A stretch of DNA of 64,000 nucleotides from Rickettsiales bacterium (GCA_044356525.1 JBIKVZ010000001.1:416562-480561); one strand, 5' to 3'. Shown: positions 1 to 64,000, numbered from the stretch's first letter. The notes: a model not told the origin generated them from the letters alone. Numbers and translations are program-made.

Positions 1-1175
1 TTGCCGGAGGATGGCACCACGGTGTTGTATGCACGGGCTAAACGCGTGATCGAGTCGAGCAGAATCACAACGTCTTTACCCACTTCCACCAAACGCTTGG
101 CTTTGTTGATGACCATTTCGGCCAGCTGCACGTGGCGGGTGGCAGGCTCGTCAAACGTCGAGCTGACGACTTCGCCTTTCACGGTGCGTGCCATGTCGGT
201 CACTTCTTCAGGGCGTTCGTCAATCAGCAGCACCATCAGTTCCACTTCCGGATGGTTCGCGGTGATGGATTTTGCGATGTTCTGCATCAGCATGGTTTTA
301 CCCGTGCGTGGCGGCGCCACAATCAGTGCACGCTGACCCTTACCGAGCGGGCTCACCAAGTCGATGATACGCGCGCTAGGGTCTTTGCTGGTGGGGTCCA
401 AATGTTCCATCTTGAGGCGCTGATTCGGGTAGAGCGGCGTCAAGTTGTCGAAGTTCACACGGTGGCGCACTTCTTCCGGTTTTTTGCCGTTGATGCAGGT
501 TACGCGCACCAGTGCAAAATAACGTTCGCCTTTTTTCGGCGCACGGATTTCACCCTCCACCGTGTCGCCGGTGCGAAGGCCAAAGCGGCGCACTTGGCTC
601 GGCGAAACATAAATATCGTCCGGCCCTGCCATGTAGTTTGATTCCGTCGATCGCAGGAAGCCGAAGCCGTCTTGCAGCACTTCAAGCACGCCATCGCCGA
701 TAATCACGCCGTTCAGCGCGGCCATCTTTTGTAGAATCACGAATACGAGATCCTGCTTCAGCATGCCGCCGCAATCTTCGATGCCTGCTTCTTCCGCAAT
801 CGCCAGCAATTCTTCGGCTGATTTTGTTTTGAGGTCGCGGATTTTCAGCTCACCCTCTGGGCGTGGGCCTGTCGGTACTTCATCATAATTTTCATCGCCG
901 CCTTGCATGTCGGCGTTTTCATATTGGCCCATATCGCGGTGGTGGCGTGGGTTATATTCCCCACGGTTGCCATTGCCTTCTTCGCGGTTCTGGTTGTTAT
1001 TGCGGCCACCGCGATAATTATCGCGGTTCTGATAGTTTGACCTGCCACCACCGCCGCCACGACGTGGGCGGTTCTGGTATCCGCCAGGGCGGCGTTCTTG
1101 TGAGGAGGGGCGATCTTGCGAGGAGGATTGATTATCCATCTGCGGTGCATCTTCTTTATTTACAGGTGCGTTCAT
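1..1175 (-). CDS. rho: transcription termination factor Rho; C-terminus cut by left window edge
   Basis: Absent from the ORF track because no stop lies in the window. Reverse complement from ATG (complement of 1173-1175) reads [12 protein letters not shown]..., then [27 protein letters not shown], Walker [45 protein letters not shown] and [17 protein letters not shown]. These are canonical Rho motifs. Confidence 0.9.
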
Positions 1176-1477
1176 AAGTCTCTTTTTTGGATTTAAGGGG
1201 TTGTTTTTGAAGGGAAAACCGAGCACGTCGCGTGCTGGTGATAAAACTCAGATGTTGTGTGTGATTTTCTGATGGGAGCAACCGGAAAGACATCCGGAAG
1301 TCCGCTTTCCCAAAGGCGTTTTGCCTGTGTTATCTTCGTGGATAACTGAATTATGATAGCTTGTCAAAGCGTTTTTCGCCCATATGGGCTGTTTTAGGCC
1401 GTTTTTGTCATGAAAGCTTCACATTAGAAGCCCCTAAATTTACCGAAAATTAAGGGTTTTTGCCTATCCTATAGGGC

Positions 1478-3685
1478 ATGGACGAACAACCGCAAACACC
1501 GCCGAATCCTGAGCCTGAAATTCCGCCAGCCTTGCCGGAGTCAGCGCCCACAGCCCCTGTGCCGCCACGCAGAAGCCTTATGGAGCGCGCCGCGGACCGC
1601 GTCGTCACGTGGATGGTGCGGCATCCGGTGCAAGCCAGCCTTGCGGCAGGTGCGATGTTTGCCGGCGGCATGCTCACCGAAACCGCACTCTACGAATTTA
1701 AAGCCACCGACAATAACCAGCCCGCGCATGTGAGCCACATTGATGCGGGGCCCGACGGCACGGTGAAAATGGAAAGTGGGGCAGCGCTGCGCTCAATGGC
1801 CGAAAAAAATCAAGGCATCGGCATCCGCGACAATAACCACAACCGCGAAGAAATACCGAAATTCCTGCTCGACCACGTGGATGACATCGCCGCTACCAAG
1901 GGCATCATCTTCATCGAAATCGAGCAAAGCATGAATGAAAATATCAAAAAATTCTATGCCGATGGTGACATAACTCACTTGAAAGACTTCCATTTCGGTC
2001 CGAGCGAGGTCCGGGATACCTATCTCGAGCTGTTCCAGAAATGCCGCGAGAAGGGCGTGGAGATTCTTTGTTATGACACCGACCCTTGGCGCCGAGACGA
2101 GCGCGCGCAAGAATATTATTCTTCCCCCCATTACAGGGGCGCAGGTCCGCGGCGCGGCGAGGAAGACAGCTTTCCCACCAGCGTTCCGCCCGAGTTGAAA
2201 GAAGGGGAGAGTATCTTCCTCGCAGAGCGTATCGCCGATAATAAAACCATGGCCGACTTTGTGCGCGATACACTAGCCGAGCGCGGCAACCCCACTGACT
2301 GTACGGTGTATTTTGTGTGCGGCAGCTACCACTTTGCAAACCCCGAGCTGCCCCGCATTGAAACCACTAAAGACTGGGTGCGCAGCACAACACATCCTTG
2401 GATGCCGACCCGCGTAGCAAAGGACCTCGACGAACAAATTGCCGACATTCTGCCGCCAGGCCCGCGAAAAGGTGTCGTGAACCTCGACACAAGCCTGCCA
2501 GACAAAGACCATATTCCAAACAGTCCGGGGCCCGTGAAATACACGCTTGTTAAAAGCGCAGAGCCTCCGTTCCGCTTCGGTTACGACACGCCCGAGTTCA
2601 CCTTAAAATTACCGGATGCGGTGTTTAATCGCTATTTGGCGTCACCTGCCTTAAGCGCGCTGCCGGATAAAGAGCGCACAGAGGCTCTAACATCAATTAA
2701 GGATAGCTTCGTTTTGCTCGCAAAAATGGAAACCCTTCTCTCCGAAGAGTTTATTCCCAAAAAAGCTCTTGAGAAACGAACACAGCAAGAACACATGCGC
2801 GCCAGCGCTGCCGGCGACATGCAGGAAAACATCGGCGATGCGCGCAAATTCCTTACCAACGGAGATATGACCAAAGCACTCGATTCGGTGCGCATAATTG
2901 GCTCGCTTGTCGGCCGTCTTAATAACGAAACTGCCGCGAAAGAATATGGCTTATCCGAGGGGGCAAAAAGAATTGTTAGCCTTGGAGCCTCACTTTCTGA
3001 CAATGCCAACCGCTTCGGAAATATCGAGGCGCTTGCTACATTAAACCTGCCCACCCAAAATGTTTTTGTGCCCAGCGGGCCTGCAACCGGCCATGTCACC
3101 GATTTGTCGGCGCTGCCAGAGTCCTCGCGAAAAGGCGCGACATACTATTTCGATGACCGCGCCATGCCCGCACTTGAAAATTTCAAGACCCTGCTGCCAC
3201 AACCCCCCGCCTTTGCAGGGGTGCCAAAAGAAAAGGCCGTAGATGCCCTTATACACGTAAATGATGCTATCTCTGCTTTACGCGATCGGAGATTTCAGGA
3301 TTTCGAATTTCATTTTCGAGCCTTTCAGGATAGCGATGTCGCACGCGCGCTTTCTATAGAGGATTTTAATAAATTCGGCTACACCCTTGGTGACGTATCA
3401 AAGGGTTGTCGGCACATCACGAACGGACAGATGCTGTTAGCCGAAAAGGCGACCGCGCCGGAGGTTGTTTTGGCAAAAACAGCACCAGAGGTCGCGCCGC
3501 TGCCTGCGGCCGAAATGAAAGAGCTTGATGCCATTCGGGCAACCATGCTGGCTACAACAGGCGGGACCCCAGAAAAGCCCCCTGAGCCGCCACAAAGAAC
3601 GGCCGGGTTCGCCGACCGTTTCGTAGAAGAGCGCCGCCACCCTACGCCTTCAGGTCATCAGCAAACCAATGGCCGGACACTGTAA
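1478..3685 (+). CDS. large hypothetical protein, Pro-rich N-terminus plus one hydrophobic segment
   Basis: 735-aa track ORF with no competing long ORF. N-terminus reads PPNPEPEIPPALPESAPTAPVPP, then hydrophobic AAGAMFAGGML. No domain recognisable by eye. Confidence 0.5.
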   Translation: MDEQPQTPPNPEPEIPPALPESAPTAPVPPRRSLMERAADRVVTWMVRHPVQASLAAGAMFAGGMLTETALYEFKATDNNQPAHVSHIDAGPDGTVKMESGAALRSMAEKNQGIGIRDNNHNREEIPKFLLDHVDDIAATKGIIFIEIEQSMNENIKKFYADGDITHLKDFHFGPSEVRDTYLELFQKCREKGVEILCYDTDPWRRDERAQEYYSSPHYRGAGPRRGEEDSFPTSVPPELKEGESIFLAERIADNKTMADFVRDTLAERGNPTDCTVYFVCGSYHFANPELPRIETTKDWVRSTTHPWMPTRVAKDLDEQIADILPPGPRKGVVNLDTSLPDKDHIPNSPGPVKYTLVKSAEPPFRFGYDTPEFTLKLPDAVFNRYLASPALSALPDKERTEALTSIKDSFVLLAKMETLLSEEFIPKKALEKRTQQEHMRASAAGDMQENIGDARKFLTNGDMTKALDSVRIIGSLVGRLNNETAAKEYGLSEGAKRIVSLGASLSDNANRFGNIEALATLNLPTQNVFVPSGPATGHVTDLSALPESSRKGATYYFDDRAMPALENFKTLLPQPPAFAGVPKEKAVDALIHVNDAISALRDRRFQDFEFHFRAFQDSDVARALSIEDFNKFGYTLGDVSKGCRHITNGQMLLAEKATAPEVVLAKTAPEVAPLPAAEMKELDAIRATMLATTGGTPEKPPEPPQRTAGFADRFVEERRHPTPSGHQQTNGRTL

Positions 3686-3688
3686 CGC

Positions 3689-4141
3689 CTAAAACGGCTT
3701 CAGCACCGCCAGCAGGATAATCACAATCATCAGTGCCGTCGGCACTTCGTTTAAAATGCGGAAGTATTTTGCGCTCTTTGTGTTCGCATCTTTTTCAAAA
3801 TCTTTCCGGCGGCGTGAAAGAATACCGTGCACGCCCCCCATCAGCAACACAAGCACTATTTTCGCATGAATCCACTTTGCCGTGCCGGGGCCGCCAAGGC
3901 CGGTCGCAATAATCAGCAGAATGCCGAATACAAACGTCGCAATCATCGCAGGGTTAATAATCACGCGCATCAGGCGGCGCTCCATTGTTTTTAACATTTC
4001 GCTGGCTTCCGATTTCGGCTTCACGCCGCAGTGATACACAAACAGGCGCGGCAGGTAGAGCATGCCCGCCATCCACGCCACCATCGCAATCAAATGCAGT
4101 GCCTTGAGTAGTGCGTAATGTTCCATCAGTGCCGCGCTCAT
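3689..4141 (-). CDS. hemJ: protoporphyrinogen IX oxidase HemJ (UPF0093 membrane protein)
   Basis: 150 aa with four hydrophobic helices. N-terminal KALHLIAMVAWMAGMLYLPRLFVYH is typical of HemJ. It sits in a haem cluster with hemH and hemE. Confidence 0.75.
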   Translation of the reverse strand: MSAALMEHYALLKALHLIAMVAWMAGMLYLPRLFVYHCGVKPKSEASEMLKTMERRLMRVIINPAMIATFVFGILLIIATGLGGPGTAKWIHAKIVLVLLMGGVHGILSRRRKDFEKDANTKSAKYFRILNEVPTALMIVIILLAVLKPF

Positions 4142-4153
4142 TTTTTTTCTCCC

Positions 4154-5245
4154 TTAAGCATGTTTATGGTAGGCGCACGCCGTGCGGTCCTGTGGACAAA
4201 GGCGTTTTTCCGCACACGAATCGAGGTGCGTTTGCCGCGCCATCATTTTTTCGCACATCTGGGTTAGCGCCGTAATAAAAAACGGGTGGTCGTTCAGCGC
4301 GGGCACGCGGAAATATTTTGCCTCTTCCAGCCCATTATCCACTGCCAGTTGGCGATATTGTAAATCCAGCTCCACCAATGTTTCCGAGTGATCCGACACA
4401 AACGCCACGGGCACCAGCACCAGTGGCTGTTTGCGTTTTGCACCGCGTATAATTTCTTCGTCGGTGTACGGTGAAATCCATTCGAGCGGCCCCACGCGGC
4501 TTTGGTAACACACCACATGGTCAAGGCCGGGAATGCCCATGCGCTCCACAATCGCCGCAGTGGTTTGTTCCACCTGCCATTGGTAAGGGTCGCCTTTTTC
4601 AATCACATTTTTTGGCAGGCCGTGGGCACTAAACAGCACGCGTGGTGTTTCACTCGTTTCCTCGAGCGCCCTGTCATATTCTGCGCGCACCAGCGCCGCG
4701 TGCGCGGTAATAAATTCTTCATGTATTGGGTAGCAGCAGAGTTTTTTTGTTGGCGCCACCAGCCCAATTTTCCGTGCGTGCTGCACCCAGTCTTTAAACG
4801 AGGAATCCGTCGTTGTGGTTGAATATTGCGGGTAGAGCGGCACTAGCAGCACTTCGTCTGGCTCAAAGGCCTTAACCTCTTTTGCCACCGCATCACTGAA
4901 CGGATGCCAGTAGCGCATGCTCACAAACACACGGACAGTCGCATTCGCTTTCTTCTTCAGCGACGCTTCCAGTGCGGCGGCTTGTTTTTTGGTCAGTTCC
5001 AGCAGGGGTGATTTGCCACCAATTTGCGCATAAATATCCTGCGCCTCTTCTTCGCGTTTGTGTGAAATCAGCGTTGCCACCATAAAGCGCAAAGGGTTCG
5101 GGAGCGAAATAATGGCAGGGTCAGAAAATAAATTAAACAGGAATGGCCTTACGGATTTTAATGCGTCCGGCCCACCCAGATTAAACAACACCACAGCAAC
5201 TTTTTTCTGTGTTCTTGTCTCAATTATCGGAGCCTTAGCGTCCAC
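4154..5245 (-). CDS. hemH: ferrochelatase
   Basis: 363 aa. VAVVLFNLGGPD N-terminal motif, SAHGLP, FVSDHSETLVELD. C-terminal Cys cluster (CAEKRLCPQDRTAC) suggests a 2Fe-2S type. Confidence 0.9.
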   Translation of the reverse strand: MDAKAPIIETRTQKKVAVVLFNLGGPDALKSVRPFLFNLFSDPAIISLPNPLRFMVATLISHKREEEAQDIYAQIGGKSPLLELTKKQAAALEASLKKKANATVRVFVSMRYWHPFSDAVAKEVKAFEPDEVLLVPLYPQYSTTTTDSSFKDWVQHARKIGLVAPTKKLCCYPIHEEFITAHAALVRAEYDRALEETSETPRVLFSAHGLPKNVIEKGDPYQWQVEQTTAAIVERMGIPGLDHVVCYQSRVGPLEWISPYTDEEIIRGAKRKQPLVLVPVAFVSDHSETLVELDLQYRQLAVDNGLEEAKYFRVPALNDHPFFITALTQMCEKMMARQTHLDSCAEKRLCPQDRTACAYHKHA

Positions 5246-6281
5246 GCACTTGCCTCACCAACCATTCGACATTTTCAATCGGCGTCTGAGGTAAAATACC
5301 ATGACCGAGGTTAAAAATATAGGGTGCGTCACCCAAGGTGCGCTTCAAGTGTTTTACCGCATTGGCGATGGTGGTTTTGTCCGAAAGCAAAATCGTTGGG
5401 TCTAAATTGCCCTGCACCGGCAATTTTCGCTGCAGTTTTTCAGCGGCCCATTCTGCCGGAACCGTGTAGTCGAGGCCAATGGCATCGGGCTTCACCTGGC
5501 GGACGTAATTTTTATAATAAAGCCCTGCGCCTTTCGGGAAGCCGATAATCGGAACATCCGGGCAGGCTTTCCTGACTTTTCTAACTAACTCTGCCGTCGG
5601 GGCATTCACCCAGCGCTGAAAGCTTTTTTCATCCAACACGCCTGCCCATGAATCAAAAATCTGCAGCACTTCTGCGCCCGCTTCCGCCTGCATAATCAAA
5701 TAATCTGCTGTGGCTTCCATCAATGTTTCAATCAGTGCATCAAAGGCTTTTGGGTCTTTGTAGCTTAGTGCTTTTACGTGTTCAAAATGTTTACTTCCGC
5801 CCCCTTCCACCATATAGGTGGCCACGGTCCACGGCGCACCAGCAAAGCCAATCAGCGCCACATCGGGCGGTAATTCTTTTTTCACCCGCACAAGTGCCTC
5901 TGCTACAGGTGAAAGATTTTTCGTGATTTTCGGAATCTGTTTTTCCAGCGCTTTAATGTGCCTTGCCGTTTCAATTTTTGAAAGAACAGGGCCCTCGCCT
6001 TCCACATATTTTAGCTTTTGCCCCAGTGCGTGCGGCACCACTAAAATATCGGAAAAAATAATTGCCGCATCAAACCCAAAACGGCGGATGGGTTGTAGCG
6101 TTACCTCTGCCGCATATTCCGGTGTGTAACATAAGGTTAAGAAATCGCCCGCTTTGGCGCGTATTTTTCGGTATTCCGGCAAATAGCGTCCGGCCTGCCG
6201 CATAAGCCACATCGGTGGCACGGCTTTCTTTTTTCCGTTTAACACTTCAAGAATTGGTTTTTTAATATGCGGTGTGTTCAT
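5235..6281 (-). CDS. hemE: uroporphyrinogen decarboxylase
   Basis: 348 aa. PPMWLMRQAGRYLPEYR signature, IFDSWAG, NLGHGI. Confidence 0.92.
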   Translation of the reverse strand: MNTPHIKKPILEVLNGKKKAVPPMWLMRQAGRYLPEYRKIRAKAGDFLTLCYTPEYAAEVTLQPIRRFGFDAAIIFSDILVVPHALGQKLKYVEGEGPVLSKIETARHIKALEKQIPKITKNLSPVAEALVRVKKELPPDVALIGFAGAPWTVATYMVEGGGSKHFEHVKALSYKDPKAFDALIETLMEATADYLIMQAEAGAEVLQIFDSWAGVLDEKSFQRWVNAPTAELVRKVRKACPDVPIIGFPKGAGLYYKNYVRQVKPDAIGLDYTVPAEWAAEKLQRKLPVQGNLDPTILLSDKTTIANAVKHLKRTLGDAPYIFNLGHGILPQTPIENVEWLVRQVRGR

Positions 6282-6552
6282 AAGGGGGGTACGATAGACA
6301 AGCTACCCTCTCTCTTCAAGCAATAAACCAATTCATTTTTAAGCATCACCTTACTACTTAATAAATAATAATATTTATAAATAAGTCTTTAGTAAGATTA
6401 GTAGGTTGTGAGCATAAGATGAATTACGAACATACGAACAAGATGTTTATTAAAAAAAAAAAATGAAAATTACTTGAGTAAAAGAGAGAACAACTCAAAA
6501 ACCTATTTGAAATAAAATAGAAAAAACAAATGTGAACTCTGTGGGTTATTAT

Positions 6553-6561
6553 TTATCCACG
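6553..6561 (+). promoter_or_regulatory. DnaA box, 8/9 match (TTATCCACG)
   Basis: Read directly; consensus TTATCCACA. Confidence 0.6.
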
Positions 6562-6593
6562 GATTTCACAAAAAGAAAAAAAGCCTATCTACA

Positions 6594-6602
6594 TGTGGAA
6601 AA
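6594..6602 (-). promoter_or_regulatory. DnaA box, 8/9 match (TGTGGAAAA on + strand)
   Basis: Read directly; complement of consensus is TGTGGATAA. Confidence 0.5.
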
Positions 6603-6644
6603 CATATGTGACAAGCATCGTGAAATATGGGATAAAAAGCAGCA

Positions 6645-6653
6645 TGTGGATAA
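6645..6653 (-). promoter_or_regulatory. DnaA box, perfect (TGTGGATAA on + strand)
   Basis: Exact reverse complement of TTATCCACA. Confidence 0.75.
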
Positions 6654-6699
6654 ACACACCACTTATTCATTTTTTATACAGCACCTTTTAACATTACGC

Positions 6700-6708
6700 T
6701 GTGGATAA
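6700..6708 (-). promoter_or_regulatory. DnaA box, perfect (TGTGGATAA on + strand)
   Basis: Exact reverse complement of TTATCCACA, 10 bp upstream of the PDRP start codon. Confidence 0.75.
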
Positions 6709-6717
6709 CATCAGTAT

Positions 6718-7563
6718 ATGACTGCTAAAGAAGCACCTATTAAACATTTTCACCTACATCTCGTGTCAGACTCCACGGGTGAAACCGTCTCGAGCGTGGC
6801 GCGTTCAGTACTGTCGATGTTTGATGGAACGGAGGCAGAAGAGCATTTATGGTCGCTGGTGCGCACCAAAGGTCAAATGGATAAAGTGCTTGAGGGCATC
6901 CGTGAAAATCCAGGGCTGGTGCTTTACACCATCATGGAAGAAAAACTTCAGCAGCAGTTAAAAGAAGGCTGTCGCAGCATGGAAGTGGTGTGCATTCCGG
7001 TGCTCAATCATATTATCCGCGAAATATCAGATTTTCTCGGTCTTAAGAAAATGAAATCAGCGCCGGGCAGGCAATATGAACTCGATGAAGAATATTTTAC
7101 CCGCGTAGAAGCCATTAACTTTGCACTCGCGCATGATGATGGTCAGAATGCTCATAATCTTGATGAGGCTGATATTGTGCTCGTGGGCCCTTCCCGCACC
7201 TCCAAAACACCGACCTGTGTGTATCTTTCTTATCGCGGATATAATTCTGCCAACGTACCTTTCGTAATGAATTGTCCACTGCCAGAAACATTGTTTAATC
7301 TTAAAAAGCCGCTAGTGGTGGGTTTGGTGATTAGCCCTGAGCGCCTGATCCAGATTCGTAAAACGCGCCTGATGTCGCTGAATGAAACACGCGAAACCTC
7401 GTATGTGGATATGGATAAAATCAAAGAAGAAGTGGCCGAGGCACGAAAAATTTATGCCAAATATAACTGGCCGGTGATTGACGTCACGCGTCGCTCGATT
7501 GAAGAAACCGTGGCAAACATTATCAACCTGTATAACGAACGTAAGGCCAAGCACGATGCCTAA
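6718..7563 (+). CDS. pyruvate, phosphate dikinase / PEP synthase regulatory protein (DUF299 kinase-pyrophosphorylase)
   Basis: 281 aa. HLHLVSDSTGET N-terminus and P-loop-like LVGPSRTSKTPTCVYLSYRGYNSANVP. This is the first gene right of oriC, as in Caulobacter. Confidence 0.85.
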   Translation: MTAKEAPIKHFHLHLVSDSTGETVSSVARSVLSMFDGTEAEEHLWSLVRTKGQMDKVLEGIRENPGLVLYTIMEEKLQQQLKEGCRSMEVVCIPVLNHIIREISDFLGLKKMKSAPGRQYELDEEYFTRVEAINFALAHDDGQNAHNLDEADIVLVGPSRTSKTPTCVYLSYRGYNSANVPFVMNCPLPETLFNLKKPLVVGLVISPERLIQIRKTRLMSLNETRETSYVDMDKIKEEVAEARKIYAKYNWPVIDVTRRSIEETVANIINLYNERKAKHDA

Positions 7564-8437
7564 AAAAGCAGGCGTTATTGGTTTTCCCATCGGCCACTCG
7601 CTTTCACCGCGAATCCACGGCTATTGGCTGAAGGAGCATGGTATTGAAGGCAGTTATACGGCCATTGAAGTGCACGCTGGCGAACTGAGTTCTTTTTTAA
7701 AAAGCCTGGCTGAAAATAATTATGCGGGTGTAAACGTGACGCTGCCACACAAAGAAAATGCACTGAAATATGTGGATGAAGTAGAGCCGCTTTCACGCTT
7801 TATCGGCGCGGTGAACACGGTGGTGGTGCGAAACGGAAAACTGCTGGCGACCAACACAGACATGGGTGGGTTTTTTGAAAACCTTGCACAGGGTGCGCCG
7901 GGGTTTGAGTTTCACAAAGGCAAGGCAGTGGTGCTGGGTGCGGGCGGTGCCGCACGCGCCATTATTACGGCGCTGCTTATTTATGGCGTGCCGGAAATAG
8001 TGCTGCTGAACCGCACACGCGAACGTGCAGAAGAAATTAAAAAACATTTTGCAGGCGGCATGCCGGAAGATGACATTACCGGACGGATTGATTGGCAGCA
8101 GCTTGCCGATAAAATTACCATCCTGCCGTGGGAAGAAAAAGAACGGGCACTGGTGGGCGCGAACATGCTGGTCAACACCACGGCGCTTGGCATGAAGGGC
8201 AAAGACAGGCTTGAAATCGACCTCGCCAATTTGCCCACTGCGGCGCTGGTAAATGACATTACCTATAATCCGCTGGAAACAGAATTGCTTGCGCAGGCAA
8301 GAAAGCGGGGCCATCGTGTGGTGGATGGTTTGGGTATGCTGCTGCATCAGGCGGTTCCGGGGTTTGAGGCATGGTTTGGTGTTCGCCCGAAAGTAACGCA
8401 GGCGCTACGCCAGCATGTGCTGGAGGGGATGAAATAA
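7556..8437 (+). CDS. aroE: shikimate dehydrogenase
   Basis: MPKKAGVIGFPIGHSLSPRIHGYWL, NVTLPHK, VLGAGGAARAI, NTTALGM. Start moved from track 7478 to in-frame ATG 7556, which overlaps the upstream stop. Confidence 0.85.
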   Translation: MPKKAGVIGFPIGHSLSPRIHGYWLKEHGIEGSYTAIEVHAGELSSFLKSLAENNYAGVNVTLPHKENALKYVDEVEPLSRFIGAVNTVVVRNGKLLATNTDMGGFFENLAQGAPGFEFHKGKAVVLGAGGAARAIITALLIYGVPEIVLLNRTRERAEEIKKHFAGGMPEDDITGRIDWQQLADKITILPWEEKERALVGANMLVNTTALGMKGKDRLEIDLANLPTAALVNDITYNPLETELLAQARKRGHRVVDGLGMLLHQAVPGFEAWFGVRPKVTQALRQHVLEGMK

Positions 8438-8439
8438 TT

Positions 8440-9057
8440 ATGTTGGTCGTTGGCCTCACAGGCTCTATCGGGATGGGAAAAAGTTACGTGGCAGAACGCT
8501 TGCGTGAAATGAATATTCCTGTGTTTGATGCCGACAATATCGTGCATGAATTGTTTGAGAATCCGGATTCTCCGGCCTTAAGCGGTGTTGAAAAATTATT
8601 CCCCACCTGTGTAGTGGACGGCGTGCTAAACCGCCAAGCGCTCGGCGCAGAAGTCTTTCATAATGCCGAAAAGCGTAAGCAGCTTGAGGCGGTGATTCAT
8701 CCGTTGGTTTTAAAAGAAAAACGCCGCTTCTTAACGCACCAACGCTTGGCAAAGTCACCACTCGTGGTTTTAGATATTCCGCTGCTGTATGAACTGGGCT
8801 GGGAAAAATATTGTGGCGCGGTGATGGTGGCGCATGCACCTGCCGCCATTCAACGCCGCCGCGTGCTGTCGCGCCCCGGCATGACGGAAGAAAAATTTAA
8901 TGCCATCCTCGCGAGCCAAATGCCATCGGTGGAAAAAGAAAAGCGCGCAGACTATGTGATTAACACAGGTGTCACGCGCGGCAAGGTCGTGTCACAACTT
9001 AAAAAAACCATCGCGGCGATGATTGACGGGAAGTTGCGTGAAAGGAAAAAATCATGA
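8440..9057 (+). CDS. coaE: dephospho-CoA kinase
   Basis: MLVVGLTGSIGMGKS P-loop at the N-terminus. Start moved from track 8371 to in-frame ATG 8440, just after the aroE stop. Confidence 0.85.
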   Translation: MLVVGLTGSIGMGKSYVAERLREMNIPVFDADNIVHELFENPDSPALSGVEKLFPTCVVDGVLNRQALGAEVFHNAEKRKQLEAVIHPLVLKEKRRFLTHQRLAKSPLVVLDIPLLYELGWEKYCGAVMVAHAPAAIQRRRVLSRPGMTEEKFNAILASQMPSVEKEKRADYVINTGVTRGKVVSQLKKTIAAMIDGKLRERKKS

Positions 9058-9734
9058 GAGAGATTGCGCTCGATACCGAAACCACGGGCCTAGAGCCGCG
9101 CGACGGTCACCGCATCGTTGAAATCGGCTGTGTGGAGATGGTGGGGCGTATCCGCACCGGTAAACATTTTCATGCCTACTTAAATCCTGAGTGCGACATG
9201 CCGCCCGAGGCTTTCCGCGTGCACGGTCTTTCCACTGAGTTCCTCATGGACAAGCCACTCTTTTCTGAATCGGCAGAAGGGTTTTTGGCCTTCATTGGCG
9301 AAGACGCGCTGGTGATTCACAATGCCGCCTTCGATATGAAATTCTTAAATGCGGAGCTGGCTAAAGTGGGAAAAGAGCCGCTCTCCATGGCGCGGGTAAC
9401 AGACACAATGCTGCTAGCGCGCGCGAAATTCCCCGGTGCCCCGGCAAGTCTTGATGCGCTCTGTCGCCGGTTTAACATCGACCTTTCTTCGCGCACCAAA
9501 CACGGCGCGCTGCTGGATGCTGAGCTGCTCGCAGAAATGTATCTGGAGCTTACGGGCGGCAGTCAGCGCACGCTAGAGCTGGCGGCAAACAATACAGCGA
9601 ATGTGGACGTTGCTGCGCAACAGATGCGTGAAATGCTGGTGCCGCGCACGCATGCCGCATCTGAAGCAGAAGCAGAAGCGCACGGCGCGTTCCTTACGAA
9701 AATCAAAAACCCGCTATGGAAGCAGTCGTCCTAA
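9054..9734 (+). CDS. dnaQ: DNA polymerase III epsilon (proofreading exonuclease)
   Basis: Exo motifs IALDTETTGL, VIHNAAFDMKFL and HGALLDAELLAEMY. ATGA overlap with coaE. Confidence 0.9.
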   Translation: MREIALDTETTGLEPRDGHRIVEIGCVEMVGRIRTGKHFHAYLNPECDMPPEAFRVHGLSTEFLMDKPLFSESAEGFLAFIGEDALVIHNAAFDMKFLNAELAKVGKEPLSMARVTDTMLLARAKFPGAPASLDALCRRFNIDLSSRTKHGALLDAELLAEMYLELTGGSQRTLELAANNTANVDVAAQQMREMLVPRTHAASEAEAEAHGAFLTKIKNPLWKQSS

Positions 9735-10255
9735 GCCGTTTTCTGGCTCTGCGCTTTTTTCTGTAAATACAGCGTGGCAAAATCAATCGGCTCAAGCATC
9801 AAAGGGGCGAAGCCGCTGCTTTGTGTGCAGTCGGCTAAAATGCGGCGCGCGAATGGGAAGAGCAGGCTTGGGCAATATACCAGCAGCACACCCTCGAGTT
9901 CATTCTCCGGCACGCCGATCACGGTGAAGGTGCCGCCATAGCTGAGCTCAGCCAAAAAGCTGGTGTCGTTTTCCACCTGTGTTTTGGCAGAAATATTCAG
10001 CACCACTTCAAACAGACCCTTTTCCTTATTCAGGGCGCCTGCCTTCAGGTCCACGTTAATGTCTACCTTCGGGGGCTGGCCGCCGCCGGCCTGCACGAAC
10101 AGGCTGCCGGGGGCTTTCGGGTTCTCGAATGATAAATCTTTGATATACTGGGCATTTACCACGATGCGCGGCTGGGTTTTCTGCCCGCCCTGAGCGGCTG
10201 CTTTGGAAGCGCCTGCTGGTTTACCGCTGTTTTTGGTCTCTTTTTTATCTGCCAT
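9731..10255 (-). CDS. secB: protein-export chaperone SecB
   Basis: IVVNAQYIKDLSFENP and LLFPFARRILADCT motifs. Start trimmed to ATG at 10255 (MADKKETKN...), dropping the track's 22 extra codons. Confidence 0.85.
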   Translation of the reverse strand: MADKKETKNSGKPAGASKAAAQGGQKTQPRIVVNAQYIKDLSFENPKAPGSLFVQAGGGQPPKVDINVDLKAGALNKEKGLFEVVLNISAKTQVENDTSFLAELSYGGTFTVIGVPENELEGVLLVYCPSLLFPFARRILADCTQSSGFAPLMLEPIDFATLYLQKKAQSQKTA

Positions 10256-10479
10256 TTTTTTTCTCCGCCTGTTGTCAAAAGCACCTGTTTTTGTGCCGGA
10301 TAAGGCTTGCAAAAGCGCCATAATCCCGTATAAGAATGAATTCCCCGCGCCCTAGGTAGCACAGGCGGGGTGGCTTCCGCAAGAGCGAACATCAATTGGC
10401 AAGGGCTTGGCGCGGGCCGTTTTGAACATCAATTTTAACATCACCGGGATTCCCGGTTAGAACGCTTAAGGAGTTTTTC

Positions 10480-12795
10480 ATGGTACAAGCTTCAAATCTT
10501 GGCTTTCCGCGCATCGGTGCACAAAGGGAGCTTAAAAAAGCCACCGAGTCTTTCTGGAAAGGTCAGGTGAAGGAAAGCGATCTGCAAGCAGAAGCTCGCC
10601 GCATTCGCGCTGAAAACTGGAAGACCCAGAAAAATGCCGGCATTGCCGTGATTCCATCGAACGATTTTTCGTTCTATGACCAGGTGCTTGATACCATCTG
10701 CGCTGTGGGCGCGGTTCCTAGCCGCTACGGTTTTGCCGGCGGCCAGATTGACCTCGACACGTATTTCGCCATGGCCCGCGGTTCGCAGGGCAAAGGCCGC
10801 GACGTGGTGGCGATGGAAATGACCAAATGGTTCGACACGAACTACCACTACATCGTGCCGGAATTCAAAAAAGATATAAACTTCCGCCTTTCTTCTACCA
10901 AAGCGGTCGACGAATTCAAAGAAGCCAAAGCCCTTGGCATTGAAACGCGCCCGGTGATTGTTGGGCCTGTTACGCTACTGCTGATTGGCAAAGAGCGTGA
11001 TGGCGGCAATGCGCTAGCGCTGCTTGATAAACTGCTGCCGGTTTACGCCGAGCTGCTGAAAAACCTTGAATCGGCTGGCGCCAAAGCCTTGCAGATTGAC
11101 GAGCCTTACTTGGTGATGGATCTGCCCGAAGGTGCTGCAGCGGCCTACAAAAAAGCCTATGACACACTGGCGAAAGCCACGGGCCTTAAAATTACCATCG
11201 CGACCTATTTCGGCGATCTGCGCGACAACGTTACGCTCGCAGCCAACCTGCCAGTAGCAGGCCTGCATGTGGACTTGGTGCGTGGCGCAGAGCAGCTCGA
11301 TAAAGTGCTGGCCGCGCTGCCAAAGGGCAAAACCCTTTCGCTGGGTCTGATTGATGGCCGTAACATCTGGCGCGCAGATCTTGAAAAAGCTCTCGTGCTG
11401 GCAGAAAAAGCCGCAGCAAAAATCGGCAAAGAAAATGTGCAGATTGCGGGCTCATGTTCACTGCTGCACACGCCGGTGGATTTGAATGCAGAAAAGAAAT
11501 TGGATGCTGAGCTGAAGGGCTGGCTTTCTTTTGCCACGCAGAAACTATCTGAAATTGCTGCGCTCGCAACCGCACTTGAAAAAGGCAAAGATGCCGCGAA
11601 AGAGGCATTTGATGCGAGCAAGAAAGCGATTGATGGTCGTAAAAATTCCAAGCGCATTCACAATGACAGTGTGAAGCAGCTGGTGGCGAACATTTCTAAA
11701 GATCTGCTCAATCGCAAAAGCAGCTTCGGCCAGCGTGCGAAGGTTCAGCACAAAGCGCTGAACCTGCCGATTCTGCCGACGACCACGATTGGCTCCTTCC
11801 CGCAAACGGCGGAAGTACGTGCCGCGCGCGCGAAGTTCAAAAAAGGCGAACTCACCGCTGCGCAGTATGACCAGTTCTTGAAAGACGAAATCGAAAAATG
11901 CGTGAAGTTCCAAGAACAGATCGGCATCGACGTGCTGGTACATGGCGAGTTTGAACGTAACGACATGGTGGAATATTTCGGCGAACAGCTGAAGGGTTTT
12001 GCCTTCAGCGAAAACGGCTGGGTGCAGAGCTACGGCTCACGCTGCGTGAAGCCGCCGATTATTTTCGGTGACGTCTGGCGCGAAAAGCCGATGACTGTCG
12101 ACTGGGCGATTTTTGCACAGAGCAAAACGAAAAAAATCATGAAGGGCATGCTCACGGGTCCCGTGACTATTCTGCAATGGTCTTTCGTGCGTGACGACCA
12201 GCCTCGCCGCGACACGTGCCTGCAAATCGCGTTTGCGATTCGCAAGGAAGTCACAGACCTTGAAAAGGCCGGTATCAAAATCATCCAGATCGACGAAGCC
12301 GCGCTGCGCGAAGGCCTGCCGCTCCGTAAAACCGATTGGGATGCTTACCTGAAATGGGCAGTGGATGCGTTCCGTATTTCCGCATCGGATGTGCGCGACG
12401 ACACGCAGATTCACACCCATATGTGCTACTCCGAGTTCAACGACATCATCGGCGCCGTTGCGGCGATGGATGCCGACGTGATTTCCATCGAAACTTCCCG
12501 CTCCGCCATGGAGCTCTTGGAAGCCTTCGTGGACTTCAAGTACCCGAACGAAATCGGACCCGGCGTGTACGACATTCACAGCCCGCGCGTACCTGCCACG
12601 GCCGAGATGGAAAAGCTGCTGAACAAAGCGCTTGAAGTCTTAAAGCCGGAACAAGTGTGGGTGAACCCCGACTGCGGCCTTAAAACCCGTGGTTGGCCGG
12701 AAGTGACCGACGCACTGAAACACATGGTGGAAGCCACCGAAAAACTGCGTAAAGCCATTGGTGGCGGCACGCAGCAGGAACGTGCTTCTGCCTAA
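10480..12795 (+). CDS. metE: cobalamin-independent methionine synthase
   Basis: 771 aa, two Meth_synt halves. NLGFPRIGAQRELK N-terminus, HTHMCYSEF and NPDCGLKTR Zn-site contexts. RBS AAGGAG before the ATG. Confidence 0.93.
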   Translation: MVQASNLGFPRIGAQRELKKATESFWKGQVKESDLQAEARRIRAENWKTQKNAGIAVIPSNDFSFYDQVLDTICAVGAVPSRYGFAGGQIDLDTYFAMARGSQGKGRDVVAMEMTKWFDTNYHYIVPEFKKDINFRLSSTKAVDEFKEAKALGIETRPVIVGPVTLLLIGKERDGGNALALLDKLLPVYAELLKNLESAGAKALQIDEPYLVMDLPEGAAAAYKKAYDTLAKATGLKITIATYFGDLRDNVTLAANLPVAGLHVDLVRGAEQLDKVLAALPKGKTLSLGLIDGRNIWRADLEKALVLAEKAAAKIGKENVQIAGSCSLLHTPVDLNAEKKLDAELKGWLSFATQKLSEIAALATALEKGKDAAKEAFDASKKAIDGRKNSKRIHNDSVKQLVANISKDLLNRKSSFGQRAKVQHKALNLPILPTTTIGSFPQTAEVRAARAKFKKGELTAAQYDQFLKDEIEKCVKFQEQIGIDVLVHGEFERNDMVEYFGEQLKGFAFSENGWVQSYGSRCVKPPIIFGDVWREKPMTVDWAIFAQSKTKKIMKGMLTGPVTILQWSFVRDDQPRRDTCLQIAFAIRKEVTDLEKAGIKIIQIDEAALREGLPLRKTDWDAYLKWAVDAFRISASDVRDDTQIHTHMCYSEFNDIIGAVAAMDADVISIETSRSAMELLEAFVDFKYPNEIGPGVYDIHSPRVPATAEMEKLLNKALEVLKPEQVWVNPDCGLKTRGWPEVTDALKHMVEATEKLRKAIGGGTQQERASA

Positions 12796-12813
12796 GCGTT
12801 CAGGCATAGAATC

Positions 12814-12848
12814 AAAAAAGGCCACCTTCAAAAAAGGTGGCCTTTTTT
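12814..12848. terminator. bidirectional rho-independent terminator
   Basis: AAAAAAGGCCACCTT-caaaa-AAGGTGGCCTTTTTT between convergent metE and the 12868-13374 ORF. Confidence 0.8.
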
Positions 12849-12867
12849 ATGTCTGTTATTGGCGTAA

Positions 12868-13374
12868 TTAGCGTATGAGCTGCGAACCGCTTCCGCCGCT
12901 GTGGCCTTCGCTATTCTGCCTTAGGGCTTCGCGTGCGGTGCGTTGCTGTTCCATCAGCTCCTGGCGTGACCGTACGGTGCGGTCGCCGTCACGCCCGATA
13001 ATGCCTAACTGTGTGCCGTCTTTGGCAAGCGGCGGCGCATCTTCTGCCTCGCGCGCCGTTGCGGTAGGGGGTTTCTTGGGTTCAAACACATCGAAATAAT
13101 AGTCCATTAGTTTGTCGGGTACCTCGCAGGTTTGCTGCAAGTTATCCATCGCGGCGTTGATGCGGTAATCCAAATTGGCGCGCACCTCGGGATATTTCTG
13201 GGGTTTTGCTTCGTTGATGTCGCACAAATGGATAAAGCGGTCGACCGATTCAGCGGTAGGGTCTTTAATCAGACTATGCATGGATTCTGGCCACTCACTT
13301 GCCAATAGCGGTGTGAGCGGAGCCCCTGCAGCTTCCTGAAACATCAGTAATTTTGGCACGTTACCCATAGTCAC
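12868..13374 (-). CDS. hypothetical protein
   Basis: 168-aa track ORF bounded by a terminator and an intergenic gap. No recognisable motif. Confidence 0.5.
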   Translation of the reverse strand: MTMGNVPKLLMFQEAAGAPLTPLLASEWPESMHSLIKDPTAESVDRFIHLCDINEAKPQKYPEVRANLDYRINAAMDNLQQTCEVPDKLMDYYFDVFEPKKPPTATAREAEDAPPLAKDGTQLGIIGRDGDRTVRSRQELMEQQRTAREALRQNSEGHSGGSGSQLIR

Positions 13375-13502
13375 TCCTATGGCCGCTATTTTACCCCCAA
13401 AAGGGTTAATTTATGATTAATAGGCCGATTTTCTTTGCTTTCCCCACTGTTTTGGGCTATAAACCGCGCGCATACCAAGGCAATCAGCCTAAAAAACAGT
13501 AG

Positions 13503-14996
<1,494 letters not shown>

Positions 14997-15067
14997 AACG
15001 GCTTGCGCGGCTAGCGGTATTTTCTTATATTCACGCCTCAAATTTAACGAACATTGGGGTCGGATAC

Positions 15068-16282
15068 ATGCCAAATATTATCGAACAAGCAACGCGTGCA
15101 ACGCTGGGTCTGGATTTAACCGCTCCCTCCACGGTGGAAGAATACCTCGGTTCTATCCTGATAAGCGGCTTTCTTGTTTCAAACCGTATCATTGACGGCA
15201 CCTCCGGCAACGACATCATCCAGCCCACACTAACGACCACGAATTATATTTTCGGCTTCGGTGGTGACGACGTGCTTTATTCCACCACTGCATTAGGCCA
15301 GACCACGGCGGCGATTCTTTCCGGCGGCAATGGTGCGGACCGTTTTGTGTATGGCACCAATGCAGGCACGGCTCTGGTAGGCACTCTTTCCGGCAGCGTG
15401 CTTGATTTCAGTGTGTCCGATGGTGACGTGATTGATTTGCGCGGAACGGGCCTTGCATTCTCAGACCTTACCATCACCCAAAATGCCAACAACACCAGCG
15501 CGCAGGTGCAGGGCACCGGCATTAACATCGTGGTTTCCGGCACAGACGTTACGCTCACCAGCACTAACGTGCTCACCGATGGTGCAGGCAGCGGCGGCAC
15601 CACGGGCACTTCGGGCGCGGATAATCTTTCCGGCACTACGGGCGATGATGATATTTCCGGCGCGGAAGGCAACGACACCATCACCGCGTCCTCAGGTAAC
15701 GACGACGTAAACGGGAATGCAGGCGCAGATAGCGTCTCTGGCGGCGAAGGCAATGACACGGTGCAGGGCGGGCGCGATAACGACCCGTTCGTGCAGGGCA
15801 ATGCGGGTGCCGACAGCGTAAACGGCAACCTTGGTGACGACACGGTGTTTGGCGGTCAGGGTAACGACACCGCCCGTGGCGGCCAAGGCAACGATAGCGT
15901 GAATGGCAACTTCGGTGACGACACGGTGTATGGCGACTTAGGTGCGGATATTGTGCGCGGCGGTGGCGATAACGACACCATCAATGGCGGCGGCGGTAAC
16001 GACACGATTTACGGCGACCGTGGTAACCATACCCTCACGGGCGGCGAAGGCGCGGACGTATTTGTGTTTAATGCCAGCCATGGCACAGACGTAGTAACGG
16101 ATTTCACGTCCGGTAGCGACATCATCCAATTAGCCTCCGCGCTATTTGCCACGGCAGCGGATGCGGTTGCGGCGCTTACCTATAGCGGCGGGGATGCAAT
16201 CCTCACCACCAGCGGCGGCACCATCACCCTTGATAACATCACCGATGGCAGCCTCACGGCGGCGGACTTTAGCATCGCCTAA
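15068..16282 (+). CDS. RTX-type calcium-binding repeat protein (probable type I secretion substrate)
   Basis: More than ten tandem GGxGxDxxx nonapeptides (GNDTITASSGNDDVNGNAGADSVSGGEGNDTVQGG...). No signal peptide. C-terminal non-repeat tail. Confidence 0.85.
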   Translation: MPNIIEQATRATLGLDLTAPSTVEEYLGSILISGFLVSNRIIDGTSGNDIIQPTLTTTNYIFGFGGDDVLYSTTALGQTTAAILSGGNGADRFVYGTNAGTALVGTLSGSVLDFSVSDGDVIDLRGTGLAFSDLTITQNANNTSAQVQGTGINIVVSGTDVTLTSTNVLTDGAGSGGTTGTSGADNLSGTTGDDDISGAEGNDTITASSGNDDVNGNAGADSVSGGEGNDTVQGGRDNDPFVQGNAGADSVNGNLGDDTVFGGQGNDTARGGQGNDSVNGNFGDDTVYGDLGADIVRGGGDNDTINGGGGNDTIYGDRGNHTLTGGEGADVFVFNASHGTDVVTDFTSGSDIIQLASALFATAADAVAALTYSGGDAILTTSGGTITLDNITDGSLTAADFSIA

Positions 16283-16307
16283 ACACAACAAACCAGAGAG
16301 CAAAAAA

Positions 16308-16340
16308 GGTCGGGTGGCTAAAAACTCCCGACCTTTTTTA
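16308..16340 (+). terminator. rho-independent terminator after RTX gene
   Basis: GGTCGGG-tggctaaaaact-CCCGACC followed by a T run. Confidence 0.7.
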
Positions 16341-16438
16341 TGCTTGATTAACAGTGGCATATAATCGAAAGCGCCTGATTTAACGGTCTTTTAATCTTTC
16401 TGTGCCATACTGACTATCTGCAGGGATTAAGGGAGAAA

Positions 16439-17887
16439 ATGGAACCAAGTCTACAGCTACGCGCTGCGGTCTACGCGCCCCAAGATGTCGTTTATTTAAG
16501 AAATGACGGGCGTATTAGTTTTAGCCCCCGTGGCATCTATCGAGAAAAAAACTCACATGAATTTGTTATTTCACCGAGCGCGGACATTGCCTACTTAGGC
16601 AAAGAAGAATTCCACCCATCACGCAAAAAAGAAACCACCGAGAGGCTGATGCGGATTGCGGCTGAAAAGCTGCCCCACGCCGCAGGCTATGGATCAACAC
16701 TGGTTGATTATTTGGAGGGGCTAATGGAAATTGCCCTCGCGTCGAATATCCTAACCCGCACCGGTGAGCCTGCCGACCAAAAATTAATGTTGGGCCTCTT
16801 AAAGGGCACCACAAAGTTTGATGAGGTTCAGGCTCGTATTGCTGAATTAATGGAAAAAATTCCAGAAGCAGAGCGGCAGGCATTTCTTGAGCCGACAGAA
16901 AAATATGCACTAAACACGGCGGCAAAAGAATTGCATTGGCTGGGCTTTAGTACGGCTGATATTGAGCGTGTGTTACAAGAAGATTCAGAGAATAACGACG
17001 CTACGCGGGCGTTCTTTTCACAACAGTGCTCGAGTGGCTTAGGGGGGCTTGCCACTCAGCAGGTGGCAGCATCATTGTTTGATAAAGTGTCGGGCGCTGT
17101 TGGCCGTGAAATGGGCTTACATGCGCCGATTGCGTTTAGCTTTACTGTCGATAACATGGGCACCCACTCTACAAATGAGACCCATGCGCCGTGGAGCTTT
17201 CCCGCCAGCAATGCCGCGCGGGAAAAGTTGTTGAGCACGTTTGCGGCCTTTGACCCCGATACAAAAAAGCTGCTCGCACAGCCACTGCAGGACCCCAATT
17301 ACAAAGTATTTATGGTGCCTGACATGCACCTTGCCAGCGTGCTACCCCGATTTTTAGATGCAGCCCACGCCTGCCAAGGTGGCCATCATCCGGCGGAGAA
17401 AATAGTGTATGTGGCGACGGAAACGCCAACGCGGGAGAAGCGTAATTTCGACCGTAGTTTTGGCCGCCCGGCACCTTTTTTTGTCAAAGAATTTCAATAT
17501 GAATATATCCCGCACCCGCGTGCGGGTGACATCCGCCACACAACGGCAGAAGAACTAAGTCACGGCGCTATGCATATGGTGTTTGAAAATGCCGGATTTC
17601 CTTATAGCAAAAACGACCGTGCCGCGCGGGCTGGTATTGAAAAACTAGGCGCGCAACTGCAGCAGAACCCAGAGCTACAAGGCTTGCTTCAATATGGCCA
17701 CGGCTTCGATCACAAGGCATTGCTGCACCTTGAAATGCCTGTAAAGGCCCTTGCTTTCCGTGCCGTAGAGGGTGATGCGAAGCTGCGCCAAGCATGGCCA
17801 GAAATGGCAACATTTGTGGAGCGTTTCATGCTTGAGCACGCCAAGAAAATTATGCAGCAGCGCGAAGGCGGCACCGGCGTCGTGTAA
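16439..17887 (+). CDS. hypothetical protein (482 aa)
   Basis: Track ORF with RBS GGGAGAAAATG. No recognisable domain. Confidence 0.55.
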   Translation: MEPSLQLRAAVYAPQDVVYLRNDGRISFSPRGIYREKNSHEFVISPSADIAYLGKEEFHPSRKKETTERLMRIAAEKLPHAAGYGSTLVDYLEGLMEIALASNILTRTGEPADQKLMLGLLKGTTKFDEVQARIAELMEKIPEAERQAFLEPTEKYALNTAAKELHWLGFSTADIERVLQEDSENNDATRAFFSQQCSSGLGGLATQQVAASLFDKVSGAVGREMGLHAPIAFSFTVDNMGTHSTNETHAPWSFPASNAAREKLLSTFAAFDPDTKKLLAQPLQDPNYKVFMVPDMHLASVLPRFLDAAHACQGGHHPAEKIVYVATETPTREKRNFDRSFGRPAPFFVKEFQYEYIPHPRAGDIRHTTAEELSHGAMHMVFENAGFPYSKNDRAARAGIEKLGAQLQQNPELQGLLQYGHGFDHKALLHLEMPVKALAFRAVEGDAKLRQAWPEMATFVERFMLEHAKKIMQQREGGTGVV

Positions 17888-17974
17888 GGGGCGTGCCCCT
17901 GCCTTCGTTAGTAGACAAGCCCCGCCATTCCTGCTACATCAGGGCCATTCTTATGCGTTATACACCCATGGCAG

Positions 17975-18018
17975 GCTCGCGTGGCGGAATTGGTAGACGC
18001 AAGGGACTTAAAATCCGT
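17975..18018 (+). pseudogene. 5' half of an intronless tRNA-Leu(UAA) gene (truncated; no variable/T arm follows)
   Basis: GCTCGCGTGGCGGAATTGGTAGACGCAAGGGACTTAAAATCCGT gives acceptor 5' strand, D arm and anticodon loop CTTAAAA. The stem strand AGGGA does not pair with the following TCCGT. It does pair with TCCCT at 29651 and 31210. Confidence 0.75.
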
Positions 18019-18187
18019 GTTGGCTAACGGCACTGTTTTTAATCGGGCGTGAATTATAGTTGAATTATTGATGGTTAGCAAAAACGACAAAATGAGGTAA
18101 AACTGAAAAATGGAGGCGAAACATCACCGGAACATCACCAGATAGAAATTGGTGTTTATAGGAATGTGTAGTAATCCATAAAATTAA

Positions 18188-18495
18188 GCTCGCGTGGCGG
18201 AATTGGTAGACGCAACGGACTTAGGATATTGAGTGCTCTGGTGGAAATGCCAGAAGTAGAACTGCTCAAATTCGGGGAACGCTCTCAGGTAATGCTGGTG
18301 CCAATCCCGAGCCAAGCCTTGAGGAAACTCAAGGAAGGTGTAGAGACTAGACGGGCAGCACCTAAAACCGCAAGGTCATGGTGAAGGTATAGTCCAGACC
18401 CCAAACATCCTAACGGGTGGCGGCTAAAGCCGTGGTAGGTAAGAAAATCCGTCGGGGGTTTCCCCATACCGGTTCGATTCCGGTCGCGAGCACCA
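18188..18495 (+). tRNA. tRNA-Leu(UAA) interrupted by a group I intron (copy 1)
   Basis: Exon 1 is 18188-18222, exon 2 is 18444-18495. Joined, the exons fold as a class II cloverleaf: GCTCGCG/CGCGAGC acceptor, ACGGA-CTTAAAA-TCCGT anticodon arm, long variable arm, ACCGGTTCGATTCCGGT T arm and encoded CCA. Confidence 0.85.
18223..18443 (+). ncRNA. group I intron (IC3, Azoarcus/cyanobacterial tRNA-intron type), 221 nt
   Basis: Inserted after U34 (5' exon ends ...GGACTT) and ends in G before AAAATCC. The conserved core strings TCAAATTCGGGGAA, CCGAGCCAAGCC and GAAGGTGTAGAGACTAGACGGGCAGCACCTAAAACC match the catalytic core of known bacterial tRNA group I introns as I remember them. Confidence 0.85.
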
Positions 18496-18574
18496 AATTA
18501 TCTAAGTCAATGGCTTACCTAATAACAAAAAACTCTTCTTTTATAGCTAGATTGAACTTCCTGGTTTTTTGGTT

Positions 18575-19420
18575 CTAGCTCCGCTCAGGTTGTGTCGCCA
18601 AAAACTCTCTTACCTCAGCAAGTTTCCTGCGGCTCACAGGAATTGTTTTGTCCATCGACAACACCACACTGCTTTGACCGTTTTTCTCTTTAATGGACTC
18701 TATGTGCTTAGACGCCGCCCAATACGACCGATGCGTTAGAATTCCACTATACTCTGTTGGCAATTGAGCAATCGCGTCTTTTAGGTTATGCAACACCAGC
18801 GTTTCACCCCTCGATGTTACTACGCGCACATAATGCAACTCTGACATCATGTAGATAATATCAGTGCCAATTAGCTTGGCAAATTTAGTGATAAATTCGC
18901 CTTTGCTTTGTGAAGTTGGATCGGCTGGCTTATCAATGGTCACATCCGGCCGGGCTGTTTCATCGGGTTGAACCAAGGTGGTGCTTGAAAAATTAAGCTG
19001 CAAAATGCGCGGCGCATTCATTCCAGCCCATGTCAGTAAAACGGGTGCAAAAACACCGCCGATTTCCTCGAATATAATTTCTTGAGCTTGTGTAAAACTT
19101 TCAACCTGTGACCAATCATCCAGTCCCATCACATAATCAATGCCCAAGGAAAAAGGCAGAAAAACCAGACATCCAAGCAGTCCGGAGAGCAGAATCTTAA
19201 GCCAATCATTCAGCCGGTCAAAAAATGGGCTTTGTTGCAAGCCCACATGAAACAGAATGAGGCACGGCACTAGAAAACCGATTTGAAGTGTCCAGATGAG
19301 AAGCCGTATCAAAAAAGAGCTTCCTGACGTTCCGGCAGGTTCAAGAAAAGTAAATAGCAGGATCAGAATAACACTGAACCAGAAAAAGTATTTTTTCGTT
19401 GAAATATCATTGATTATCAT
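18575..19420 (-). CDS. membrane-anchored LytTR-domain DNA-binding protein
   Basis: 281 aa. N-terminal half has about 5 hydrophobic helices. The C-terminus ELHYVRVVTSRGETLVLHNLKDAIAQLP...THRSYWAASKHI is LytTR-like. Confidence 0.7.
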   Translation of the reverse strand: MIINDISTKKYFFWFSVILILLFTFLEPAGTSGSSFLIRLLIWTLQIGFLVPCLILFHVGLQQSPFFDRLNDWLKILLSGLLGCLVFLPFSLGIDYVMGLDDWSQVESFTQAQEIIFEEIGGVFAPVLLTWAGMNAPRILQLNFSSTTLVQPDETARPDVTIDKPADPTSQSKGEFITKFAKLIGTDIIYMMSELHYVRVVTSRGETLVLHNLKDAIAQLPTEYSGILTHRSYWAASKHIESIKEKNGQSSVVLSMDKTIPVSRRKLAEVREFLATQPERS

Positions 19421-19582
19421 TTGTCTAGCCGCTTATTCGTTGGTGCCTTTCGTGCATAAAACCTGCCGCCCGTGCATAGCCAGTTGATTCATATAAATCC
19501 AGCCAGTTACATGCGCGTGATTAGTTCGCAGTATTACCGCCAATGAATTTAATGCACAACCACTTACTATAGGAACATCACT

Positions 19583-20248
19583 ATGATAAAAAACATTTTT
19601 TTATTATTAATCGCAATGACATTTGCGACATCGCTTTCCAGCACCGCTTTTGCCAATGACAGTGGAAAATGGTACGGAAAACTCTACGGCGGTTCGTCTA
19701 TTTTAGGCGACCAGACGATTAAACAAACCGGTGTTGCCGCTGCGGGTGCTACTGGCAAAAATGACAATGATAGCGGTTTCCTTGCGGGCGGATCTGTTGG
19801 CTACCACTATAACAACAACCTTTCTGCTGAGCTGGCTTGGGATTATATCACGAACGATGCTACCAATAAATTCTCTGACGGCACAAACTTCAATGATGGC
19901 GATTTTTCATCCAGCATTTTCTTCCTGAATGGACGCTATACCTTCGATCCTGTCATGCAAACGAAATTTCGTCCTTATCTGGGTGCTGGTATCGGATACG
20001 TCCAAGAAATCGACATGGACTTAAATGCTGGCGGTGTGGAAACATCCTACAGCAAGAGTGGTGAATTGGCCTATCAGCTCATGGCAGGTGCGTCCTACGC
20101 GATGACTAACAGCATCGATCTAGATGCAGGCGTTCGTTACGTCCGCGTGGATAGCATCAATCTCAAACGTGAAGGTGGCACAGGCGAATTACGAAACGTG
20201 GATTATGATCCTTTGCTCTTCACCATCGGAGCGAGCTACAAGTTTTAG
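19583..20248 (+). CDS. outer-membrane beta-barrel protein (OmpA-like/OmpW-like porin family)
   Basis: Signal peptide MIKNIFLLLIAMTFATSLSSTAFA, alternating-hydrophobicity strands, C-terminal ...GASYKF. Confidence 0.7.
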   Translation: MIKNIFLLLIAMTFATSLSSTAFANDSGKWYGKLYGGSSILGDQTIKQTGVAAAGATGKNDNDSGFLAGGSVGYHYNNNLSAELAWDYITNDATNKFSDGTNFNDGDFSSSIFFLNGRYTFDPVMQTKFRPYLGAGIGYVQEIDMDLNAGGVETSYSKSGELAYQLMAGASYAMTNSIDLDAGVRYVRVDSINLKREGGTGELRNVDYDPLLFTIGASYKF

Positions 20249-20453
20249 ACACGATTTGAATCTTTGGGTGGGAAGTGTTTTGTGCATTGGCTTCCCACCC
20301 AATGGGCGAGCATAAGATTTTGCACAAACTAAAGTTTACGCTCAGCTTATCAGAATAACGCTGGGCACATGGCGCAAGAAAACCGAACCAGAAATACAAT
20401 CGACTGGCTATGTAGTTCATATAGGCACGATTGAAAAATCCTATGGCGATAGA

Positions 20454-20633
20454 ATGATTCTGCGCGATCAGACGGGCAAGCGCATTGGCACCATCGAAGA
20501 AAGTTATGGTGGCAGAAAAACAGTGCGCGATAATCATTACCGAACGCAATATCGCATTGAGCAAGGTTTTGGAGACAGGCTTATTATTCGAGACGCTACA
20601 GGCAAAAGAACTGGCAGTGTTGAATCCAGATAG
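20454..20633 (+). CDS. small repeat-containing ORF (59 aa), possibly a remnant of a longer gene
   Basis: Three repeats of about 20 aa, (S/G)(Y/F)G(D/G)R-x3-RD-x2-GKR-x-G. The same frame is open from 20316 without a start codon. Below the track's length cut-off. Confidence 0.3.
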   Translation: MILRDQTGKRIGTIEESYGGRKTVRDNHYRTQYRIEQGFGDRLIIRDATGKRTGSVESR

Positions 20634-20695
20634 TCACCTGTCAGAATCGGTCGCATGTTCCGATTCTGGATTTTTCACACGCCCGTTATTGTCGG

Positions 20696-22012
20696 ATGAT
20701 CATTGTAAGAGTTGCAGCACTAACCATTAACAAGGAGTGTGTATCCGAGCAACTGATAGGGCTTAAGCAAACGCAGGATTCAATTCAGTCAGATATTTCT
20801 GTATTAGCCGCAGTAACTTCTGGGCAATTAGACGAAGATCTAACAATTTATTCAGCAGTACCATATTTAATGGAGGGGAGCTCCGAAGAGCTAAACGCAG
20901 AAGTTGCTGCGATATTAAACCCTCTTTTGGTGAAGTTTCGTGGCGAAATCTTGGGCAATCTCAAGCCACTTAAAACTAAGTACGATAATGCTCTCGCCTC
21001 TGTAACAGTAGATATCGCTAAACTTGAGCCAGAGCTAAAACCCATTCTTGATAAAATAGCAAAATCTGCCCCTTTGCGAGAAATGGCTGCCGCTGTTAAA
21101 GCTGAGAAAGAAAAGCTCATTACAGTTCTGACGCTAGAAGCCGATATCAGTAAACTGAAGGCAAAGATAGTTTCTTCAGCCGAAGTTATTAATGGATTTA
21201 TTGACAAACGCTTGGAATTGGCTGGCGCAGTAATGCGAGTGATGACAGAGCACCCAGTTTCACGTGGTGACGACCAGCTCAACATTGACATCAAGCCATT
21301 TCTAAAGAGCGCACATATTCAATCCTTGCTTAAGGACCGCATAAAATATCAGAGCAATCTAGAAATTCGTGAGATTGTGCAAACAGCAGAGCCTAAAGAT
21401 ACTGACATCGATGGATATAGGAAGGCAGTAGAGTTGCATGTAAAACAGTCCATTGAAGAGAAGCTAGAATTTAAGGGTGAATATAATCTTTCAGGTGTCT
21501 TGCAAGAGGTCTTAGGTAACGCCTTTTACCTTAATTATGATTTAATGTTACGTGGTGATTCTTTCCGCATAATGTCTCCTGGAAAACGCGCGCTTGCCTT
21601 ATTAAGAATCATTGTTGAACTAGATTCTAGCGAACACCCAATTATTTTAGATCAGCCAGAAGACGATTTAGATAACCGCTCAATTTATGAAGGACTTGCC
21701 ACATACCTAAAATCAAAAAAACAATCTCGTCAGATTATTGTTGTTACTCACAATCCTAATGTCGTTGTCGGTGGTGATAGCGAATATGTTGTTGTTGCTA
21801 ATCAGACTGGTCAAGAGTCAAATCAAGATAATAGAGAATTCAGGTTTGATTATGTATATGGCGGTCTAGAATTGAGCTTCTTTGATGATGCGATACCCTG
21901 GGTTTTGGAACAAAAAGGTATTAAGGAGCATGTTTGCGAAATTCTAGATGGAGGGAAAGACGCTTTCCAGCGACGCGAACAGCTCTACTCCACACTTAAA
22001 GGCAGCACTTAG
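20696..22012 (+). pseudogene. 5'-truncated SMC/ABC-type (TrlF-like) AAA ATPase: coiled-coil plus C-terminal half only
   Basis: ABC signature-like SPGKRALALL, Walker B/D-loop PIILDQPEDDLD and H-loop VVTHNPN are present. No Walker A P-loop occurs anywhere in the ORF or upstream. Confidence 0.55.
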
Positions 22013-22174
22013 AGCGATTGCCTGTCAAAGGGTCAAATTTATGCACCGGTTTATTCGCCTAGAAATGATCTTGAAAGATTTCAATCTGTCCTTTGACACA
22101 AACTCAATCATCTTGACCAACACCGCACTTTTGATTATTGCTCAGAAATCAAACAGCAATAATTGAGGTGTGGT

Positions 22175-22690
22175 ATGCCGCGAGGTGGAAGACGTAAAGG
22201 ATCTGGAAGACCCGCAGGAACCGGTCAGTTTGGAGCTCCGACAAAGTCCATTCGAGTGCCTGTTGGCATGGTCGATAATGTTTTGGAGTATGTGCGGCTG
22301 AAGGGCTTTGCCCTCCCGCTTTATTCCTGCGCGGTATCGGCAGGGTTTCCTTCACCGGCTGATGATCACATGGACGGCAAGCTGGACTTGAACGACCACC
22401 TGATTAAGCACCCCGCCGCCACCTTCTTCGTGAAGGCTACTGGTGAATCAATGATCGGCGCGGGAATTCATGATGGCGATATTCTCATCGTGGATCGCAG
22501 TGTTGAAGCAAAGAACGGTAAAGTGGTAATTGCCGCCATTGATGGTCAGCTCACAGTGAAACGGCTTTCCACCCGACGCGGCAAATCTTGGCTGATGCCT
22601 GAGAACGAAAAATACCAGCCGATTGAGATTAAAGAAGGCAACGATGTTGTCATTTGGGGCGTAGTAACAAACGTCATCCACGCACTGTAG
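22175..22690 (+). CDS. umuD: UmuD-like S24 peptidase (Pol V accessory subunit) with basic N-terminal extension
   Basis: AGFPSPADD, GESM (Ser nucleophile) and VIAAIDGQLTVKRL (Lys). ATG 22175 follows RBS GAGGTG. The N-terminus MPRGGRRKGSGRPAGTG is extra. Confidence 0.85.
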   Translation: MPRGGRRKGSGRPAGTGQFGAPTKSIRVPVGMVDNVLEYVRLKGFALPLYSCAVSAGFPSPADDHMDGKLDLNDHLIKHPAATFFVKATGESMIGAGIHDGDILIVDRSVEAKNGKVVIAAIDGQLTVKRLSTRRGKSWLMPENEKYQPIEIKEGNDVVIWGVVTNVIHAL

Positions 22691-22699
22691 GGGTATCTC

Positions 22700-23968
22700 A
22701 TGCCCATCTTTGCCTTGGTTGATTGCAACAATTTCTACGCCTCCTGCGAGCGCGTTTTCAATCCGAGTCTGGAAGGCAAGCCAATCGTCGTTTTGTCGAA
22801 TAACGATGGCTGCATCATTGCCAGGTCGAATGAAGCCAAAAAGCTCGGCATTCCGATGGGAGGCGCATTTTACTCGCAGAAGGATGTTTGCAGAAAACAC
22901 GGCGTGCATGTGTTCTCGTCAAACTACCAGCTGTATGGCGATATGTCGCAGCGTGTGATGGAAACATTGCGGCACTTTGTGCCGGATATGGAGGTGTATT
23001 CGATAGATGAAGCCTTCCTGTGTTTAGATGGTTTCAGCAGCCGCGATTTGAATGACTACGCGCTAGAAATCAGAAGTGCTGTAAAGCAGTGGACTGGGGT
23101 TCCTGTATCGATCGGCATCGCGCCAACCAAAACACTTGCAAAGGTTGCCAACCACATTGCCAAGAAGCGCACCACTTCAGGTGTTTACAGCCTGCTTACG
23201 CGTGATGAGCAAAATGCCGCCCTTGCCAATCTTGATGTCGAAGAAATATGGGGTATCAGCTCACGCTGGGGCGCACAGCTTAAACAGCGCGGCATTCATA
23301 CTGCCCTACAGCTAAGAGAAGCCAATCCTAAGCTGATACGTCAGCACTTCAGCGTTGTGGGTGAGCGTATCGTAGAAGAACTCCGTGGCAACTCCTGCAT
23401 GCCGCTAGAGATGCACGTTGCGGCTCGAAAGAACATTCTATCGTCCAAGTCTTTTGGGAAGCTGGTTGCTGATCTGCCATCGATTGATGAGGCCTTGGCA
23501 AACTACGCTGCCCGCGCGTGCCTAAAGCTGCGGAAGCAAAAGAGCCGCGCCCAAGGGATTTACGTTTTCGTCCGAACGAATCCTTTTCGAGTTCAGGAGC
23601 CACAGTATCGGAATGGCATGTCCATAGGGTTTTCGGTTCCCACCAGCGACACACGTGCAATCGTTAAAGCCGCAAGCCAGTGTTTGTATCGAATCTATCG
23701 CCCAGGTTTCCGCTACCACAAAACGGGAATTATGCTGCTCGATCTAATTCCAGAATCACACGTGCAGCAAAACCTGTTTTTGAACGTCGATCATAGTCAC
23801 AGCGACAAGCTCATGGTGACGCTGGATAGTCTCAATGAGCGCATGGGTAAAAATACCGTCTTTCTGGCATCGCAGGGCATAAAGCGTGGTTGGCAGATGC
23901 GCTGCGATAATCGATCCCCGCGATATACGACAAATTGGGACGAGTTGGCATTTGCGCGCTGCATTTAG
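22700..23968 (+). CDS. umuC: Y-family DNA polymerase V catalytic subunit
   Basis: MPIFALVDCNNFYASCERVFNP, VVLSNNDGCIIARS, SIDEAFL. Confidence 0.9.
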   Translation: MPIFALVDCNNFYASCERVFNPSLEGKPIVVLSNNDGCIIARSNEAKKLGIPMGGAFYSQKDVCRKHGVHVFSSNYQLYGDMSQRVMETLRHFVPDMEVYSIDEAFLCLDGFSSRDLNDYALEIRSAVKQWTGVPVSIGIAPTKTLAKVANHIAKKRTTSGVYSLLTRDEQNAALANLDVEEIWGISSRWGAQLKQRGIHTALQLREANPKLIRQHFSVVGERIVEELRGNSCMPLEMHVAARKNILSSKSFGKLVADLPSIDEALANYAARACLKLRKQKSRAQGIYVFVRTNPFRVQEPQYRNGMSIGFSVPTSDTRAIVKAASQCLYRIYRPGFRYHKTGIMLLDLIPESHVQQNLFLNVDHSHSDKLMVTLDSLNERMGKNTVFLASQGIKRGWQMRCDNRSPRYTTNWDELAFARCI

Positions 23969-24022
23969 GCGTATGGTTTAGGGGTAACGTACAGTATCAT
24001 CGGCATAAAGATTGTAGGATTT

Positions 24023-24589
24023 ATGAAGGCACTTAATCAAAGAATTACAGGATGGTGTGCAGCAGTAATGGCGCTGATACTGCCCCTATCGCCGTGCCTT
24101 GCAAAAGACGAAAGAAAAATTCCTGTTCCAGTCGAGGTATGGAGAGATGTTTCTACCAAAGAGCTGACGATTGCTGGCATTGGTAAAGCCAAAGACGGTG
24201 ACACCCTCTCCATAGACGGCGTTTTTGATGTGCGCCTGATTGGAATTGATGCGCTGGAAAGAAAGCAGACCTGCTCAATGAATGATGAAGCGTGGAAATG
24301 TGGCGAAGAAGCAAAAGCACTACTTGCAGAACTGGTCGATAATAAGCGGGTCGAATGTGAGAACCGAAAGAAAGAGAAATATGGCCGTTTTCTGTCAGTT
24401 TGTAGAGTTGGCGATATCGTTTTGAATGATGAAATGGTCAGACGCGGCTACGCAGTAGCCTACATGGTTCCTGATTATGTGGATGCCGAAGAAGAAGCAA
24501 AGCTCTCACAAGTGGGCGCATGGGCTGGTGATTTTTTAATTCCTGATGAATGGCGAAAGCGCAAACGCCAGAAAGTACGAAGTTTATGA
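24023..24589 (+). CDS. secreted thermonuclease (SNase-like) family nuclease
   Basis: Signal peptide. DGDTLSIDG..VRLIGIDALE, YGRFLSVCRV and NDEMVRRGYAVAY match the staphylococcal-nuclease fold pattern. Confidence 0.8.
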   Translation: MKALNQRITGWCAAVMALILPLSPCLAKDERKIPVPVEVWRDVSTKELTIAGIGKAKDGDTLSIDGVFDVRLIGIDALERKQTCSMNDEAWKCGEEAKALLAELVDNKRVECENRKKEKYGRFLSVCRVGDIVLNDEMVRRGYAVAYMVPDYVDAEEEAKLSQVGAWAGDFLIPDEWRKRKRQKVRSL

Positions 24590-24909
24590 GCATATCGGTA
24601 AATCAGAAAGAGTTGATTAAGGCACTCCAGCCACCAAAAATGAAGCGCGGGCAGATTCCAAAAATCACTGAGATTCGCGGTTCATTTTCAAGTGACTTGA
24701 TAATCACTGCGCCCGCCCACGAATCCCGCTTACAGGGAAAAGGTACATTCCCTTATCATGTGACCGCCAATGCGCGCATAATACATGAAATGGTGAAGAA
24801 GCTACCGAAGTCAGAAAATGTTGAGTTAGATACACTAGAAAATCAGATTCTATTTCGTATCGGTAGCTTTGTTTTGAAGTTTAATGCGGTTGAAATTCGC
24901 AGCCTGTAA
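24586..24909 (+). CDS. hypothetical protein (107 aa)
   Basis: ATGA overlap with the nuclease stop suggests translational coupling. No recognisable motif. Confidence 0.45.
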   Translation: MSISVNQKELIKALQPPKMKRGQIPKITEIRGSFSSDLIITAPAHESRLQGKGTFPYHVTANARIIHEMVKKLPKSENVELDTLENQILFRIGSFVLKFNAVEIRSL

Positions 24910-25621
24910 AACGAAAAAAAGCCCCGAACCTTTCGGCTCGGGGCGATTGCTAGGGAGGGATAATAACTTCTGATCTGGCTGGATTGTTGGGCATCAACGC
25001 GTCATTGTTGAGCTTGGTGTTAAGCGTGACAATGCCGATGCAAAAGACGTGGTAGCGGATGAAATGGAAGCTGCGTGAGAGAGACCGAAGCCGGATGGCC
25101 GAATGAGGCTGTCCGGCTTTTTTTAGTGATTCGGTTATTCCAAAGAGGCTGCGCAAAATCCTGCAAGTGCGAGCAATTACAATGCCTTGCTGTGATTGTG
25201 TCAGAATTGGAAAATTCCTACCAATCCCACTTTTGAGGGTGTTTTTGACCAAAAGTAGGGTCATTTAGGGGTAAAATCATGTCCCAGTGATGTACCAACA
25301 GGTACCGAAATTCGGAAATAAGGCAAAAAAAGGTGGGCGGAAAGCAATCACGCTTCCCGCCCGAGCTGCACTGGGAGGATAACCGGCCAATAAAAAACCC
25401 AGCGTGGGGATGCCAGCTGGGTGGGGTACGTAATTTTCCGATTATGCTAAGATCATAGCTAACGGCGTGACGCTATGCAAGTGTTTTTATTGTAGTTCAA
25501 TATGTTAGCAAGTTTGCAAACGGTGACAATCCTGCAATTCACGTCATCAACGGGCATAACTATCTGGGTTTCAAAGCATATTATCCTTGCATTTTGAACA
25601 TTTAATCATCAGAATACTAGA

Positions 25622-26782
25622 ATGACATTGCCCCGCCACACACTCACTCAGCAGATTGAACATGCGCTTTCGCGCAATCCCGTGGTGTCGCTTATTGGCC
25701 CTCGTCAGTGTGGCAAGACAACACTCGCACGCGCCATTGGAAAATCTCAGGACGCAACCTTCTTTGATCTTGAACACCCTGTTGATGCCGAGCGGCTAAA
25801 AAATCCGCTCACCGCGCTCGAACATTTGCGAGGATTAGTGGTTATCGACGAAGCGCAGTTGGAGCCAGCCTTATTTCCCGTGCTGCGCGTGCTGGCTGAC
25901 CGCACACCACTTCCTGCACGGTTCTTACTTCTGGGCAGTGCTTCTCCTGATTTGGCGAGCAACATTTCAGAATCACTGGCTGGCAGGATTCACTTCGTGA
26001 ATATGTCTGGGTTCAACCTGCATGAAGTGGGTGCTCCGCATTGGCGAGAGCTTTGGCATCGCGGCGGTTTTCCTCGCTCATATCTGGCAGAATCAGATGC
26101 AGATAGCTTCAAATGGCGTGAGGATTTTATCGCGACATTTTTGGAGCGCGACCTGCGCCGCCTTGGAGTCATGGTGGCACCAGAATCGCTACGTCGGCTA
26201 TGGATGATGATCGCGCATTATCATGGGCAAGTGGCAAAGCTCTCTGATATTGGGCGGTCGCTGGGAGAAAACCACACCACGATCCGCCGTCATCTGGATA
26301 TTCTGGAAGGTGCATTGGTGCTCCGCCAGCTTCAGCCTTGGCATGAGAATGTTGGCAAACGGCAAGTCAAATCGCCGAAAGTATATGTGCGCGATACGGG
26401 TATTCTGCACACGCTACTTGGTTTGGGAAATGCCGCCACGATTGAATCACACCCAAAACTTGGTGCAAGCTGGGAAGGGTTCATCACCGAGCGAATCATA
26501 GAGATGTTCGGTGATCGTAATTGTATGTTCTGGGCAACCCAAGCGGGAGCGGAGCTTGACCTGCTGGTATTGCATCAGGGCAAACGCTACGGCTTTGAAA
26601 TTAAATACGCCGATGCGCCAAAAACCACCAAGTCCATGCGCGAGGCAATTAAAACGCTTGAACTCACCAAGCTGTTTATTGCGTATCCAGGCAGCAAAAG
26701 TTATGTGGTGGATGAACATATTGAAGCAGTTGGCATTGTGGATTTAGAAGCAAAGCTGAAAAACCTCATTGCATCATCATAA
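25622..26782 (+). CDS. AAA-family ATPase with DUF4143-type C-terminal domain
   Basis: Walker A GPRQCGKTTLA, Walker B VVIDEAQ. The C-terminal EIKYADAPK segment is typical of the AAA_14/DUF4143 family. Confidence 0.8.
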   Translation: MTLPRHTLTQQIEHALSRNPVVSLIGPRQCGKTTLARAIGKSQDATFFDLEHPVDAERLKNPLTALEHLRGLVVIDEAQLEPALFPVLRVLADRTPLPARFLLLGSASPDLASNISESLAGRIHFVNMSGFNLHEVGAPHWRELWHRGGFPRSYLAESDADSFKWREDFIATFLERDLRRLGVMVAPESLRRLWMMIAHYHGQVAKLSDIGRSLGENHTTIRRHLDILEGALVLRQLQPWHENVGKRQVKSPKVYVRDTGILHTLLGLGNAATIESHPKLGASWEGFITERIIEMFGDRNCMFWATQAGAELDLLVLHQGKRYGFEIKYADAPKTTKSMREAIKTLELTKLFIAYPGSKSYVVDEHIEAVGIVDLEAKLKNLIASS

Positions 26783-27359
26783 ATCTGTCTTCAGCGTTGG
26801 CGCTGAGACCTGTTACGCTTACGTTGCTGCTCTTTGTACATGGCTTCGTAGATGCTGGATAGATCGTCCAGTACGAGGCTGATGAGCTTCTTGCCTGAGC
26901 GCCTTGGCCACTGCGTCCATTTTTCCAGCGCGTCCACCGCGATGCCCTCTATGCACACCTGATAGGCATCCAATCAATGTCCAGCGGAACAGCCAAGATT
27001 GTTGATATTCGTGATGCCAAAAAGAATGAGAAATGAAACATCACCGAAACATCACCGGAACATCACGAGGGATAGAAATCGATAGTATTTGATAGCAAGC
27101 AGTAGTGATAGGGCAAGCCAAAGAATTTACGAAAAAGCCTTTATATGTAGTCACTTGGATGGTTCTATAGGTGTCTGTAGGAATGTGTGAAAAAATCATT
27201 TTGTTCGTCTTAAAAGGACACAAAATCCTTTTCGTCTAAGGTGGATTGTGTTTGTAAATGAAGGCGTTATAAAAGGAGGGCAAGGCGGATTTTGTTCCGA
27301 AACATCACCGGAACATCACCGAAAAAAGAGTGGTGTAACAGTTTGATTTTAATAGATAA

Positions 27360-27658
27360 GCTCGCGTGGCGGAATTGGTAGACGCAACGGACTTAAGACA
27401 AAAGGATTGAGTGCTCTGGTGGAAATGCCAGAAGTAGAACTGCTCAAATTCGGGGAAGCCTGTAACATGGTAATCCCGAGCCAAGCCTGAGAGAAATTTC
27501 AGGAAGGTGTAGAGACTAGACGGGCAGCACCTAAAACCGAAAGGTCATGGTGAAGGGATAGTCCAGACCCCAAACGGGTGGCGGCGAAAGCCGTGGTAGG
27601 TAAGAAAATCCGTCGGGAGTTAAATCCTGTACCGGTTCGACTCCGGTCGCGAGCACCA
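27360..27658 (+). tRNA. tRNA-Leu(UAA) interrupted by a group I intron (copy 2)
   Basis: Exon 1 is 27360-27394, identical to copy 1. Exon 2 is 27605-27658, with a different variable arm (CGGGAGTTAAATCCTGT) and a T loop TTCGACT. CCA is encoded. Confidence 0.85.
27395..27604 (+). ncRNA. group I intron, 210 nt (diverged paralog of 18223-18443)
   Basis: Same conserved core (TCAAATTCGGGGAA, CCGAGCCAAGCC, GAAGGTGTAGAGACTAGACGGGCAGCACCTAAAACC). Indels and substitutions are confined to peripheral stem-loops. Confidence 0.85.
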
Positions 27659-27714
27659 ACTTGTTTTGAAATTTAAGTGTTGATTTTCTAAATAAGAGAT
27701 GTATAAACACCTCT

Positions 27715-27826
27715 GTCTTAAGGGAGTAACCTGCTCTCCAGTTTGGAGAATGGACGCGTCAACATACTTGCCACAGTGCTGGCATGGCGTGTCCCACCAG
27801 TAAATCGGTGCGGTGAGACTTACGAC
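27715..27826 (+). ncRNA. yybP-ykoY-like manganese riboswitch (tentative)
   Basis: AAGGGAGTAAC..., ...CGTCAACATAC... and ...GGTGAGACTTAC resemble the conserved GGGGAGUAG / UUGACAUAC / AGAGACC blocks. The closing helix is GTCTTAAG/CTTACGAC. It lies directly upstream of a UPF0016 gene, a classic regulon member. Confidence 0.55.
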
Positions 27827-27903
27827 GAAGTGGTTCGCTCAGGGTTGGGCGGAAACACTTTGTCGTATGGTCATCAACCATCGCCCAACCCACTGGTGTT
27901 TAT

Positions 27904-28464
27904 GTGCAAGTACTTCTTTCATCCGCTTCCCTCGTTGCTGTTGCCGAAATGGGCGATAAAACACAGCTGCTTGCGCTCATGCTTGCAGCGCATTATGGCC
28001 GCGCCATACCCATTGTTCTGGGCATTACGCTCGCCACCACACTCAATCACCTTGCTTCCGCTTGGCTTGGTCAGACCATTGGCGTGAATTTCAACTCCCC
28101 CCAGTTTTCACTGGCAGTTGGTGTTCTCTTCATCGGTATCGGGCTGTGGTTGCTTAAGCCAGACACGCAAGATTCCATCAGCAATAAGTTCCTGCGTTTT
28201 AGCCCATTTGTAGCTAGTTTCATCGCCTTTTTTCTGGCAGAGATTGGTGACAAAACACAGCTCGCCACCATTGCGCTTGCCAGCGAATACCAAGCCCTGC
28301 TGTGGGTAACGCTTGGCACCACGATAGGTATGCTCATCACCAATATTCCTGCCGTTTTTCTCGGCGAGGCATTCATCGCCAAAATACCCATGAAGCTGGT
28401 TCGCAATCTCGCATCGCTTGCCTTCATCGGGTTTGGCTTTTATCAACTCATTCAATCATTTTAA
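27904..28464 (+). CDS. UPF0016 (GDT1/TMEM165/MneA) family cation (Mn2+/Ca2+) transporter
   Basis: Two E-x-GDKTQ motifs (VAEMGDKTQLLA, LAEIGDKTQLAT) in a 6-TM protein. GTG start. Confidence 0.85.
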   Translation: MQVLLSSASLVAVAEMGDKTQLLALMLAAHYGRAIPIVLGITLATTLNHLASAWLGQTIGVNFNSPQFSLAVGVLFIGIGLWLLKPDTQDSISNKFLRFSPFVASFIAFFLAEIGDKTQLATIALASEYQALLWVTLGTTIGMLITNIPAVFLGEAFIAKIPMKLVRNLASLAFIGFGFYQLIQSF

Positions 28465-28478
28465 GTAAGGAGACTTCC

Positions 28479-29465
28479 GTGAATTATTCGTTACATCAAA
28501 CCATTCAATCTGAGGCACCTTGCAAGCTGTGCGGTGGCCATGAACTGCAAGTGATCGGTACGCAGGGAAGGCATTTCCAGAAACTCACCACCACCATCTG
28601 TACGGGTTGCGGTCTGATTCATAGCTACCCCATCCCAACCAAAGAGGAACTAGACGAATATTACAGCAAGCAATATCGCAGCGATTACAAGGGTGCATAC
28701 ACGCCCCAGCGCAAGCATATCCTTCGTTATTCGCGTGGGGCGATGCACCGCATTAAGCAGCTGCTTCAGTTTGCAAGCAAAGGCCAGAAGCTGCTGGATG
28801 TAGGCAGTGGTAGTGGTGAGTTTGTGTATATCGCATCGCTGTCTGGCTTTGATGTGCATGGGCTCGAGCCTCACGAAGGCTATTCAGAATATACCCGCAA
28901 AACCTTTGGCGTCCCCATCATCACCGCGCCGCTTGAAAAGGCAGATATTGCGCCTGAAAGCTATGACGTCATTACACTCAACCATGTGCTCGAGCACCTT
29001 CATTACCCGCTAACTTCACTTGGTTATTTAAACCGCTGGCTCAAAATGGGCGGGCTGCTCGCAGTCGATGTGCCCAATATAGCGTCAACACATCATTCCC
29101 CCATCAATCGCTTCCACTACGCACATTTTTATAATTTCAACCATGATACGCTCAAAGCTATGCTTGAGAAATCAGGTTTCACAGTGGAAGCACATCCTGA
29201 CTTTAGTGGCACCACGCTATTCGCCAGAAAGACAGGCGCTCCTGATCCTGAACGTATCATCGCAATGCCAGAGAATTATCAGCGCTTGCTGCATCTGATG
29301 TCGAAAGAAGTGGCAACCGAAAACTACCGTAAGAAAAAACCACTCAAGCGGTTCTTAAGCAAATGCCGACGTTATCCACTGGAGTTCATCGAAGCGATGC
29401 TATTTTGGAATCCCCGTCGCATTGTCAAAAGAGAATTCAAAAAGGCAAATGGTAGTTTTATGTAG
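28479..29465 (+). CDS. class I SAM-dependent methyltransferase with N-terminal CxxC..CxxC zinc ribbon
   Basis: Motif I LLDVGSGSGEF, then ITLNHVLEHL. GTG 28479 follows RBS TAAGGAGA. The track start 28302 would overlap the transporter gene. Confidence 0.75.
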   Translation: MNYSLHQTIQSEAPCKLCGGHELQVIGTQGRHFQKLTTTICTGCGLIHSYPIPTKEELDEYYSKQYRSDYKGAYTPQRKHILRYSRGAMHRIKQLLQFASKGQKLLDVGSGSGEFVYIASLSGFDVHGLEPHEGYSEYTRKTFGVPIITAPLEKADIAPESYDVITLNHVLEHLHYPLTSLGYLNRWLKMGGLLAVDVPNIASTHHSPINRFHYAHFYNFNHDTLKAMLEKSGFTVEAHPDFSGTTLFARKTGAPDPERIIAMPENYQRLLHLMSKEVATENYRKKKPLKRFLSKCRRYPLEFIEAMLFWNPRRIVKREFKKANGSFM

Positions 29466-29496
29466 TGGTTTGGATAAGGTAAGTGGATGTATGAGC

Positions 29497-29700
29497 CACT
29501 TTTCTCAGGGACACTGGCGGGACACTAGAGGGTAAATAATGAGCACAAATGGCAATAGGTGGCAATCAAGCGAACCTTCTGTAACCCGCTGTGGCGTTGT
29601 TGTGTATCGTTATGGATTGTTGTGGCGTGTTTTATACAAAGGACTTAAAATCCCTCGAAGGTTAAACTTCGTGCCGGTTCGATTCCGGCCGCGAGCACCA
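29497..29700 (+). repeat. Repeat A copy 1: conserved ~145-bp arm plus 3' half of tRNA-Leu(UAA)
   Basis: Tandem GGGACACT x2, then GGGTAAATAATGAGCACAAATGGCAATAGGTGG..., and from 29641 GGACTTAAAATCCCTCGAAGGTTAAACTTCGTGCCGGTTCGATTCCGGCCGCGAGCACCA. Confidence 0.85.
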
Positions 29701-29923
29701 CGTCCTTCGTTAACCAAAAATTAAACATCTTCTGCTATATTCTACTTATAAAACAGGTGGGTGTGGATGATTTTTGATTGGTCGCGCTCGGGGGTGGGTG
29801 AAACGAGGTTGTTGTAGACCACTAAGAGGCCACATGGAAAGAAAAGATGCAATACAGTCCGTAAGGAAAGCCATCTTGCAGGCATAGAGGGAAAATTCTC
29901 TCGCCATTTCGGCCATTGATCTG

Positions 29924-31036
29924 GTGGATAAAGCGCTGTGGGAGGAATTCCGCATGAAGGCCCAGTTCGGGTATGAGCAAACTTTTCGTATCGTTCCTGA
30001 AGAGCCTGGCCGTGGGAAGAAAGGGCCGCTGGACGCTAGGAATATCGAAAGGGAATTTCTGGGGCTGGAGGCAAGTGGAAGGCCGCTTCCGAAGCAAGGA
30101 AAAGAATTCCGCCCCATCATTGTGAAATTCCACTACGACAACGAACCGCAGAAGTTTGAAGCAGTAACAAACGTCGGCTCGGCCAAGCAGGTGGCGCGGT
30201 GGGTGGTGATGTTCAGAGAGCTCGCCACTGCGCTGGCACCGGAATATCCTTCCACAAAAACAGCCTCTTTCCAAGGCTCCCATGTGTTGGACCTTACTTC
30301 GCCGTTTGGTGGGCCTATGCGGAAATATACGAATACTAACGGCATCCATGTGAACTTCAGCATCCTCTTCAATGGTGAAAACGGATTTGAGAACCGCGCC
30401 TTACAGATGCATACAATCCATGGCGTGAAGACCTTGTCAGAAGAAACAACGCTTATGGTAGCGCTCTATCCCAATGACTACGAGCGGTATAAAATCTCGG
30501 GCACACACAAGCCAAACTATATCGGGGTAACGGAAGGGAAGGATGATAAGTCCCTTAGGGTGGTAGACGAAGGAAGGTTGAGGCCGCACAAGCGCCGCGT
30601 GGAGGACAGAGTTCCGAGCTCCAGCGCTAATCCGTATTACGCCAGTCTCAGAGTGCTGGTGGGGATGTATCTGGGCCTGGGGGAAAACGTAGCGCTGGAA
30701 CAGGACGGCGAGAAACCGAAGCTAGAAGTTGCTCCTGCTGAATACGGCTATCTTGAAAAGGCCGCCAAATCCGAGGGAGGATTGCCAGCATATCTGAAAA
30801 GTTTCTTTGTTGCCCCTAAAGAAGTGCCGGTAAAAGAAGAAGCCCCCCTCCATGTCATTCCAAAAGATATCGGGGCGGCGATAGAAGAATTCAGGGAAGG
30901 CAAAATACTACGCGAATCCCTTAATGAACTCAGCATGAAATACGGCGAGGGTAGTCCGGTTGGCGACCTTGTTCATGCTCAGGTGTTGCAACGCGCCAGA
31001 GATAATGCGCACGAAGGGCCTACCAAAAGCATGTAG
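29924..31036 (+). CDS. divergent glutamine synthetase-like (GS catalytic domain) protein
   Basis: NGIHVNFSILF (compare GS GxGxHxNFS) and RVEDRVPSSSANPYYASLRVLVGMYLGL (compare GS R-x-E-x-R-x-P-x3-NPYL). An in-frame ATG at 29834 is separated from the ORF by a TAG at 29885-29887. Confidence 0.55.
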   Translation: MDKALWEEFRMKAQFGYEQTFRIVPEEPGRGKKGPLDARNIEREFLGLEASGRPLPKQGKEFRPIIVKFHYDNEPQKFEAVTNVGSAKQVARWVVMFRELATALAPEYPSTKTASFQGSHVLDLTSPFGGPMRKYTNTNGIHVNFSILFNGENGFENRALQMHTIHGVKTLSEETTLMVALYPNDYERYKISGTHKPNYIGVTEGKDDKSLRVVDEGRLRPHKRRVEDRVPSSSANPYYASLRVLVGMYLGLGENVALEQDGEKPKLEVAPAEYGYLEKAAKSEGGLPAYLKSFFVAPKEVPVKEEAPLHVIPKDIGAAIEEFREGKILRESLNELSMKYGEGSPVGDLVHAQVLQRARDNAHEGPTKSM

Positions 31037-31056
31037 AGACTGTAAGCGAAAAAGCC

Positions 31057-31259
31057 CCATTTTCTAGGGACACTACAGGGACACTAGAGGGTAAATAATG
31101 AGGACAAAGGGCAATAGGTGGTAATCAAGCGAGCCTTCTGTAATCCGCCGTGGCTTTGTTAAGTAGCGTTATAGATTGTTGTGGCGTGTTTTATGCAGAG
31201 GACTTAAAATCCCTCGAAGGTTAAACTTCGTGCCGGTTCGATTCCGGCCGCGAGCACCA
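31057..31259 (+). repeat. Repeat A copy 2 (arm plus 3' half of tRNA-Leu)
   Basis: Aligns with copy 1 along its full length with scattered substitutions. The tRNA 3' half (31200-31259) is identical to copy 1. Confidence 0.85.
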
Positions 31260-31385
31260 TAAGCCCAATTCGATTCTCTTGGTTTCAATTAAGCACAGAC
31301 GCAAAAAGAAAGCGGCCCTTTATAGAACGACAGATAAAATGGGATTTCTCGGTTGGCCTATTATTAATAGGTAGTGATAATTAAA

Positions 31386-31976
31386 TTACCGGTCTCTACT
31401 CGGTTTTTTTGGCGTATCATCTGGGCCATCTGAGCCGTATTTTCCTCTTAGAGCATCTTCCCTATCGCGGTAATTACGGTGGACATTGTCAACCATACCA
31501 TCAAAACGTTTGAGCGCCTCACGATCAACATAATCGGGGAGCGACTTATCTTTATGATTGCTATATTCATATACATATCCATGTGCCTCTGGTGCATTTT
31601 GCATCCAACTATTATCGGGGTTAAAATCACGAGCTCTTGGAAAATTTAGTTGTTTCCTGGAAAGTCCATCATTATTGCCCAAATTATCCAAGTAATTATC
31701 AATTTGCTTTCTTTCGACCGCTGTTTCTACGCTGTGTTTATAAACATCTTTTATCATCTCGCCAGCCTTACGCAGGAGCGTAAGGTTCTCAATGTGTTCT
31801 TCAACACTAGCGGGTGTTGCGAATTGGATTTTCACGGTTCCTCGACCAGGAGATTCTACAAGTGCTGTTCCCATGTCAAATCCAGCGTGGCCCAGTACTT
31901 TGTTCCAGTGCTCAACGCGTATAACAGAGTCTGCTCTATCGCGCTCTTCCCACATTTTATTGGCCCAACCGTTCAT
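31386..31976 (-). CDS. hypothetical protein (196 aa)
   Basis: Track ORF, third in a tightly packed three-gene minus-strand set. No motif recognised. Confidence 0.5.
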   Translation of the reverse strand: MNGWANKMWEERDRADSVIRVEHWNKVLGHAGFDMGTALVESPGRGTVKIQFATPASVEEHIENLTLLRKAGEMIKDVYKHSVETAVERKQIDNYLDNLGNNDGLSRKQLNFPRARDFNPDNSWMQNAPEAHGYVYEYSNHKDKSLPDYVDREALKRFDGMVDNVHRNYRDREDALRGKYGSDGPDDTPKKPSRDR

Positions 31977-31985
31977 TCTTCTCGC

Positions 31986-32306
31986 CTATGCCGAGGATGC
32001 ATTACCAGAATTAGAAGGTTTATAATCGCGTTCAGAAGCAACAGAAACACTCAGCGGCGATTTTTTGAAATCGAAAGTGGAATCAGGATACACATCGGCC
32101 AGTTTTGGTCTGGAAAAAAAGAGAGCATCTGATGTTCTCCTTTTTTCTTCTTCAGGAACAGCGGCTTCAAAATCTAGCAGCCTTCTGAACTCGCCGATAT
32201 AGGCCCGCTCCAGAATCCTGTTTCTGTTCTTAGACAAAGATTCACCGGGCTGAATATACTCAGCAAGAATGTTATTAGCTTCTGAAGAAGAGTCTGATTT
32301 TGCCAT
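31986..32306 (-). CDS. hypothetical protein (106 aa)
   Basis: Track ORF, 9-bp gap to the next gene. No motif recognised. Confidence 0.45.
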   Translation of the reverse strand: MAKSDSSSEANNILAEYIQPGESLSKNRNRILERAYIGEFRRLLDFEAAVPEEEKRRTSDALFFSRPKLADVYPDSTFDFKKSPLSVSVASERDYKPSNSGNASSA

Positions 32307-32360
32307 GATAATTCAAAAGTAAGTTTCTCTAGGTATGGAGCTTGGTTGTGGCTTTGTTAA

Positions 32361-33119
32361 TTAGTAGCGCTCAGTCACACGCTGTGTTGATGCAGTAACA
32401 GCCAGCGCTTTGCCCGCCTCGACCTCTTTTGAACGTTCTTCAATGAATTTTTGTAAGGGGGTTTCATTGCCCGCCCAGTTGTCTATCAAAGGTTCTGCTT
32501 TGGTAGCCTCAACGGCCCGTTCTAGGCCTTTTATCATAGTGGCACTCCATTCATCACCTTTCTTAACAAGTGGTGTTACGGTAGAATCACCATCCAGTAT
32601 GCCTCGCGCAAGATTTGCAGCAGCGGATACTGCAGGCTTAAGTTTAGTGGCGAGCTCTCTTGCCGCATCCACGTCTGTTTTACTTAACTGAACCACAAGC
32701 ATGACCATGTTCTGTGCAATGTTTGCCGCTGCAGCGACACCCTCTGCACGGGTTGGATTTTCAGCGGCCATATTAATACCGCTATTACCCCAGTTTGCTT
32801 TTAGCCAATAGATCGGTTCTTCCTCGGGCGCCCCTGTTTTCGCTAGTCTTTGCAGATCCAATACAGCTGCTTCTGCTTTTTGCGTCACCTGCTCGGAAAG
32901 TGATTTATCTACTTCTTCGGGCGAAATCGGAGCACCCGTAAGCTGATTAATTGCCTTTGGATCTAGCGCAAGCAGCACCTTGCCAGCATAGCCCTTCTGG
33001 CCCGATGTCTTCATTTCTTCAAGCCTATTATCTAAACGTAACTGGTCTTGCTCGGAAAGGATGCCCGATTCTACCATTATATGTCCAAGTGGCTTAACAG
33101 TCTCCAGACTCATCTTCAT
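32361..33119 (-). CDS. hypothetical protein (252 aa), Ala-rich helical
   Basis: Track ORF with RBS AGGAGG before the ATG. No motif recognised. Confidence 0.5.
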   Translation of the reverse strand: MKMSLETVKPLGHIMVESGILSEQDQLRLDNRLEEMKTSGQKGYAGKVLLALDPKAINQLTGAPISPEEVDKSLSEQVTQKAEAAVLDLQRLAKTGAPEEEPIYWLKANWGNSGINMAAENPTRAEGVAAAANIAQNMVMLVVQLSKTDVDAARELATKLKPAVSAAANLARGILDGDSTVTPLVKKGDEWSATMIKGLERAVEATKAEPLIDNWAGNETPLQKFIEERSKEVEAGKALAVTASTQRVTERY

Positions 33120-33378
33120 AGATTGCCTCCTAATTCAGGCTATACCCCGCCTTATTATTCTATGCGCAAGTAGTTAAAGAATGGTTAAAAATTAGCGCCT
33201 ATCGCATCTATTGTTATTTTTGAGGGCAATAGTGGGGGCGGCAGGTATGCCGCTGGCACGATAAGAAGATTAACCTACGCCAAGCGATGCAATCATCGGC
33301 CTGAGAATGATGGGCGCACCTTGTTCAATAGAAGGGGACTGCTTGAAGAACCCTAAGAGCTAATTGTCATTTATTTAG

Positions 33379-33529
33379 TTTTATTCTCAGGGACACTACA
33401 GGGACACTAGAGGGTAAATAATGAGCACAAATGGCAATAGGTGGTAATCAAGCGAGCCTTCTGTAACCCGCTGTGGCTTTGTTCTGTAGCGTTATGGATT
33501 GTTGTGGCGTGTTTTATGCAGAGGACTTA
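33379..33529 (+). repeat. Repeat A copy 3 (arm only; ends inside the core at GGACTTA)
   Basis: Same GGGACACT x2 and downstream arm. Homology stops at 33529 and no tRNA 3' half follows. Confidence 0.8.
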
Positions 33530-33762
33530 TGCGGTAGTCCAGCGCCACCCTAAAACTATCAGGTGAGAAATCAGGTATGGGGGCATCTCTTTAATAAAAG
33601 ATTTGAATTATTATTATTTAGTACCCTGGGCGCAGAGATGCAAAATATTTTTACCCACAATCTGATTTTAGTTAATAAATATTCTGTCTAGTTGAGGGGT
33701 GGTATATGAAGTCTTTGAATGACGAACTTCAACTTCATCTGAAGTAAGTTCAGATTCTTGTT

Positions 33763-34293
33763 GTGGGCCCTAGCGCAGAGACAAATAAACTAATTAAAGA
33801 AATTTTTTTAGTACTTGGCTTTAAGCATATTTACACCGCTACTGATCCGGCGGAGGCCGTAAGTATGCTGAGAGAGGTTCGCATCAGCATTATCATCACC
33901 GACCATACTCTCAAAATCTCCCCTACTTCTGATAGTATTTCTATTGATTCTTCTGGCTTACAGATTAAAGGTGTTGAATTGGTTAGGAGCATCCGCTTAT
34001 CGAAAAATTCTCCAAGTCCCTATGTAGCTATCTTGATGGTGGCTTCCAGCAACCTCTCTGGCGAAGAAGCTACCACAATGCGAGATAGTGGTGTGAATGG
34101 CCTGCTGCTACGCCCGCTGGAAGCAGAACAGCTCTGCAAAAAGGTGCGTGACATCATCGAAAGTCCCCGAATCTTTATTACGTCCAAAGAGTACGCTGGG
34201 CCGTGTCGAAGAATCCATAAAACTAAGTGGACGGCAGCAAAAGAGCGGCGGAAAAAACAAATCCAGGTGATTTCTTCCAGAGCCAAAGCATAA
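33763..34293 (+). CDS. receiver (CheY-like) domain protein, degenerate; probably disrupted at its 5' end
   Basis: FKHIYTATDPAEAVSMLREVRISIIITDHTL and ILMVASS fit a REC fold. The beta-1 strand VQILVV lies upstream of the track start and after an in-frame TAA (33745-33747). That stop follows ATG 33706, which has RBS GAGGGGTGG. Confidence 0.55.
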   Translation: MGPSAETNKLIKEIFLVLGFKHIYTATDPAEAVSMLREVRISIIITDHTLKISPTSDSISIDSSGLQIKGVELVRSIRLSKNSPSPYVAILMVASSNLSGEEATTMRDSGVNGLLLRPLEAEQLCKKVRDIIESPRIFITSKEYAGPCRRIHKTKWTAAKERRKKQIQVISSRAKA

Positions 34294-34315
34294 ATTTTTA
34301 CACAAGGAGAGCTTT

Positions 34316-34846
34316 ATGGCGAATGATAACGATATTAAATCTATTGCCGAACCCTATGCTTTGGCGGCGGATTTGACGCTAAAAGAGCTGCTGGGCCCTA
34401 AAGAGCGCCTGGATAAAATCTTTTCAGAAGAAAATATTTCGCGCAGCCAGGCGCTTATTGACGAAGCAAAAAGCAGCTTCTTCGAATCCGCAAGGCCACT
34501 GGTGACAAGCATTTGTAATGCCGCCAAAGTAAATGTGGATATGAAAATTGGTCAGGCACAGCTCAAAACCATCTCTCAAGAGGCGCAGTCGCTTCGGCAG
34601 CAAGCTGACACGCTCAGTTTTCCTTTTGTCGTAAGTGTTTGCTCAAATATTGAGCTTGTGGCGCGGACTGCTGGGAAGTTGGATTTTGATTATACAAAGC
34701 TCATTCGCGAACTTACAAACCTACTCACACTAGCCTTTCAGATGAAAATTATTGATGAAGGTGGTGGAGTGGGTCATAGCGTTATCGAAGCCCTCAAAGT
34801 TCTATCAAATACAATCAAAGGTATAGCAGTTGGCGCCAGCGCCTAA
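34316..34846 (+). CDS. hypothetical helical protein (possibly HPt-like four-helix bundle, no conserved His seen)
   Basis: 176-aa track ORF with RBS AAGGAGAG, directly downstream of the receiver gene. Confidence 0.45.
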   Translation: MANDNDIKSIAEPYALAADLTLKELLGPKERLDKIFSEENISRSQALIDEAKSSFFESARPLVTSICNAAKVNVDMKIGQAQLKTISQEAQSLRQQADTLSFPFVVSVCSNIELVARTAGKLDFDYTKLIRELTNLLTLAFQMKIIDEGGGVGHSVIEALKVLSNTIKGIAVGASA

Positions 34847-35042
34847 GCGGGGCATCCATCGGAATACGCTAGAAACCATAGTCCAGGGGTTTTCCCTTCT
34901 ACCGCAGCTCTTCTGTGATAACAAAGAGCTCGTATTCAATTTTAGGGCCGAGATACGGCCTTTTTTAAAAGCCTCTATGTCCCAATTGGGATTAAAATTC
35001 CTATCCTTATAGGAATTTATCATCGTGGCTAGTGCCTGGAAA

Positions 35043-35062
35043 GTTGGCTGAGACTAGGACTC
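35043..35062. repeat. distal att repeat of the tRNA-Gln island
   Basis: GTTGGCTGAGACTAGGACTC versus GTTGGCTGGGAGACTAGGACTCGAACC at 44075-44101 (3' end of tRNA-Gln). Confidence 0.7.
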
Positions 35063-35168
35063 ACATTTAAACATTAAGTATCTGTTATATAATAATAGTT
35101 AGTAATACACTTTCCTGATGTGCCCCCAAATATGCCCCCAGCCCACTCAGTTGGGGACTTGTCAGGCC

Positions 35169-37799
35169 TTAGTGAGCGTCTGCAAGAAGCTCGTCAATCC
35201 CAGCTTGAAACTCTGGCATCCTTTGGGCTTCATTGTAGAAGGGCAGTCCCCACACCACAAACTTCTTCCCCTTCCACAATTGCTCAATAACGGAGTTTGC
35301 CCGAAGCGTTTTGAGGAAGCTTTCCTTCCATGCATCATTGGCTAGCAGATGGCCACCCTTTGGCTCAATAAAAACCTGATAATGCATGGTGTCCGTTTTT
35401 TGTTTACCAACTAAGAATAATACAAAGTCTGGCTCAAGTGCCTTGCCGTCATCAAAGTTATATAACTTGAAGTGTCTCTCATTTCGTACAAGGTAAACTT
35501 CGGCAAACTTAGCCTTCAACACATCGATGTGCTTATCTATGTATTTAATAAGAAACTTTTCTTCAGACGTGCCATAACAATCATTGAATACAAACCAATT
35601 TCTTGTGTTGGCACTCAAATCTAAATGGAAAGCTATGTTGGCGCTATCATTCATGGATTGGCCAAACTGCTTGTCTTCTGTTTCGTCTTCAGCAAAATTC
35701 AACGTCTTATCAAAAAACACAGAGTTGACCATTTTAGGCTTAAACTCTGAGGTGCCTTTGTACTCTATCTTATCACCAGCAATTGCAATTGCTATTTCTG
35801 CCAGAACTTTGGTAGAGGCATACAGCTTATCATCTGCACTAAGGTTATCAAGTTGTTCGGGCAGAGCTTGAATTTCCACCTTTACTTTACCAAGATAATT
35901 ATCAGCCATTAAAAATTCTTTAGCGGTCTTTAGGTGGGGCAGATGATTTTTTAGGTTAGAAAATTCAAAAAATTCAAATTGGCGCATAGCTCTATGCAGC
36001 ACATTCAAGCCAAAACCATTAAGAGAAAAATATTTCTCTTTGCGCTGTATAGCCGGACTTGTTTCCCTGTTTTCAGCAAAAGCTGTCTCGGATTTAGCAA
36101 AGCCAGTATGCAATTGTACCTTATAAAGCTTCTGTATCAGCGTATTCGGCAAGCCCATAACATCGGCACGGTCATATTTTTTACGGTCATTTAAGAATAT
36201 ATAGCCTGCCTTAAAGAGATGCGTAGCCTTAAAGCTCTCTTTTAACTTCACGGTACGTTGTTTGGTCTCTTTGGCTATAATCCCCGTTTCGCGGAGAGCA
36301 GTGTAAAGCTCCTGAATGTACTTGGGGTTATGTGCGCTGTGATAATATAATTCTTCACAAATTCGCATTTCATTTTCTAGGTCTTTGTCAAACTTACGTT
36401 TGTCAGTCGGCTGGTCAGCCAAAAGGCGGAAGGGACAATACCGCGCACCACGGCCAATTAGCTGCGCCTCACTCATGGTGGTCTTGCCTATGCGATTGCC
36501 TGCATTGCTATCGCGCTTATCATAAAGTCGCACAATATCGAAAAGATTTAGAACATCCCACCCTTCGTTAAGCTTATCTACTGCAAAAACAGCTCGGTAT
36601 TCATTAGATTCTAGTGAGTTAACAGCAATCTGCTTCTGCTCACTCTCTTCTTTGCTATTTACTTCAATTAACTTTTCGGACGAAAAATCGCTCTTCAATT
36701 CTGTAATTAGGTTTTCGGGCGTAATTTTATTAGCATCAAAATAGTCGAATGCCGCTTTAAGAACGGCATCGCCTACTTTGTCTCTCAGAGTCTGGAGTTT
36801 GGGAACACTTAGGGTAGCTATACCATCATTAAACGCTTCAAAAAATTCCTTACTTTCTTTGATGGTCTTCGATTTAAAGAGTAAAACGGGCTTGATGGTC
36901 AATTTATTCTTTTCAAAAATCTTCCGCCGATATTGCGAAAGCAGGATTGCCTGTAGTGCTCGCTCAAGGGGCGGCAAATCAACCTGTAAAACTTTTACCT
37001 CTTTTGAATAACCATCTATACGAAAATCCTTGAGGGGATAATCGAAAATTAGCTTTGGCTTATATTTTTTAGCAAGGCTTTCTTCTGAAAAATCAATGGT
37101 AGCCGTAAATTCTAGTAGTGTGTTTTCTGGATGGGCTTCAAATATACGCTTAACCGTTCCTTCCCAGCTATCTATCTCCAAAAGGTCACCGGTAGTAGCA
37201 CCACGTCGGGTATCAACGTTTATGTGGTGAGCTTCATCTGAAATAAGGACAATTTTTTTATTCTCAAAATCATCATAGGTTAAAGCCCCTTCGCGAGGGT
37301 TATTGAGAGCCATGTGCAGCCCCTGAATAGTTGAGAAAACTATGTTCAAATCATCGGGGTTCCCAGCTTGAAAATTATCCACCTCGCGAATAGCAAACTG
37401 CTTTTCGCCGATTGCTAGTCGCTCTGAGAAAAGGTACTTGGCAGAAAGCGGGTTTAGGAAGTTATCACGGGTCTTTTGGATAATATTACTGCTGTTCACA
37501 AAAAATAAGAAGTTACGGTAGCCTTGCTGATAAAGATGCAGCATTAGCCCCGCCATTATTAATGTTTTTCCACTACCAGTAGCCATGTGGAATAAAAGCT
37601 GGTGGTTTTGGCGTGGTTTGCCCTCAAACGACTCATTCCAGTACTTCAAGAAAAGCTGAAAGGCCTTGTGCTGATAATGGCGTAAAGCAAATTTGGGGCT
37701 AAGATTAGCCACCATGTGAGGGGGTACTTCGGTCTTATCGATAAACTTCTTGCCAAACTCTTCAATTAGACCTTGGTGGAGCGTCTTTATCTCGGTCAT
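35169..37799 (-). CDS. res: Type III restriction enzyme, Res subunit (SF2 helicase-nuclease)
   Basis: 876 aa. Motif I HMATGSGKT, motif II LISDEAHH, and helicase C region QLIGRGAR. Immediately downstream of mod. Confidence 0.88.
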   Translation of the reverse strand: MTEIKTLHQGLIEEFGKKFIDKTEVPPHMVANLSPKFALRHYQHKAFQLFLKYWNESFEGKPRQNHQLLFHMATGSGKTLIMAGLMLHLYQQGYRNFLFFVNSSNIIQKTRDNFLNPLSAKYLFSERLAIGEKQFAIREVDNFQAGNPDDLNIVFSTIQGLHMALNNPREGALTYDDFENKKIVLISDEAHHINVDTRRGATTGDLLEIDSWEGTVKRIFEAHPENTLLEFTATIDFSEESLAKKYKPKLIFDYPLKDFRIDGYSKEVKVLQVDLPPLERALQAILLSQYRRKIFEKNKLTIKPVLLFKSKTIKESKEFFEAFNDGIATLSVPKLQTLRDKVGDAVLKAAFDYFDANKITPENLITELKSDFSSEKLIEVNSKEESEQKQIAVNSLESNEYRAVFAVDKLNEGWDVLNLFDIVRLYDKRDSNAGNRIGKTTMSEAQLIGRGARYCPFRLLADQPTDKRKFDKDLENEMRICEELYYHSAHNPKYIQELYTALRETGIIAKETKQRTVKLKESFKATHLFKAGYIFLNDRKKYDRADVMGLPNTLIQKLYKVQLHTGFAKSETAFAENRETSPAIQRKEKYFSLNGFGLNVLHRAMRQFEFFEFSNLKNHLPHLKTAKEFLMADNYLGKVKVEIQALPEQLDNLSADDKLYASTKVLAEIAIAIAGDKIEYKGTSEFKPKMVNSVFFDKTLNFAEDETEDKQFGQSMNDSANIAFHLDLSANTRNWFVFNDCYGTSEEKFLIKYIDKHIDVLKAKFAEVYLVRNERHFKLYNFDDGKALEPDFVLFLVGKQKTDTMHYQVFIEPKGGHLLANDAWKESFLKTLRANSVIEQLWKGKKFVVWGLPFYNEAQRMPEFQAGIDELLADAH

Positions 37800-37812
37800 T
37801 TTACTTCACCAC

Positions 37813-39720
37813 TTATGACTGTCTAAAAAGCTGTACATTCAGCTTTTTATCATCTGCGCTTATGCCATAGCTTTCATCATCAATTTCACTTAATGGCACA
37901 TAAAGCATATTTTTATCCAACACCTCCATTAGGAAGCGCTTTTGCTCATCCAAACTTAGGGCAGAAAAATCGGAGGTGGCTTTGTTGATGGCCGTAGGGT
38001 CAATCCTATAACTTAGGAAAGCCTTTTCCTGCATTGTCTGCCAAATTTCAGTTAGCTCCACCGTATCCTTGGCACCTTCAATCTGCTCAGAAAAATATTC
38101 GTTAGCTTTAGATATTTCTGCATAAACAAAGGAGCCCTTGCCCATATTCTCAATGACTTTATGCACCCGCTTCGCAGTGAGTGTTTCCACATAGTACATT
38201 TGCTCGCATAGGATAAATTTACGATTACCCTCATCATCATTATTAAGTTCTAGAACTGCATGAGCAGTAGTGCCGCTTCCGGCAAAAAAGTCTAAAATGA
38301 GGGCCTCTTTTTTATTGCCAACCACCGCATACAGACAATCATAAACATTCCAAAGAGATTTTGGAAAATCAAATTTACAATCTGGGACGAGGGCTTTGAC
38401 GATTTGTGTGCCATATTTATTAGCATCATAACGGGTATCCTGCCAGACAGTCCGGTAAGTGCCAAAATCCTTCCCCATCTCAATTTCGTAACCTTTCTTT
38501 GTCTTTTTCGCTCGCAAAAGGTGTTGAATCTCCTCAACGCTCTGTCGAGCATAGCGCCATTTGCGCTCCACTCCTTTTGTATCAATTGGGTAAATATAGT
38601 ATTTATTATCTTGGCATTCGGTCTGTTGTGGATGAATAGACAGGTCATCAACAACGTCTCCAAAACCAACAACGTCTCCATTCTCTACAACTATGGAGTA
38701 AAAACAGTTCTTAGCTGTTGTGCGCTCGGACTCACCACCCCAATTTCTAAAATTAGCCCACTCAGTATCATCAATTTTTCTATCACATATGACCTTCTTG
38801 CCTTTTGGGAAAACAAAGAAGGCGTACTCATGGGTATATGAAAAATTTGTTCCCTGAGCCCCTCTGGGATTGTGAACAATGGTTATACAGTGGGTTTCAC
38901 AGCCGACAAAAACCTCTTCAAGAAGAACGCCAAGATAAAGAAATTCATTCTTATCAATGGCCACAATCATTGCGCCATCAGGCTTTAGCAACTTTCTTGA
39001 TGCCTCAAGGCGATTCCGCATAAACGTTAGCCACGATGAGCGATTGAAAGTGTTGTTGTAACAAAAAGTATTGTTTGGACTTTCGGGATTATATGGCGGG
39101 TCAATGTAGATTAAATCTACCCTTCCAGCATAAGCTCGCTTGAGTGTATGCAGTGCCAGCAAGTTATTTCCCTTGATGACAAGGTTATCATCCTTGGTGA
39201 CTGTTGTTACCTTCTGCACACCATTCTTGTCATATCGTTTGAAATTTGTTAGCGCCTTAGGGGTAAGGAGTCGGTCGATTTGGTCAGGGGCAAGGGTTTC
39301 ATTATAAAAAACCTCGTTACGCTTGGCCTCTTCCTTGGTTTGCCCACCTTCCAGCACACAGTCTTTATAAGGCCACGCTAGAACTATCTCCTTGCTATCG
39401 GTAAGGTATGTGGAGTCAGTTATTAGGCCAATTTTGTTTTTGAAAGCGGTGTAGCTGTCCGGCAGAAATGCCTTATTACTCACAAATTGTTGAAATTTGA
39501 TTTTGTCAAAAACTTTCACCCCAGCTACCTCGGCAAAAAAATGCTTACTAATGGCCGAGTGAGAAAGAAGTAGTTTGAGAAGGTTGGCATCAAGCGCAAG
39601 CCCCAACTCAATCACCTTATTTTTGAGCAGTTGCCCCTCTACCGTCAGGCGGTCATCTTTTGAAAGGAGGACTTTTAGGTCATTTAGTAGGTTTTGCTGC
39701 ATAGGTCTTCTCAAAAACAT
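37813..39720 (-). CDS. mod: Type III R-M DNA methyltransferase, Mod subunit (N6-adenine type)
   Basis: Motif IV IYIDPPYN, motif I ILDFFAGSGTTAHAV, with a variable middle (TRD). Confidence 0.88.
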   Translation of the reverse strand: MFLRRPMQQNLLNDLKVLLSKDDRLTVEGQLLKNKVIELGLALDANLLKLLLSHSAISKHFFAEVAGVKVFDKIKFQQFVSNKAFLPDSYTAFKNKIGLITDSTYLTDSKEIVLAWPYKDCVLEGGQTKEEAKRNEVFYNETLAPDQIDRLLTPKALTNFKRYDKNGVQKVTTVTKDDNLVIKGNNLLALHTLKRAYAGRVDLIYIDPPYNPESPNNTFCYNNTFNRSSWLTFMRNRLEASRKLLKPDGAMIVAIDKNEFLYLGVLLEEVFVGCETHCITIVHNPRGAQGTNFSYTHEYAFFVFPKGKKVICDRKIDDTEWANFRNWGGESERTTAKNCFYSIVVENGDVVGFGDVVDDLSIHPQQTECQDNKYYIYPIDTKGVERKWRYARQSVEEIQHLLRAKKTKKGYEIEMGKDFGTYRTVWQDTRYDANKYGTQIVKALVPDCKFDFPKSLWNVYDCLYAVVGNKKEALILDFFAGSGTTAHAVLELNNDDEGNRKFILCEQMYYVETLTAKRVHKVIENMGKGSFVYAEISKANEYFSEQIEGAKDTVELTEIWQTMQEKAFLSYRIDPTAINKATSDFSALSLDEQKRFLMEVLDKNMLYVPLSEIDDESYGISADDKKLNVQLFRQS

Positions 39721-39754
39721 TAATTACCCCGCAAACATAGTCAGCTAAGCCGTA

Positions 39755-40843
39755 TTAGACAAGTTTGGATTGTATCAGCCTTATAGCTGCCTGTAAGTCT
39801 GCCTTGTCTGGGGTATTTTCTGTTATTTTTAACCCCTTTAGAACCTCGCCTTGCTTATAGGGGTCTATGTTGCCGTAGCTGGTGAAGGTGGTAAGCACGT
39901 TTTCATGGCCTAAATTCTGACTCCATGCCTTGAATTGTTCTGGCGTGGTACAATAACGCTCTGCTACATGTGCAAGCGTATGCCGGAATGAATGGGGGTT
40001 AAAATAAGGCAACCCCGCCGCTTGGAAAGCATCTTTAAAGGTTTGCCGGATAGGCGTGGCTGTTCCCCAAAATTCCTTACTCAGCCCATTGGCTGTAAAA
40101 GTATAAGTATCGTCCAGCACCACCTTGGTTTTGGGGAATAGGGGGTCATTCGGGCTGAACAGCTTTTCTTTTGTAAGGTATTCAAGCCACCCAACCACGA
40201 TGTCCTTAAAATCATCCCCCACGGGAAAGAAATAGGTGATAATTGTTTTGCTGAATTTAGTTTTCACTTCATCGGGGTACTGCTTCACCAGTTCTTTTTG
40301 AATATCCACATGCTTTAACCGCAAAGAGGTAATGGCACTATCTCGCATTCCTGTAAGAATGGTAAATGCTACCAAGGCACGGTTGCGTTTTTCTATATCG
40401 CTGGTGGTGGGCATTCTTTCCACTGCCGTGCGTATTTGCTCAAGGGAAGGGTAATCCCTTAGCTTCTTGCTCTTTGCAGTCCGCACCTCCTTTTCGGAAA
40501 GATTGAAGTATTCAATATCGGGAATGTGGATTCTTGATTTATAGCCATCCTGATAATAAAGCCATTTAAGAAAGGCTTGCAGGTGGTTCATGGTAGATAG
40601 AACGGTAGCTCTGCTGAGTGGTGCGCCGGATTGCAGGGCTTTCTGCTGGGTGAGGTGCTTTTTAAAGCCTATGGCCTGTTCTTTGTTGAAGGTGGCAAAA
40701 TCCTTAAAGCAATTGTAGCTCTCAAAGCGCAGGATGGACTTTCTGATGCCATCAATGGTGCTTTCAGCCTTCCTGTCTGCTTCCCTCAAAAACTTATAAT
40801 ACTCCCGCTTGATACGTTCATTTTTAGGGTTGTATTTTTTCAT
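39755..40843 (-). CDS. tyrosine site-specific recombinase (second integrase of the island)
   Basis: Catalytic region MRDSAITSLRL, HSFRHTLAH, LGHENVLTTFTSYG (R..HxxR..H..Y). Confidence 0.85.
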   Translation of the reverse strand: MKKYNPKNERIKREYYKFLREADRKAESTIDGIRKSILRFESYNCFKDFATFNKEQAIGFKKHLTQQKALQSGAPLSRATVLSTMNHLQAFLKWLYYQDGYKSRIHIPDIEYFNLSEKEVRTAKSKKLRDYPSLEQIRTAVERMPTTSDIEKRNRALVAFTILTGMRDSAITSLRLKHVDIQKELVKQYPDEVKTKFSKTIITYFFPVGDDFKDIVVGWLEYLTKEKLFSPNDPLFPKTKVVLDDTYTFTANGLSKEFWGTATPIRQTFKDAFQAAGLPYFNPHSFRHTLAHVAERYCTTPEQFKAWSQNLGHENVLTTFTSYGNIDPYKQGEVLKGLKITENTPDKADLQAAIRLIQSKLV

Positions 40844-41328
40844 GCTTCATTCGCTCCTTCTATTTCACACTTAACGGGGGGATACTCACGCTCTATTAAG
40901 TGCTCGCCTTGTATCGTCTGCACAGAGAAGGTTTTTGCGTATTCCTCAAGTTTCTTAATAGAGCCCACCTTGTTCATCGGCGTGGTGCACACTGCGCACA
41001 AGGCATGGATATTTAGCTGCTTTCTGTTCCTGATTATAAGGTCGGCCTGCCCCTCCCATGCGGGCTGAGGCTTCCGGCACTTGCAGCAATAAAGCTCGGT
41101 TTCTTTGCAGGTGTATTTGCGCTTAGACTGGCGCAATTTTAAGAAAGCAATCAGTTCACTTCCATGCACCATTTGAGGTTTTAGGCCATCAATGCAGGAC
41201 AAGCCTACTTTTGTCCATCGGTGGACGGCGTTTACATGAACACTTAACCGCTCTGCTATTTCTTGAACGGTATAGCTCAGTTCACACTTAATAAGTCGCG
41301 TGTTGTACGTGCGCTTTTTACGCTTCAC
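40840..41328 (-). CDS. HTH DNA-binding protein with C-terminal Cys-rich (zinc-ribbon-like) region
   Basis: YTVQEIAERLSVHVNAVHRWTKVGL is an HTH. CCKCRKP...CAVCTTP follows. The stop overlaps the recombinase start (ATGA). Confidence 0.55.
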   Translation of the reverse strand: MKRKKRTYNTRLIKCELSYTVQEIAERLSVHVNAVHRWTKVGLSCIDGLKPQMVHGSELIAFLKLRQSKRKYTCKETELYCCKCRKPQPAWEGQADLIIRNRKQLNIHALCAVCTTPMNKVGSIKKLEEYAKTFSVQTIQGEHLIEREYPPVKCEIEGANEA

Positions 41329-41342
41329 TCTACCATCCCGCC

Positions 41343-41552
41343 TTATTCAGTTTTGGCAGTAGGGAAGTTTTCAATAATCGCTTTTATTTCTTCAACGCGC
41401 CATGCCGTGATGCGTTCACCTAGTTTTACGGGTTTGGGGAAGCGCCCAGACTTAACACCAACCCACCAAGTGGATTTTCCCACAGGGATGATTTTTAGGA
41501 TGGTGGAAAGTCTTACAAAGCCGGTTTCAGGAAGAAGGAGATTCTCTGGCAT
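41343..41552 (-). CDS. alpA: AlpA-family transcriptional regulator / excisionase
   Basis: 69 aa. FVRLSTILKIIPVGKSTWWVGVKSGRFPKPVKLGERITAWRVEEI is the AlpA/Phage_AlpA pattern. Confidence 0.8.
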   Translation of the reverse strand: MPENLLLPETGFVRLSTILKIIPVGKSTWWVGVKSGRFPKPVKLGERITAWRVEEIKAIIENFPTAKTE

Positions 41553-41711
41553 TCTTACTACTCCATTAAATTACAAAACAGTCCCCTGCCATTTGGCAGA
41601 GGCCACTTCTGTACTAAGGAAGCCGTTGGGTGGAAGCGAGTGAAATGGAGTCAGAAAAGAACAAAATCAAGTCAGCAAGTAAGTCAGTAAACCAGCAACC
41701 CCAATTTCTGA

Positions 41712-42677
41712 CTATTTGCGGGAAAATTTTTTATGGAAAGGGCTGAGCTTCTGCAAAACCGTGCTTCTTCCAGGCTCAAACCCCCATTGTGTTAAACACC
41801 ACCCCTGCATTTCTAGCACGAAAGCCTCCAATTTTTCTGGATACGTTTCGTTTTTTATTCTTTCGGAAACTTCAAGGTAGAAACTATCCCAATCCCACGA
41901 TGGCCGCCCCCGATTTTTCGTAAGAACTGTTTTGGGTGCATCGTGACTTAGAACATATTGCCCCTGAATCAGTAATACATTTTTTGTTTGTTCGGCGGCG
42001 GGGATAGGGAAAATACTAAAAAGTTCTTCCGTGTGTACGTAGATGTGTATGTAGTGCTTATCTTCAGATTCCGCTGCACTTGAAGACCAGTGTATTTGGT
42101 CAATTCGCCAGAATTTTTCAGGTATTTCTTCATACTCTAAATCACTCCAATTCCAAGAGCTTTTTTTATCAAGCTGCTTTATGGATTTTTCTACAGAAAG
42201 GTGTGGCAGACGCCTCCCAAAAGCTTTGAGCCTACCTTCACGGAGAGCTAAGAATATTTTACTGATGGGCACTTCGGTATAAGCATTAAATTGCTCTTCC
42301 CAAATAGCAATTTTCTCTTCTTGAATCTTCGCTTCCTCCAGTTGTATTCTTAGTTTTTTCTTTTCACTTTCTTCTATATCGTAACTAAGAATCTTTTCTA
42401 TTGTTTCAACAGAAGGCTGATATTCGTCGTTTATTAGGGCTTCATATTCTGGATTGGGGGGAAGACCTACACTCGCGCACTCTTCCGTTGTGATGTACAT
42501 GTTCTCCCAAGGAATTTCGCCTTCATATGTTTGGTCATCTTTTTTGTTATCAAACCTAAAATCCACTCCATTTTCAGTGTAGGATAGAAGCGGGAAACGG
42601 TTAAATCCCACCCAAAGAAGTGCTTCATAAAGAAAGCACCTATCTGAAACATCAACGGGCTGAAGAATTGTAACCAT
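41712..42677 (-). CDS. hypothetical protein (321 aa)
   Basis: Track ORF between AlpA and the integrase. No recognisable motif. Confidence 0.5.
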   Translation of the reverse strand: MVTILQPVDVSDRCFLYEALLWVGFNRFPLLSYTENGVDFRFDNKKDDQTYEGEIPWENMYITTEECASVGLPPNPEYEALINDEYQPSVETIEKILSYDIEESEKKKLRIQLEEAKIQEEKIAIWEEQFNAYTEVPISKIFLALREGRLKAFGRRLPHLSVEKSIKQLDKKSSWNWSDLEYEEIPEKFWRIDQIHWSSSAAESEDKHYIHIYVHTEELFSIFPIPAAEQTKNVLLIQGQYVLSHDAPKTVLTKNRGRPSWDWDSFYLEVSERIKNETYPEKLEAFVLEMQGWCLTQWGFEPGRSTVLQKLSPFHKKFSRK

Positions 42678-42683
42678 GCTGCT

Positions 42684-43907
42684 CTAAGCCCCCTTTTTAC
42701 TATTTACAGAAAGGCTATAGATAGACCTATTGGCTTTGTTTGCGTTGTCTAAATAATCTGCCCACCACTGCATCATTTTCCGGCGTTCGGGTAGGTATTG
42801 GGCGTGGTTATAGGCTGCACGGACTTTGTTGCGCTCCATGTGTGCAAGTTGGCGTTCAATCACATCGGGGGCAAAGCCGTTTTCGTTAAGGATGGTGGAG
42901 GCGGTTGCGCGGAAGCCATGCCCTGTGGTGCGGCTATGATAACCCATGCGGTAAATTGCATAGAGCATGGTATTTTCGCTGATAAAGGTAATAGGCTTAT
43001 GCTCATTCGGGAAAACATGCTCTCTATTGCCGCTATGTTTTTGCTGCTCTTTCAAAAGGGTGATTGCTTGCTTGGAAAGAGGAACGATATGCGGGTCTTT
43101 CATCTTCATGCGTGAAGCAGGGATACGCCACTCAGCCTTTTCAAAGTTTATTTCCTGCCACGTTGCGCCGCGCAGTTCTGTGGTGCGGACAAAGGTAAGT
43201 ATCAAAAGCCTTAAAGCCCGTTTTGTTTGAGGTGTCCCATCATAAGCCTCCAGCTTTTGTAGAAATTCTGGCAACTCGTTTGGTTTCAGGTGGGCGTGAT
43301 GTTTTCTATTAGGGGTTTTTAGTGCGCCGCGCAGGTCTGTAACGGGGTTACGTTCCGCTCTTCCTGTAGCAATCGCATAGGCATAGATACGCCTACAATA
43401 CTGTGCAATGGTTTGCGTTAAATCTAATGCGCCTCGCTTTTCAACGATTTTTAAAACGGAAAGCACCTCAGGCGCATTAATTTCTGCAATGGGGCGCTTA
43501 CCTAGCTTTGGGAAAATATCAGCTTCCAGCCGCTTAATTACAGCATCGCCATGCTTCTTGCTCCAAGTGTGTAAATTAGTTTCATGCCATTCGCGGGCAA
43601 TGGCCTCAAAGGTATTCTCGCTATTTAGCAGGGCAATGCGCTTGGCTTCTTGCTTTTTCTGGGAAGGGTCAATGCCTTGAGAGATTGCCTTTCGTGCATT
43701 TGTCCGCCTCTCGCGTGCTGCTGCAAGGCTTGTTTCTGGGTAAACGCCAATGGCTAAGCGCTTTTCTTTTCCAGCGATGCGGTATTTGAGCCGCCAGTAT
43801 TTTCTGCCATTGGGCATTACCTCAAGATATAGCCCGCTACCGTCTGAGAGCTTGCGGGGCTTAGGAGAGGGCTTGGCATTCCTGCAAATAACGTCTGTAA
43901 GTTTCAT
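42684..43907 (-). CDS. int: P4-type tyrosine integrase
   Basis: MKLTDVICRNAKP..LSDGSGLYLEV..GRKYWRLKYR (DUF4102-type N-terminus), TFVRTTELR, HGFRATAST, AAYNHAQY. Start set at ATG 43907 rather than track 43949, which would cover the TGCCCCCA repeats. Confidence 0.9.
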   Translation of the reverse strand: MKLTDVICRNAKPSPKPRKLSDGSGLYLEVMPNGRKYWRLKYRIAGKEKRLAIGVYPETSLAAARERRTNARKAISQGIDPSQKKQEAKRIALLNSENTFEAIAREWHETNLHTWSKKHGDAVIKRLEADIFPKLGKRPIAEINAPEVLSVLKIVEKRGALDLTQTIAQYCRRIYAYAIATGRAERNPVTDLRGALKTPNRKHHAHLKPNELPEFLQKLEAYDGTPQTKRALRLLILTFVRTTELRGATWQEINFEKAEWRIPASRMKMKDPHIVPLSKQAITLLKEQQKHSGNREHVFPNEHKPITFISENTMLYAIYRMGYHSRTTGHGFRATASTILNENGFAPDVIERQLAHMERNKVRAAYNHAQYLPERRKMMQWWADYLDNANKANRSIYSLSVNSKKGA

Positions 43908-44075
43908 TTTGGGGGCATTTTTCCCTAGCTGCAAAAAAGATGCCCCCATTTATGCCCCCAAATGGAGGTACATGTCAACACACGGGAACGGACGGGAGTG
44001 GCCAGTGCATATCTCTATGACTGGCTATTTGCCTATGTTTTTATGGATTTTATTGGACGGAGTGGAATGAAGAGT

Positions 44076-44149
44076 TGGCTGGGAGACTAGGACTCGAACC
44101 TAGATAAACAGAGTCAGAGTCTGTTGTCCTACCATTAGACGATCTCCCA
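44076..44149 (-). tRNA. tRNA-Gln(CUG)
   Basis: Reverse complement TGGGAGATCGTCTAATGGTAGGACAACAGACTCTGACTCTGTTTATCTAGGTTCGAGTCCTAGTCTCCCAGCCA. It forms a cloverleaf with anticodon loop CTCTGAC. Confidence 0.9.
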
Positions 44150-44264
44150 ACAGAAAGGCAAAATTGCGGCATTAGCACGCAAGGAGCCGCTTTTATAAAA
44201 TAAGCTGCTCAACTTGTCTATATCTAAGGTATTCCTCGGAATCATGAAACCAGGTCAGATTTGT

Positions 44265-44293
44265 AGCACCAGTGTAGCACTGGTGCTTTTTTT
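44265..44293 (+). terminator. hairpin plus T-run between the two tRNA genes
   Basis: AGCACCAGTG-tag-CACTGGTGCT then T7. It is nested in a longer inverted repeat AGATTTGTAG...CTACAAATCT. Confidence 0.5.
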
Positions 44294-44328
44294 AAAAACT
44301 ACAAATCTTCTGAAACTGGCGGTTTTCT

Positions 44329-44405
<77 letters not shown>

Positions 44406-44673
44406 ACAAGAAACAGGGGGAATGTTAAAAACCCCTCAAGAATCAGGCTCGTGTCTATATCACGCTTGAATGAATAAGCAAATCTTTTATTCTCCGCAGG
44501 GCCGCGCAAAACCAAGGCGGCAAACGCTATATGCCATGGTCTGTGGGCCGCCCCCCTTTTTCACACCGATGCGCCTTAAAAGATGCGCAAAAAAGCCCCC
44601 CCCAACGGGCCTGATTCCATTAATCATTTGTTAATCTAAATGGCGTAAAATCAGTGCGATAAGGGTTTTCCGC

Positions 44674-46014
44674 ATGCGCCAAACACGCTACCACGACTTA
44701 CCGTTTCACGACCTGCCTGCGGGGGAATATCGCGCCGAGGTGCGCCTGCCCGCGCTCGAAATCACGCGTGAAAACATGCGTTACGTTAAAGAAAAATTTG
44801 GCATCACCTTCACTGCGGGGGCAGATGTTGAGGGCTATGCGGTGGATGCAAGCGGCGTTTCAACAGAAAAGATGCTGGACATGACGCATCTCTATGAAGG
44901 CCATGAAAAAAGCATCGCCCATCGCTATTTTGGGTCCTATGGCTCGCGGCCCTATTTTGCGAAAATCGATAAAGAGGCGGGTCAAGGGCAATATGAAGTT
45001 TCCACCCAGATGCACCCGCCGGATTTCATCGCCATGTTGTTTGCCGCCATCCGGCTGATTGCCACGCGTGATGCCAAAAAATATGGTGTCGATTACATCG
45101 ATTTTGGCGACAAGCCTTTTCCGTCGGAAGGTGGGGATGGCACCATCGGCAAAAACGAACGTGCGGGCAATGCAGGGCACGTTCATATCGGCGCGGTGGA
45201 CGAACTGGGGAATAATATTTTCAACTGCGCAGAAAAATATAGCTACCATCCGCTGGCCTACCACGTGGCAAACACCATGCTACCTTTGCTGCGCGACGCC
45301 ACGCTGATTTTTGGTGCCACCGAAGCCTCGTATGACCGCTTTAAAGGCATCATGAATAATCCTGAAACCATTGCCTTCGGGAGCGAGAAGAAAAAGGGCA
45401 CGGCGCTACGCATCACCTATGGCGAGGGGCCGCATTTTGAGGTGCGTTATGGCGGCGCCTCGATGGACCCTTACCTCGCCATGGCGGTGATTACATCGGC
45501 CTTCCGGCAGGCGCTCGACGAACATGTGAAGGTAGAGGTGCGGCCCACGCCGCCGCCACCGCCACCAAAACCGCCTGAGCTGGACTGGATAGAAAAGCTT
45601 GCGCTGCTGCACCCCGCGGCTGAAAAAATATTAACGTGGACGGGGCTGGTGAATAGTTTTGAAATGAATTTGATTAGAAATCCAACACCGCCACCCGTGG
45701 CAGAAAAGCCGGAAACATACCGCCATCTTGTCACGCCACAGGCGATTATTCCGGCAACCGAAATGGCGCGTTTTCCAATCCCCAATTCGCTGGCGGAAGC
45801 GCAGCAGATTTTCCGCGACAGCGAACCGATGCAGCAGATGCTCGGTAAACTACACGGGTTTGTTCTGGAGTATTACGCCAACACGTGTGGGCGCACCAAA
45901 GAGGCGGAAGCTCCGCCGCGTGACGCGCCGACACCGCGCATGCCACCGCCCGCCGCCGACTGGTCCACGGAAGCAAAGCCCGCACTCAAACCTAAAAGCG
46001 GCTGGGAGATTTAG
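44674..46014 (+). CDS. divergent glutamine synthetase-like protein with Pro-rich C-terminal region
   Basis: NAGHVHIGAVD (GS GxGxHxH-like), RITYGEGPHFEVRYGGASMDPYLAMAVITSAF (GS E-x-R...NPYL-like), then PTPPPPPPKPPE and NPTPPPVAEKPE. Confidence 0.55.
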   Translation: MRQTRYHDLPFHDLPAGEYRAEVRLPALEITRENMRYVKEKFGITFTAGADVEGYAVDASGVSTEKMLDMTHLYEGHEKSIAHRYFGSYGSRPYFAKIDKEAGQGQYEVSTQMHPPDFIAMLFAAIRLIATRDAKKYGVDYIDFGDKPFPSEGGDGTIGKNERAGNAGHVHIGAVDELGNNIFNCAEKYSYHPLAYHVANTMLPLLRDATLIFGATEASYDRFKGIMNNPETIAFGSEKKKGTALRITYGEGPHFEVRYGGASMDPYLAMAVITSAFRQALDEHVKVEVRPTPPPPPPKPPELDWIEKLALLHPAAEKILTWTGLVNSFEMNLIRNPTPPPVAEKPETYRHLVTPQAIIPATEMARFPIPNSLAEAQQIFRDSEPMQQMLGKLHGFVLEYYANTCGRTKEAEAPPRDAPTPRMPPPAADWSTEAKPALKPKSGWEI

Positions 46015-46105
46015 TGGGGGTGGATTATCGATTTCTGGGAATCGTTATGATTTGAAGGAGCTTATTGCCAAATTCTTTAATGAAAAGAAGCTGTAAGCTT
46101 TATAA

Positions 46106-46879
46106 TTAAGCAGTTTCACCAAGTACTTCTTTTGAGCGCCGTGGTATTTGCGACTTACACAACACCAAGGCCTTTGCCGCTTCTTCAAGCATGAGTCCTA
46201 GTTCATTGGCATCGGGAAGATAGGCTATAGTTTCATATCTAGCTTTAGTGCGCGCAGCAGACAATCGATTAAGTAGCGGTGCAAGATCACCGCCTATAAT
46301 TTGGTTTTTCTTTCTCTCATTAATTTTATTTTTATGCCGTTGTGATTATATTTTACCTCTCCTGGGGTCATCAACAAAAGGCATTTGGACATTAGTTCCA
46401 CGGAGCTAAAGAGATTATCTATAAAACTTCTGTATCTGCTTTTTTGCAGATTGTTCTGAGCAGAATCATAGAATTCTTTTGCAGCTTTGTAGCATTCTGC
46501 GACATGGCCACTATTATATGTGAAATTAAAGGTGAAAACCCAAGTATTACCAGTGCGTATTAAAACAACGTGAGCATGGTTAATCTCATCCTGTGGGGGG
46601 CTTGATATCTAATACTTGTACCTCATCCGCCGAAACTAAATCGCCAGGGCCAAGATCTTGGATACGTTCTTTGGGAATTGATACCTGAAATATAGAGCTT
46701 ACCTCTTCGTTTAGTCGGACAACCAGAGGCTTTCCGTCCCCGAACATTACAACTTCGGCGGAGTTTAAAATAAAAGATTCTGTGATTTGACCAGACTGCT
46801 TACGTTTCTCAAGCTCTGGATTAATCCAGAGCTCAAAGCATTGTTCGAGGAATCTATTTACACCTTTTTGGTCGAGCAT
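46106..46879 (-). pseudogene. HEPN-like protein gene broken by two frameshifts
   Basis: The 97-aa track ORF (46586-46879) continues in another frame after a C-run (complement of 46595-46602) as ...QDEINHAHVVLIRTGNTWVF..AECYKAAKEFYDSAQNNL..SVELMSKCLLLM.... It continues again after an A-run as ...GGDLAPLLNRLSAARTKARYE..., stopping at 46106. Confidence 0.45.
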
Positions 46880-47110
46880 GTTTTTGACTTGTTATATTGG
46901 CAGTTCGAATCCCATCATTAGTTTTAGCTCAAAGGCCAAAAGAATCAAATAAGACATCAATAACTTAATTGTTATAAGAAGGGCAACGCTACGAGGATTG
47001 ATTCAGAAAACGCTAGGGCGTTTTCTTCACCCCTTCGGGGCGCGGGGCGCCCAAAAAGCCGTTGGCATTTTGTCGAACAGAGGTTCTTATCCAAGCGCCG
47101 CTCCGCCATT

Positions 47111-47137
47111 AAAAAAGCCCCACGCGGGGGCTTTTTT
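47111..47137. terminator. bidirectional terminator downstream of tRNA-Ser
   Basis: AAAAAAGCCCC-acgc-GGGGGCTTTTTT. Confidence 0.7.
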
Positions 47138-47139
47138 AA

Positions 47140-47231
47140 TGGCGGAGCGGAGAGGATTCGAACCTCCGATACGGTTTAACCCGTATAACGGTTTAGCAAA
47201 CCGCCGCCTTCGGCCACTCGGCCACCGCTCC
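47140..47231 (-). tRNA. tRNA-Ser(GCU)
   Basis: Reverse complement GGAGCGGTGGCCGAGTGGCCGAAGGCGGCGGTTTGCTAAACCGTTATACGGGTTAAACCGTATCGGAGGTTCGAATCCTCTCCGCTCCGCCA. It is class II with a long variable arm. Confidence 0.9.
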
Positions 47232-47538
47232 TAACCATTCGATATCTTCGGGGGCTAGGCCCCCAGAAGGAAACTCTATATAAAGGGTTTTAAACGGAAG
47301 GGCAAGACCGTTTACCGCCTTGGTTTAGGGCGGTTTTGCGCCTTTTTTGGGGCATAAACCCCCCGCATTACCCCTGTTGCACAAATACAACACACCCGCC
47401 CTTCCGGCCATTTCGCCGCCCTGCTTCTCTTTTCCAGTAACCTTTTATTAACCACGCGCTGCCATTCTGGCTGAACCCGCGTGGTGCATCTCCCGAATGC
47501 TATGTATCACGCGGGTAACGACTCTAAAGGAGACGAGT

Positions 47539-48105
47539 ATGAAAAAATTTCTGCCCTTACTGATGATTCTTGTGCTTGGCGCTGCTGGCACTGCCGCCGC
47601 AAGTTACGATGATGTTCCGTTTTACGTCGGCGCCGGTTATGCCCACACGACGCTTTCCTATGAGGGCAATCTTGACCAGAGTTTTGCCGATAATTTTCCA
47701 GGCGGCGAAGTGTTCGGCGGTTACCGCTTCCATGAATATGGCGCGATAGAATTCGGTGGCTATGTCACCATGGAAGAAGAACAGCGCAATGGCACGCTCA
47801 CCACAAATTTTCAGATGATGGGCGCTTACGCGAGCTTGATGGCCATCGCGCCTGTGCATGAAAACCTGAATCTGCTCGCGGATGTGGGTTATATGATTAT
47901 GTATAAAGATATTTCTGCCACCTCTGCTTTTGGCGGAAGCGCTGCGGATGATGGCACACAGGACGGGGTTCGTGCCGGCCTAGGGTTTGAAATCCTGTTC
48001 AGCGAAGAATTCGGTCTGCGCAGCATGGCGCATTACCTGCAAGACACATCCGATGGTATCGACTACCAGCTGCAATATAGCGCAGCGGTGGTGTACCACT
48101 TCTAA
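47539..48105 (+). CDS. outer-membrane beta-barrel protein
   Basis: ATG 47539 follows RBS AAGGAG. Signal peptide MKKFLPLLMILVLGAAGTAAA, and C-terminal ...AAVVYHF. Start trimmed from track 47497. Confidence 0.7.
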   Translation: MKKFLPLLMILVLGAAGTAAASYDDVPFYVGAGYAHTTLSYEGNLDQSFADNFPGGEVFGGYRFHEYGAIEFGGYVTMEEEQRNGTLTTNFQMMGAYASLMAIAPVHENLNLLADVGYMIMYKDISATSAFGGSAADDGTQDGVRAGLGFEILFSEEFGLRSMAHYLQDTSDGIDYQLQYSAAVVYHF

Positions 48106-48252
48106 GAAATACCGTTGCTTCAAGGGGGAGGAAACCAAGAAGCAACGCGTGGGGGGAGAGAACGGCGGGACGCAAGTTTTACTCGACTTGGTCCCGCCGT
48201 TTCGTTTATAACCTGTGCAACGGTTTAAGCCATTTTCTTCGGGAACATCTGC

Positions 48253-49017
48253 GTGAAACATACCTCCCCTGCCGCGGCGTTGAAACACGCTAAAAAACAA
48301 AAATTCTACGAAACATGGACGTTTCTTATCCTTGTATGCGTGGTGGTGCCGATTGTGCTGCGCAGTTTTGTGTTTACGCCGTTCCACATTCCGTCGGGCT
48401 CCATGAAGTCTGGCCTCTTGGTGGGCGACTATATTTTCGTTTCCAAATCGGCCTATGGGTACAGCCGTTACTCCATGCCACTTGCCCCGCGTTTGTGGGA
48501 AGATCGCATTTTCTTTGAGGAGCCAGCACGCGGCGATGTTATTGTGTTCCGCCTGCCGTCAAACCCTTCCATTGACTACATCAAGCGCCTCGTCGGTTTG
48601 CCGGGCGACACCATTCAGGTAAAGCGCGGCGTGCTTTTCATTAACGGCAAAGCCTTGCCGCGTGAAGATCTCGGCTGGTGGGAAGAAAAAGACGAACGCG
48701 GGCGCGCGCACCGCTACCGCCAATTTAAAGAAACCATGCCCGAAGGCAAAAGCTACATTGTGCTCGACGATGCGCCGAATGGCCCGCTAGATGATACGGA
48801 TGTCTACACCGTGCCAGCCGCGCATTATTTCTTCATGGGCGATAACCGCGATAATTCACAGGATAGCCGCGTCATCAGCATGGTGGGCTATGTGCCAGCA
48901 GAAAATCTGGTGGGTAAAGCCAAGCGCGTATTCGTTTCCGCCGATGCACCGTTCTACATTATCTGGAAATGGCTGGCGAATATCCGCACCGATCGTTTCT
49001 GGCAGGCCATCGAGTAA
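48253..49017 (+). CDS. lepB: signal peptidase I
   Basis: IPSGSMKSGLL (Ser box), YIKRLVGLPGD (Lys box), GDNRDNSQDSR. Confidence 0.9.
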   Translation: MKHTSPAAALKHAKKQKFYETWTFLILVCVVVPIVLRSFVFTPFHIPSGSMKSGLLVGDYIFVSKSAYGYSRYSMPLAPRLWEDRIFFEEPARGDVIVFRLPSNPSIDYIKRLVGLPGDTIQVKRGVLFINGKALPREDLGWWEEKDERGRAHRYRQFKETMPEGKSYIVLDDAPNGPLDDTDVYTVPAAHYFFMGDNRDNSQDSRVISMVGYVPAENLVGKAKRVFVSADAPFYIIWKWLANIRTDRFWQAIE

Positions 49018-49021
49018 CCGC

Positions 49022-49693
49022 ATGAATCGGTTCACGCAAAAACTGGGCCATGTGTTTCGCGATCCTTCGCTACTCAAAGAGGCGCTCACACACCCCAGCT
49101 TTGGCGCACCGAATTACGAGCGTCTGGAATTTTTAGGCGACAGTGTCCTCAGTCTGCTCGTCACCGAATACCTGCTTACGTTTTATCCCAAGGAAGATGA
49201 AGGCGCGCTCGCGAAGCGCCGCGCGCAATTGGTGCGGGGCGAAACCCTCGCCAAAATGGCAGAAAAAATTCATTTGGGCGATGCGTTGATTTTGGGCGAT
49301 GGCGAAGAAAAAACCGGTGGCCGCGAGAACGTTGCCAATCTTGAAAATGCTTTTGAGGCGCTGCTGGGCGCCATGTATCTTGATGGCGGGCTGAAGGCGG
49401 CCAAAGCCTTCCTGTTACCACTTCTAGACCCCCACGCCGCCAGTATGGCCGAACCCCCGCGTGACAGTAAAACCTTACTGCAGGAATGGGCGCAGAGCCT
49501 TGGGCTACCCCTGCCACACTACACACTGATTGAAGCCACCGGCCCCGCGCACGCACCGCTGTTTTTGGTGGAAGTGAGTGTCGAAGGTAAGGGTATGGCG
49601 CGCGGCAGCGGCGCTTCAAAAAAAGTTGCCGAGCAAGATGCGGCGGGCGCGCTGCTCGCGCAGCTTGGCGAAGCCCCCCGCCCCGTGCTATAA
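49022..49693 (+). CDS. rnc: ribonuclease III
   Basis: MNRFTQKLGHVFRDPSLLKEALTHPSF, signature ERLEFLGDSVL, and a C-terminal dsRBD (SKKVAEQDAAGALL). Start trimmed from track 48791. Confidence 0.9.
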   Translation: MNRFTQKLGHVFRDPSLLKEALTHPSFGAPNYERLEFLGDSVLSLLVTEYLLTFYPKEDEGALAKRRAQLVRGETLAKMAEKIHLGDALILGDGEEKTGGRENVANLENAFEALLGAMYLDGGLKAAKAFLLPLLDPHAASMAEPPRDSKTLLQEWAQSLGLPLPHYTLIEATGPAHAPLFLVEVSVEGKGMARGSGASKKVAEQDAAGALLAQLGEAPRPVL

Positions 49694-49702
49694 GCTTAAG
49701 GC

Positions 49703-50629
49703 ATGAACAATCCCCGCACAGATCTTTCTTCTCAGTGTTGTTCGGTGATCGCCCTTGTGGGTGAAACGAATGCTGGTAAGTCCACACTGCTCAACACACT
49801 GGTGGGCAGCAAGCTTGCCATCGTTACCCCCAAGGTGCAAACCACGCGCACGCTTTTGCGCGGCATCGTCATGGCGGGCCAGACCCAGCTCATCTTTGTC
49901 GACACACCCGGCATCTTCACCCCCAAACGCGGCCTCGAAAAATCCATGGTCAAAACCGCATGGAGCGGTATGGATAGCGGCGACACAATTTTATTACTCA
50001 TAGACAGCCATCGCGGCATCACCCCTCATCTAAACACGATTTTAGAAGGCATCGAAAACCGCGTGAAACGCGGTGGCGTGCGGGCCATTGCGGTGCTGAA
50101 TAAAACTGACAGCATCACACCGGAAAAATTATTACCGCTCGCTGCGGCGCTGGGCGAAAAAAACATTTTCGAACAGGTGTTCATGATCAGCGGCCTCACT
50201 GGCGATGGGGTAGACGACGTGAAGAACTACCTCGCGGAAGGTGCACCCAAACAACCTTGGATGTTCCCCGAAGACCAGATTACCGATGCGCCGATGCGCT
50301 TTATCGCCGCTGAAATCACACGCGAAAAACTGTTCATGAAATTGCGGCAGGAGCTGCCGTACTCCCTGATGGTAGAAACCGAAAAATGGGAAGAACGTCC
50401 GGTGTCGAAAACCGAGCCCGCAGGTGGTGTGAAAATACATCAGGCTATTGTTGTAGAGCGCGAAAGCCATAAAAAAATCGTACTGGGTAAAGGCGGTGGC
50501 ACCATCCGCGCCGTGGGTGAAGAAGCGCGCAAAGATTTAGAGCGCATGCTGTCGCAGCACGTGCATTTGTTCCTGTTTGTAAAAGTGCGGGAAAACTGGC
50601 AGGATGATACATCGAACCTGACGTTATAA
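49703..50629 (+). CDS. era: GTPase Era
   Basis: G1 GETNAGKST, G3 DTPG, G4 NKTD, and a C-terminal KH domain (VERESHKKIVLGKGG). Confidence 0.92.
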   Translation: MNNPRTDLSSQCCSVIALVGETNAGKSTLLNTLVGSKLAIVTPKVQTTRTLLRGIVMAGQTQLIFVDTPGIFTPKRGLEKSMVKTAWSGMDSGDTILLLIDSHRGITPHLNTILEGIENRVKRGGVRAIAVLNKTDSITPEKLLPLAAALGEKNIFEQVFMISGLTGDGVDDVKNYLAEGAPKQPWMFPEDQITDAPMRFIAAEITREKLFMKLRQELPYSLMVETEKWEERPVSKTEPAGGVKIHQAIVVERESHKKIVLGKGGGTIRAVGEEARKDLERMLSQHVHLFLFVKVRENWQDDTSNLTL

Positions 50630-50643
50630 GAGGTCCTCACGCC

Positions 50644-51156
50644 ATGCGCATGGTATTTTTGCTGACGGTGTTTGCCTTAAGTTTCGCGCCTGCTGCGCAC
50701 GCCTTCGATTATTGCCGCTGCAAGTATGAATGGACGCCTGCCGAAAGCTGGGAGCGCTCGGGTCGCGTGTTCGCCGGTAAGGTCGTTGAGGTCAAAGATT
50801 ACGGCACTAAAAAACTGCGTGTGTATTTTGATGTTAGCAAAAGCTGGCGTGGGCCCGCGCAGGAGCAGTTGCGCCTCTTTACCGACCGCGCCGATACATA
50901 CGGTGTTTTGAAATATGGCATCAGCTGCGGCTATCCCTTTGAGCAGGGCAAAGAATATCTCGTCTATGCGTTTTACGAAAAACACAGCCCGCTGACCGTT
51001 GATAAATGCACCCGCACACGGCTTTTGTCTGAAGCGGGTGAAGATTTAATTGCGCTGGGTGAGCCCGATGTCACCTTCACACCGGAAGGCCCACGCTACC
51101 GTAACCCTCCCACCCCTGCCGGAGTGTCGTATGAACCTCTCTCGCCGACTGAATAA
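50644..51156 (+). CDS. secreted CxC-motif protein, possible TIMP/NTR-like OB fold
   Basis: Signal peptide ...FAPAAHA, then FDYCRCKYEWTPAESWERSGRVFAGKVVEV..., later SCGYPFEQGKEYLVYA and DKCTRT. Confidence 0.55.
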   Translation: MRMVFLLTVFALSFAPAAHAFDYCRCKYEWTPAESWERSGRVFAGKVVEVKDYGTKKLRVYFDVSKSWRGPAQEQLRLFTDRADTYGVLKYGISCGYPFEQGKEYLVYAFYEKHSPLTVDKCTRTRLLSEAGEDLIALGEPDVTFTPEGPRYRNPPTPAGVSYEPLSPTE

Positions 51157-51778
51157 ATCGCTCCTGTGCACGGCGCTGCTGCTGTGCGTGACGCTGCCGC
51201 AGGCAGCGGATGCCAAGCGGCGTGACCCCACCATGTCGCAAGATTGCGGCTGCCCGGGAACGCGTTTCCCGATGGAAAATGCAGCCATTGCGTTTAAGGG
51301 CACCCTCACCCACATCACCGAAACCACCAAAGAAGTGCGTGGTTTTCCATTTGAGTTTGTCGACCTTACCTTCCGCATCGAAACATTGTGGCGCGGCCTG
51401 CCGGTAGACATCACCGAATACACCATCCGCACCGACTCCACCTCATGCGGGTATGGCCGTATCTTCGCGCCTGATGGCGGCGGCAATATCATTGGCGGCA
51501 CCTTCGGCGTGTTTGCCAGCGACCCTTATTTAAGCGTCTGCGACAGTGTAGTGGTGGATGAAACATGGTTTCCAAAAAACAAAAACCCGTTTGTGTCCGA
51601 TGCCAATCAACCGAAAAAACCTGCTGGCTCGTGGGACAAACGCTACCCCGACGGCTGGGTCGACTTGCAAGAAAAAGAAAAAGAGCGGATGGAAAAAGAG
51701 CGCGAGGCAGCACCGTCTGATTTTGACCCGCGTGCACGCTCACCCGAGCAGCAATATAACCGTGTTAACCCGCAATAA
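51131..51778 (+). CDS. secreted CxC-motif protein, paralog of the preceding gene
   Basis: ATG 51131 gives MNLSRRLNKSLLCTALLLCVTLPQAADA, then DCGCPG...AIAFKGTLTHI...SCGYGRIF. Start trimmed from track 51050. Confidence 0.55.
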   Translation: MNLSRRLNKSLLCTALLLCVTLPQAADAKRRDPTMSQDCGCPGTRFPMENAAIAFKGTLTHITETTKEVRGFPFEFVDLTFRIETLWRGLPVDITEYTIRTDSTSCGYGRIFAPDGGGNIIGGTFGVFASDPYLSVCDSVVVDETWFPKNKNPFVSDANQPKKPAGSWDKRYPDGWVDLQEKEKERMEKEREAAPSDFDPRARSPEQQYNRVNPQ

Positions 51779-52670
51779 AGGCTTCCAGGCGCTGACGTAA
51801 TTTTTGTTGCAGCGTGGCGAGCTGCGCCGTATCTGGTGTTGAAATAAGGTGTGACACATCGCCTTTTTTCGCGGCATCAATAAAATCTGCCACACTCACT
51901 CGCCTCAGCAATGTTTCATAGCCTGAAAAACGCTCCGTGCGTTGACCGATATCCAGAAAAATAACCGGCGTACCAAAAGCAAGGCACGGCAGCGCCGCAT
52001 GCAGCCGCGCCGTTACCACCAACTTTGCGCCGGCGTAAATCGCTAATAATTCTTCTGCACACTGCATTCTTTTTTCCAGACTGTGGCACAGCGTCAAATG
52101 CGTCACTTTTTTCGCAGCGGAACGCATTTCTTTCGGCAGTTTACGCCATATGTCATAACGGTGCGTCGTTAGCGGTAATGTGCCAAAAGGGTCGGCAAAA
52201 ACAACCGTCTCCGTACGCGCCACGTTCGGCCGCTTCAGTGTCAGCGTCAGACAACCGGTAAATTCGGCGGGCACACCCATTGCGTCAAAAGCCTTAAGCG
52301 TGGCAATGTCACGGCAACCAATGGGCGCATGGTCTGTATAATAGGCTCGGTGTTTTTCATCCAGCACTGAGCCCTGCGGTAGGCGTCCCAGCACGGTATC
52401 ATACACACGCGCGCGGATATTCTGCGCGCCGGTAGGCCGCCCATGGAACGAAACAAATAACGGTTGGATATTTTGCGTAGGTGGCCACTGGCGAGGATTG
52501 TGCATATACCAGCCATTCATGATGCATTTTGTACCTGCAGGCATCTGCGCCTTAGCAATTTTCTCACGGTTAATCCACACATCTACCTGCGGCATATATT
52601 GCCGCGCGGCAAGCGTTTGAATGTCGTCTCCTAAACTGGGGCCCGCATTATAGGCCAGTGCAAAAGTCAT
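51765..52670 (-). CDS. polysaccharide pyruvyl transferase-like protein (tentative)
   Basis: 301-aa track ORF. The N-terminal AYNAGPSLGDDIQTLAA and C-terminal VVTARLHAALPCLAFGTPVIF resemble the PS_pyruv_trans pattern. Assignment is by eye only. Confidence 0.4.
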   Translation of the reverse strand: MTFALAYNAGPSLGDDIQTLAARQYMPQVDVWINREKIAKAQMPAGTKCIMNGWYMHNPRQWPPTQNIQPLFVSFHGRPTGAQNIRARVYDTVLGRLPQGSVLDEKHRAYYTDHAPIGCRDIATLKAFDAMGVPAEFTGCLTLTLKRPNVARTETVVFADPFGTLPLTTHRYDIWRKLPKEMRSAAKKVTHLTLCHSLEKRMQCAEELLAIYAGAKLVVTARLHAALPCLAFGTPVIFLDIGQRTERFSGYETLLRRVSVADFIDAAKKGDVSHLISTPDTAQLATLQQKLRQRLEAFIAG

Positions 52671-52788
52671 GTGCGCATCAATCTCATGAAAAATGCATTA
52701 TGCGCAAGGACCACGCTTCTAAAAAGGATTTTTGTTTTTTTACACACAGTGCATAGCCACGCGCACCGCTTCGTGTTAAAATCCGCGC

Positions 52789-53544
52789 ATGGAATGGCAC
52801 GACACCGCACTCATCCTCTCCACCCGCGCGTATGGCGAGCACGCACTGCTCGTGCGTGTGTTTTCGCGTGAGCAGGGTGTGTATAGCGGCATGGTGCGGC
52901 TTTCAAAAAAAGCGCGGGCAGGTGTGCAGCCCGGCAATGTGGTGGAAGCGCATTGGAGCGCGCGGCTCGAAGACCAGCTCGGTAGTTTACGCGTAGAGCC
53001 TGCCAAGGCCTTCTCCGCCCTCATCATTCAAGACGGTGCAAAACTCAATGCCATGAACGCGGCCCTCTCGCTTATCGTAGCCGCCATGCCAGAGCGTGAC
53101 CCGCACCCATCGCTTTATGTTTCGCTGCTGAATTTCCTTTCCGTCCTTACGCGCGGCCAGCCGGAAGATTGGCTCAAAACCTATGTGCTGCTTGAAATGG
53201 AATTGTTAAAAGAACTCGGTTTCGGGCTCGACCTCACCACCTGCGCGGCCACCGGTGTACATGAAAACCTGATATATGTATCGCCCAAATCAGGCCGTGC
53301 TGTGTGCGAAAGCGCCGGAAAAATCTATCACGATAAGCTATTGCCCCTGCCCGCATTTTTATCCGGCGGGAGCGGCGATTCCCCCGTCACCGATATTTTC
53401 GGCGGGCTGCGTTTAACGGGTTATTTTCTAGAAAAACATCTGCTTGAATATTCCCGCCACGGTCTGCCGCAGGCGCGCGAACGTTTACTATCGCTTGTTT
53501 CCGGCGTGCTCTCTCCGGCGGCCCCCTGCCCTCTGCCCGCATAG
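52789..53544 (+). CDS. recO: DNA repair protein RecO
   Basis: MEWHDTALILSTRAYGEHALLVRVFSREQGVYSGMVR is an OB-fold N-terminus typical of RecO. It sits downstream of era, as in many bacteria. Confidence 0.85.
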   Translation: MEWHDTALILSTRAYGEHALLVRVFSREQGVYSGMVRLSKKARAGVQPGNVVEAHWSARLEDQLGSLRVEPAKAFSALIIQDGAKLNAMNAALSLIVAAMPERDPHPSLYVSLLNFLSVLTRGQPEDWLKTYVLLEMELLKELGFGLDLTTCAATGVHENLIYVSPKSGRAVCESAGKIYHDKLLPLPAFLSGGSGDSPVTDIFGGLRLTGYFLEKHLLEYSRHGLPQARERLLSLVSGVLSPAAPCPLPA

Positions 53545-53602
53545 CGTCTTGGTTAAAAAGCCTTGAAATCCGCCATTCTTATGGTGTAAAACCCTTACAC
53601 AC

Positions 53603-55834
53603 ATGTCAAAAAAGAAAACGCCCATTGCTGAAACTGTCGTCTCCGTGGACTTTACCGCCGCGCTGGAGGACCGTTATTTTGCCTATGCGCTTTCCACCAT
53701 TATGTCGCGCTCCCTGCCCGACGTGAGGGATGGTTTAAAGCCCGTACATCGCCGTTTGCTCTACGCCATGTTGCAGCTGAAACTCGACCCCAAGTCCGGC
53801 TATAAAAAATGCGCCCGCGTGGTGGGTGACGTAATTGGTAAATACCACCCGCACGGTGACGTAGCGGTGTATGACACCATGGTACGCCTCGCGCAAAGTT
53901 TCTCGGTGCGCTACCCGCTCGTGGAAGGTCAGGGGAACTTCGGCTCGGTGGATGGCGATAACGCCGCCGCCATGCGATACACCGAAGCCAAGCTGACCGA
54001 CGCGGCCATGTCGCTCCTCGAAAACTTACACGACGATACGGTGGATTTCAGGCCGACCTACGATGGCTCTGAATCCGAACCCATCGTACTGCCTGCCGCT
54101 TTCCCGAATCTGCTCGCCAATGGCGCCGAAGGCATTGCCGTGGGCATGGCGACCTCTGTGCCGCCGCATAACGTGGGCGAGCTGTGTGATGCCTTGCTGC
54201 ATTTGATTAAAAGCCCGAATGCGCGCACCGAAACGCTGGTCGATTTAGTGCCGGGGCCTGATTTCCCCACCGGTGGCGTACTGGTGGAGCCACGTGAGAA
54301 CATCGTCAATGCCTATGAAACGGGGCGTGGCTCATTCCGCCTGCGCGCCAAGTGGGAAAAAGAAGAGCTCTCCCACGGCCTGTACCAAATTGTGGTGACA
54401 GAAATTCCGTATCAGGTGCCAAAATCGCGCCTGATTGAAAAAGTCGCCGAAGCCTTTAAAGAAAAGAAACTCGCGCTGCTGGGCAATATCCGCGATGAAT
54501 CGGCGGAAGATATCCGCATTATTTTTGAGCCGCGCAGCCGCACGGTGGATGCTGAAATGCTGATGGAATCCATTTTCAAAACCACGGATTTGGATGTGCG
54601 CATTTCGCTTAACCTCAACGTGCTCTCTGCCTCCGGTATGCCGAAGGTGATGAGCTTGCGTGAGGCTTTGCAGGAATTTTTGGATCACCGCCATGTGGTG
54701 CTGCAGCGCCGCAGTAAATTCCGCCTCGAGAAAATCGACCACCGGCTTGAGGTGCTCGAAGGCTTGCTGATTGCGTATTTAAATCTTGATGAAGTGATTC
54801 GCATCATCCGCAGTGAAGATGAGCCCAAGCCCATCATGATGAAAAAGTGGAAACTCACCGACGTGCAGGTGGAATCCATCCTTAACATGCGCCTGCGTAG
54901 TTTGCGCAAGCTGGAAGAAGTTGAAATCCGCAGCGAGCATAAAGAGCTTTCCTCTGAAAAAGCGACCTTGAAAGCCCTGCTGAAGGACGAGCCACTGCGC
55001 TGGCAGAAAATCGCCGAGGAAATTAAAGAGATTAAAACTCGTTTCGGCTCCAAAACAACCCTTGGTAAGCGCCGAACTGCCTTTGGTGATGCGCCAAAAT
55101 CCGACATTGTCTCCATCGAAGCCTTTGTGGAGAAAGAGCCCATCACGGTTATCTGCTCCAAGCAGGGCTGGATTCGTGCGCTGAAAGGTCATGGCGAAGA
55201 ATTACTCGATAACCTGAAATTTAAAGAAGGTGACGAGCTGCGCTTTGCCTTGAAGGCACAAACGACCGACAAACTTCTCATGTTCGGCACGGATGGCAAA
55301 TTTTACATCATCGGTTGCGACAAGCTCCCGGGCGGAAAAAGCCAGGGTGAGCCGGTGCGCATCATGGTCGATATGCCGCAGGAACACGATATATGTAACC
55401 TGATGGTGTACCATTCAGGTCGCAAGCTATTGCTCGCCTCTTCGCTGGGCAAAGGCTTCGTCGCAACGGAAGATGATGTTGTGGCGCAAACGCGCAGCGG
55501 CAAGCAGGTGCTGAATGTGGGCGAAGGCGTGGCGCGCGTATGCGTGCCGATTATGCCGGGCAATGACCACGTCGCCGTCATCGGCGAAAACCGTAAATTG
55601 CTGGTGTTCCCGCTCGCCGAGGTGCCTGAAATGGCGCGTGGTGCAGGCGTGATTTTCCAGAAATACAAAAATTCCGGCCTGAGCGATGCGAAAGTATTTA
55701 CGCTGGCCGATGGCCTAAGTTGGGGCCTCGGTAATCGCACGCGCACCGAAACCAACATCACCCAGTGGGTGATCAAACGCGCCGCTGTCGGCTTCCTACC
55801 GCCACAGGGTTTCCCGCGCGAGAATAAGTTTTAA
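53603..55834 (+). CDS. parC: DNA topoisomerase IV subunit A
   Basis: [22 protein letters not shown] and active-site [10 protein letters not shown]. 743 aa, with no GyrA-box (QRRGGKG) seen. Confidence 0.85.
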
Positions 55835-55851
55835 CCATTCGGTTTAATTTC

Positions 55852-56199
55852 TTGAAAATAAAAATCTATCACAATCCGAAATGCAGTAAGTCGCGTGAGG
55901 CGCTGGCGCTTCTACAGCAGAAAAAAATTGCGCCGGAAATTGTGGAATTTTTAAAAAATCCGCCCACGGAAGCAGAGCTTGTCGCCATTTTGGCCGCGCT
56001 TAAACTTTCCGCGCGTGATGTGCTCCGCACCAAAGAGCCGGAATATAAAGAACTCGGCCTCAGTAACCAAAAAATCACCGAAAAGCAAATCATAGGGCTG
56101 ATTGTTTCGAATCCGAAACTATTAGAGCGTCCCATCGTGGTGAATGGAAAAAAGGCCGTTATTGGCCGCCCGACTGAAAATATTCTAGCGATTCTGTAA
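55852..56199 (+). CDS. arsC: ArsC-family (arsenate reductase/Spx-fold) protein
   Basis: IYHNPKCSKSREAL, ...LERPIVV... The pattern parallels glutaredoxin-type ArsC. TTG start. Confidence 0.75.
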   Translation: MKIKIYHNPKCSKSREALALLQQKKIAPEIVEFLKNPPTEAELVAILAALKLSARDVLRTKEPEYKELGLSNQKITEKQIIGLIVSNPKLLERPIVVNGKKAVIGRPTENILAIL

Positions 56200-56314
56200 T
56201 TCCGCTTCAGCACTGCTTAATAAATCGTTACCTAAAAAATATGTTTTTGCATCCCGCCCGTAATATGTTACTTGTTTTTCAAGGCGATATTAATTTTGAG
56301 GCGTGTAATTCGGC

Positions 56315-57100
56315 ATGGCGAAGCCAAAACGGAAAAAATCACCTTCTCCTAAAAAGAAGGGCCCTGCCAAAAAGAAGGCCGCCTCGCCGCGCAAAAAGCA
56401 CGTCTCTCATAAAAAGCCCACCCGCCGTAAGCCCGTTAAAAAACCTGCTCTTAAGCCCGAAACCCTAACGGCAAAAGAAAAAGCGCAGGTACTGAAAACG
56501 GGCGTAACGGCTGACCTTATCACCCACGTTCCGGGGCATTTGCTGCACGCACCGCCACGCCCTGTTTCGGTTTCTGAGCGTGCGCCGGGGCTTATTCAGA
56601 TGGCCGCTGCCATCGACCAGTTTAATTTGCTTGTTGGCTATATTCTTTCATGGCTGTCACTTGTCATGGTGTTGCTGATGACGCTTGTCGTGGCCTTACG
56701 CTACCTGTTTTCTGTCAGCTATGTGTGGCACAGTGAACTGGTGCTCTATTGCCATGCCACATTATTTATGGGAGCGGCAGGTTATACCTTGCTCCGCGAA
56801 GGCCATGTAAGGGTTGATGTGTTCTACCAACATTTCAGTGAAAAAACAAAAGCATATGTTAATCTTTTCGGAAGCGGAATATTCCTTTTCCCATCGTGCT
56901 TGGCACTGATTTACTTCTCCGATGACTTTATCCAGCGCTCATGGCACCTGAAAGAGGGCTCCACCGAATATGGTGGTCTGGCGGGTGTGTTTTACATCAA
57001 GTCCCTCATCTGGGTGTTTGCTGGGGTTATCATGCTGCAGGGCATTGCTCTGTGCGCCCGTGCGATTGAAACCTTAAAGCGGATTTGGCGCCATGGCTGA
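56315..57100 (+). CDS. dctQ: TRAP transporter small permease (DctQ-like) with Lys-rich N-terminal extension
   Basis: The C-terminal ~165 aa have 4 TM helices (FNLLVGYILSWLSLVMVLLM..., HVRVDVFY). The first ~95 aa are KKKxP-rich. An alternative internal start is possible at 56603. Confidence 0.7.
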   Translation: MAKPKRKKSPSPKKKGPAKKKAASPRKKHVSHKKPTRRKPVKKPALKPETLTAKEKAQVLKTGVTADLITHVPGHLLHAPPRPVSVSERAPGLIQMAAAIDQFNLLVGYILSWLSLVMVLLMTLVVALRYLFSVSYVWHSELVLYCHATLFMGAAGYTLLREGHVRVDVFYQHFSEKTKAYVNLFGSGIFLFPSCLALIYFSDDFIQRSWHLKEGSTEYGGLAGVFYIKSLIWVFAGVIMLQGIALCARAIETLKRIWRHG

Positions 57101-58523
57101 GTTTTTAACCATCATGATGTTTGTCGGGCTATGCCTTGGTTTGCTCACGGGCTTTCCGGTAGCCTTCGTGCTCGCCGGTGTGTCGCTGATTTTTGCAGGT
57201 ATCGGCAGTGCATTTGGTGTATTTGACCCATCGTACCTTACGGCCCTACCGAGCCGGATTTACGGCACAATGATGAACGACTTACTGCTTGCCGTTCCGT
57301 TATTTATTTTCATGGGCACGATGCTTGAAAAATCCCGCATTGCCGAGCGCCTCCTGACAGCAATGGCACGCCTGTTTGGTGGTAGGCCAGGCGGCCTGGG
57401 CCTTGCGGTTGTGTTGGTGGGCGGCATTTTAGCCGCCTCAACCGGCATTGTGGGTGCCACGGTTGTGACCATGGGGCTTATCGCCCTGCCCGCCATGCTG
57501 AAAAGTAAATACAGCCCCCGCATTGCCACCGGTGCCATTTGCGCCTCGGGCACGCTGGGGCAGATTATCCCGCCCTCGATAGTACTTATTCTCCTGGGAG
57601 ATCAGATTTCTTCATCCTGGCAAACGGCACAGATGAAAATGGGCAACATGTCGCCCACGCCTGTGAGCGTCGCTGACCTATTCACCGGTGCGATGCTGCC
57701 GGGTTTTGGTCTTGTGTTGCTTTATGCGCTCTTCCTATGGGGCTACTCGCTATACCGCCCGAAATCCATGCCCCCGATGCGGAAAATTCGCCAGCTTACG
57801 CTCAGGCAGCTTCTCTGGGTGTTGGTTCCACCACTATTGCTGATTGCAGCGGTGCTTGGCTCGATTTTGGCCGGACTGGCTACGGCCACGGAATCTGCTG
57901 CGATTGGCGCTTTTGGCGCCATGGTACTGGCCTTTGTGCAGAGAAAACTTACCCGTCGCAACCTTACCTATGTGGTGCGTGAAACCACCAAAAACACCTG
58001 CATGGTGTTTGCCATTTTAATTGGCGCGGCATTTTTCACCGTGGTGTTCCGCGGTGTTGGTGGGGACGATGTGGTGCACCATGCCCTTGCCAACCTGCCG
58101 GGTGGCCTGTTTATGGCCATGCTGGTGGTGATGGTGGTGATGTTTTTGCTTGGCTTCTTCCTTGATTTTATTGAAATCATTTTTGTAGTGGTGCCGATTG
58201 TTGCTCCGGTGCTGCTGCTTTTGGGGGCAGATCCGGTGTGGCTTGCCATCATGATGGCGGTGAATCTGCAAACCTCCTTCCTTACCCCGCCGTTTGGCTT
58301 TGCGCTATTTTATCTGCGGGGAGTAGCGCCTGCACAGGTTAAAACCAGCGACATCTACCGGGGTGTAGTGCCGTTTATTGCACTACAGATAGTGATGCTC
58401 TGCATCATTGCGGCTTACCCCAAAATTGCTACCTGGCTACCAGAAACACTGTACGGCACGAATTTTAAAACGGTGGCGCCTGCCATGGAAGGTTCCATCC
58501 CGATTCACACCATCGATTTCTAA
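57093..58523 (+). CDS. dctM: TRAP transporter large permease (DctM)
   Basis: 476 aa, polytopic. Start overlaps the dctQ stop. Confidence 0.88.
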   Translation: MAEFLTIMMFVGLCLGLLTGFPVAFVLAGVSLIFAGIGSAFGVFDPSYLTALPSRIYGTMMNDLLLAVPLFIFMGTMLEKSRIAERLLTAMARLFGGRPGGLGLAVVLVGGILAASTGIVGATVVTMGLIALPAMLKSKYSPRIATGAICASGTLGQIIPPSIVLILLGDQISSSWQTAQMKMGNMSPTPVSVADLFTGAMLPGFGLVLLYALFLWGYSLYRPKSMPPMRKIRQLTLRQLLWVLVPPLLLIAAVLGSILAGLATATESAAIGAFGAMVLAFVQRKLTRRNLTYVVRETTKNTCMVFAILIGAAFFTVVFRGVGGDDVVHHALANLPGGLFMAMLVVMVVMFLLGFFLDFIEIIFVVVPIVAPVLLLLGADPVWLAIMMAVNLQTSFLTPPFGFALFYLRGVAPAQVKTSDIYRGVVPFIALQIVMLCIIAAYPKIATWLPETLYGTNFKTVAPAMEGSIPIHTIDF

Positions 58524-58533
58524 AAGGTTAGAC

Positions 58534-59073
58534 ATGCTCGGATTTGGCAAAAAAATAACACCGCAGCAAAAAGCGGTTCAGGACGCACAAACGGTAATCG
58601 AGCGTACGCGTTACCCGCTATTGCGTGCAGCGTGGGGCGAATACCGCCGCATCAAGCGCATGAGCGATACGTATGACAACCTCGACCAAGGTGAAAATCT
58701 CTACACCACACCAGAATGGTTTGGTTTGCATAAGCTCATTGCCTATGGTGGGGACTTCAACAAGTTTGATCTATACGAGCTCTATATTCTTCGCAGCCTG
58801 AAAACCGGCTACACCATGTATGACGAAACCATGCATGTGTTGATGGACCATCACGATGACGAAAAAGAGGCACAATATTTATTCGCCGCGCACCCTTCCC
58901 TTTCCAAGCATGTGCCGCCCGAATTTAATAATTCGCGGCAGGTGATTAAAGTGCTGGTGGAAGTCGCCAACCAGTACCGCCATGACATGGAAGATTTCAG
59001 CGGCCTTTATGCTGAGAAAATTGATGAAGCGATTGTAAAAATCGTGAAAGCCGCTGCCAAAAAAATCGGGTAA
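58534..59073 (+). CDS. hypothetical protein (179 aa)
   Basis: In-frame ATG 58534 (MLGFGKKITPQQ) after the dctM stop. The track start 58408 would overlap dctM. Confidence 0.5.
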   Translation: MLGFGKKITPQQKAVQDAQTVIERTRYPLLRAAWGEYRRIKRMSDTYDNLDQGENLYTTPEWFGLHKLIAYGGDFNKFDLYELYILRSLKTGYTMYDETMHVLMDHHDDEKEAQYLFAAHPSLSKHVPPEFNNSRQVIKVLVEVANQYRHDMEDFSGLYAEKIDEAIVKIVKAAAKKIG

Positions 59074-59079
59074 AATCGA

Positions 59080-60852
59080 TTACGCGCTGAGTGATTTTCC
59101 GGCTGCGGTGCCGTCATCGTCGTTCGCCGCCGCGCCGTTCTTCGTAATCACGCGCGCCGCAGGCAGCACCACACGGGCCGTTGTGCCCTTCCCTTTTTGG
59201 CTGGTCAGGTCAAAGCGCCCGCCATGCAGCTCCACCAGCATTTTGCATAAGGGAAGCCCCAGCCCCGTGCCGCCATAACGCGGGTCTTTATGCACCTGCC
59301 CGAACACGGAAAGTGCGCGCGGAATATCCGCCTCGTCCATCCCGATGCCAGTGTCAGAAACCGTAATCACCATTTCGCCGTGGGTGCCAACGCCAGCATG
59401 CAATTCCACCCGCCCGCCTTTGGGTGTAAACTTCACGGCATTTGATAGCAGGTTCAGCAGCACCTGTTTTAGTTTGCGTTCATCCACGAACAGGCTTGGT
59501 AGATTTTCTGGTGCGTGCGCCGTAATCATAATGCCTTCGCTACGCGCTTTTTCTACGAACATACGCACACAGGTTTGCACCAGCTTGGCGGTGATCACTT
59601 TTTCAGGACGGATTTCAAGCTTGCCCGCCTCACCTTTAGAGAATTCCAGAATATCATTAATCAGCTCCAGCAGATGCGTGCCGCACATACGGATGTCTGA
59701 CAGGCGTTCTTTCTGCTTCGTGTTCATTTTGCCGAAGTAACCCGCTTCCAGCATTTCCGAAAAACCAATCACCGCGTTCAGCGGAGTGCGCAGTTCATGG
59801 CTCATATTGGCAAGGAATTCCGTTTTGGCCTGGTTGGCCATCACGGCGGCTTGTTCCGAGCGTTCTACGCGCTGCATCTGGCGCGCCATGGTCATGGCAA
59901 AGCCCACAATTACCAATGCGAACAGCGCGAATAAACCAAGGAACACCCCGTCATTAATGCGGCTCTGCCACCACTCTTTAAAAATGTCATCCCCGCGGCT
60001 CACGAGCCCCGTCACCAGCCTTAAATTCGGAATATAACCATAGCTGTAAATGCGCACATCTTTGGTGCTGAGGCGGCGTTCGTTCGTGCCGTCTATTTTT
60101 GTACCCACGGGGGCCACCGGCGCCACGCCCTGCTCCATCACCAATTTACGCAACGTCGAAAGCTCAGCGGGGTCGTCCGTCACGGAAAGCAGTGTGTTGC
60201 CGTCATCGCGCAGCAGCACCATTTTACTGCTTTTGCCGCCTTCGAGCGATTCGAAGAAATCCAGCAAATACGCATTGTTAATCGCCGCCAGCACCATGCC
60301 CGCAAACGAGCCGTCGATGTGCGTTAAGCGGCGCGTCATAATAATCAGGCCCTTATCCTGAATGAAGCTTTGCTTTGGCGCCACATACAGCAAGTCAGGG
60401 TCGTCGGACTCCTGATGCACCATAAAATAATTTTGGTTCTTGAGGGTTTCTTTGCCCTCCATCCATGTCTGGTAGCCTTGCTTGCGGTAAATCGCGGTGA
60501 TTTCACCGGTGCTGTCAGTCATCAACATGGCAGAAATTTGTGGGGTATCATCCACCCACATCATGAAGTTGTTCAGTATGTCTTCAGTGAGCTTGTTGCC
60601 GAACAGTGCGTTAAAATATTGGCGCTCGCTTGCGCGGCGCAGTGTCATATCCACCGCCAGGAACGTTAGTTCCGCATGGTCCGATAAAATGCGGCGCAAG
60701 CGGTCTGCCTCATAGGCGCCGCTTTGAACCGACTGCTTATAATCTTCACGCGCACGATGCACCACGGCAAAGGTGTTCACCAGCATCACAACGATACTGA
60801 AAACGACCAGCACAATGGCCAGGGGGAGGCGCTGCTTTTTATTGTTTATCAT
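59080..60852 (-). CDS. sensor histidine kinase with periplasmic (Cache-like) sensing domain
   Basis: Two TM segments flank a ~270-aa domain. H box MSHELRTPLNAV, N box LLNLLSNAVKFT, DTGIGM, GGTGLGL. Confidence 0.85.
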   Translation of the reverse strand: MINNKKQRLPLAIVLVVFSIVVMLVNTFAVVHRAREDYKQSVQSGAYEADRLRRILSDHAELTFLAVDMTLRRASERQYFNALFGNKLTEDILNNFMMWVDDTPQISAMLMTDSTGEITAIYRKQGYQTWMEGKETLKNQNYFMVHQESDDPDLLYVAPKQSFIQDKGLIIMTRRLTHIDGSFAGMVLAAINNAYLLDFFESLEGGKSSKMVLLRDDGNTLLSVTDDPAELSTLRKLVMEQGVAPVAPVGTKIDGTNERRLSTKDVRIYSYGYIPNLRLVTGLVSRGDDIFKEWWQSRINDGVFLGLFALFALVIVGFAMTMARQMQRVERSEQAAVMANQAKTEFLANMSHELRTPLNAVIGFSEMLEAGYFGKMNTKQKERLSDIRMCGTHLLELINDILEFSKGEAGKLEIRPEKVITAKLVQTCVRMFVEKARSEGIMITAHAPENLPSLFVDERKLKQVLLNLLSNAVKFTPKGGRVELHAGVGTHGEMVITVSDTGIGMDEADIPRALSVFGQVHKDPRYGGTGLGLPLCKMLVELHGGRFDLTSQKGKGTTARVVLPAARVITKNGAAANDDDGTAAGKSLSA

Positions 60853-61007
60853 TGATCAGGCTTGCGTATACTTATCCCACTGGTTTAGTTTCGGCGGTAA
60901 CCGCCAAAAAATCAATCTTTTCCTATGGTCTGGACACACTCCGCGCCTTAGGAAATTGGCTCACTATAGGCAAAATAGGTTAACAAAGTGTTAAGGCTTG
61001 GAAAATA

Positions 61008-62334
61008 ATGGTGTTTCGTATCCAAAGCGCTGCTTTTGCAGGCATTGAGGCCACACCGATTGAGGTGCAGGTGCAGGTGTCTGCCGGCATGCCCGCCTTC
61101 ACCATTGTGGGGCTGCCGATAAGGCTGTGGCTGAGTCGCGCGAGCGCGTAAGGGCAGCGCTTTCGGCCCTTGGCCTATCCCTCTGCCCGCCAAACGCATC
61201 ACCGTAAACCTTGCCCCTGCTGATTTGCCCAAAGAAGGCAGCCATCTGGATTTACCCATTGCTCTAGCGCTGCTCGCCAGCATGGAAGCGGCGCCGAAAG
61301 ACGAAATCGCCCGCTTCTTCGCGCTGGGTGAATTATCGCTCGATGGGCGCATCCGCCCCGTGACAGGTGTGCTACCTGCCGCCATTACCGATGCCAGCCA
61401 CACGGCGGGCCTTATTTGCCCCGAAGAAAACGGCCCTGAAGCCATGTTCGCCAGCGATGCGATGGAAATCCTCGCCGCGCCCTCTCTCCTCGCCCTTATC
61501 AATCATTTCCGTGGCCTAAGCCGCTTGAACCCACCCAGCATGCCGAGCGTGCTGGAGGACGCGCTCTATCCTGACCTTGCCGACATCAAAGGCCAGCGGC
61601 CTTACCGCGCGCCGCATCATTCGAGCTCCATGCCCGCATTGGTGGGTGGTGGCGTAAAAGCCAAACCGGGTGAAATTACCCTCGCGCATAAAGGCGTGCT
61701 GTTTTTAGATGAGCTGGCTGAGTTTCCGCGCCAGGTGCTTGATTCACTCCGCCAGCCACTTGAAACACGCAATGTTACCGTGGCGCGTGCACAGGCGCAC
61801 ATCACATACCCCGCCGATTTTCAGCTTATCGCCGCCATGAATCCGTGCCGCTGCGGTTATTTGTTTGATGCCGCGCGCGCCTGCAACAAAGCACCGCGCT
61901 GTGGGGAAGATTATATGGGCAAACTCTCCGGCCCATTACTTGACCGCTTTGACGTGATTATCGAAGTGCCGGAAGTTGCGCCAAAAGATTTACTCACCGG
62001 CACGCATACACCGTCTGAGCGTTCGGCAAATGTTGCCTTACGCGTGGCCAAGGCGCGCGATATTCAGCAAGCACGATATGAAGCTGCGGGCATCAGCGTT
62101 AATGCGCAGGCCGATGGTGAAGTGCTCGAAGCGGCCACACAACTTTCTGCTGAGAGCAGGGCGCCGCTCATCGACGCGCTCGAAAAAATGGGCTTATCCA
62201 TGCGTGGTCACAACCGTGTGCTGCGCGTGGCACGTACCATTGCAGACTTAGCCGGAGCAGGGGACATCGCCCGCGAACATCTGCTCGAAGCGCTCAGTTA
62301 TCGCCACCGCCATAATCTAAAAATGGCCGCCTAA
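61008..62334 (+). pseudogene. comM: Mg-chelatase-like ATPase ComM/YifB, N-terminal region disrupted by two 1-nt frameshifts
   Basis: Frame 0 from ATG 61008 reads MVFRIQSAAFAGIEATPIEVQVQVSAGMPAFTIVGLP. Frame -1 from 61118 reads DKAVAESRERVRAALSALGLSL. The track ORF frame from about 61183 reads PAKRITVNLAPADLPKEGSHLDLPIALALL..., continuing to 62334 with the AAA core GVLFLDELAEF. Confidence 0.75.
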
Positions 62335-62843
62335 GCAATTTCCACGATGCCGCGGCTCATGCGCGCCTGTTCCACTTTTTCACGCAGCACGGCGCGTACG
62401 GCGTCGGGGTTTTTAATCGCGGAAATTACCGCCACAGGCGTGGAATCATCATTCGTGTTCATAATCACATTACCGCAGCCCACAATGTTTAATTGAAAGG
62501 GGCGGTAGGTGGTGGTGTCGCGCACGCGGTAGAGTTCTAGTTCATGAATCTGGCGGTTAAAAATACCGTATCTTTCGCGCAGCACTTGTTCGGTCATTTC
62601 ATACTGGTGAAAATGAACCACCAGCCATTTCCACGCCATAATCAGCACGGGAAAAGCAGTAATAATCTGCTGCACCAGCGTGGCTTTTTCACCCACGCCC
62701 GGCATGTGCATAAGCCATCCGGCAATCTGTTGCTGCATCACAATATTCAGCACAATAAATATTGCCCAGAAACCGAATGCATTCGCATTCACCCATTGGC
62801 TGGGGCTACCGTGCCAAATTACATCAGCCGCATGTTTGCACAT
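62331..62843 (-). CDS. membrane protein with bacterial PH (bPH_2/YdbS-like) domain
   Basis: Two TM helices, then YEMTEQVLRERYGIFNRQIHELELYRVRD. Start set at ATG 62843 (AAGGA upstream) rather than track 62891. Confidence 0.6.
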   Translation of the reverse strand: MCKHAADVIWHGSPSQWVNANAFGFWAIFIVLNIVMQQQIAGWLMHMPGVGEKATLVQQIITAFPVLIMAWKWLVVHFHQYEMTEQVLRERYGIFNRQIHELELYRVRDTTTYRPFQLNIVGCGNVIMNTNDDSTPVAVISAIKNPDAVRAVLREKVEQARMSRGIVEIA

Positions 62844-62973
62844 AAAAATCCTTACTTTCATAAAGCCAGTTTCTTGGCACCAGTTAACCACAGGCGGGCA
62901 GGGAGGTTAAGTGTTTTTATCAGCGCGCCTATGGGGCTTCCCGCCTGCGCGTATTCCTGCTAGTATACTCGCC

Positions 62974-64000
62974 ATGAAACCGGCCTTTCCGCAGCAGCGT
63001 ACCACTATTTTTGCACCCGCCACCACGCCGGGCAAATCGGGCATTGCCATTGTACGCGTGTCAGGGCCGGGGGCAAAAAGTGCGATTGAGGCGCTCACAG
63101 CCTCTGCCTGCCCACCACCGCGTTATGCGGCGCTTCGTAAAATAATGGTGCCTAAAACGAATGATGTGATTGATAAAGGCCTCGTGCTGTTTTTCCCTGC
63201 GCCGCACAGTTTCACCGGCGAGGATATCGCTGAGTTTCACCTGCATGGCAGTCGCGCCATTTTAAACCTGATGCTGGCCACGCTGGCAAAGTTTGATGGT
63301 TTTCGCCCAGCCGAGGCGGGGGAATTTTCCCGCCGCGCGTTTGAAAATGGGCAGATGGATTTAACCCAGATTGAAGGGCTAGCTGACCTGATTGATGCTG
63401 AAACAGCGCTACAACAAAAACAGGCCATGCGGCAAATGGAGGGCGAGCTTGGCAAGCTTTACAATGGCTGGCGCGACCAGCTCTTGGGCATCATGGCGCT
63501 GATCGAAGCCTACATCGATTTCCCCGACGAAGATTTGCCCGAAAGCCTGAAGGAAGAATTCGTGGCCTCGGTCAGCTTCCTCATGAAGGCGCTTGAGGTG
63601 CACATGAAAGATACGCGCGGCGAGACCTTAAGGGCAGGGGTCGTTATCACTATTTTGGGTGCGCCCAACAGCGGTAAATCCACACTACTCAACTGGCTCG
63701 CCAAGCGCGATGTGGCGATTGTTTCGCATATTGCCGGCACCACGCGTGATGTTATTGAAGTGCAAATGGACCTTGTGGGTTTCCCCGTTACCCTGTGCGA
63801 TACGGCTGGTTTGCGTGAAACAGATGACGTGATTGAGTCAGAAGGCATTCGCCGGGCTATCGAGAAATCCACGCACGCAGATATCAACCTCGTGCTGTTT
63901 GATGCCGCAACCTATCCAAACAAGCTCGATGCCACCAGCCTTGGTCTATTAAATAGCAATAGCATCGTGCTCCTAACCAAAGCGGATATGGCGACCCTGC
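62974..64000 (+). CDS. mnmE: tRNA modification GTPase MnmE; C-terminus cut by right window edge
   Basis: Absent from the track because no stop lies in the window. MKPAFPQQRTTIFAPATTPGKSGIAIVRVSG, SFTGEDIAEFHLHG, G1 GAPNSGKST, GTTRD, DTAG. Confidence 0.88.
   Translation, partial: MKPAFPQQRTTIFAPATTPGKSGIAIVRVSGPGAKSAIEALTASACPPPRYAALRKIMVPKTNDVIDKGLVLFFPAPHSFTGEDIAEFHLHGSRAILNLMLATLAKFDGFRPAEAGEFSRRAFENGQMDLTQIEGLADLIDAETALQQKQAMRQMEGELGKLYNGWRDQLLGIMALIEAYIDFPDEDLPESLKEEFVASVSFLMKALEVHMKDTRGETLRAGVVITILGAPNSGKSTLLNWLAKRDVAIVSHIAGTTRDVIEVQMDLVGFPVTLCDTAGLRETDDVIESEGIRRAIEKSTHADINLVLFDAATYPNKLDATSLGLLNSNSIVLLTKADMATL

Follow-up and report, generated by a model that had tools for sequence, protein, structure and literature searches.

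Probable tandem accretion of small integrase-less modules at a tRNA-Leu(UAA) anticodon loop in a Rickettsiales bacterium

The array of small gene modules in this 64-kb stretch of DNA (the window) was very probably built by tandem site-specific accretion of non-autonomous, CIME-like modules, using the attP arm of a tyrosine-integrase element at the anticodon loop of a tRNA-Leu(UAA) gene (Table 1). Judged from its sequence, the repeat that closes the modules (Repeat A) consists of a 133-nt attP P arm and, joined to it, the displaced segment of tRNA-Leu(UAA) from the anticodon stem to the CCA. This arm, which starts with two GGGACACT motifs phased by 11 bp and ends at the anticodon stem, would belong to a family of tyrosine-integrase-driven elements that recombine in tRNA anticodon loops. 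Successive integrations into one tRNA-Leu(UAA) gene would have built the array, in a presumed order in which each incoming element carrying its own tRNA 3' part regenerated the target and pushed the older units to the right.

Table 1 Features of the array and of the neighbouring tRNA-Gln island (window coordinates)
Feature	Position	Strand	Remarks
5' half of native intron-less tRNA-Leu(UAA), predicted attL of whole array	17976..18016	+	colinear with L008
Element-side arm beside attL (predicted)	18017..18188	+	two 11-bp-phased tandem pairs
tRNA-Leu(UAA) gene I, 221-nt group I intron after U34	18189..18495	+	RF00028 at 18213-18417, 57.6 bits
Left-insert cargo	18496..27023	.	LytTR protein, outer-membrane beta-barrel, SMC-like ATPase, UmuD/UmuC, SNase-like nuclease, AAA_14/DUF4143 ATPase
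GRAACATCACC tandem sites, second set, upstream of tRNA gene II	27035..27320	+	x3 at 27035-27067; x2 at 27299-27320
tRNA-Leu(UAA) gene II, 210-nt group I intron	27361..27658	+	RF00028 at 27385-27580, 55.8 bits
Module 1 cargo	27659..29493	+	Mn riboswitch, GDT1/UPF0016 exporter, class I methyltransferase
GDT1/UPF0016 exporter	27949-28464	+	module 1
Class I methyltransferase	28479-29465	+	module 1
Repeat A copy 1, putative P arm of attP	29494..29640	+	GGGACACT at 29508-29515 and 29519-29526
Core and anticodon-stem-to-CCA part of intron-less tRNA-Leu(UAA), attR-type junction	29641..29700	+	95% identical to L008 tRNA
Module 2 cargo, single gene for Gln-synt_C-domain protein	29701..31052; gene 29954-31036	+	
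Repeat A copy 2, putative P arm	31053..31199	+	GGGACACT at 31067-31074 and 31078-31085
Core and tRNA-Leu(UAA) 3' part	31200..31259	+	best match to L008 tRNA
Module 3 cargo, three ORFs	31260..33375; ORFs 31386-31976, 31986-32306, 32361-33119	-	
Repeat A copy 3, full putative P arm ending GGACTTA in anticodon loop	33376..33529	+	GGGACACT at 33390-33397 and 33401-33408
Direct repeat of tRNA-Gln 3' end, boundary marker outside array	35046..35064	+	closes separate 9-kb island 35046-44098
P4-like integrase of tRNA-Gln island, with arm-binding domain	42684-43949	-	

Repeat A is present in three direct copies (29494-29700, 31053-31259, and 33376-33529) with 88-95% identity, in agreement with the three copies in one orientation described by a first-pass annotation. 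Copy 2 matches copy 1 at 90% over 207 nt, and copy 3 matches copy 2 at 95% over 141 nt. The window contains exactly six GGGACACT motifs, arranged in three tandem pairs (chance expectation 0.84). As the pair members start 11 bp apart, the spacer is 3 nt and not 4 nt as first noted. Copies 1 and 2 continue into an identical 60-nt sequence, GGACTTAAAATCC...CGCGAGCACCA, which is the part of an intron-less tRNA-Leu(UAA) from the anticodon stem-loop through the CCA end. Being fused to this displaced tRNA part, both are attR-type junctions. Copy 3 diverges right after GGACTTA, within the anticodon loop, and is joined there to unrelated DNA (TGCGGTAGTCC...). The earlier description of two copies ending in the tRNA-Leu 3' part and a third stopping inside the core is therefore accurate. 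The copy 3 junction is aberrant; a deletion or a recombination event at a secondary site may have produced it, and an analogous truncated junction is found in L006/L013.

Three similar copies inside 4 kb might also come from a MITE- or REP-like dispersed repeat, or from local segmental duplication by homologous recombination, in either case with no site-specific integration. We consider this very improbable, as Repeat A has no terminal inverted repeats, the break in the native gene falls precisely at the core, and all homologues found elsewhere end, with unchanged spacing, at a tRNA anticodon loop. No fourth copy exists elsewhere in the 64-kb window. The MITE-like dispersal that the annotation had set against its own proposal was not seen, since the three window copies all lie at core junctions and the homologues at tRNA loops. 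The cargo between the copies is unrelated, and hence the array is not a duplication. Least probable of all is a role of Repeat A as the gene for a structured small RNA whose 3' end resembles a tRNA. A tRNA T-arm and CCA do stand at its end, and the A/T-rich TAAATAAT after the GGGACACT pair resembles a -10 box by eye, but with RNA folding parameters its minimum free energy does not improve on that of shuffled sequences (z = +0.54). Moreover, the consensus fold is weak, with the T-arm alone supported and no covarying helix elsewhere, Repeat A has no Rfam match, and the tRNA part is wholly missing in copy 3 and in L013.

The relative L008, in which a flank protein is 82% identical, carries an intact intron-less tRNA-Leu(UAA) at the equivalent locus and is colinear with the window as far as 18016. 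The 3' part of its tRNA matches the window at 31200-31262 and 29637-29700, with 96.8% identity over 63 nt in the former region, including 3 nt beyond the CCA. When 17976-18016 is joined to 31213-31259, ARAGORN calls a tRNA-Leu(taa). The target tRNA is split, and displaced fragments of the same tRNA lie in direct orientation at 29641-29700 and 31200-31259. As the native 5' half alone is left at 17976-18016, where it extends through the anticodon stem-loop core GGACTTAAAATCC, at least 13.2 kb lies inside the anticodon loop. Right after attL, a tRNA 3' part is absent and the sequence runs into GTGTTGGC... instead. Because non-tRNA DNA comes next, the native tRNA-Leu is not regenerated at attL, unlike the left junctions of L011 and L025, where regeneration is seen.

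The arm on the element side of attL contains TGAATTAT x2 at 18049-18069 and GRAACATCACC x2 at 18118-18139, the latter at about +105 from the core and thus at the +100 position that GGGACACT pairs occupy in the P' arms of L011 and L025. Both pairs are putative arm sites of the element. Between 17.9 and 35.3 kb, tandem pairs phased by 11 or 12 bp occur almost exclusively at att-like positions, one of which is that of the tRNA-Gln island.

The tRNA-Leu gene to the left of module 1 had been taken as the anchor of the array. This gene II (27361-27658) bears a group I intron within its anticodon loop and is not the target of integration; the true left junction is formed by the native 5' half at 17976-18016. 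Because this junction lies 9.6 kb further left, module 1 probably makes up the right end of a larger insert and not a separate 2-kb cassette.

The in-silico spliced products of genes I and II are both called tRNA-Leu(taa), and gene II is 86% identical to gene I, with differences that preserve helices. These two island-borne genes probably replace the split native gene. We tentatively propose, as an idea with less than an even chance and rather on the unlikely side, that the last left insert is a "non-restoring" integrative element, which splits the host tRNA-Leu(UAA) and compensates with its own intron-protected tRNA-Leu(UAA). Such an element would cut the host gene in the anticodon loop and carry a complete gene as compensation, so that intron-containing tRNA-Leu genes would be supplied in place of tRNA regeneration. 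The replacement gene I follows the split native gene at a distance of 172 nt, with the same orientation, and could be read from the host promoter. Its group I intron interrupts the anticodon loop, that is, the att core, which would make the gene invisible to anticodon-loop integrases and block both self-recombination and further insertions. If so, UUA decoding by the host would become dependent on the island.

In Bradyrhizobium, homologous intron-bearing tRNA-Leu(UAA) genes reside on conjugative plasmids; others lie beside aac(3)-IId/tmrB on over 1,200 resistance plasmids of enterobacteria and Acinetobacter. This distribution points to wide dissemination of such genes by mobile DNA. Archaeal tRNA introns and split tRNA genes have been proposed as a block to viral integration (Randau and Soll 2008, cited in PMC4090602). 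As in the archaeal genes described there, the intron sits here exactly where an integrase needs an uninterrupted anticodon loop, and by analogy it may be protective. The case differs in that the intron is a bacterial group I intron, predicted from sequence to be self-splicing, and in that the inserted DNA itself brings the intron-bearing gene, beside the split gene.

The units measure 2042, 1559, and 2270 bp, close to the 2.0, 1.6, and 2.3 kb first estimated, and their cargo is as described before: a riboswitch with UPF0016 and methyltransferase genes, a Gln-synt_C gene, and three ORFs on the opposite strand. The Mn riboswitch (RF00080, 27709-27897) scores 42.5 bits (E 2e-10), which is below the gathering score of 45. 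Homologues of the Gln-synt_C protein (47-51% identity) occupy ordinary chromosomal contexts elsewhere. For the three module 3 ORFs, no Pfam match was obtained; homologues of the 252-aa protein (41% identity) adjoin TrwC relaxase genes in L041 and L042. The GC content of the left insert (18496..27023) is 40-51%, compared with ~53-55% in the flanking core. The modules had been described as encoding no recombinase, and none was detected here either: no recombinase domain is present in 17976-35046, and tblastn with five recombinases against 17900-35100 gave a best E of 2 and no recombinase remnant. The units at 29701-31259 and 31260-33529, both bounded by core-containing junctions, contain no recombinase or transfer genes. 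Without an integrase of their own, the present units would move only if a cognate integrase were supplied in trans or by an adjacent integrating element. All retrieved assemblies of this organism are identical to the window, and therefore they give no direct evidence for gain or loss of single modules.

An integron-like platform would likewise produce small units that differ in cargo, end in one common site of constant orientation and lack an internal recombinase, with an integrase encoded elsewhere inserting promoter-less cassettes serially and Repeat A as the cassette site. This explanation is improbable. No integrase, attI or promoter platform adjoins the array, and Repeat A has no hairpin or folding signal (z = +0.54). 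The recombination site combines a tRNA core with an attP arm of the lambda/P4 style and is also carried by an autonomous element. In addition, module 3 consists of three opposite-strand genes, and module 1 has its own riboswitch. Of the cassette-like capture proposed initially, the conserved recombination arm and the lack of a recombinase in the units stand, and small integrase-less units with this arm are present in other genomes (for example L011, 2.8 kb), but the array is not integron-like, as the arm is an ordinary attP arm.

The arm family in other genomes argues for tandem accretion by site-specific integration. About seven related loci came from exact-pattern searches. The arm, in which a gap of 113-114 nt separates the second GGGACACT from the anticodon stem, abuts 3' fragments of tRNA-Met(CAU) (L011, L025), tRNA-Asn(GUU) (L007), and a tRNA-Trp-like gene (L003), as expected for the conserved recombination arm that Repeat A had been suspected to be. 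Its geometry is fixed beside four different kinds of tRNA, and the hosts include a Rhodoferax MAG and Legionella. Arm identity between loci is 63-71%, whereas shuffled sequences reach a mean of 58% and a maximum of 65%. In every homologue, 113-114 nt separate the GGGACACT pairs from the core; the pairs form the outer boundary of the arm and are also present in the opposite arm of related elements. They thus behave as the arm-type sites that had been suggested and are putative integrase binding sites.

A full element with its integrase, for which a search had been recommended, was found in Legionella adelaidensis (L025, 9844-23058). This complete 13.2-kb element encodes its own 355-aa tyrosine integrase; the order is intact tRNA-Met, GGGACACT/GGGGCACT pair at +50, integrase, toprim/DnaB protein, and P arm, and the right end is an exact repeat of tRNA-Met from the anticodon loop to the CCA. 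L011 carries a 2.8-kb integrase-less module at tRNA-Met with GGGACACT pairs in both arms, two cargo genes, and a degenerate second P' copy.

These relatives bear on the most serious alternative, to which we give an appreciable but clearly less than even chance: the units are decay products only, that is, full-size integrase-bearing islands in tandem that were deleted down to 1.6-2.3 kb, leaving the arm as a relic and the units immobile. The single complete relative is indeed 13.2 kb long with an integrase, the degenerate P' copy in L011 shows that decay occurs, and such tandems are described as arising, by the standard route, when an integrated element decays into a CIME and accretion follows (PMC5704250). 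The window modules also lack P'-arm GGGACACT pairs. On the other hand, every unit begins exactly at the CCA end of the preceding tRNA part, and the full-length arm is kept at 88-95% identity with no integrase fragment detected. The L011 module has two cargo genes yet perfect sites in both arms, and four unrelated genomes contain small units of this integrase-less kind.

Tandem accretion of non-autonomous modules remains our preferred reading, with two qualifications on the modules themselves. Since no GGGACACT pairs are found downstream of the tRNA 3' parts in the window modules, these may no longer be competent recombination substrates. The left junction is non-regenerating and copy 3 has no intact overlap; therefore, at least two junctions need extra events.

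Two integrases are encoded within the window, both in the neighbouring tRNA-Gln island and with generic similarity only. This island has ATGCCCCCA x2 sites in both arms, flanking the P4-like integrase. The absence of a cognate integrase from the window speaks against accretion at tRNA-Leu, for which GGGACACT binding and recombination are predicted.

The structure is most plausibly of a known kind, built with an att-arm family for which limited literature searches, with the GGGACACT string itself outside the queries, gave no match. Tandem accretion of islands at tRNA or tmRNA genes has been described for CIMEs such as the ICESt1-related elements of Streptococcus thermophilus (PMC5704250), for Islander-type tDNA islands (PMC4383910), and for the Dehalococcoides ssrA islands (PMC3146451). 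As in these systems, entry into the tRNA gene is site-specific, a displaced 3' fragment marks each right end, newcomers integrate beside older units, and att-bounded units can be devoid of integrase and transfer genes. The array differs in its crossover in the anticodon loop, whereas the IME example at tRNA-Lys in PMC5704250 uses the gene 3' end, and in the very small size of its units (1.6-2.8 kb). Further differences are the common 133-nt arm, which also occurs at other tRNA identities in other bacteria, the leftmost junction that leaves the tRNA split, and cis-mobilisation, which is predicted here.

With integron attC cassettes, the units share their small size, the lack of a recombinase, unrelated cargo, one orientation, and a recombination site at one end. 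However, an IntI/attI platform and a folded attC hairpin are missing, the target is a tRNA gene, and the units, which may contain several genes, come with regulatory elements of their own.

In attP sites of the lambda/HP1/P22/P4 style, arms bearing repeated arm-type integrase sites lie on either side of a core, and crossover at tRNA genes takes place in the anticodon loop. The sites described here likewise have their core in the tRNA anticodon stem-loop, with phased direct repeats ~115-135 nt upstream and ~100 nt downstream of it, and the integrase resides on the complete element (L025). What sets them apart is that one arm, with its predicted integrase binding, is combined with different tRNA cores.

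The repeat search over the 64 kb window recovered Repeat A as three direct copies, as the first-pass annotation had described, and detected no further ones. The motif GGGACACT occurs six times in the window (0.84 expected), exclusively as three tandem pairs; the spacer within a pair is 3 nt instead of the 4 nt first proposed, with pair starts 11 bp apart. An identical 60-nt stretch, GGACTTAAAATCCCTCGAAGGTTAAACTTCGTGCCGGTTCGATTCCGGCCGCGAGCACCA, continues both copy 1 and copy 2, and copy 3 diverges immediately past GGACTTA, which bears out the earlier view that the first two copies end in the 3' half of a tRNA-Leu and that the third stops inside the core. The cargo originally assigned to the modules (riboswitch, UPF0016 protein and methyltransferase; a GS-like gene; three genes on the opposite strand) agrees with the Rfam and Pfam results. 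These gave an Mn riboswitch (42.5 bits, slightly below the Rfam gathering score of 45; E 2e-10), a GDT1/UPF0016 protein with a methyltransferase, one protein with a Gln-synt_C domain, and no Pfam match for the three minus-strand ORFs. The modules had also been said to encode no recombinase, and neither a recombinase domain nor a remnant was found in 17900-35100 by the domain search and five recombinase queries. Hence, the units are non-autonomous. Strain comparison via exact-protein look-ups yielded nothing but identical sequence or contigs that break at the repeats.

The native site was located in an intron-less tRNA-Leu(UAA) gene whose 5' half runs through GGACTTAAAATCC and then gives way to unrelated sequence. 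The protein encoded on its left flank has an orthologue at 82% identity in a second assembly (locus L008), which is colinear with the window up to 18016 and carries the gene intact. The 3' part of that tRNA matches window 31200-31262 at 96.8%, including 3 nt beyond CCA, and 29637-29700 at 95.3%. Joining 17970-18016 to 31213-31265 yields a canonical tRNA-Leu(taa) in ARAGORN. Because the gene is intact in L008 and the halves rejoin, the anticodon loop of a formerly normal tRNA-Leu holds at least 13.2 kb (18017-31199). The recombination core is predicted to be the 13-nt overlap GGACTTAAAATCC in the anticodon stem-loop. GC content falls to 40-51% over 18-44 kb, from about 53-55%.

Coordinates of features in the window and at related loci
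Feature	Location	Coordinates	Remark
Left-flank protein gene	window	16439-17887	
tRNA-Ala(AGC) call (ARAGORN)	window	17026-17098	inside the left-flank ORF; without Rfam support; probably a false positive
5' half of intron-less tRNA-Leu(UAA)	window	17976-18016	
GRAACATCACC tandem sites, 11-bp period	window	18118-18139; 27035-27067 (x3); 27299-27320 (x2)	
tRNA gene I, tRNA-Leu(UAA)	window	18189-18495 (+)	221-nt intron; Rfam group I intron 18213-18417
tRNA gene II, tRNA-Leu(UAA)	window	27361-27658 (+)	210-nt intron; Rfam group I intron 27385-27580
Repeat A, copy 1	window	29494-29700	
Module 2 gene, partial Gln-synt_C	window	29954-31036	
Repeat A, copy 2	window	31053-31259	90%
Module 3 gene, 252-aa protein	window	32361-33119 (-)	
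Repeat A, copy 3	window	33376-33582	homology stops at 33529
tRNA-Gln(CUG) island	window	35046-44098	9 kb
19-nt tRNA 3'-end repeat	window	35046-35064	
ATGCCCCCA x2, both island arms	window	about 35120-35145, 43942-43966	
Type III restriction-modification system	window	35169-39720	in tRNA-Gln island
Second tyrosine recombinase with HTH/zinc-ribbon partner	window	39755-41328	in tRNA-Gln island
P4-like integrase	window	42684-43949 (-)	in tRNA-Gln island
Second partial Gln-synt_C gene	window	44674-46014	outside the islands
Intact intron-less tRNA-Leu(UAA)	L008	11536-11624	
Complete 13.2-kb integrative element	L025, NZ_LR134418.1	9767-23108	Legionella adelaidensis
P arm and tRNA-Trp-like 3' fragment	L003	2901-3485 (-)	
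17-nt inverted repeat GGGACACTCATGGGACA	L003	3065-3081, 3467-3483	perfect
tRNA-Asn fragment and serine recombinase gene	L007	5813-7390, 7350-7528	Rhodoferax/UViG contig
Satellite of ~185 bp	L005	5900-8000	contig labelled Nitrospirales
Integrase C-terminal fragment	L019	5718-5984	
Plasmid intron-bearing tRNA-Leu(UAA)	L019	6008-6288	Bradyrhizobium
Plasmid intron-bearing tRNA-Leu(UAA)	L020, pCTX-M3, NC_004464.2	~4998-5296	
Plasmid intron-bearing tRNA-Leu(UAA)	L021	~5001-5257	
Plasmid intron-bearing tRNA-Leu(UAA)	L022		
TAGGTGCA x2	L020/L022	4946-4965	
Homologues of the 252-aa protein	L041; L042	10001-10726; 4100-4825	

If the attP of incoming elements includes the tRNA 3' part, they would integrate successively into the gene regenerated each time, and the expected products would be junctions of the attR type, made of P arm, core and tRNA 3' part, as present in copies 1 and 2. 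Copy 3 breaks inside the loop (GGACTTA|TGCGGTAGTCC), as does locus L013 in another genome (GACTC|CTTTACCGG); it may derive from secondary-site recombination or from loss of the original 3' part in an integrase-mediated deletion. At the left junction, the tRNA is not regenerated; the attP of the last insert may have lacked the tRNA 3' part, or this part may have been deleted afterwards. Both a MITE-like repeat and a local duplication are contradicted by the dependence of the copies on the tRNA core and by their unrelated cargo. An integron-like platform is unlikely, as neither intI nor attI is present, Repeat A has no hairpin signal (z = +0.54), and the units hold several genes with regulation of their own. 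That Repeat A is a structured RNA is not supported; folding lent nothing to the RNA-gene hypothesis.

The stacking of islands at a tRNA gene is a well-known process. As it explains the repeat, the reading as a new cassette system has to be toned down. From the earlier idea of capture-type modules, the recombination arm and the non-autonomous units stand, and the new cassette system does not. The array is a tRNA-anchored tandem of non-autonomous integrative modules, a kind of structure already known.

Regarding the cargo, the proteins of the two partial Gln-synt_C genes are 26% identical over 136 aa, and the second gene lies just past a tRNA-Gln/tRNA-Met pair. Relatives of the module 2 gene at 47-51% identity have ordinary chromosomal surroundings elsewhere (L015, L016). 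For the 252-aa protein of module 3, homologues at 41% identity are encoded immediately 3' of TrwC relaxase genes, a position which suggests that it originated from a conjugative element. The Repeat A arm is absent beside the homologues of module 2 and module 3 genes.

Default ARAGORN called no tRNA-Leu in the window. The group I introns found with Rfam interrupt the anticodon loop of genes I and II after U34, and with the introns removed in silico, both genes are called as tRNA-Leu(taa). Given the mapped intron and the call for the spliced form, the tRNA-Leu noted left of module 1 is an intron-containing gene; its 3' exon and the tRNA part of Repeat A share only ~80% identity. Between genes I and II, identity is 86%, and their differences in the intron and variable arm preserve the helices, which speaks for both being functional and for their separate acquisition. 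The split native gene is followed, 172 nt downstream, by gene I in the same orientation; transcription of gene I by read-through from the native promoter near 17950 is therefore plausible.

Both intron-bearing genes lie inside 18017-29640, and GRAACATCACC sites stand 40-50 nt upstream of each. The first pair of these sites is ~+105 from the attL core, which is where L011 (an integrase-less unit elsewhere) and L025 have their P' GGGACACT pairs. Candidate roles for the GRAACATCACC sites are arm sites of an integrase with a second specificity, accessory-factor sites or tRNA-gene operators. Neither the GRAACATCACC pair nor the intron core was found in viral scans. An element with GRAACATCACC sites that bears the tRNA 5' half, with gene II as its hybrid right junction, was set aside as hard to reconcile with the intron or the co-adapted exons (ACGGA/TCCGT) of gene II. 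No copy of Repeat A separates the 8.5-kb cargo (LytTR, UmuDC, ATPases) from the second iteron/tRNA unit; an element-element junction may therefore have been lost. Module 1, with its riboswitch, GDT1 exporter and methyltransferase, had been taken as a cassette of its own; it is more likely the right end of the larger left insert.

A full element with an integrase, which the first-pass annotation had suggested looking for with Repeat A in public genomes, was found by short-query blastn of the motif against plasmids. It is located in Legionella adelaidensis (L025), targets tRNA-Met(CAU) and has a standard attL and attR. Its order is rpoD, an intact tRNA-Met(CAU), a GGGACACT/GGGGCACT pair ~50 nt downstream of the tRNA, two cargo genes, an inverted site pair ~310 nt upstream of the gene that follows, that of a 355-aa tyrosine integrase (WP_058461129.1; Pfam Phage_integrase, E 2e-36), a toprim/DnaB-like primase-helicase with small regulators, the P arm, and an exact tRNA repeat from the anticodon loop to CCA. 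A further tandem pair, whose sequence differs (TTGCGTGAC x2), is found ~50 nt outside the right junction, and locus L006 has such a pair at the equivalent position. The integrase shows only generic similarity to both window integrases, and its relatives are distant (viral contigs at most 31%, plasmids at most 35% identity), with no GGGACACT-type motif at the viral loci. Blastn of Repeat A against plasmids matched the tRNA part only, and the motif gave no meaningful short-query match in phages.

Scanning for the exact pattern GGGACACT-n3-GGGACACT-AGAGGGYAA gave seven loci (four in genomes, three in metagenomes, one viral, overlapping). Among these, the arm ends at the anticodon stem of tRNA-Met(CAU) in L011, at tRNA-Asn(GUU) in L007 (identical to L004 and L012), at a tRNA-Trp-like fragment on the minus strand in L003, and in L006/L013 at a Met-type core cut off within the loop, as in window copy 3. 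L005 was rejected as an arm homologue, since its satellite of GGGACAC(C/T) 11-mers meets the pattern by construction. The other arms have the length of Repeat A, with the motif at the start and a different tRNA anticodon stem at the end; the distance from the second GGGACACT site to the stem is 113-114 nt in each of the seven arms measured. In alignment A4, arms from different loci are 63-71% identical, whereas shuffled sequence averages 58% and reaches 65% at most. As the homology invariably starts at the GGGACACT pair, this pair is the outer edge of the arm. The hosts are one alphaproteobacterium-like genome (by gene content), two Alphaproteobacteria MAGs, a Rhodoferax MAG and Legionella.

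In L003, the arm adjoins secE-nusG-rplKAJ, and the loop of the tRNA-Trp-like fragment reads CTTGAAA, vs CTCCAAA. The opposite strand holds an intact tRNA-Gly/tRNA-Trp pair bounded by the inverted repeat, and the arrangement looks like an inversion between arm-site clusters. In L007, the arm ends in the tRNA-Asn fragment, and directly against this fragment lies the 3' end of a large serine recombinase gene, which is followed by an AIPR abortive-infection gene; the same spot appears to have been used by a second element, whose recombinase is of another kind.

The separate island at tRNA-Gln(CUG) in the window also has tandem pairs, here of ATGCCCCCA, in both arms. Its P4-like integrase has an arm-binding domain, and both window integrases belong to this island. 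Tandem 11-/12-bp-phased sites ~50 nt past the tRNA end look like a general design.

The carriers of the arm are mostly tiny integrase-less modules with toxin, Fic, TA or transport cargo. In L011, the unit from the intact tRNA-Met to the arm measures 2.8 kb and has no integrase; its products are a secreted protein and one with a Fic motif (HPFxxGNGR). Perfect GGGACACT pairs are present in both arms, with a degenerate downstream-arm copy beyond the displaced fragment. The serious alternative bears on how such units originated, not on the mechanism: they may have been acquired at this small size, as trans-mobilised mini-elements, or may be what deletions left of 10-15-kb elements. Integrase-less units of 0.8-2.8 kb with intact arms recur in several genomes, and this and the complete site set in L011 lean to mini-elements; the window units without P' sites and the single complete relative lean to decay. 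At least four different tRNA cores are joined to one att arm across Alphaproteobacteria-type genomes, a Rhodoferax MAG and Legionella. This family, which we did not find in the literature (searched other than by motif sequence), would be a tractable system for integrase retargeting and the hitch-hiking of non-autonomous modules.

Conjugative plasmids of Bradyrhizobium carry homologous intron-bearing tRNA-Leu(UAA) genes (80% identity for L019), in the one case of L019 directly downstream of the integrase fragment. More than 1,200 Enterobacterales and Acinetobacter plasmid records have such a gene beside aac(3)-IId/tmrB. In L020 and L022, an analogous pair, TAGGTGCA x2, lies ~35 nt upstream of the gene. 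The plasmid genes lack annotation, and those of L019 and L020 yield tRNA-Leu(taa) when spliced in silico. A very common aminoglycoside-resistance region of clinical plasmids thus holds unannotated intron-bearing tRNA-Leu genes; no paper was found for "group I intron" with "tmrB".

The window units agree with the published definition of CIMEs, for which tandem accretion has been described as a route to such arrays (PMC5704250). The array alone is of moderate interest; that of the intron-protection and replacement reading, if true, would be high. The outcome at this site is unusual: the intron-less native tRNA-Leu(UAA) is split, only intron-containing copies remain nearby, and they appear to have replaced it. 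Since the intron interrupts the att core exactly, genes I and II cannot present an intact anticodon-loop target. No paper was found that connects group I introns of bacterial tRNAs with integration sites. For archaea, tRNA introns have been proposed to block integration (PMC4090602); if the group I intron protects the att core here, it would be the bacterial counterpart of that hypothesis, and directly testable.
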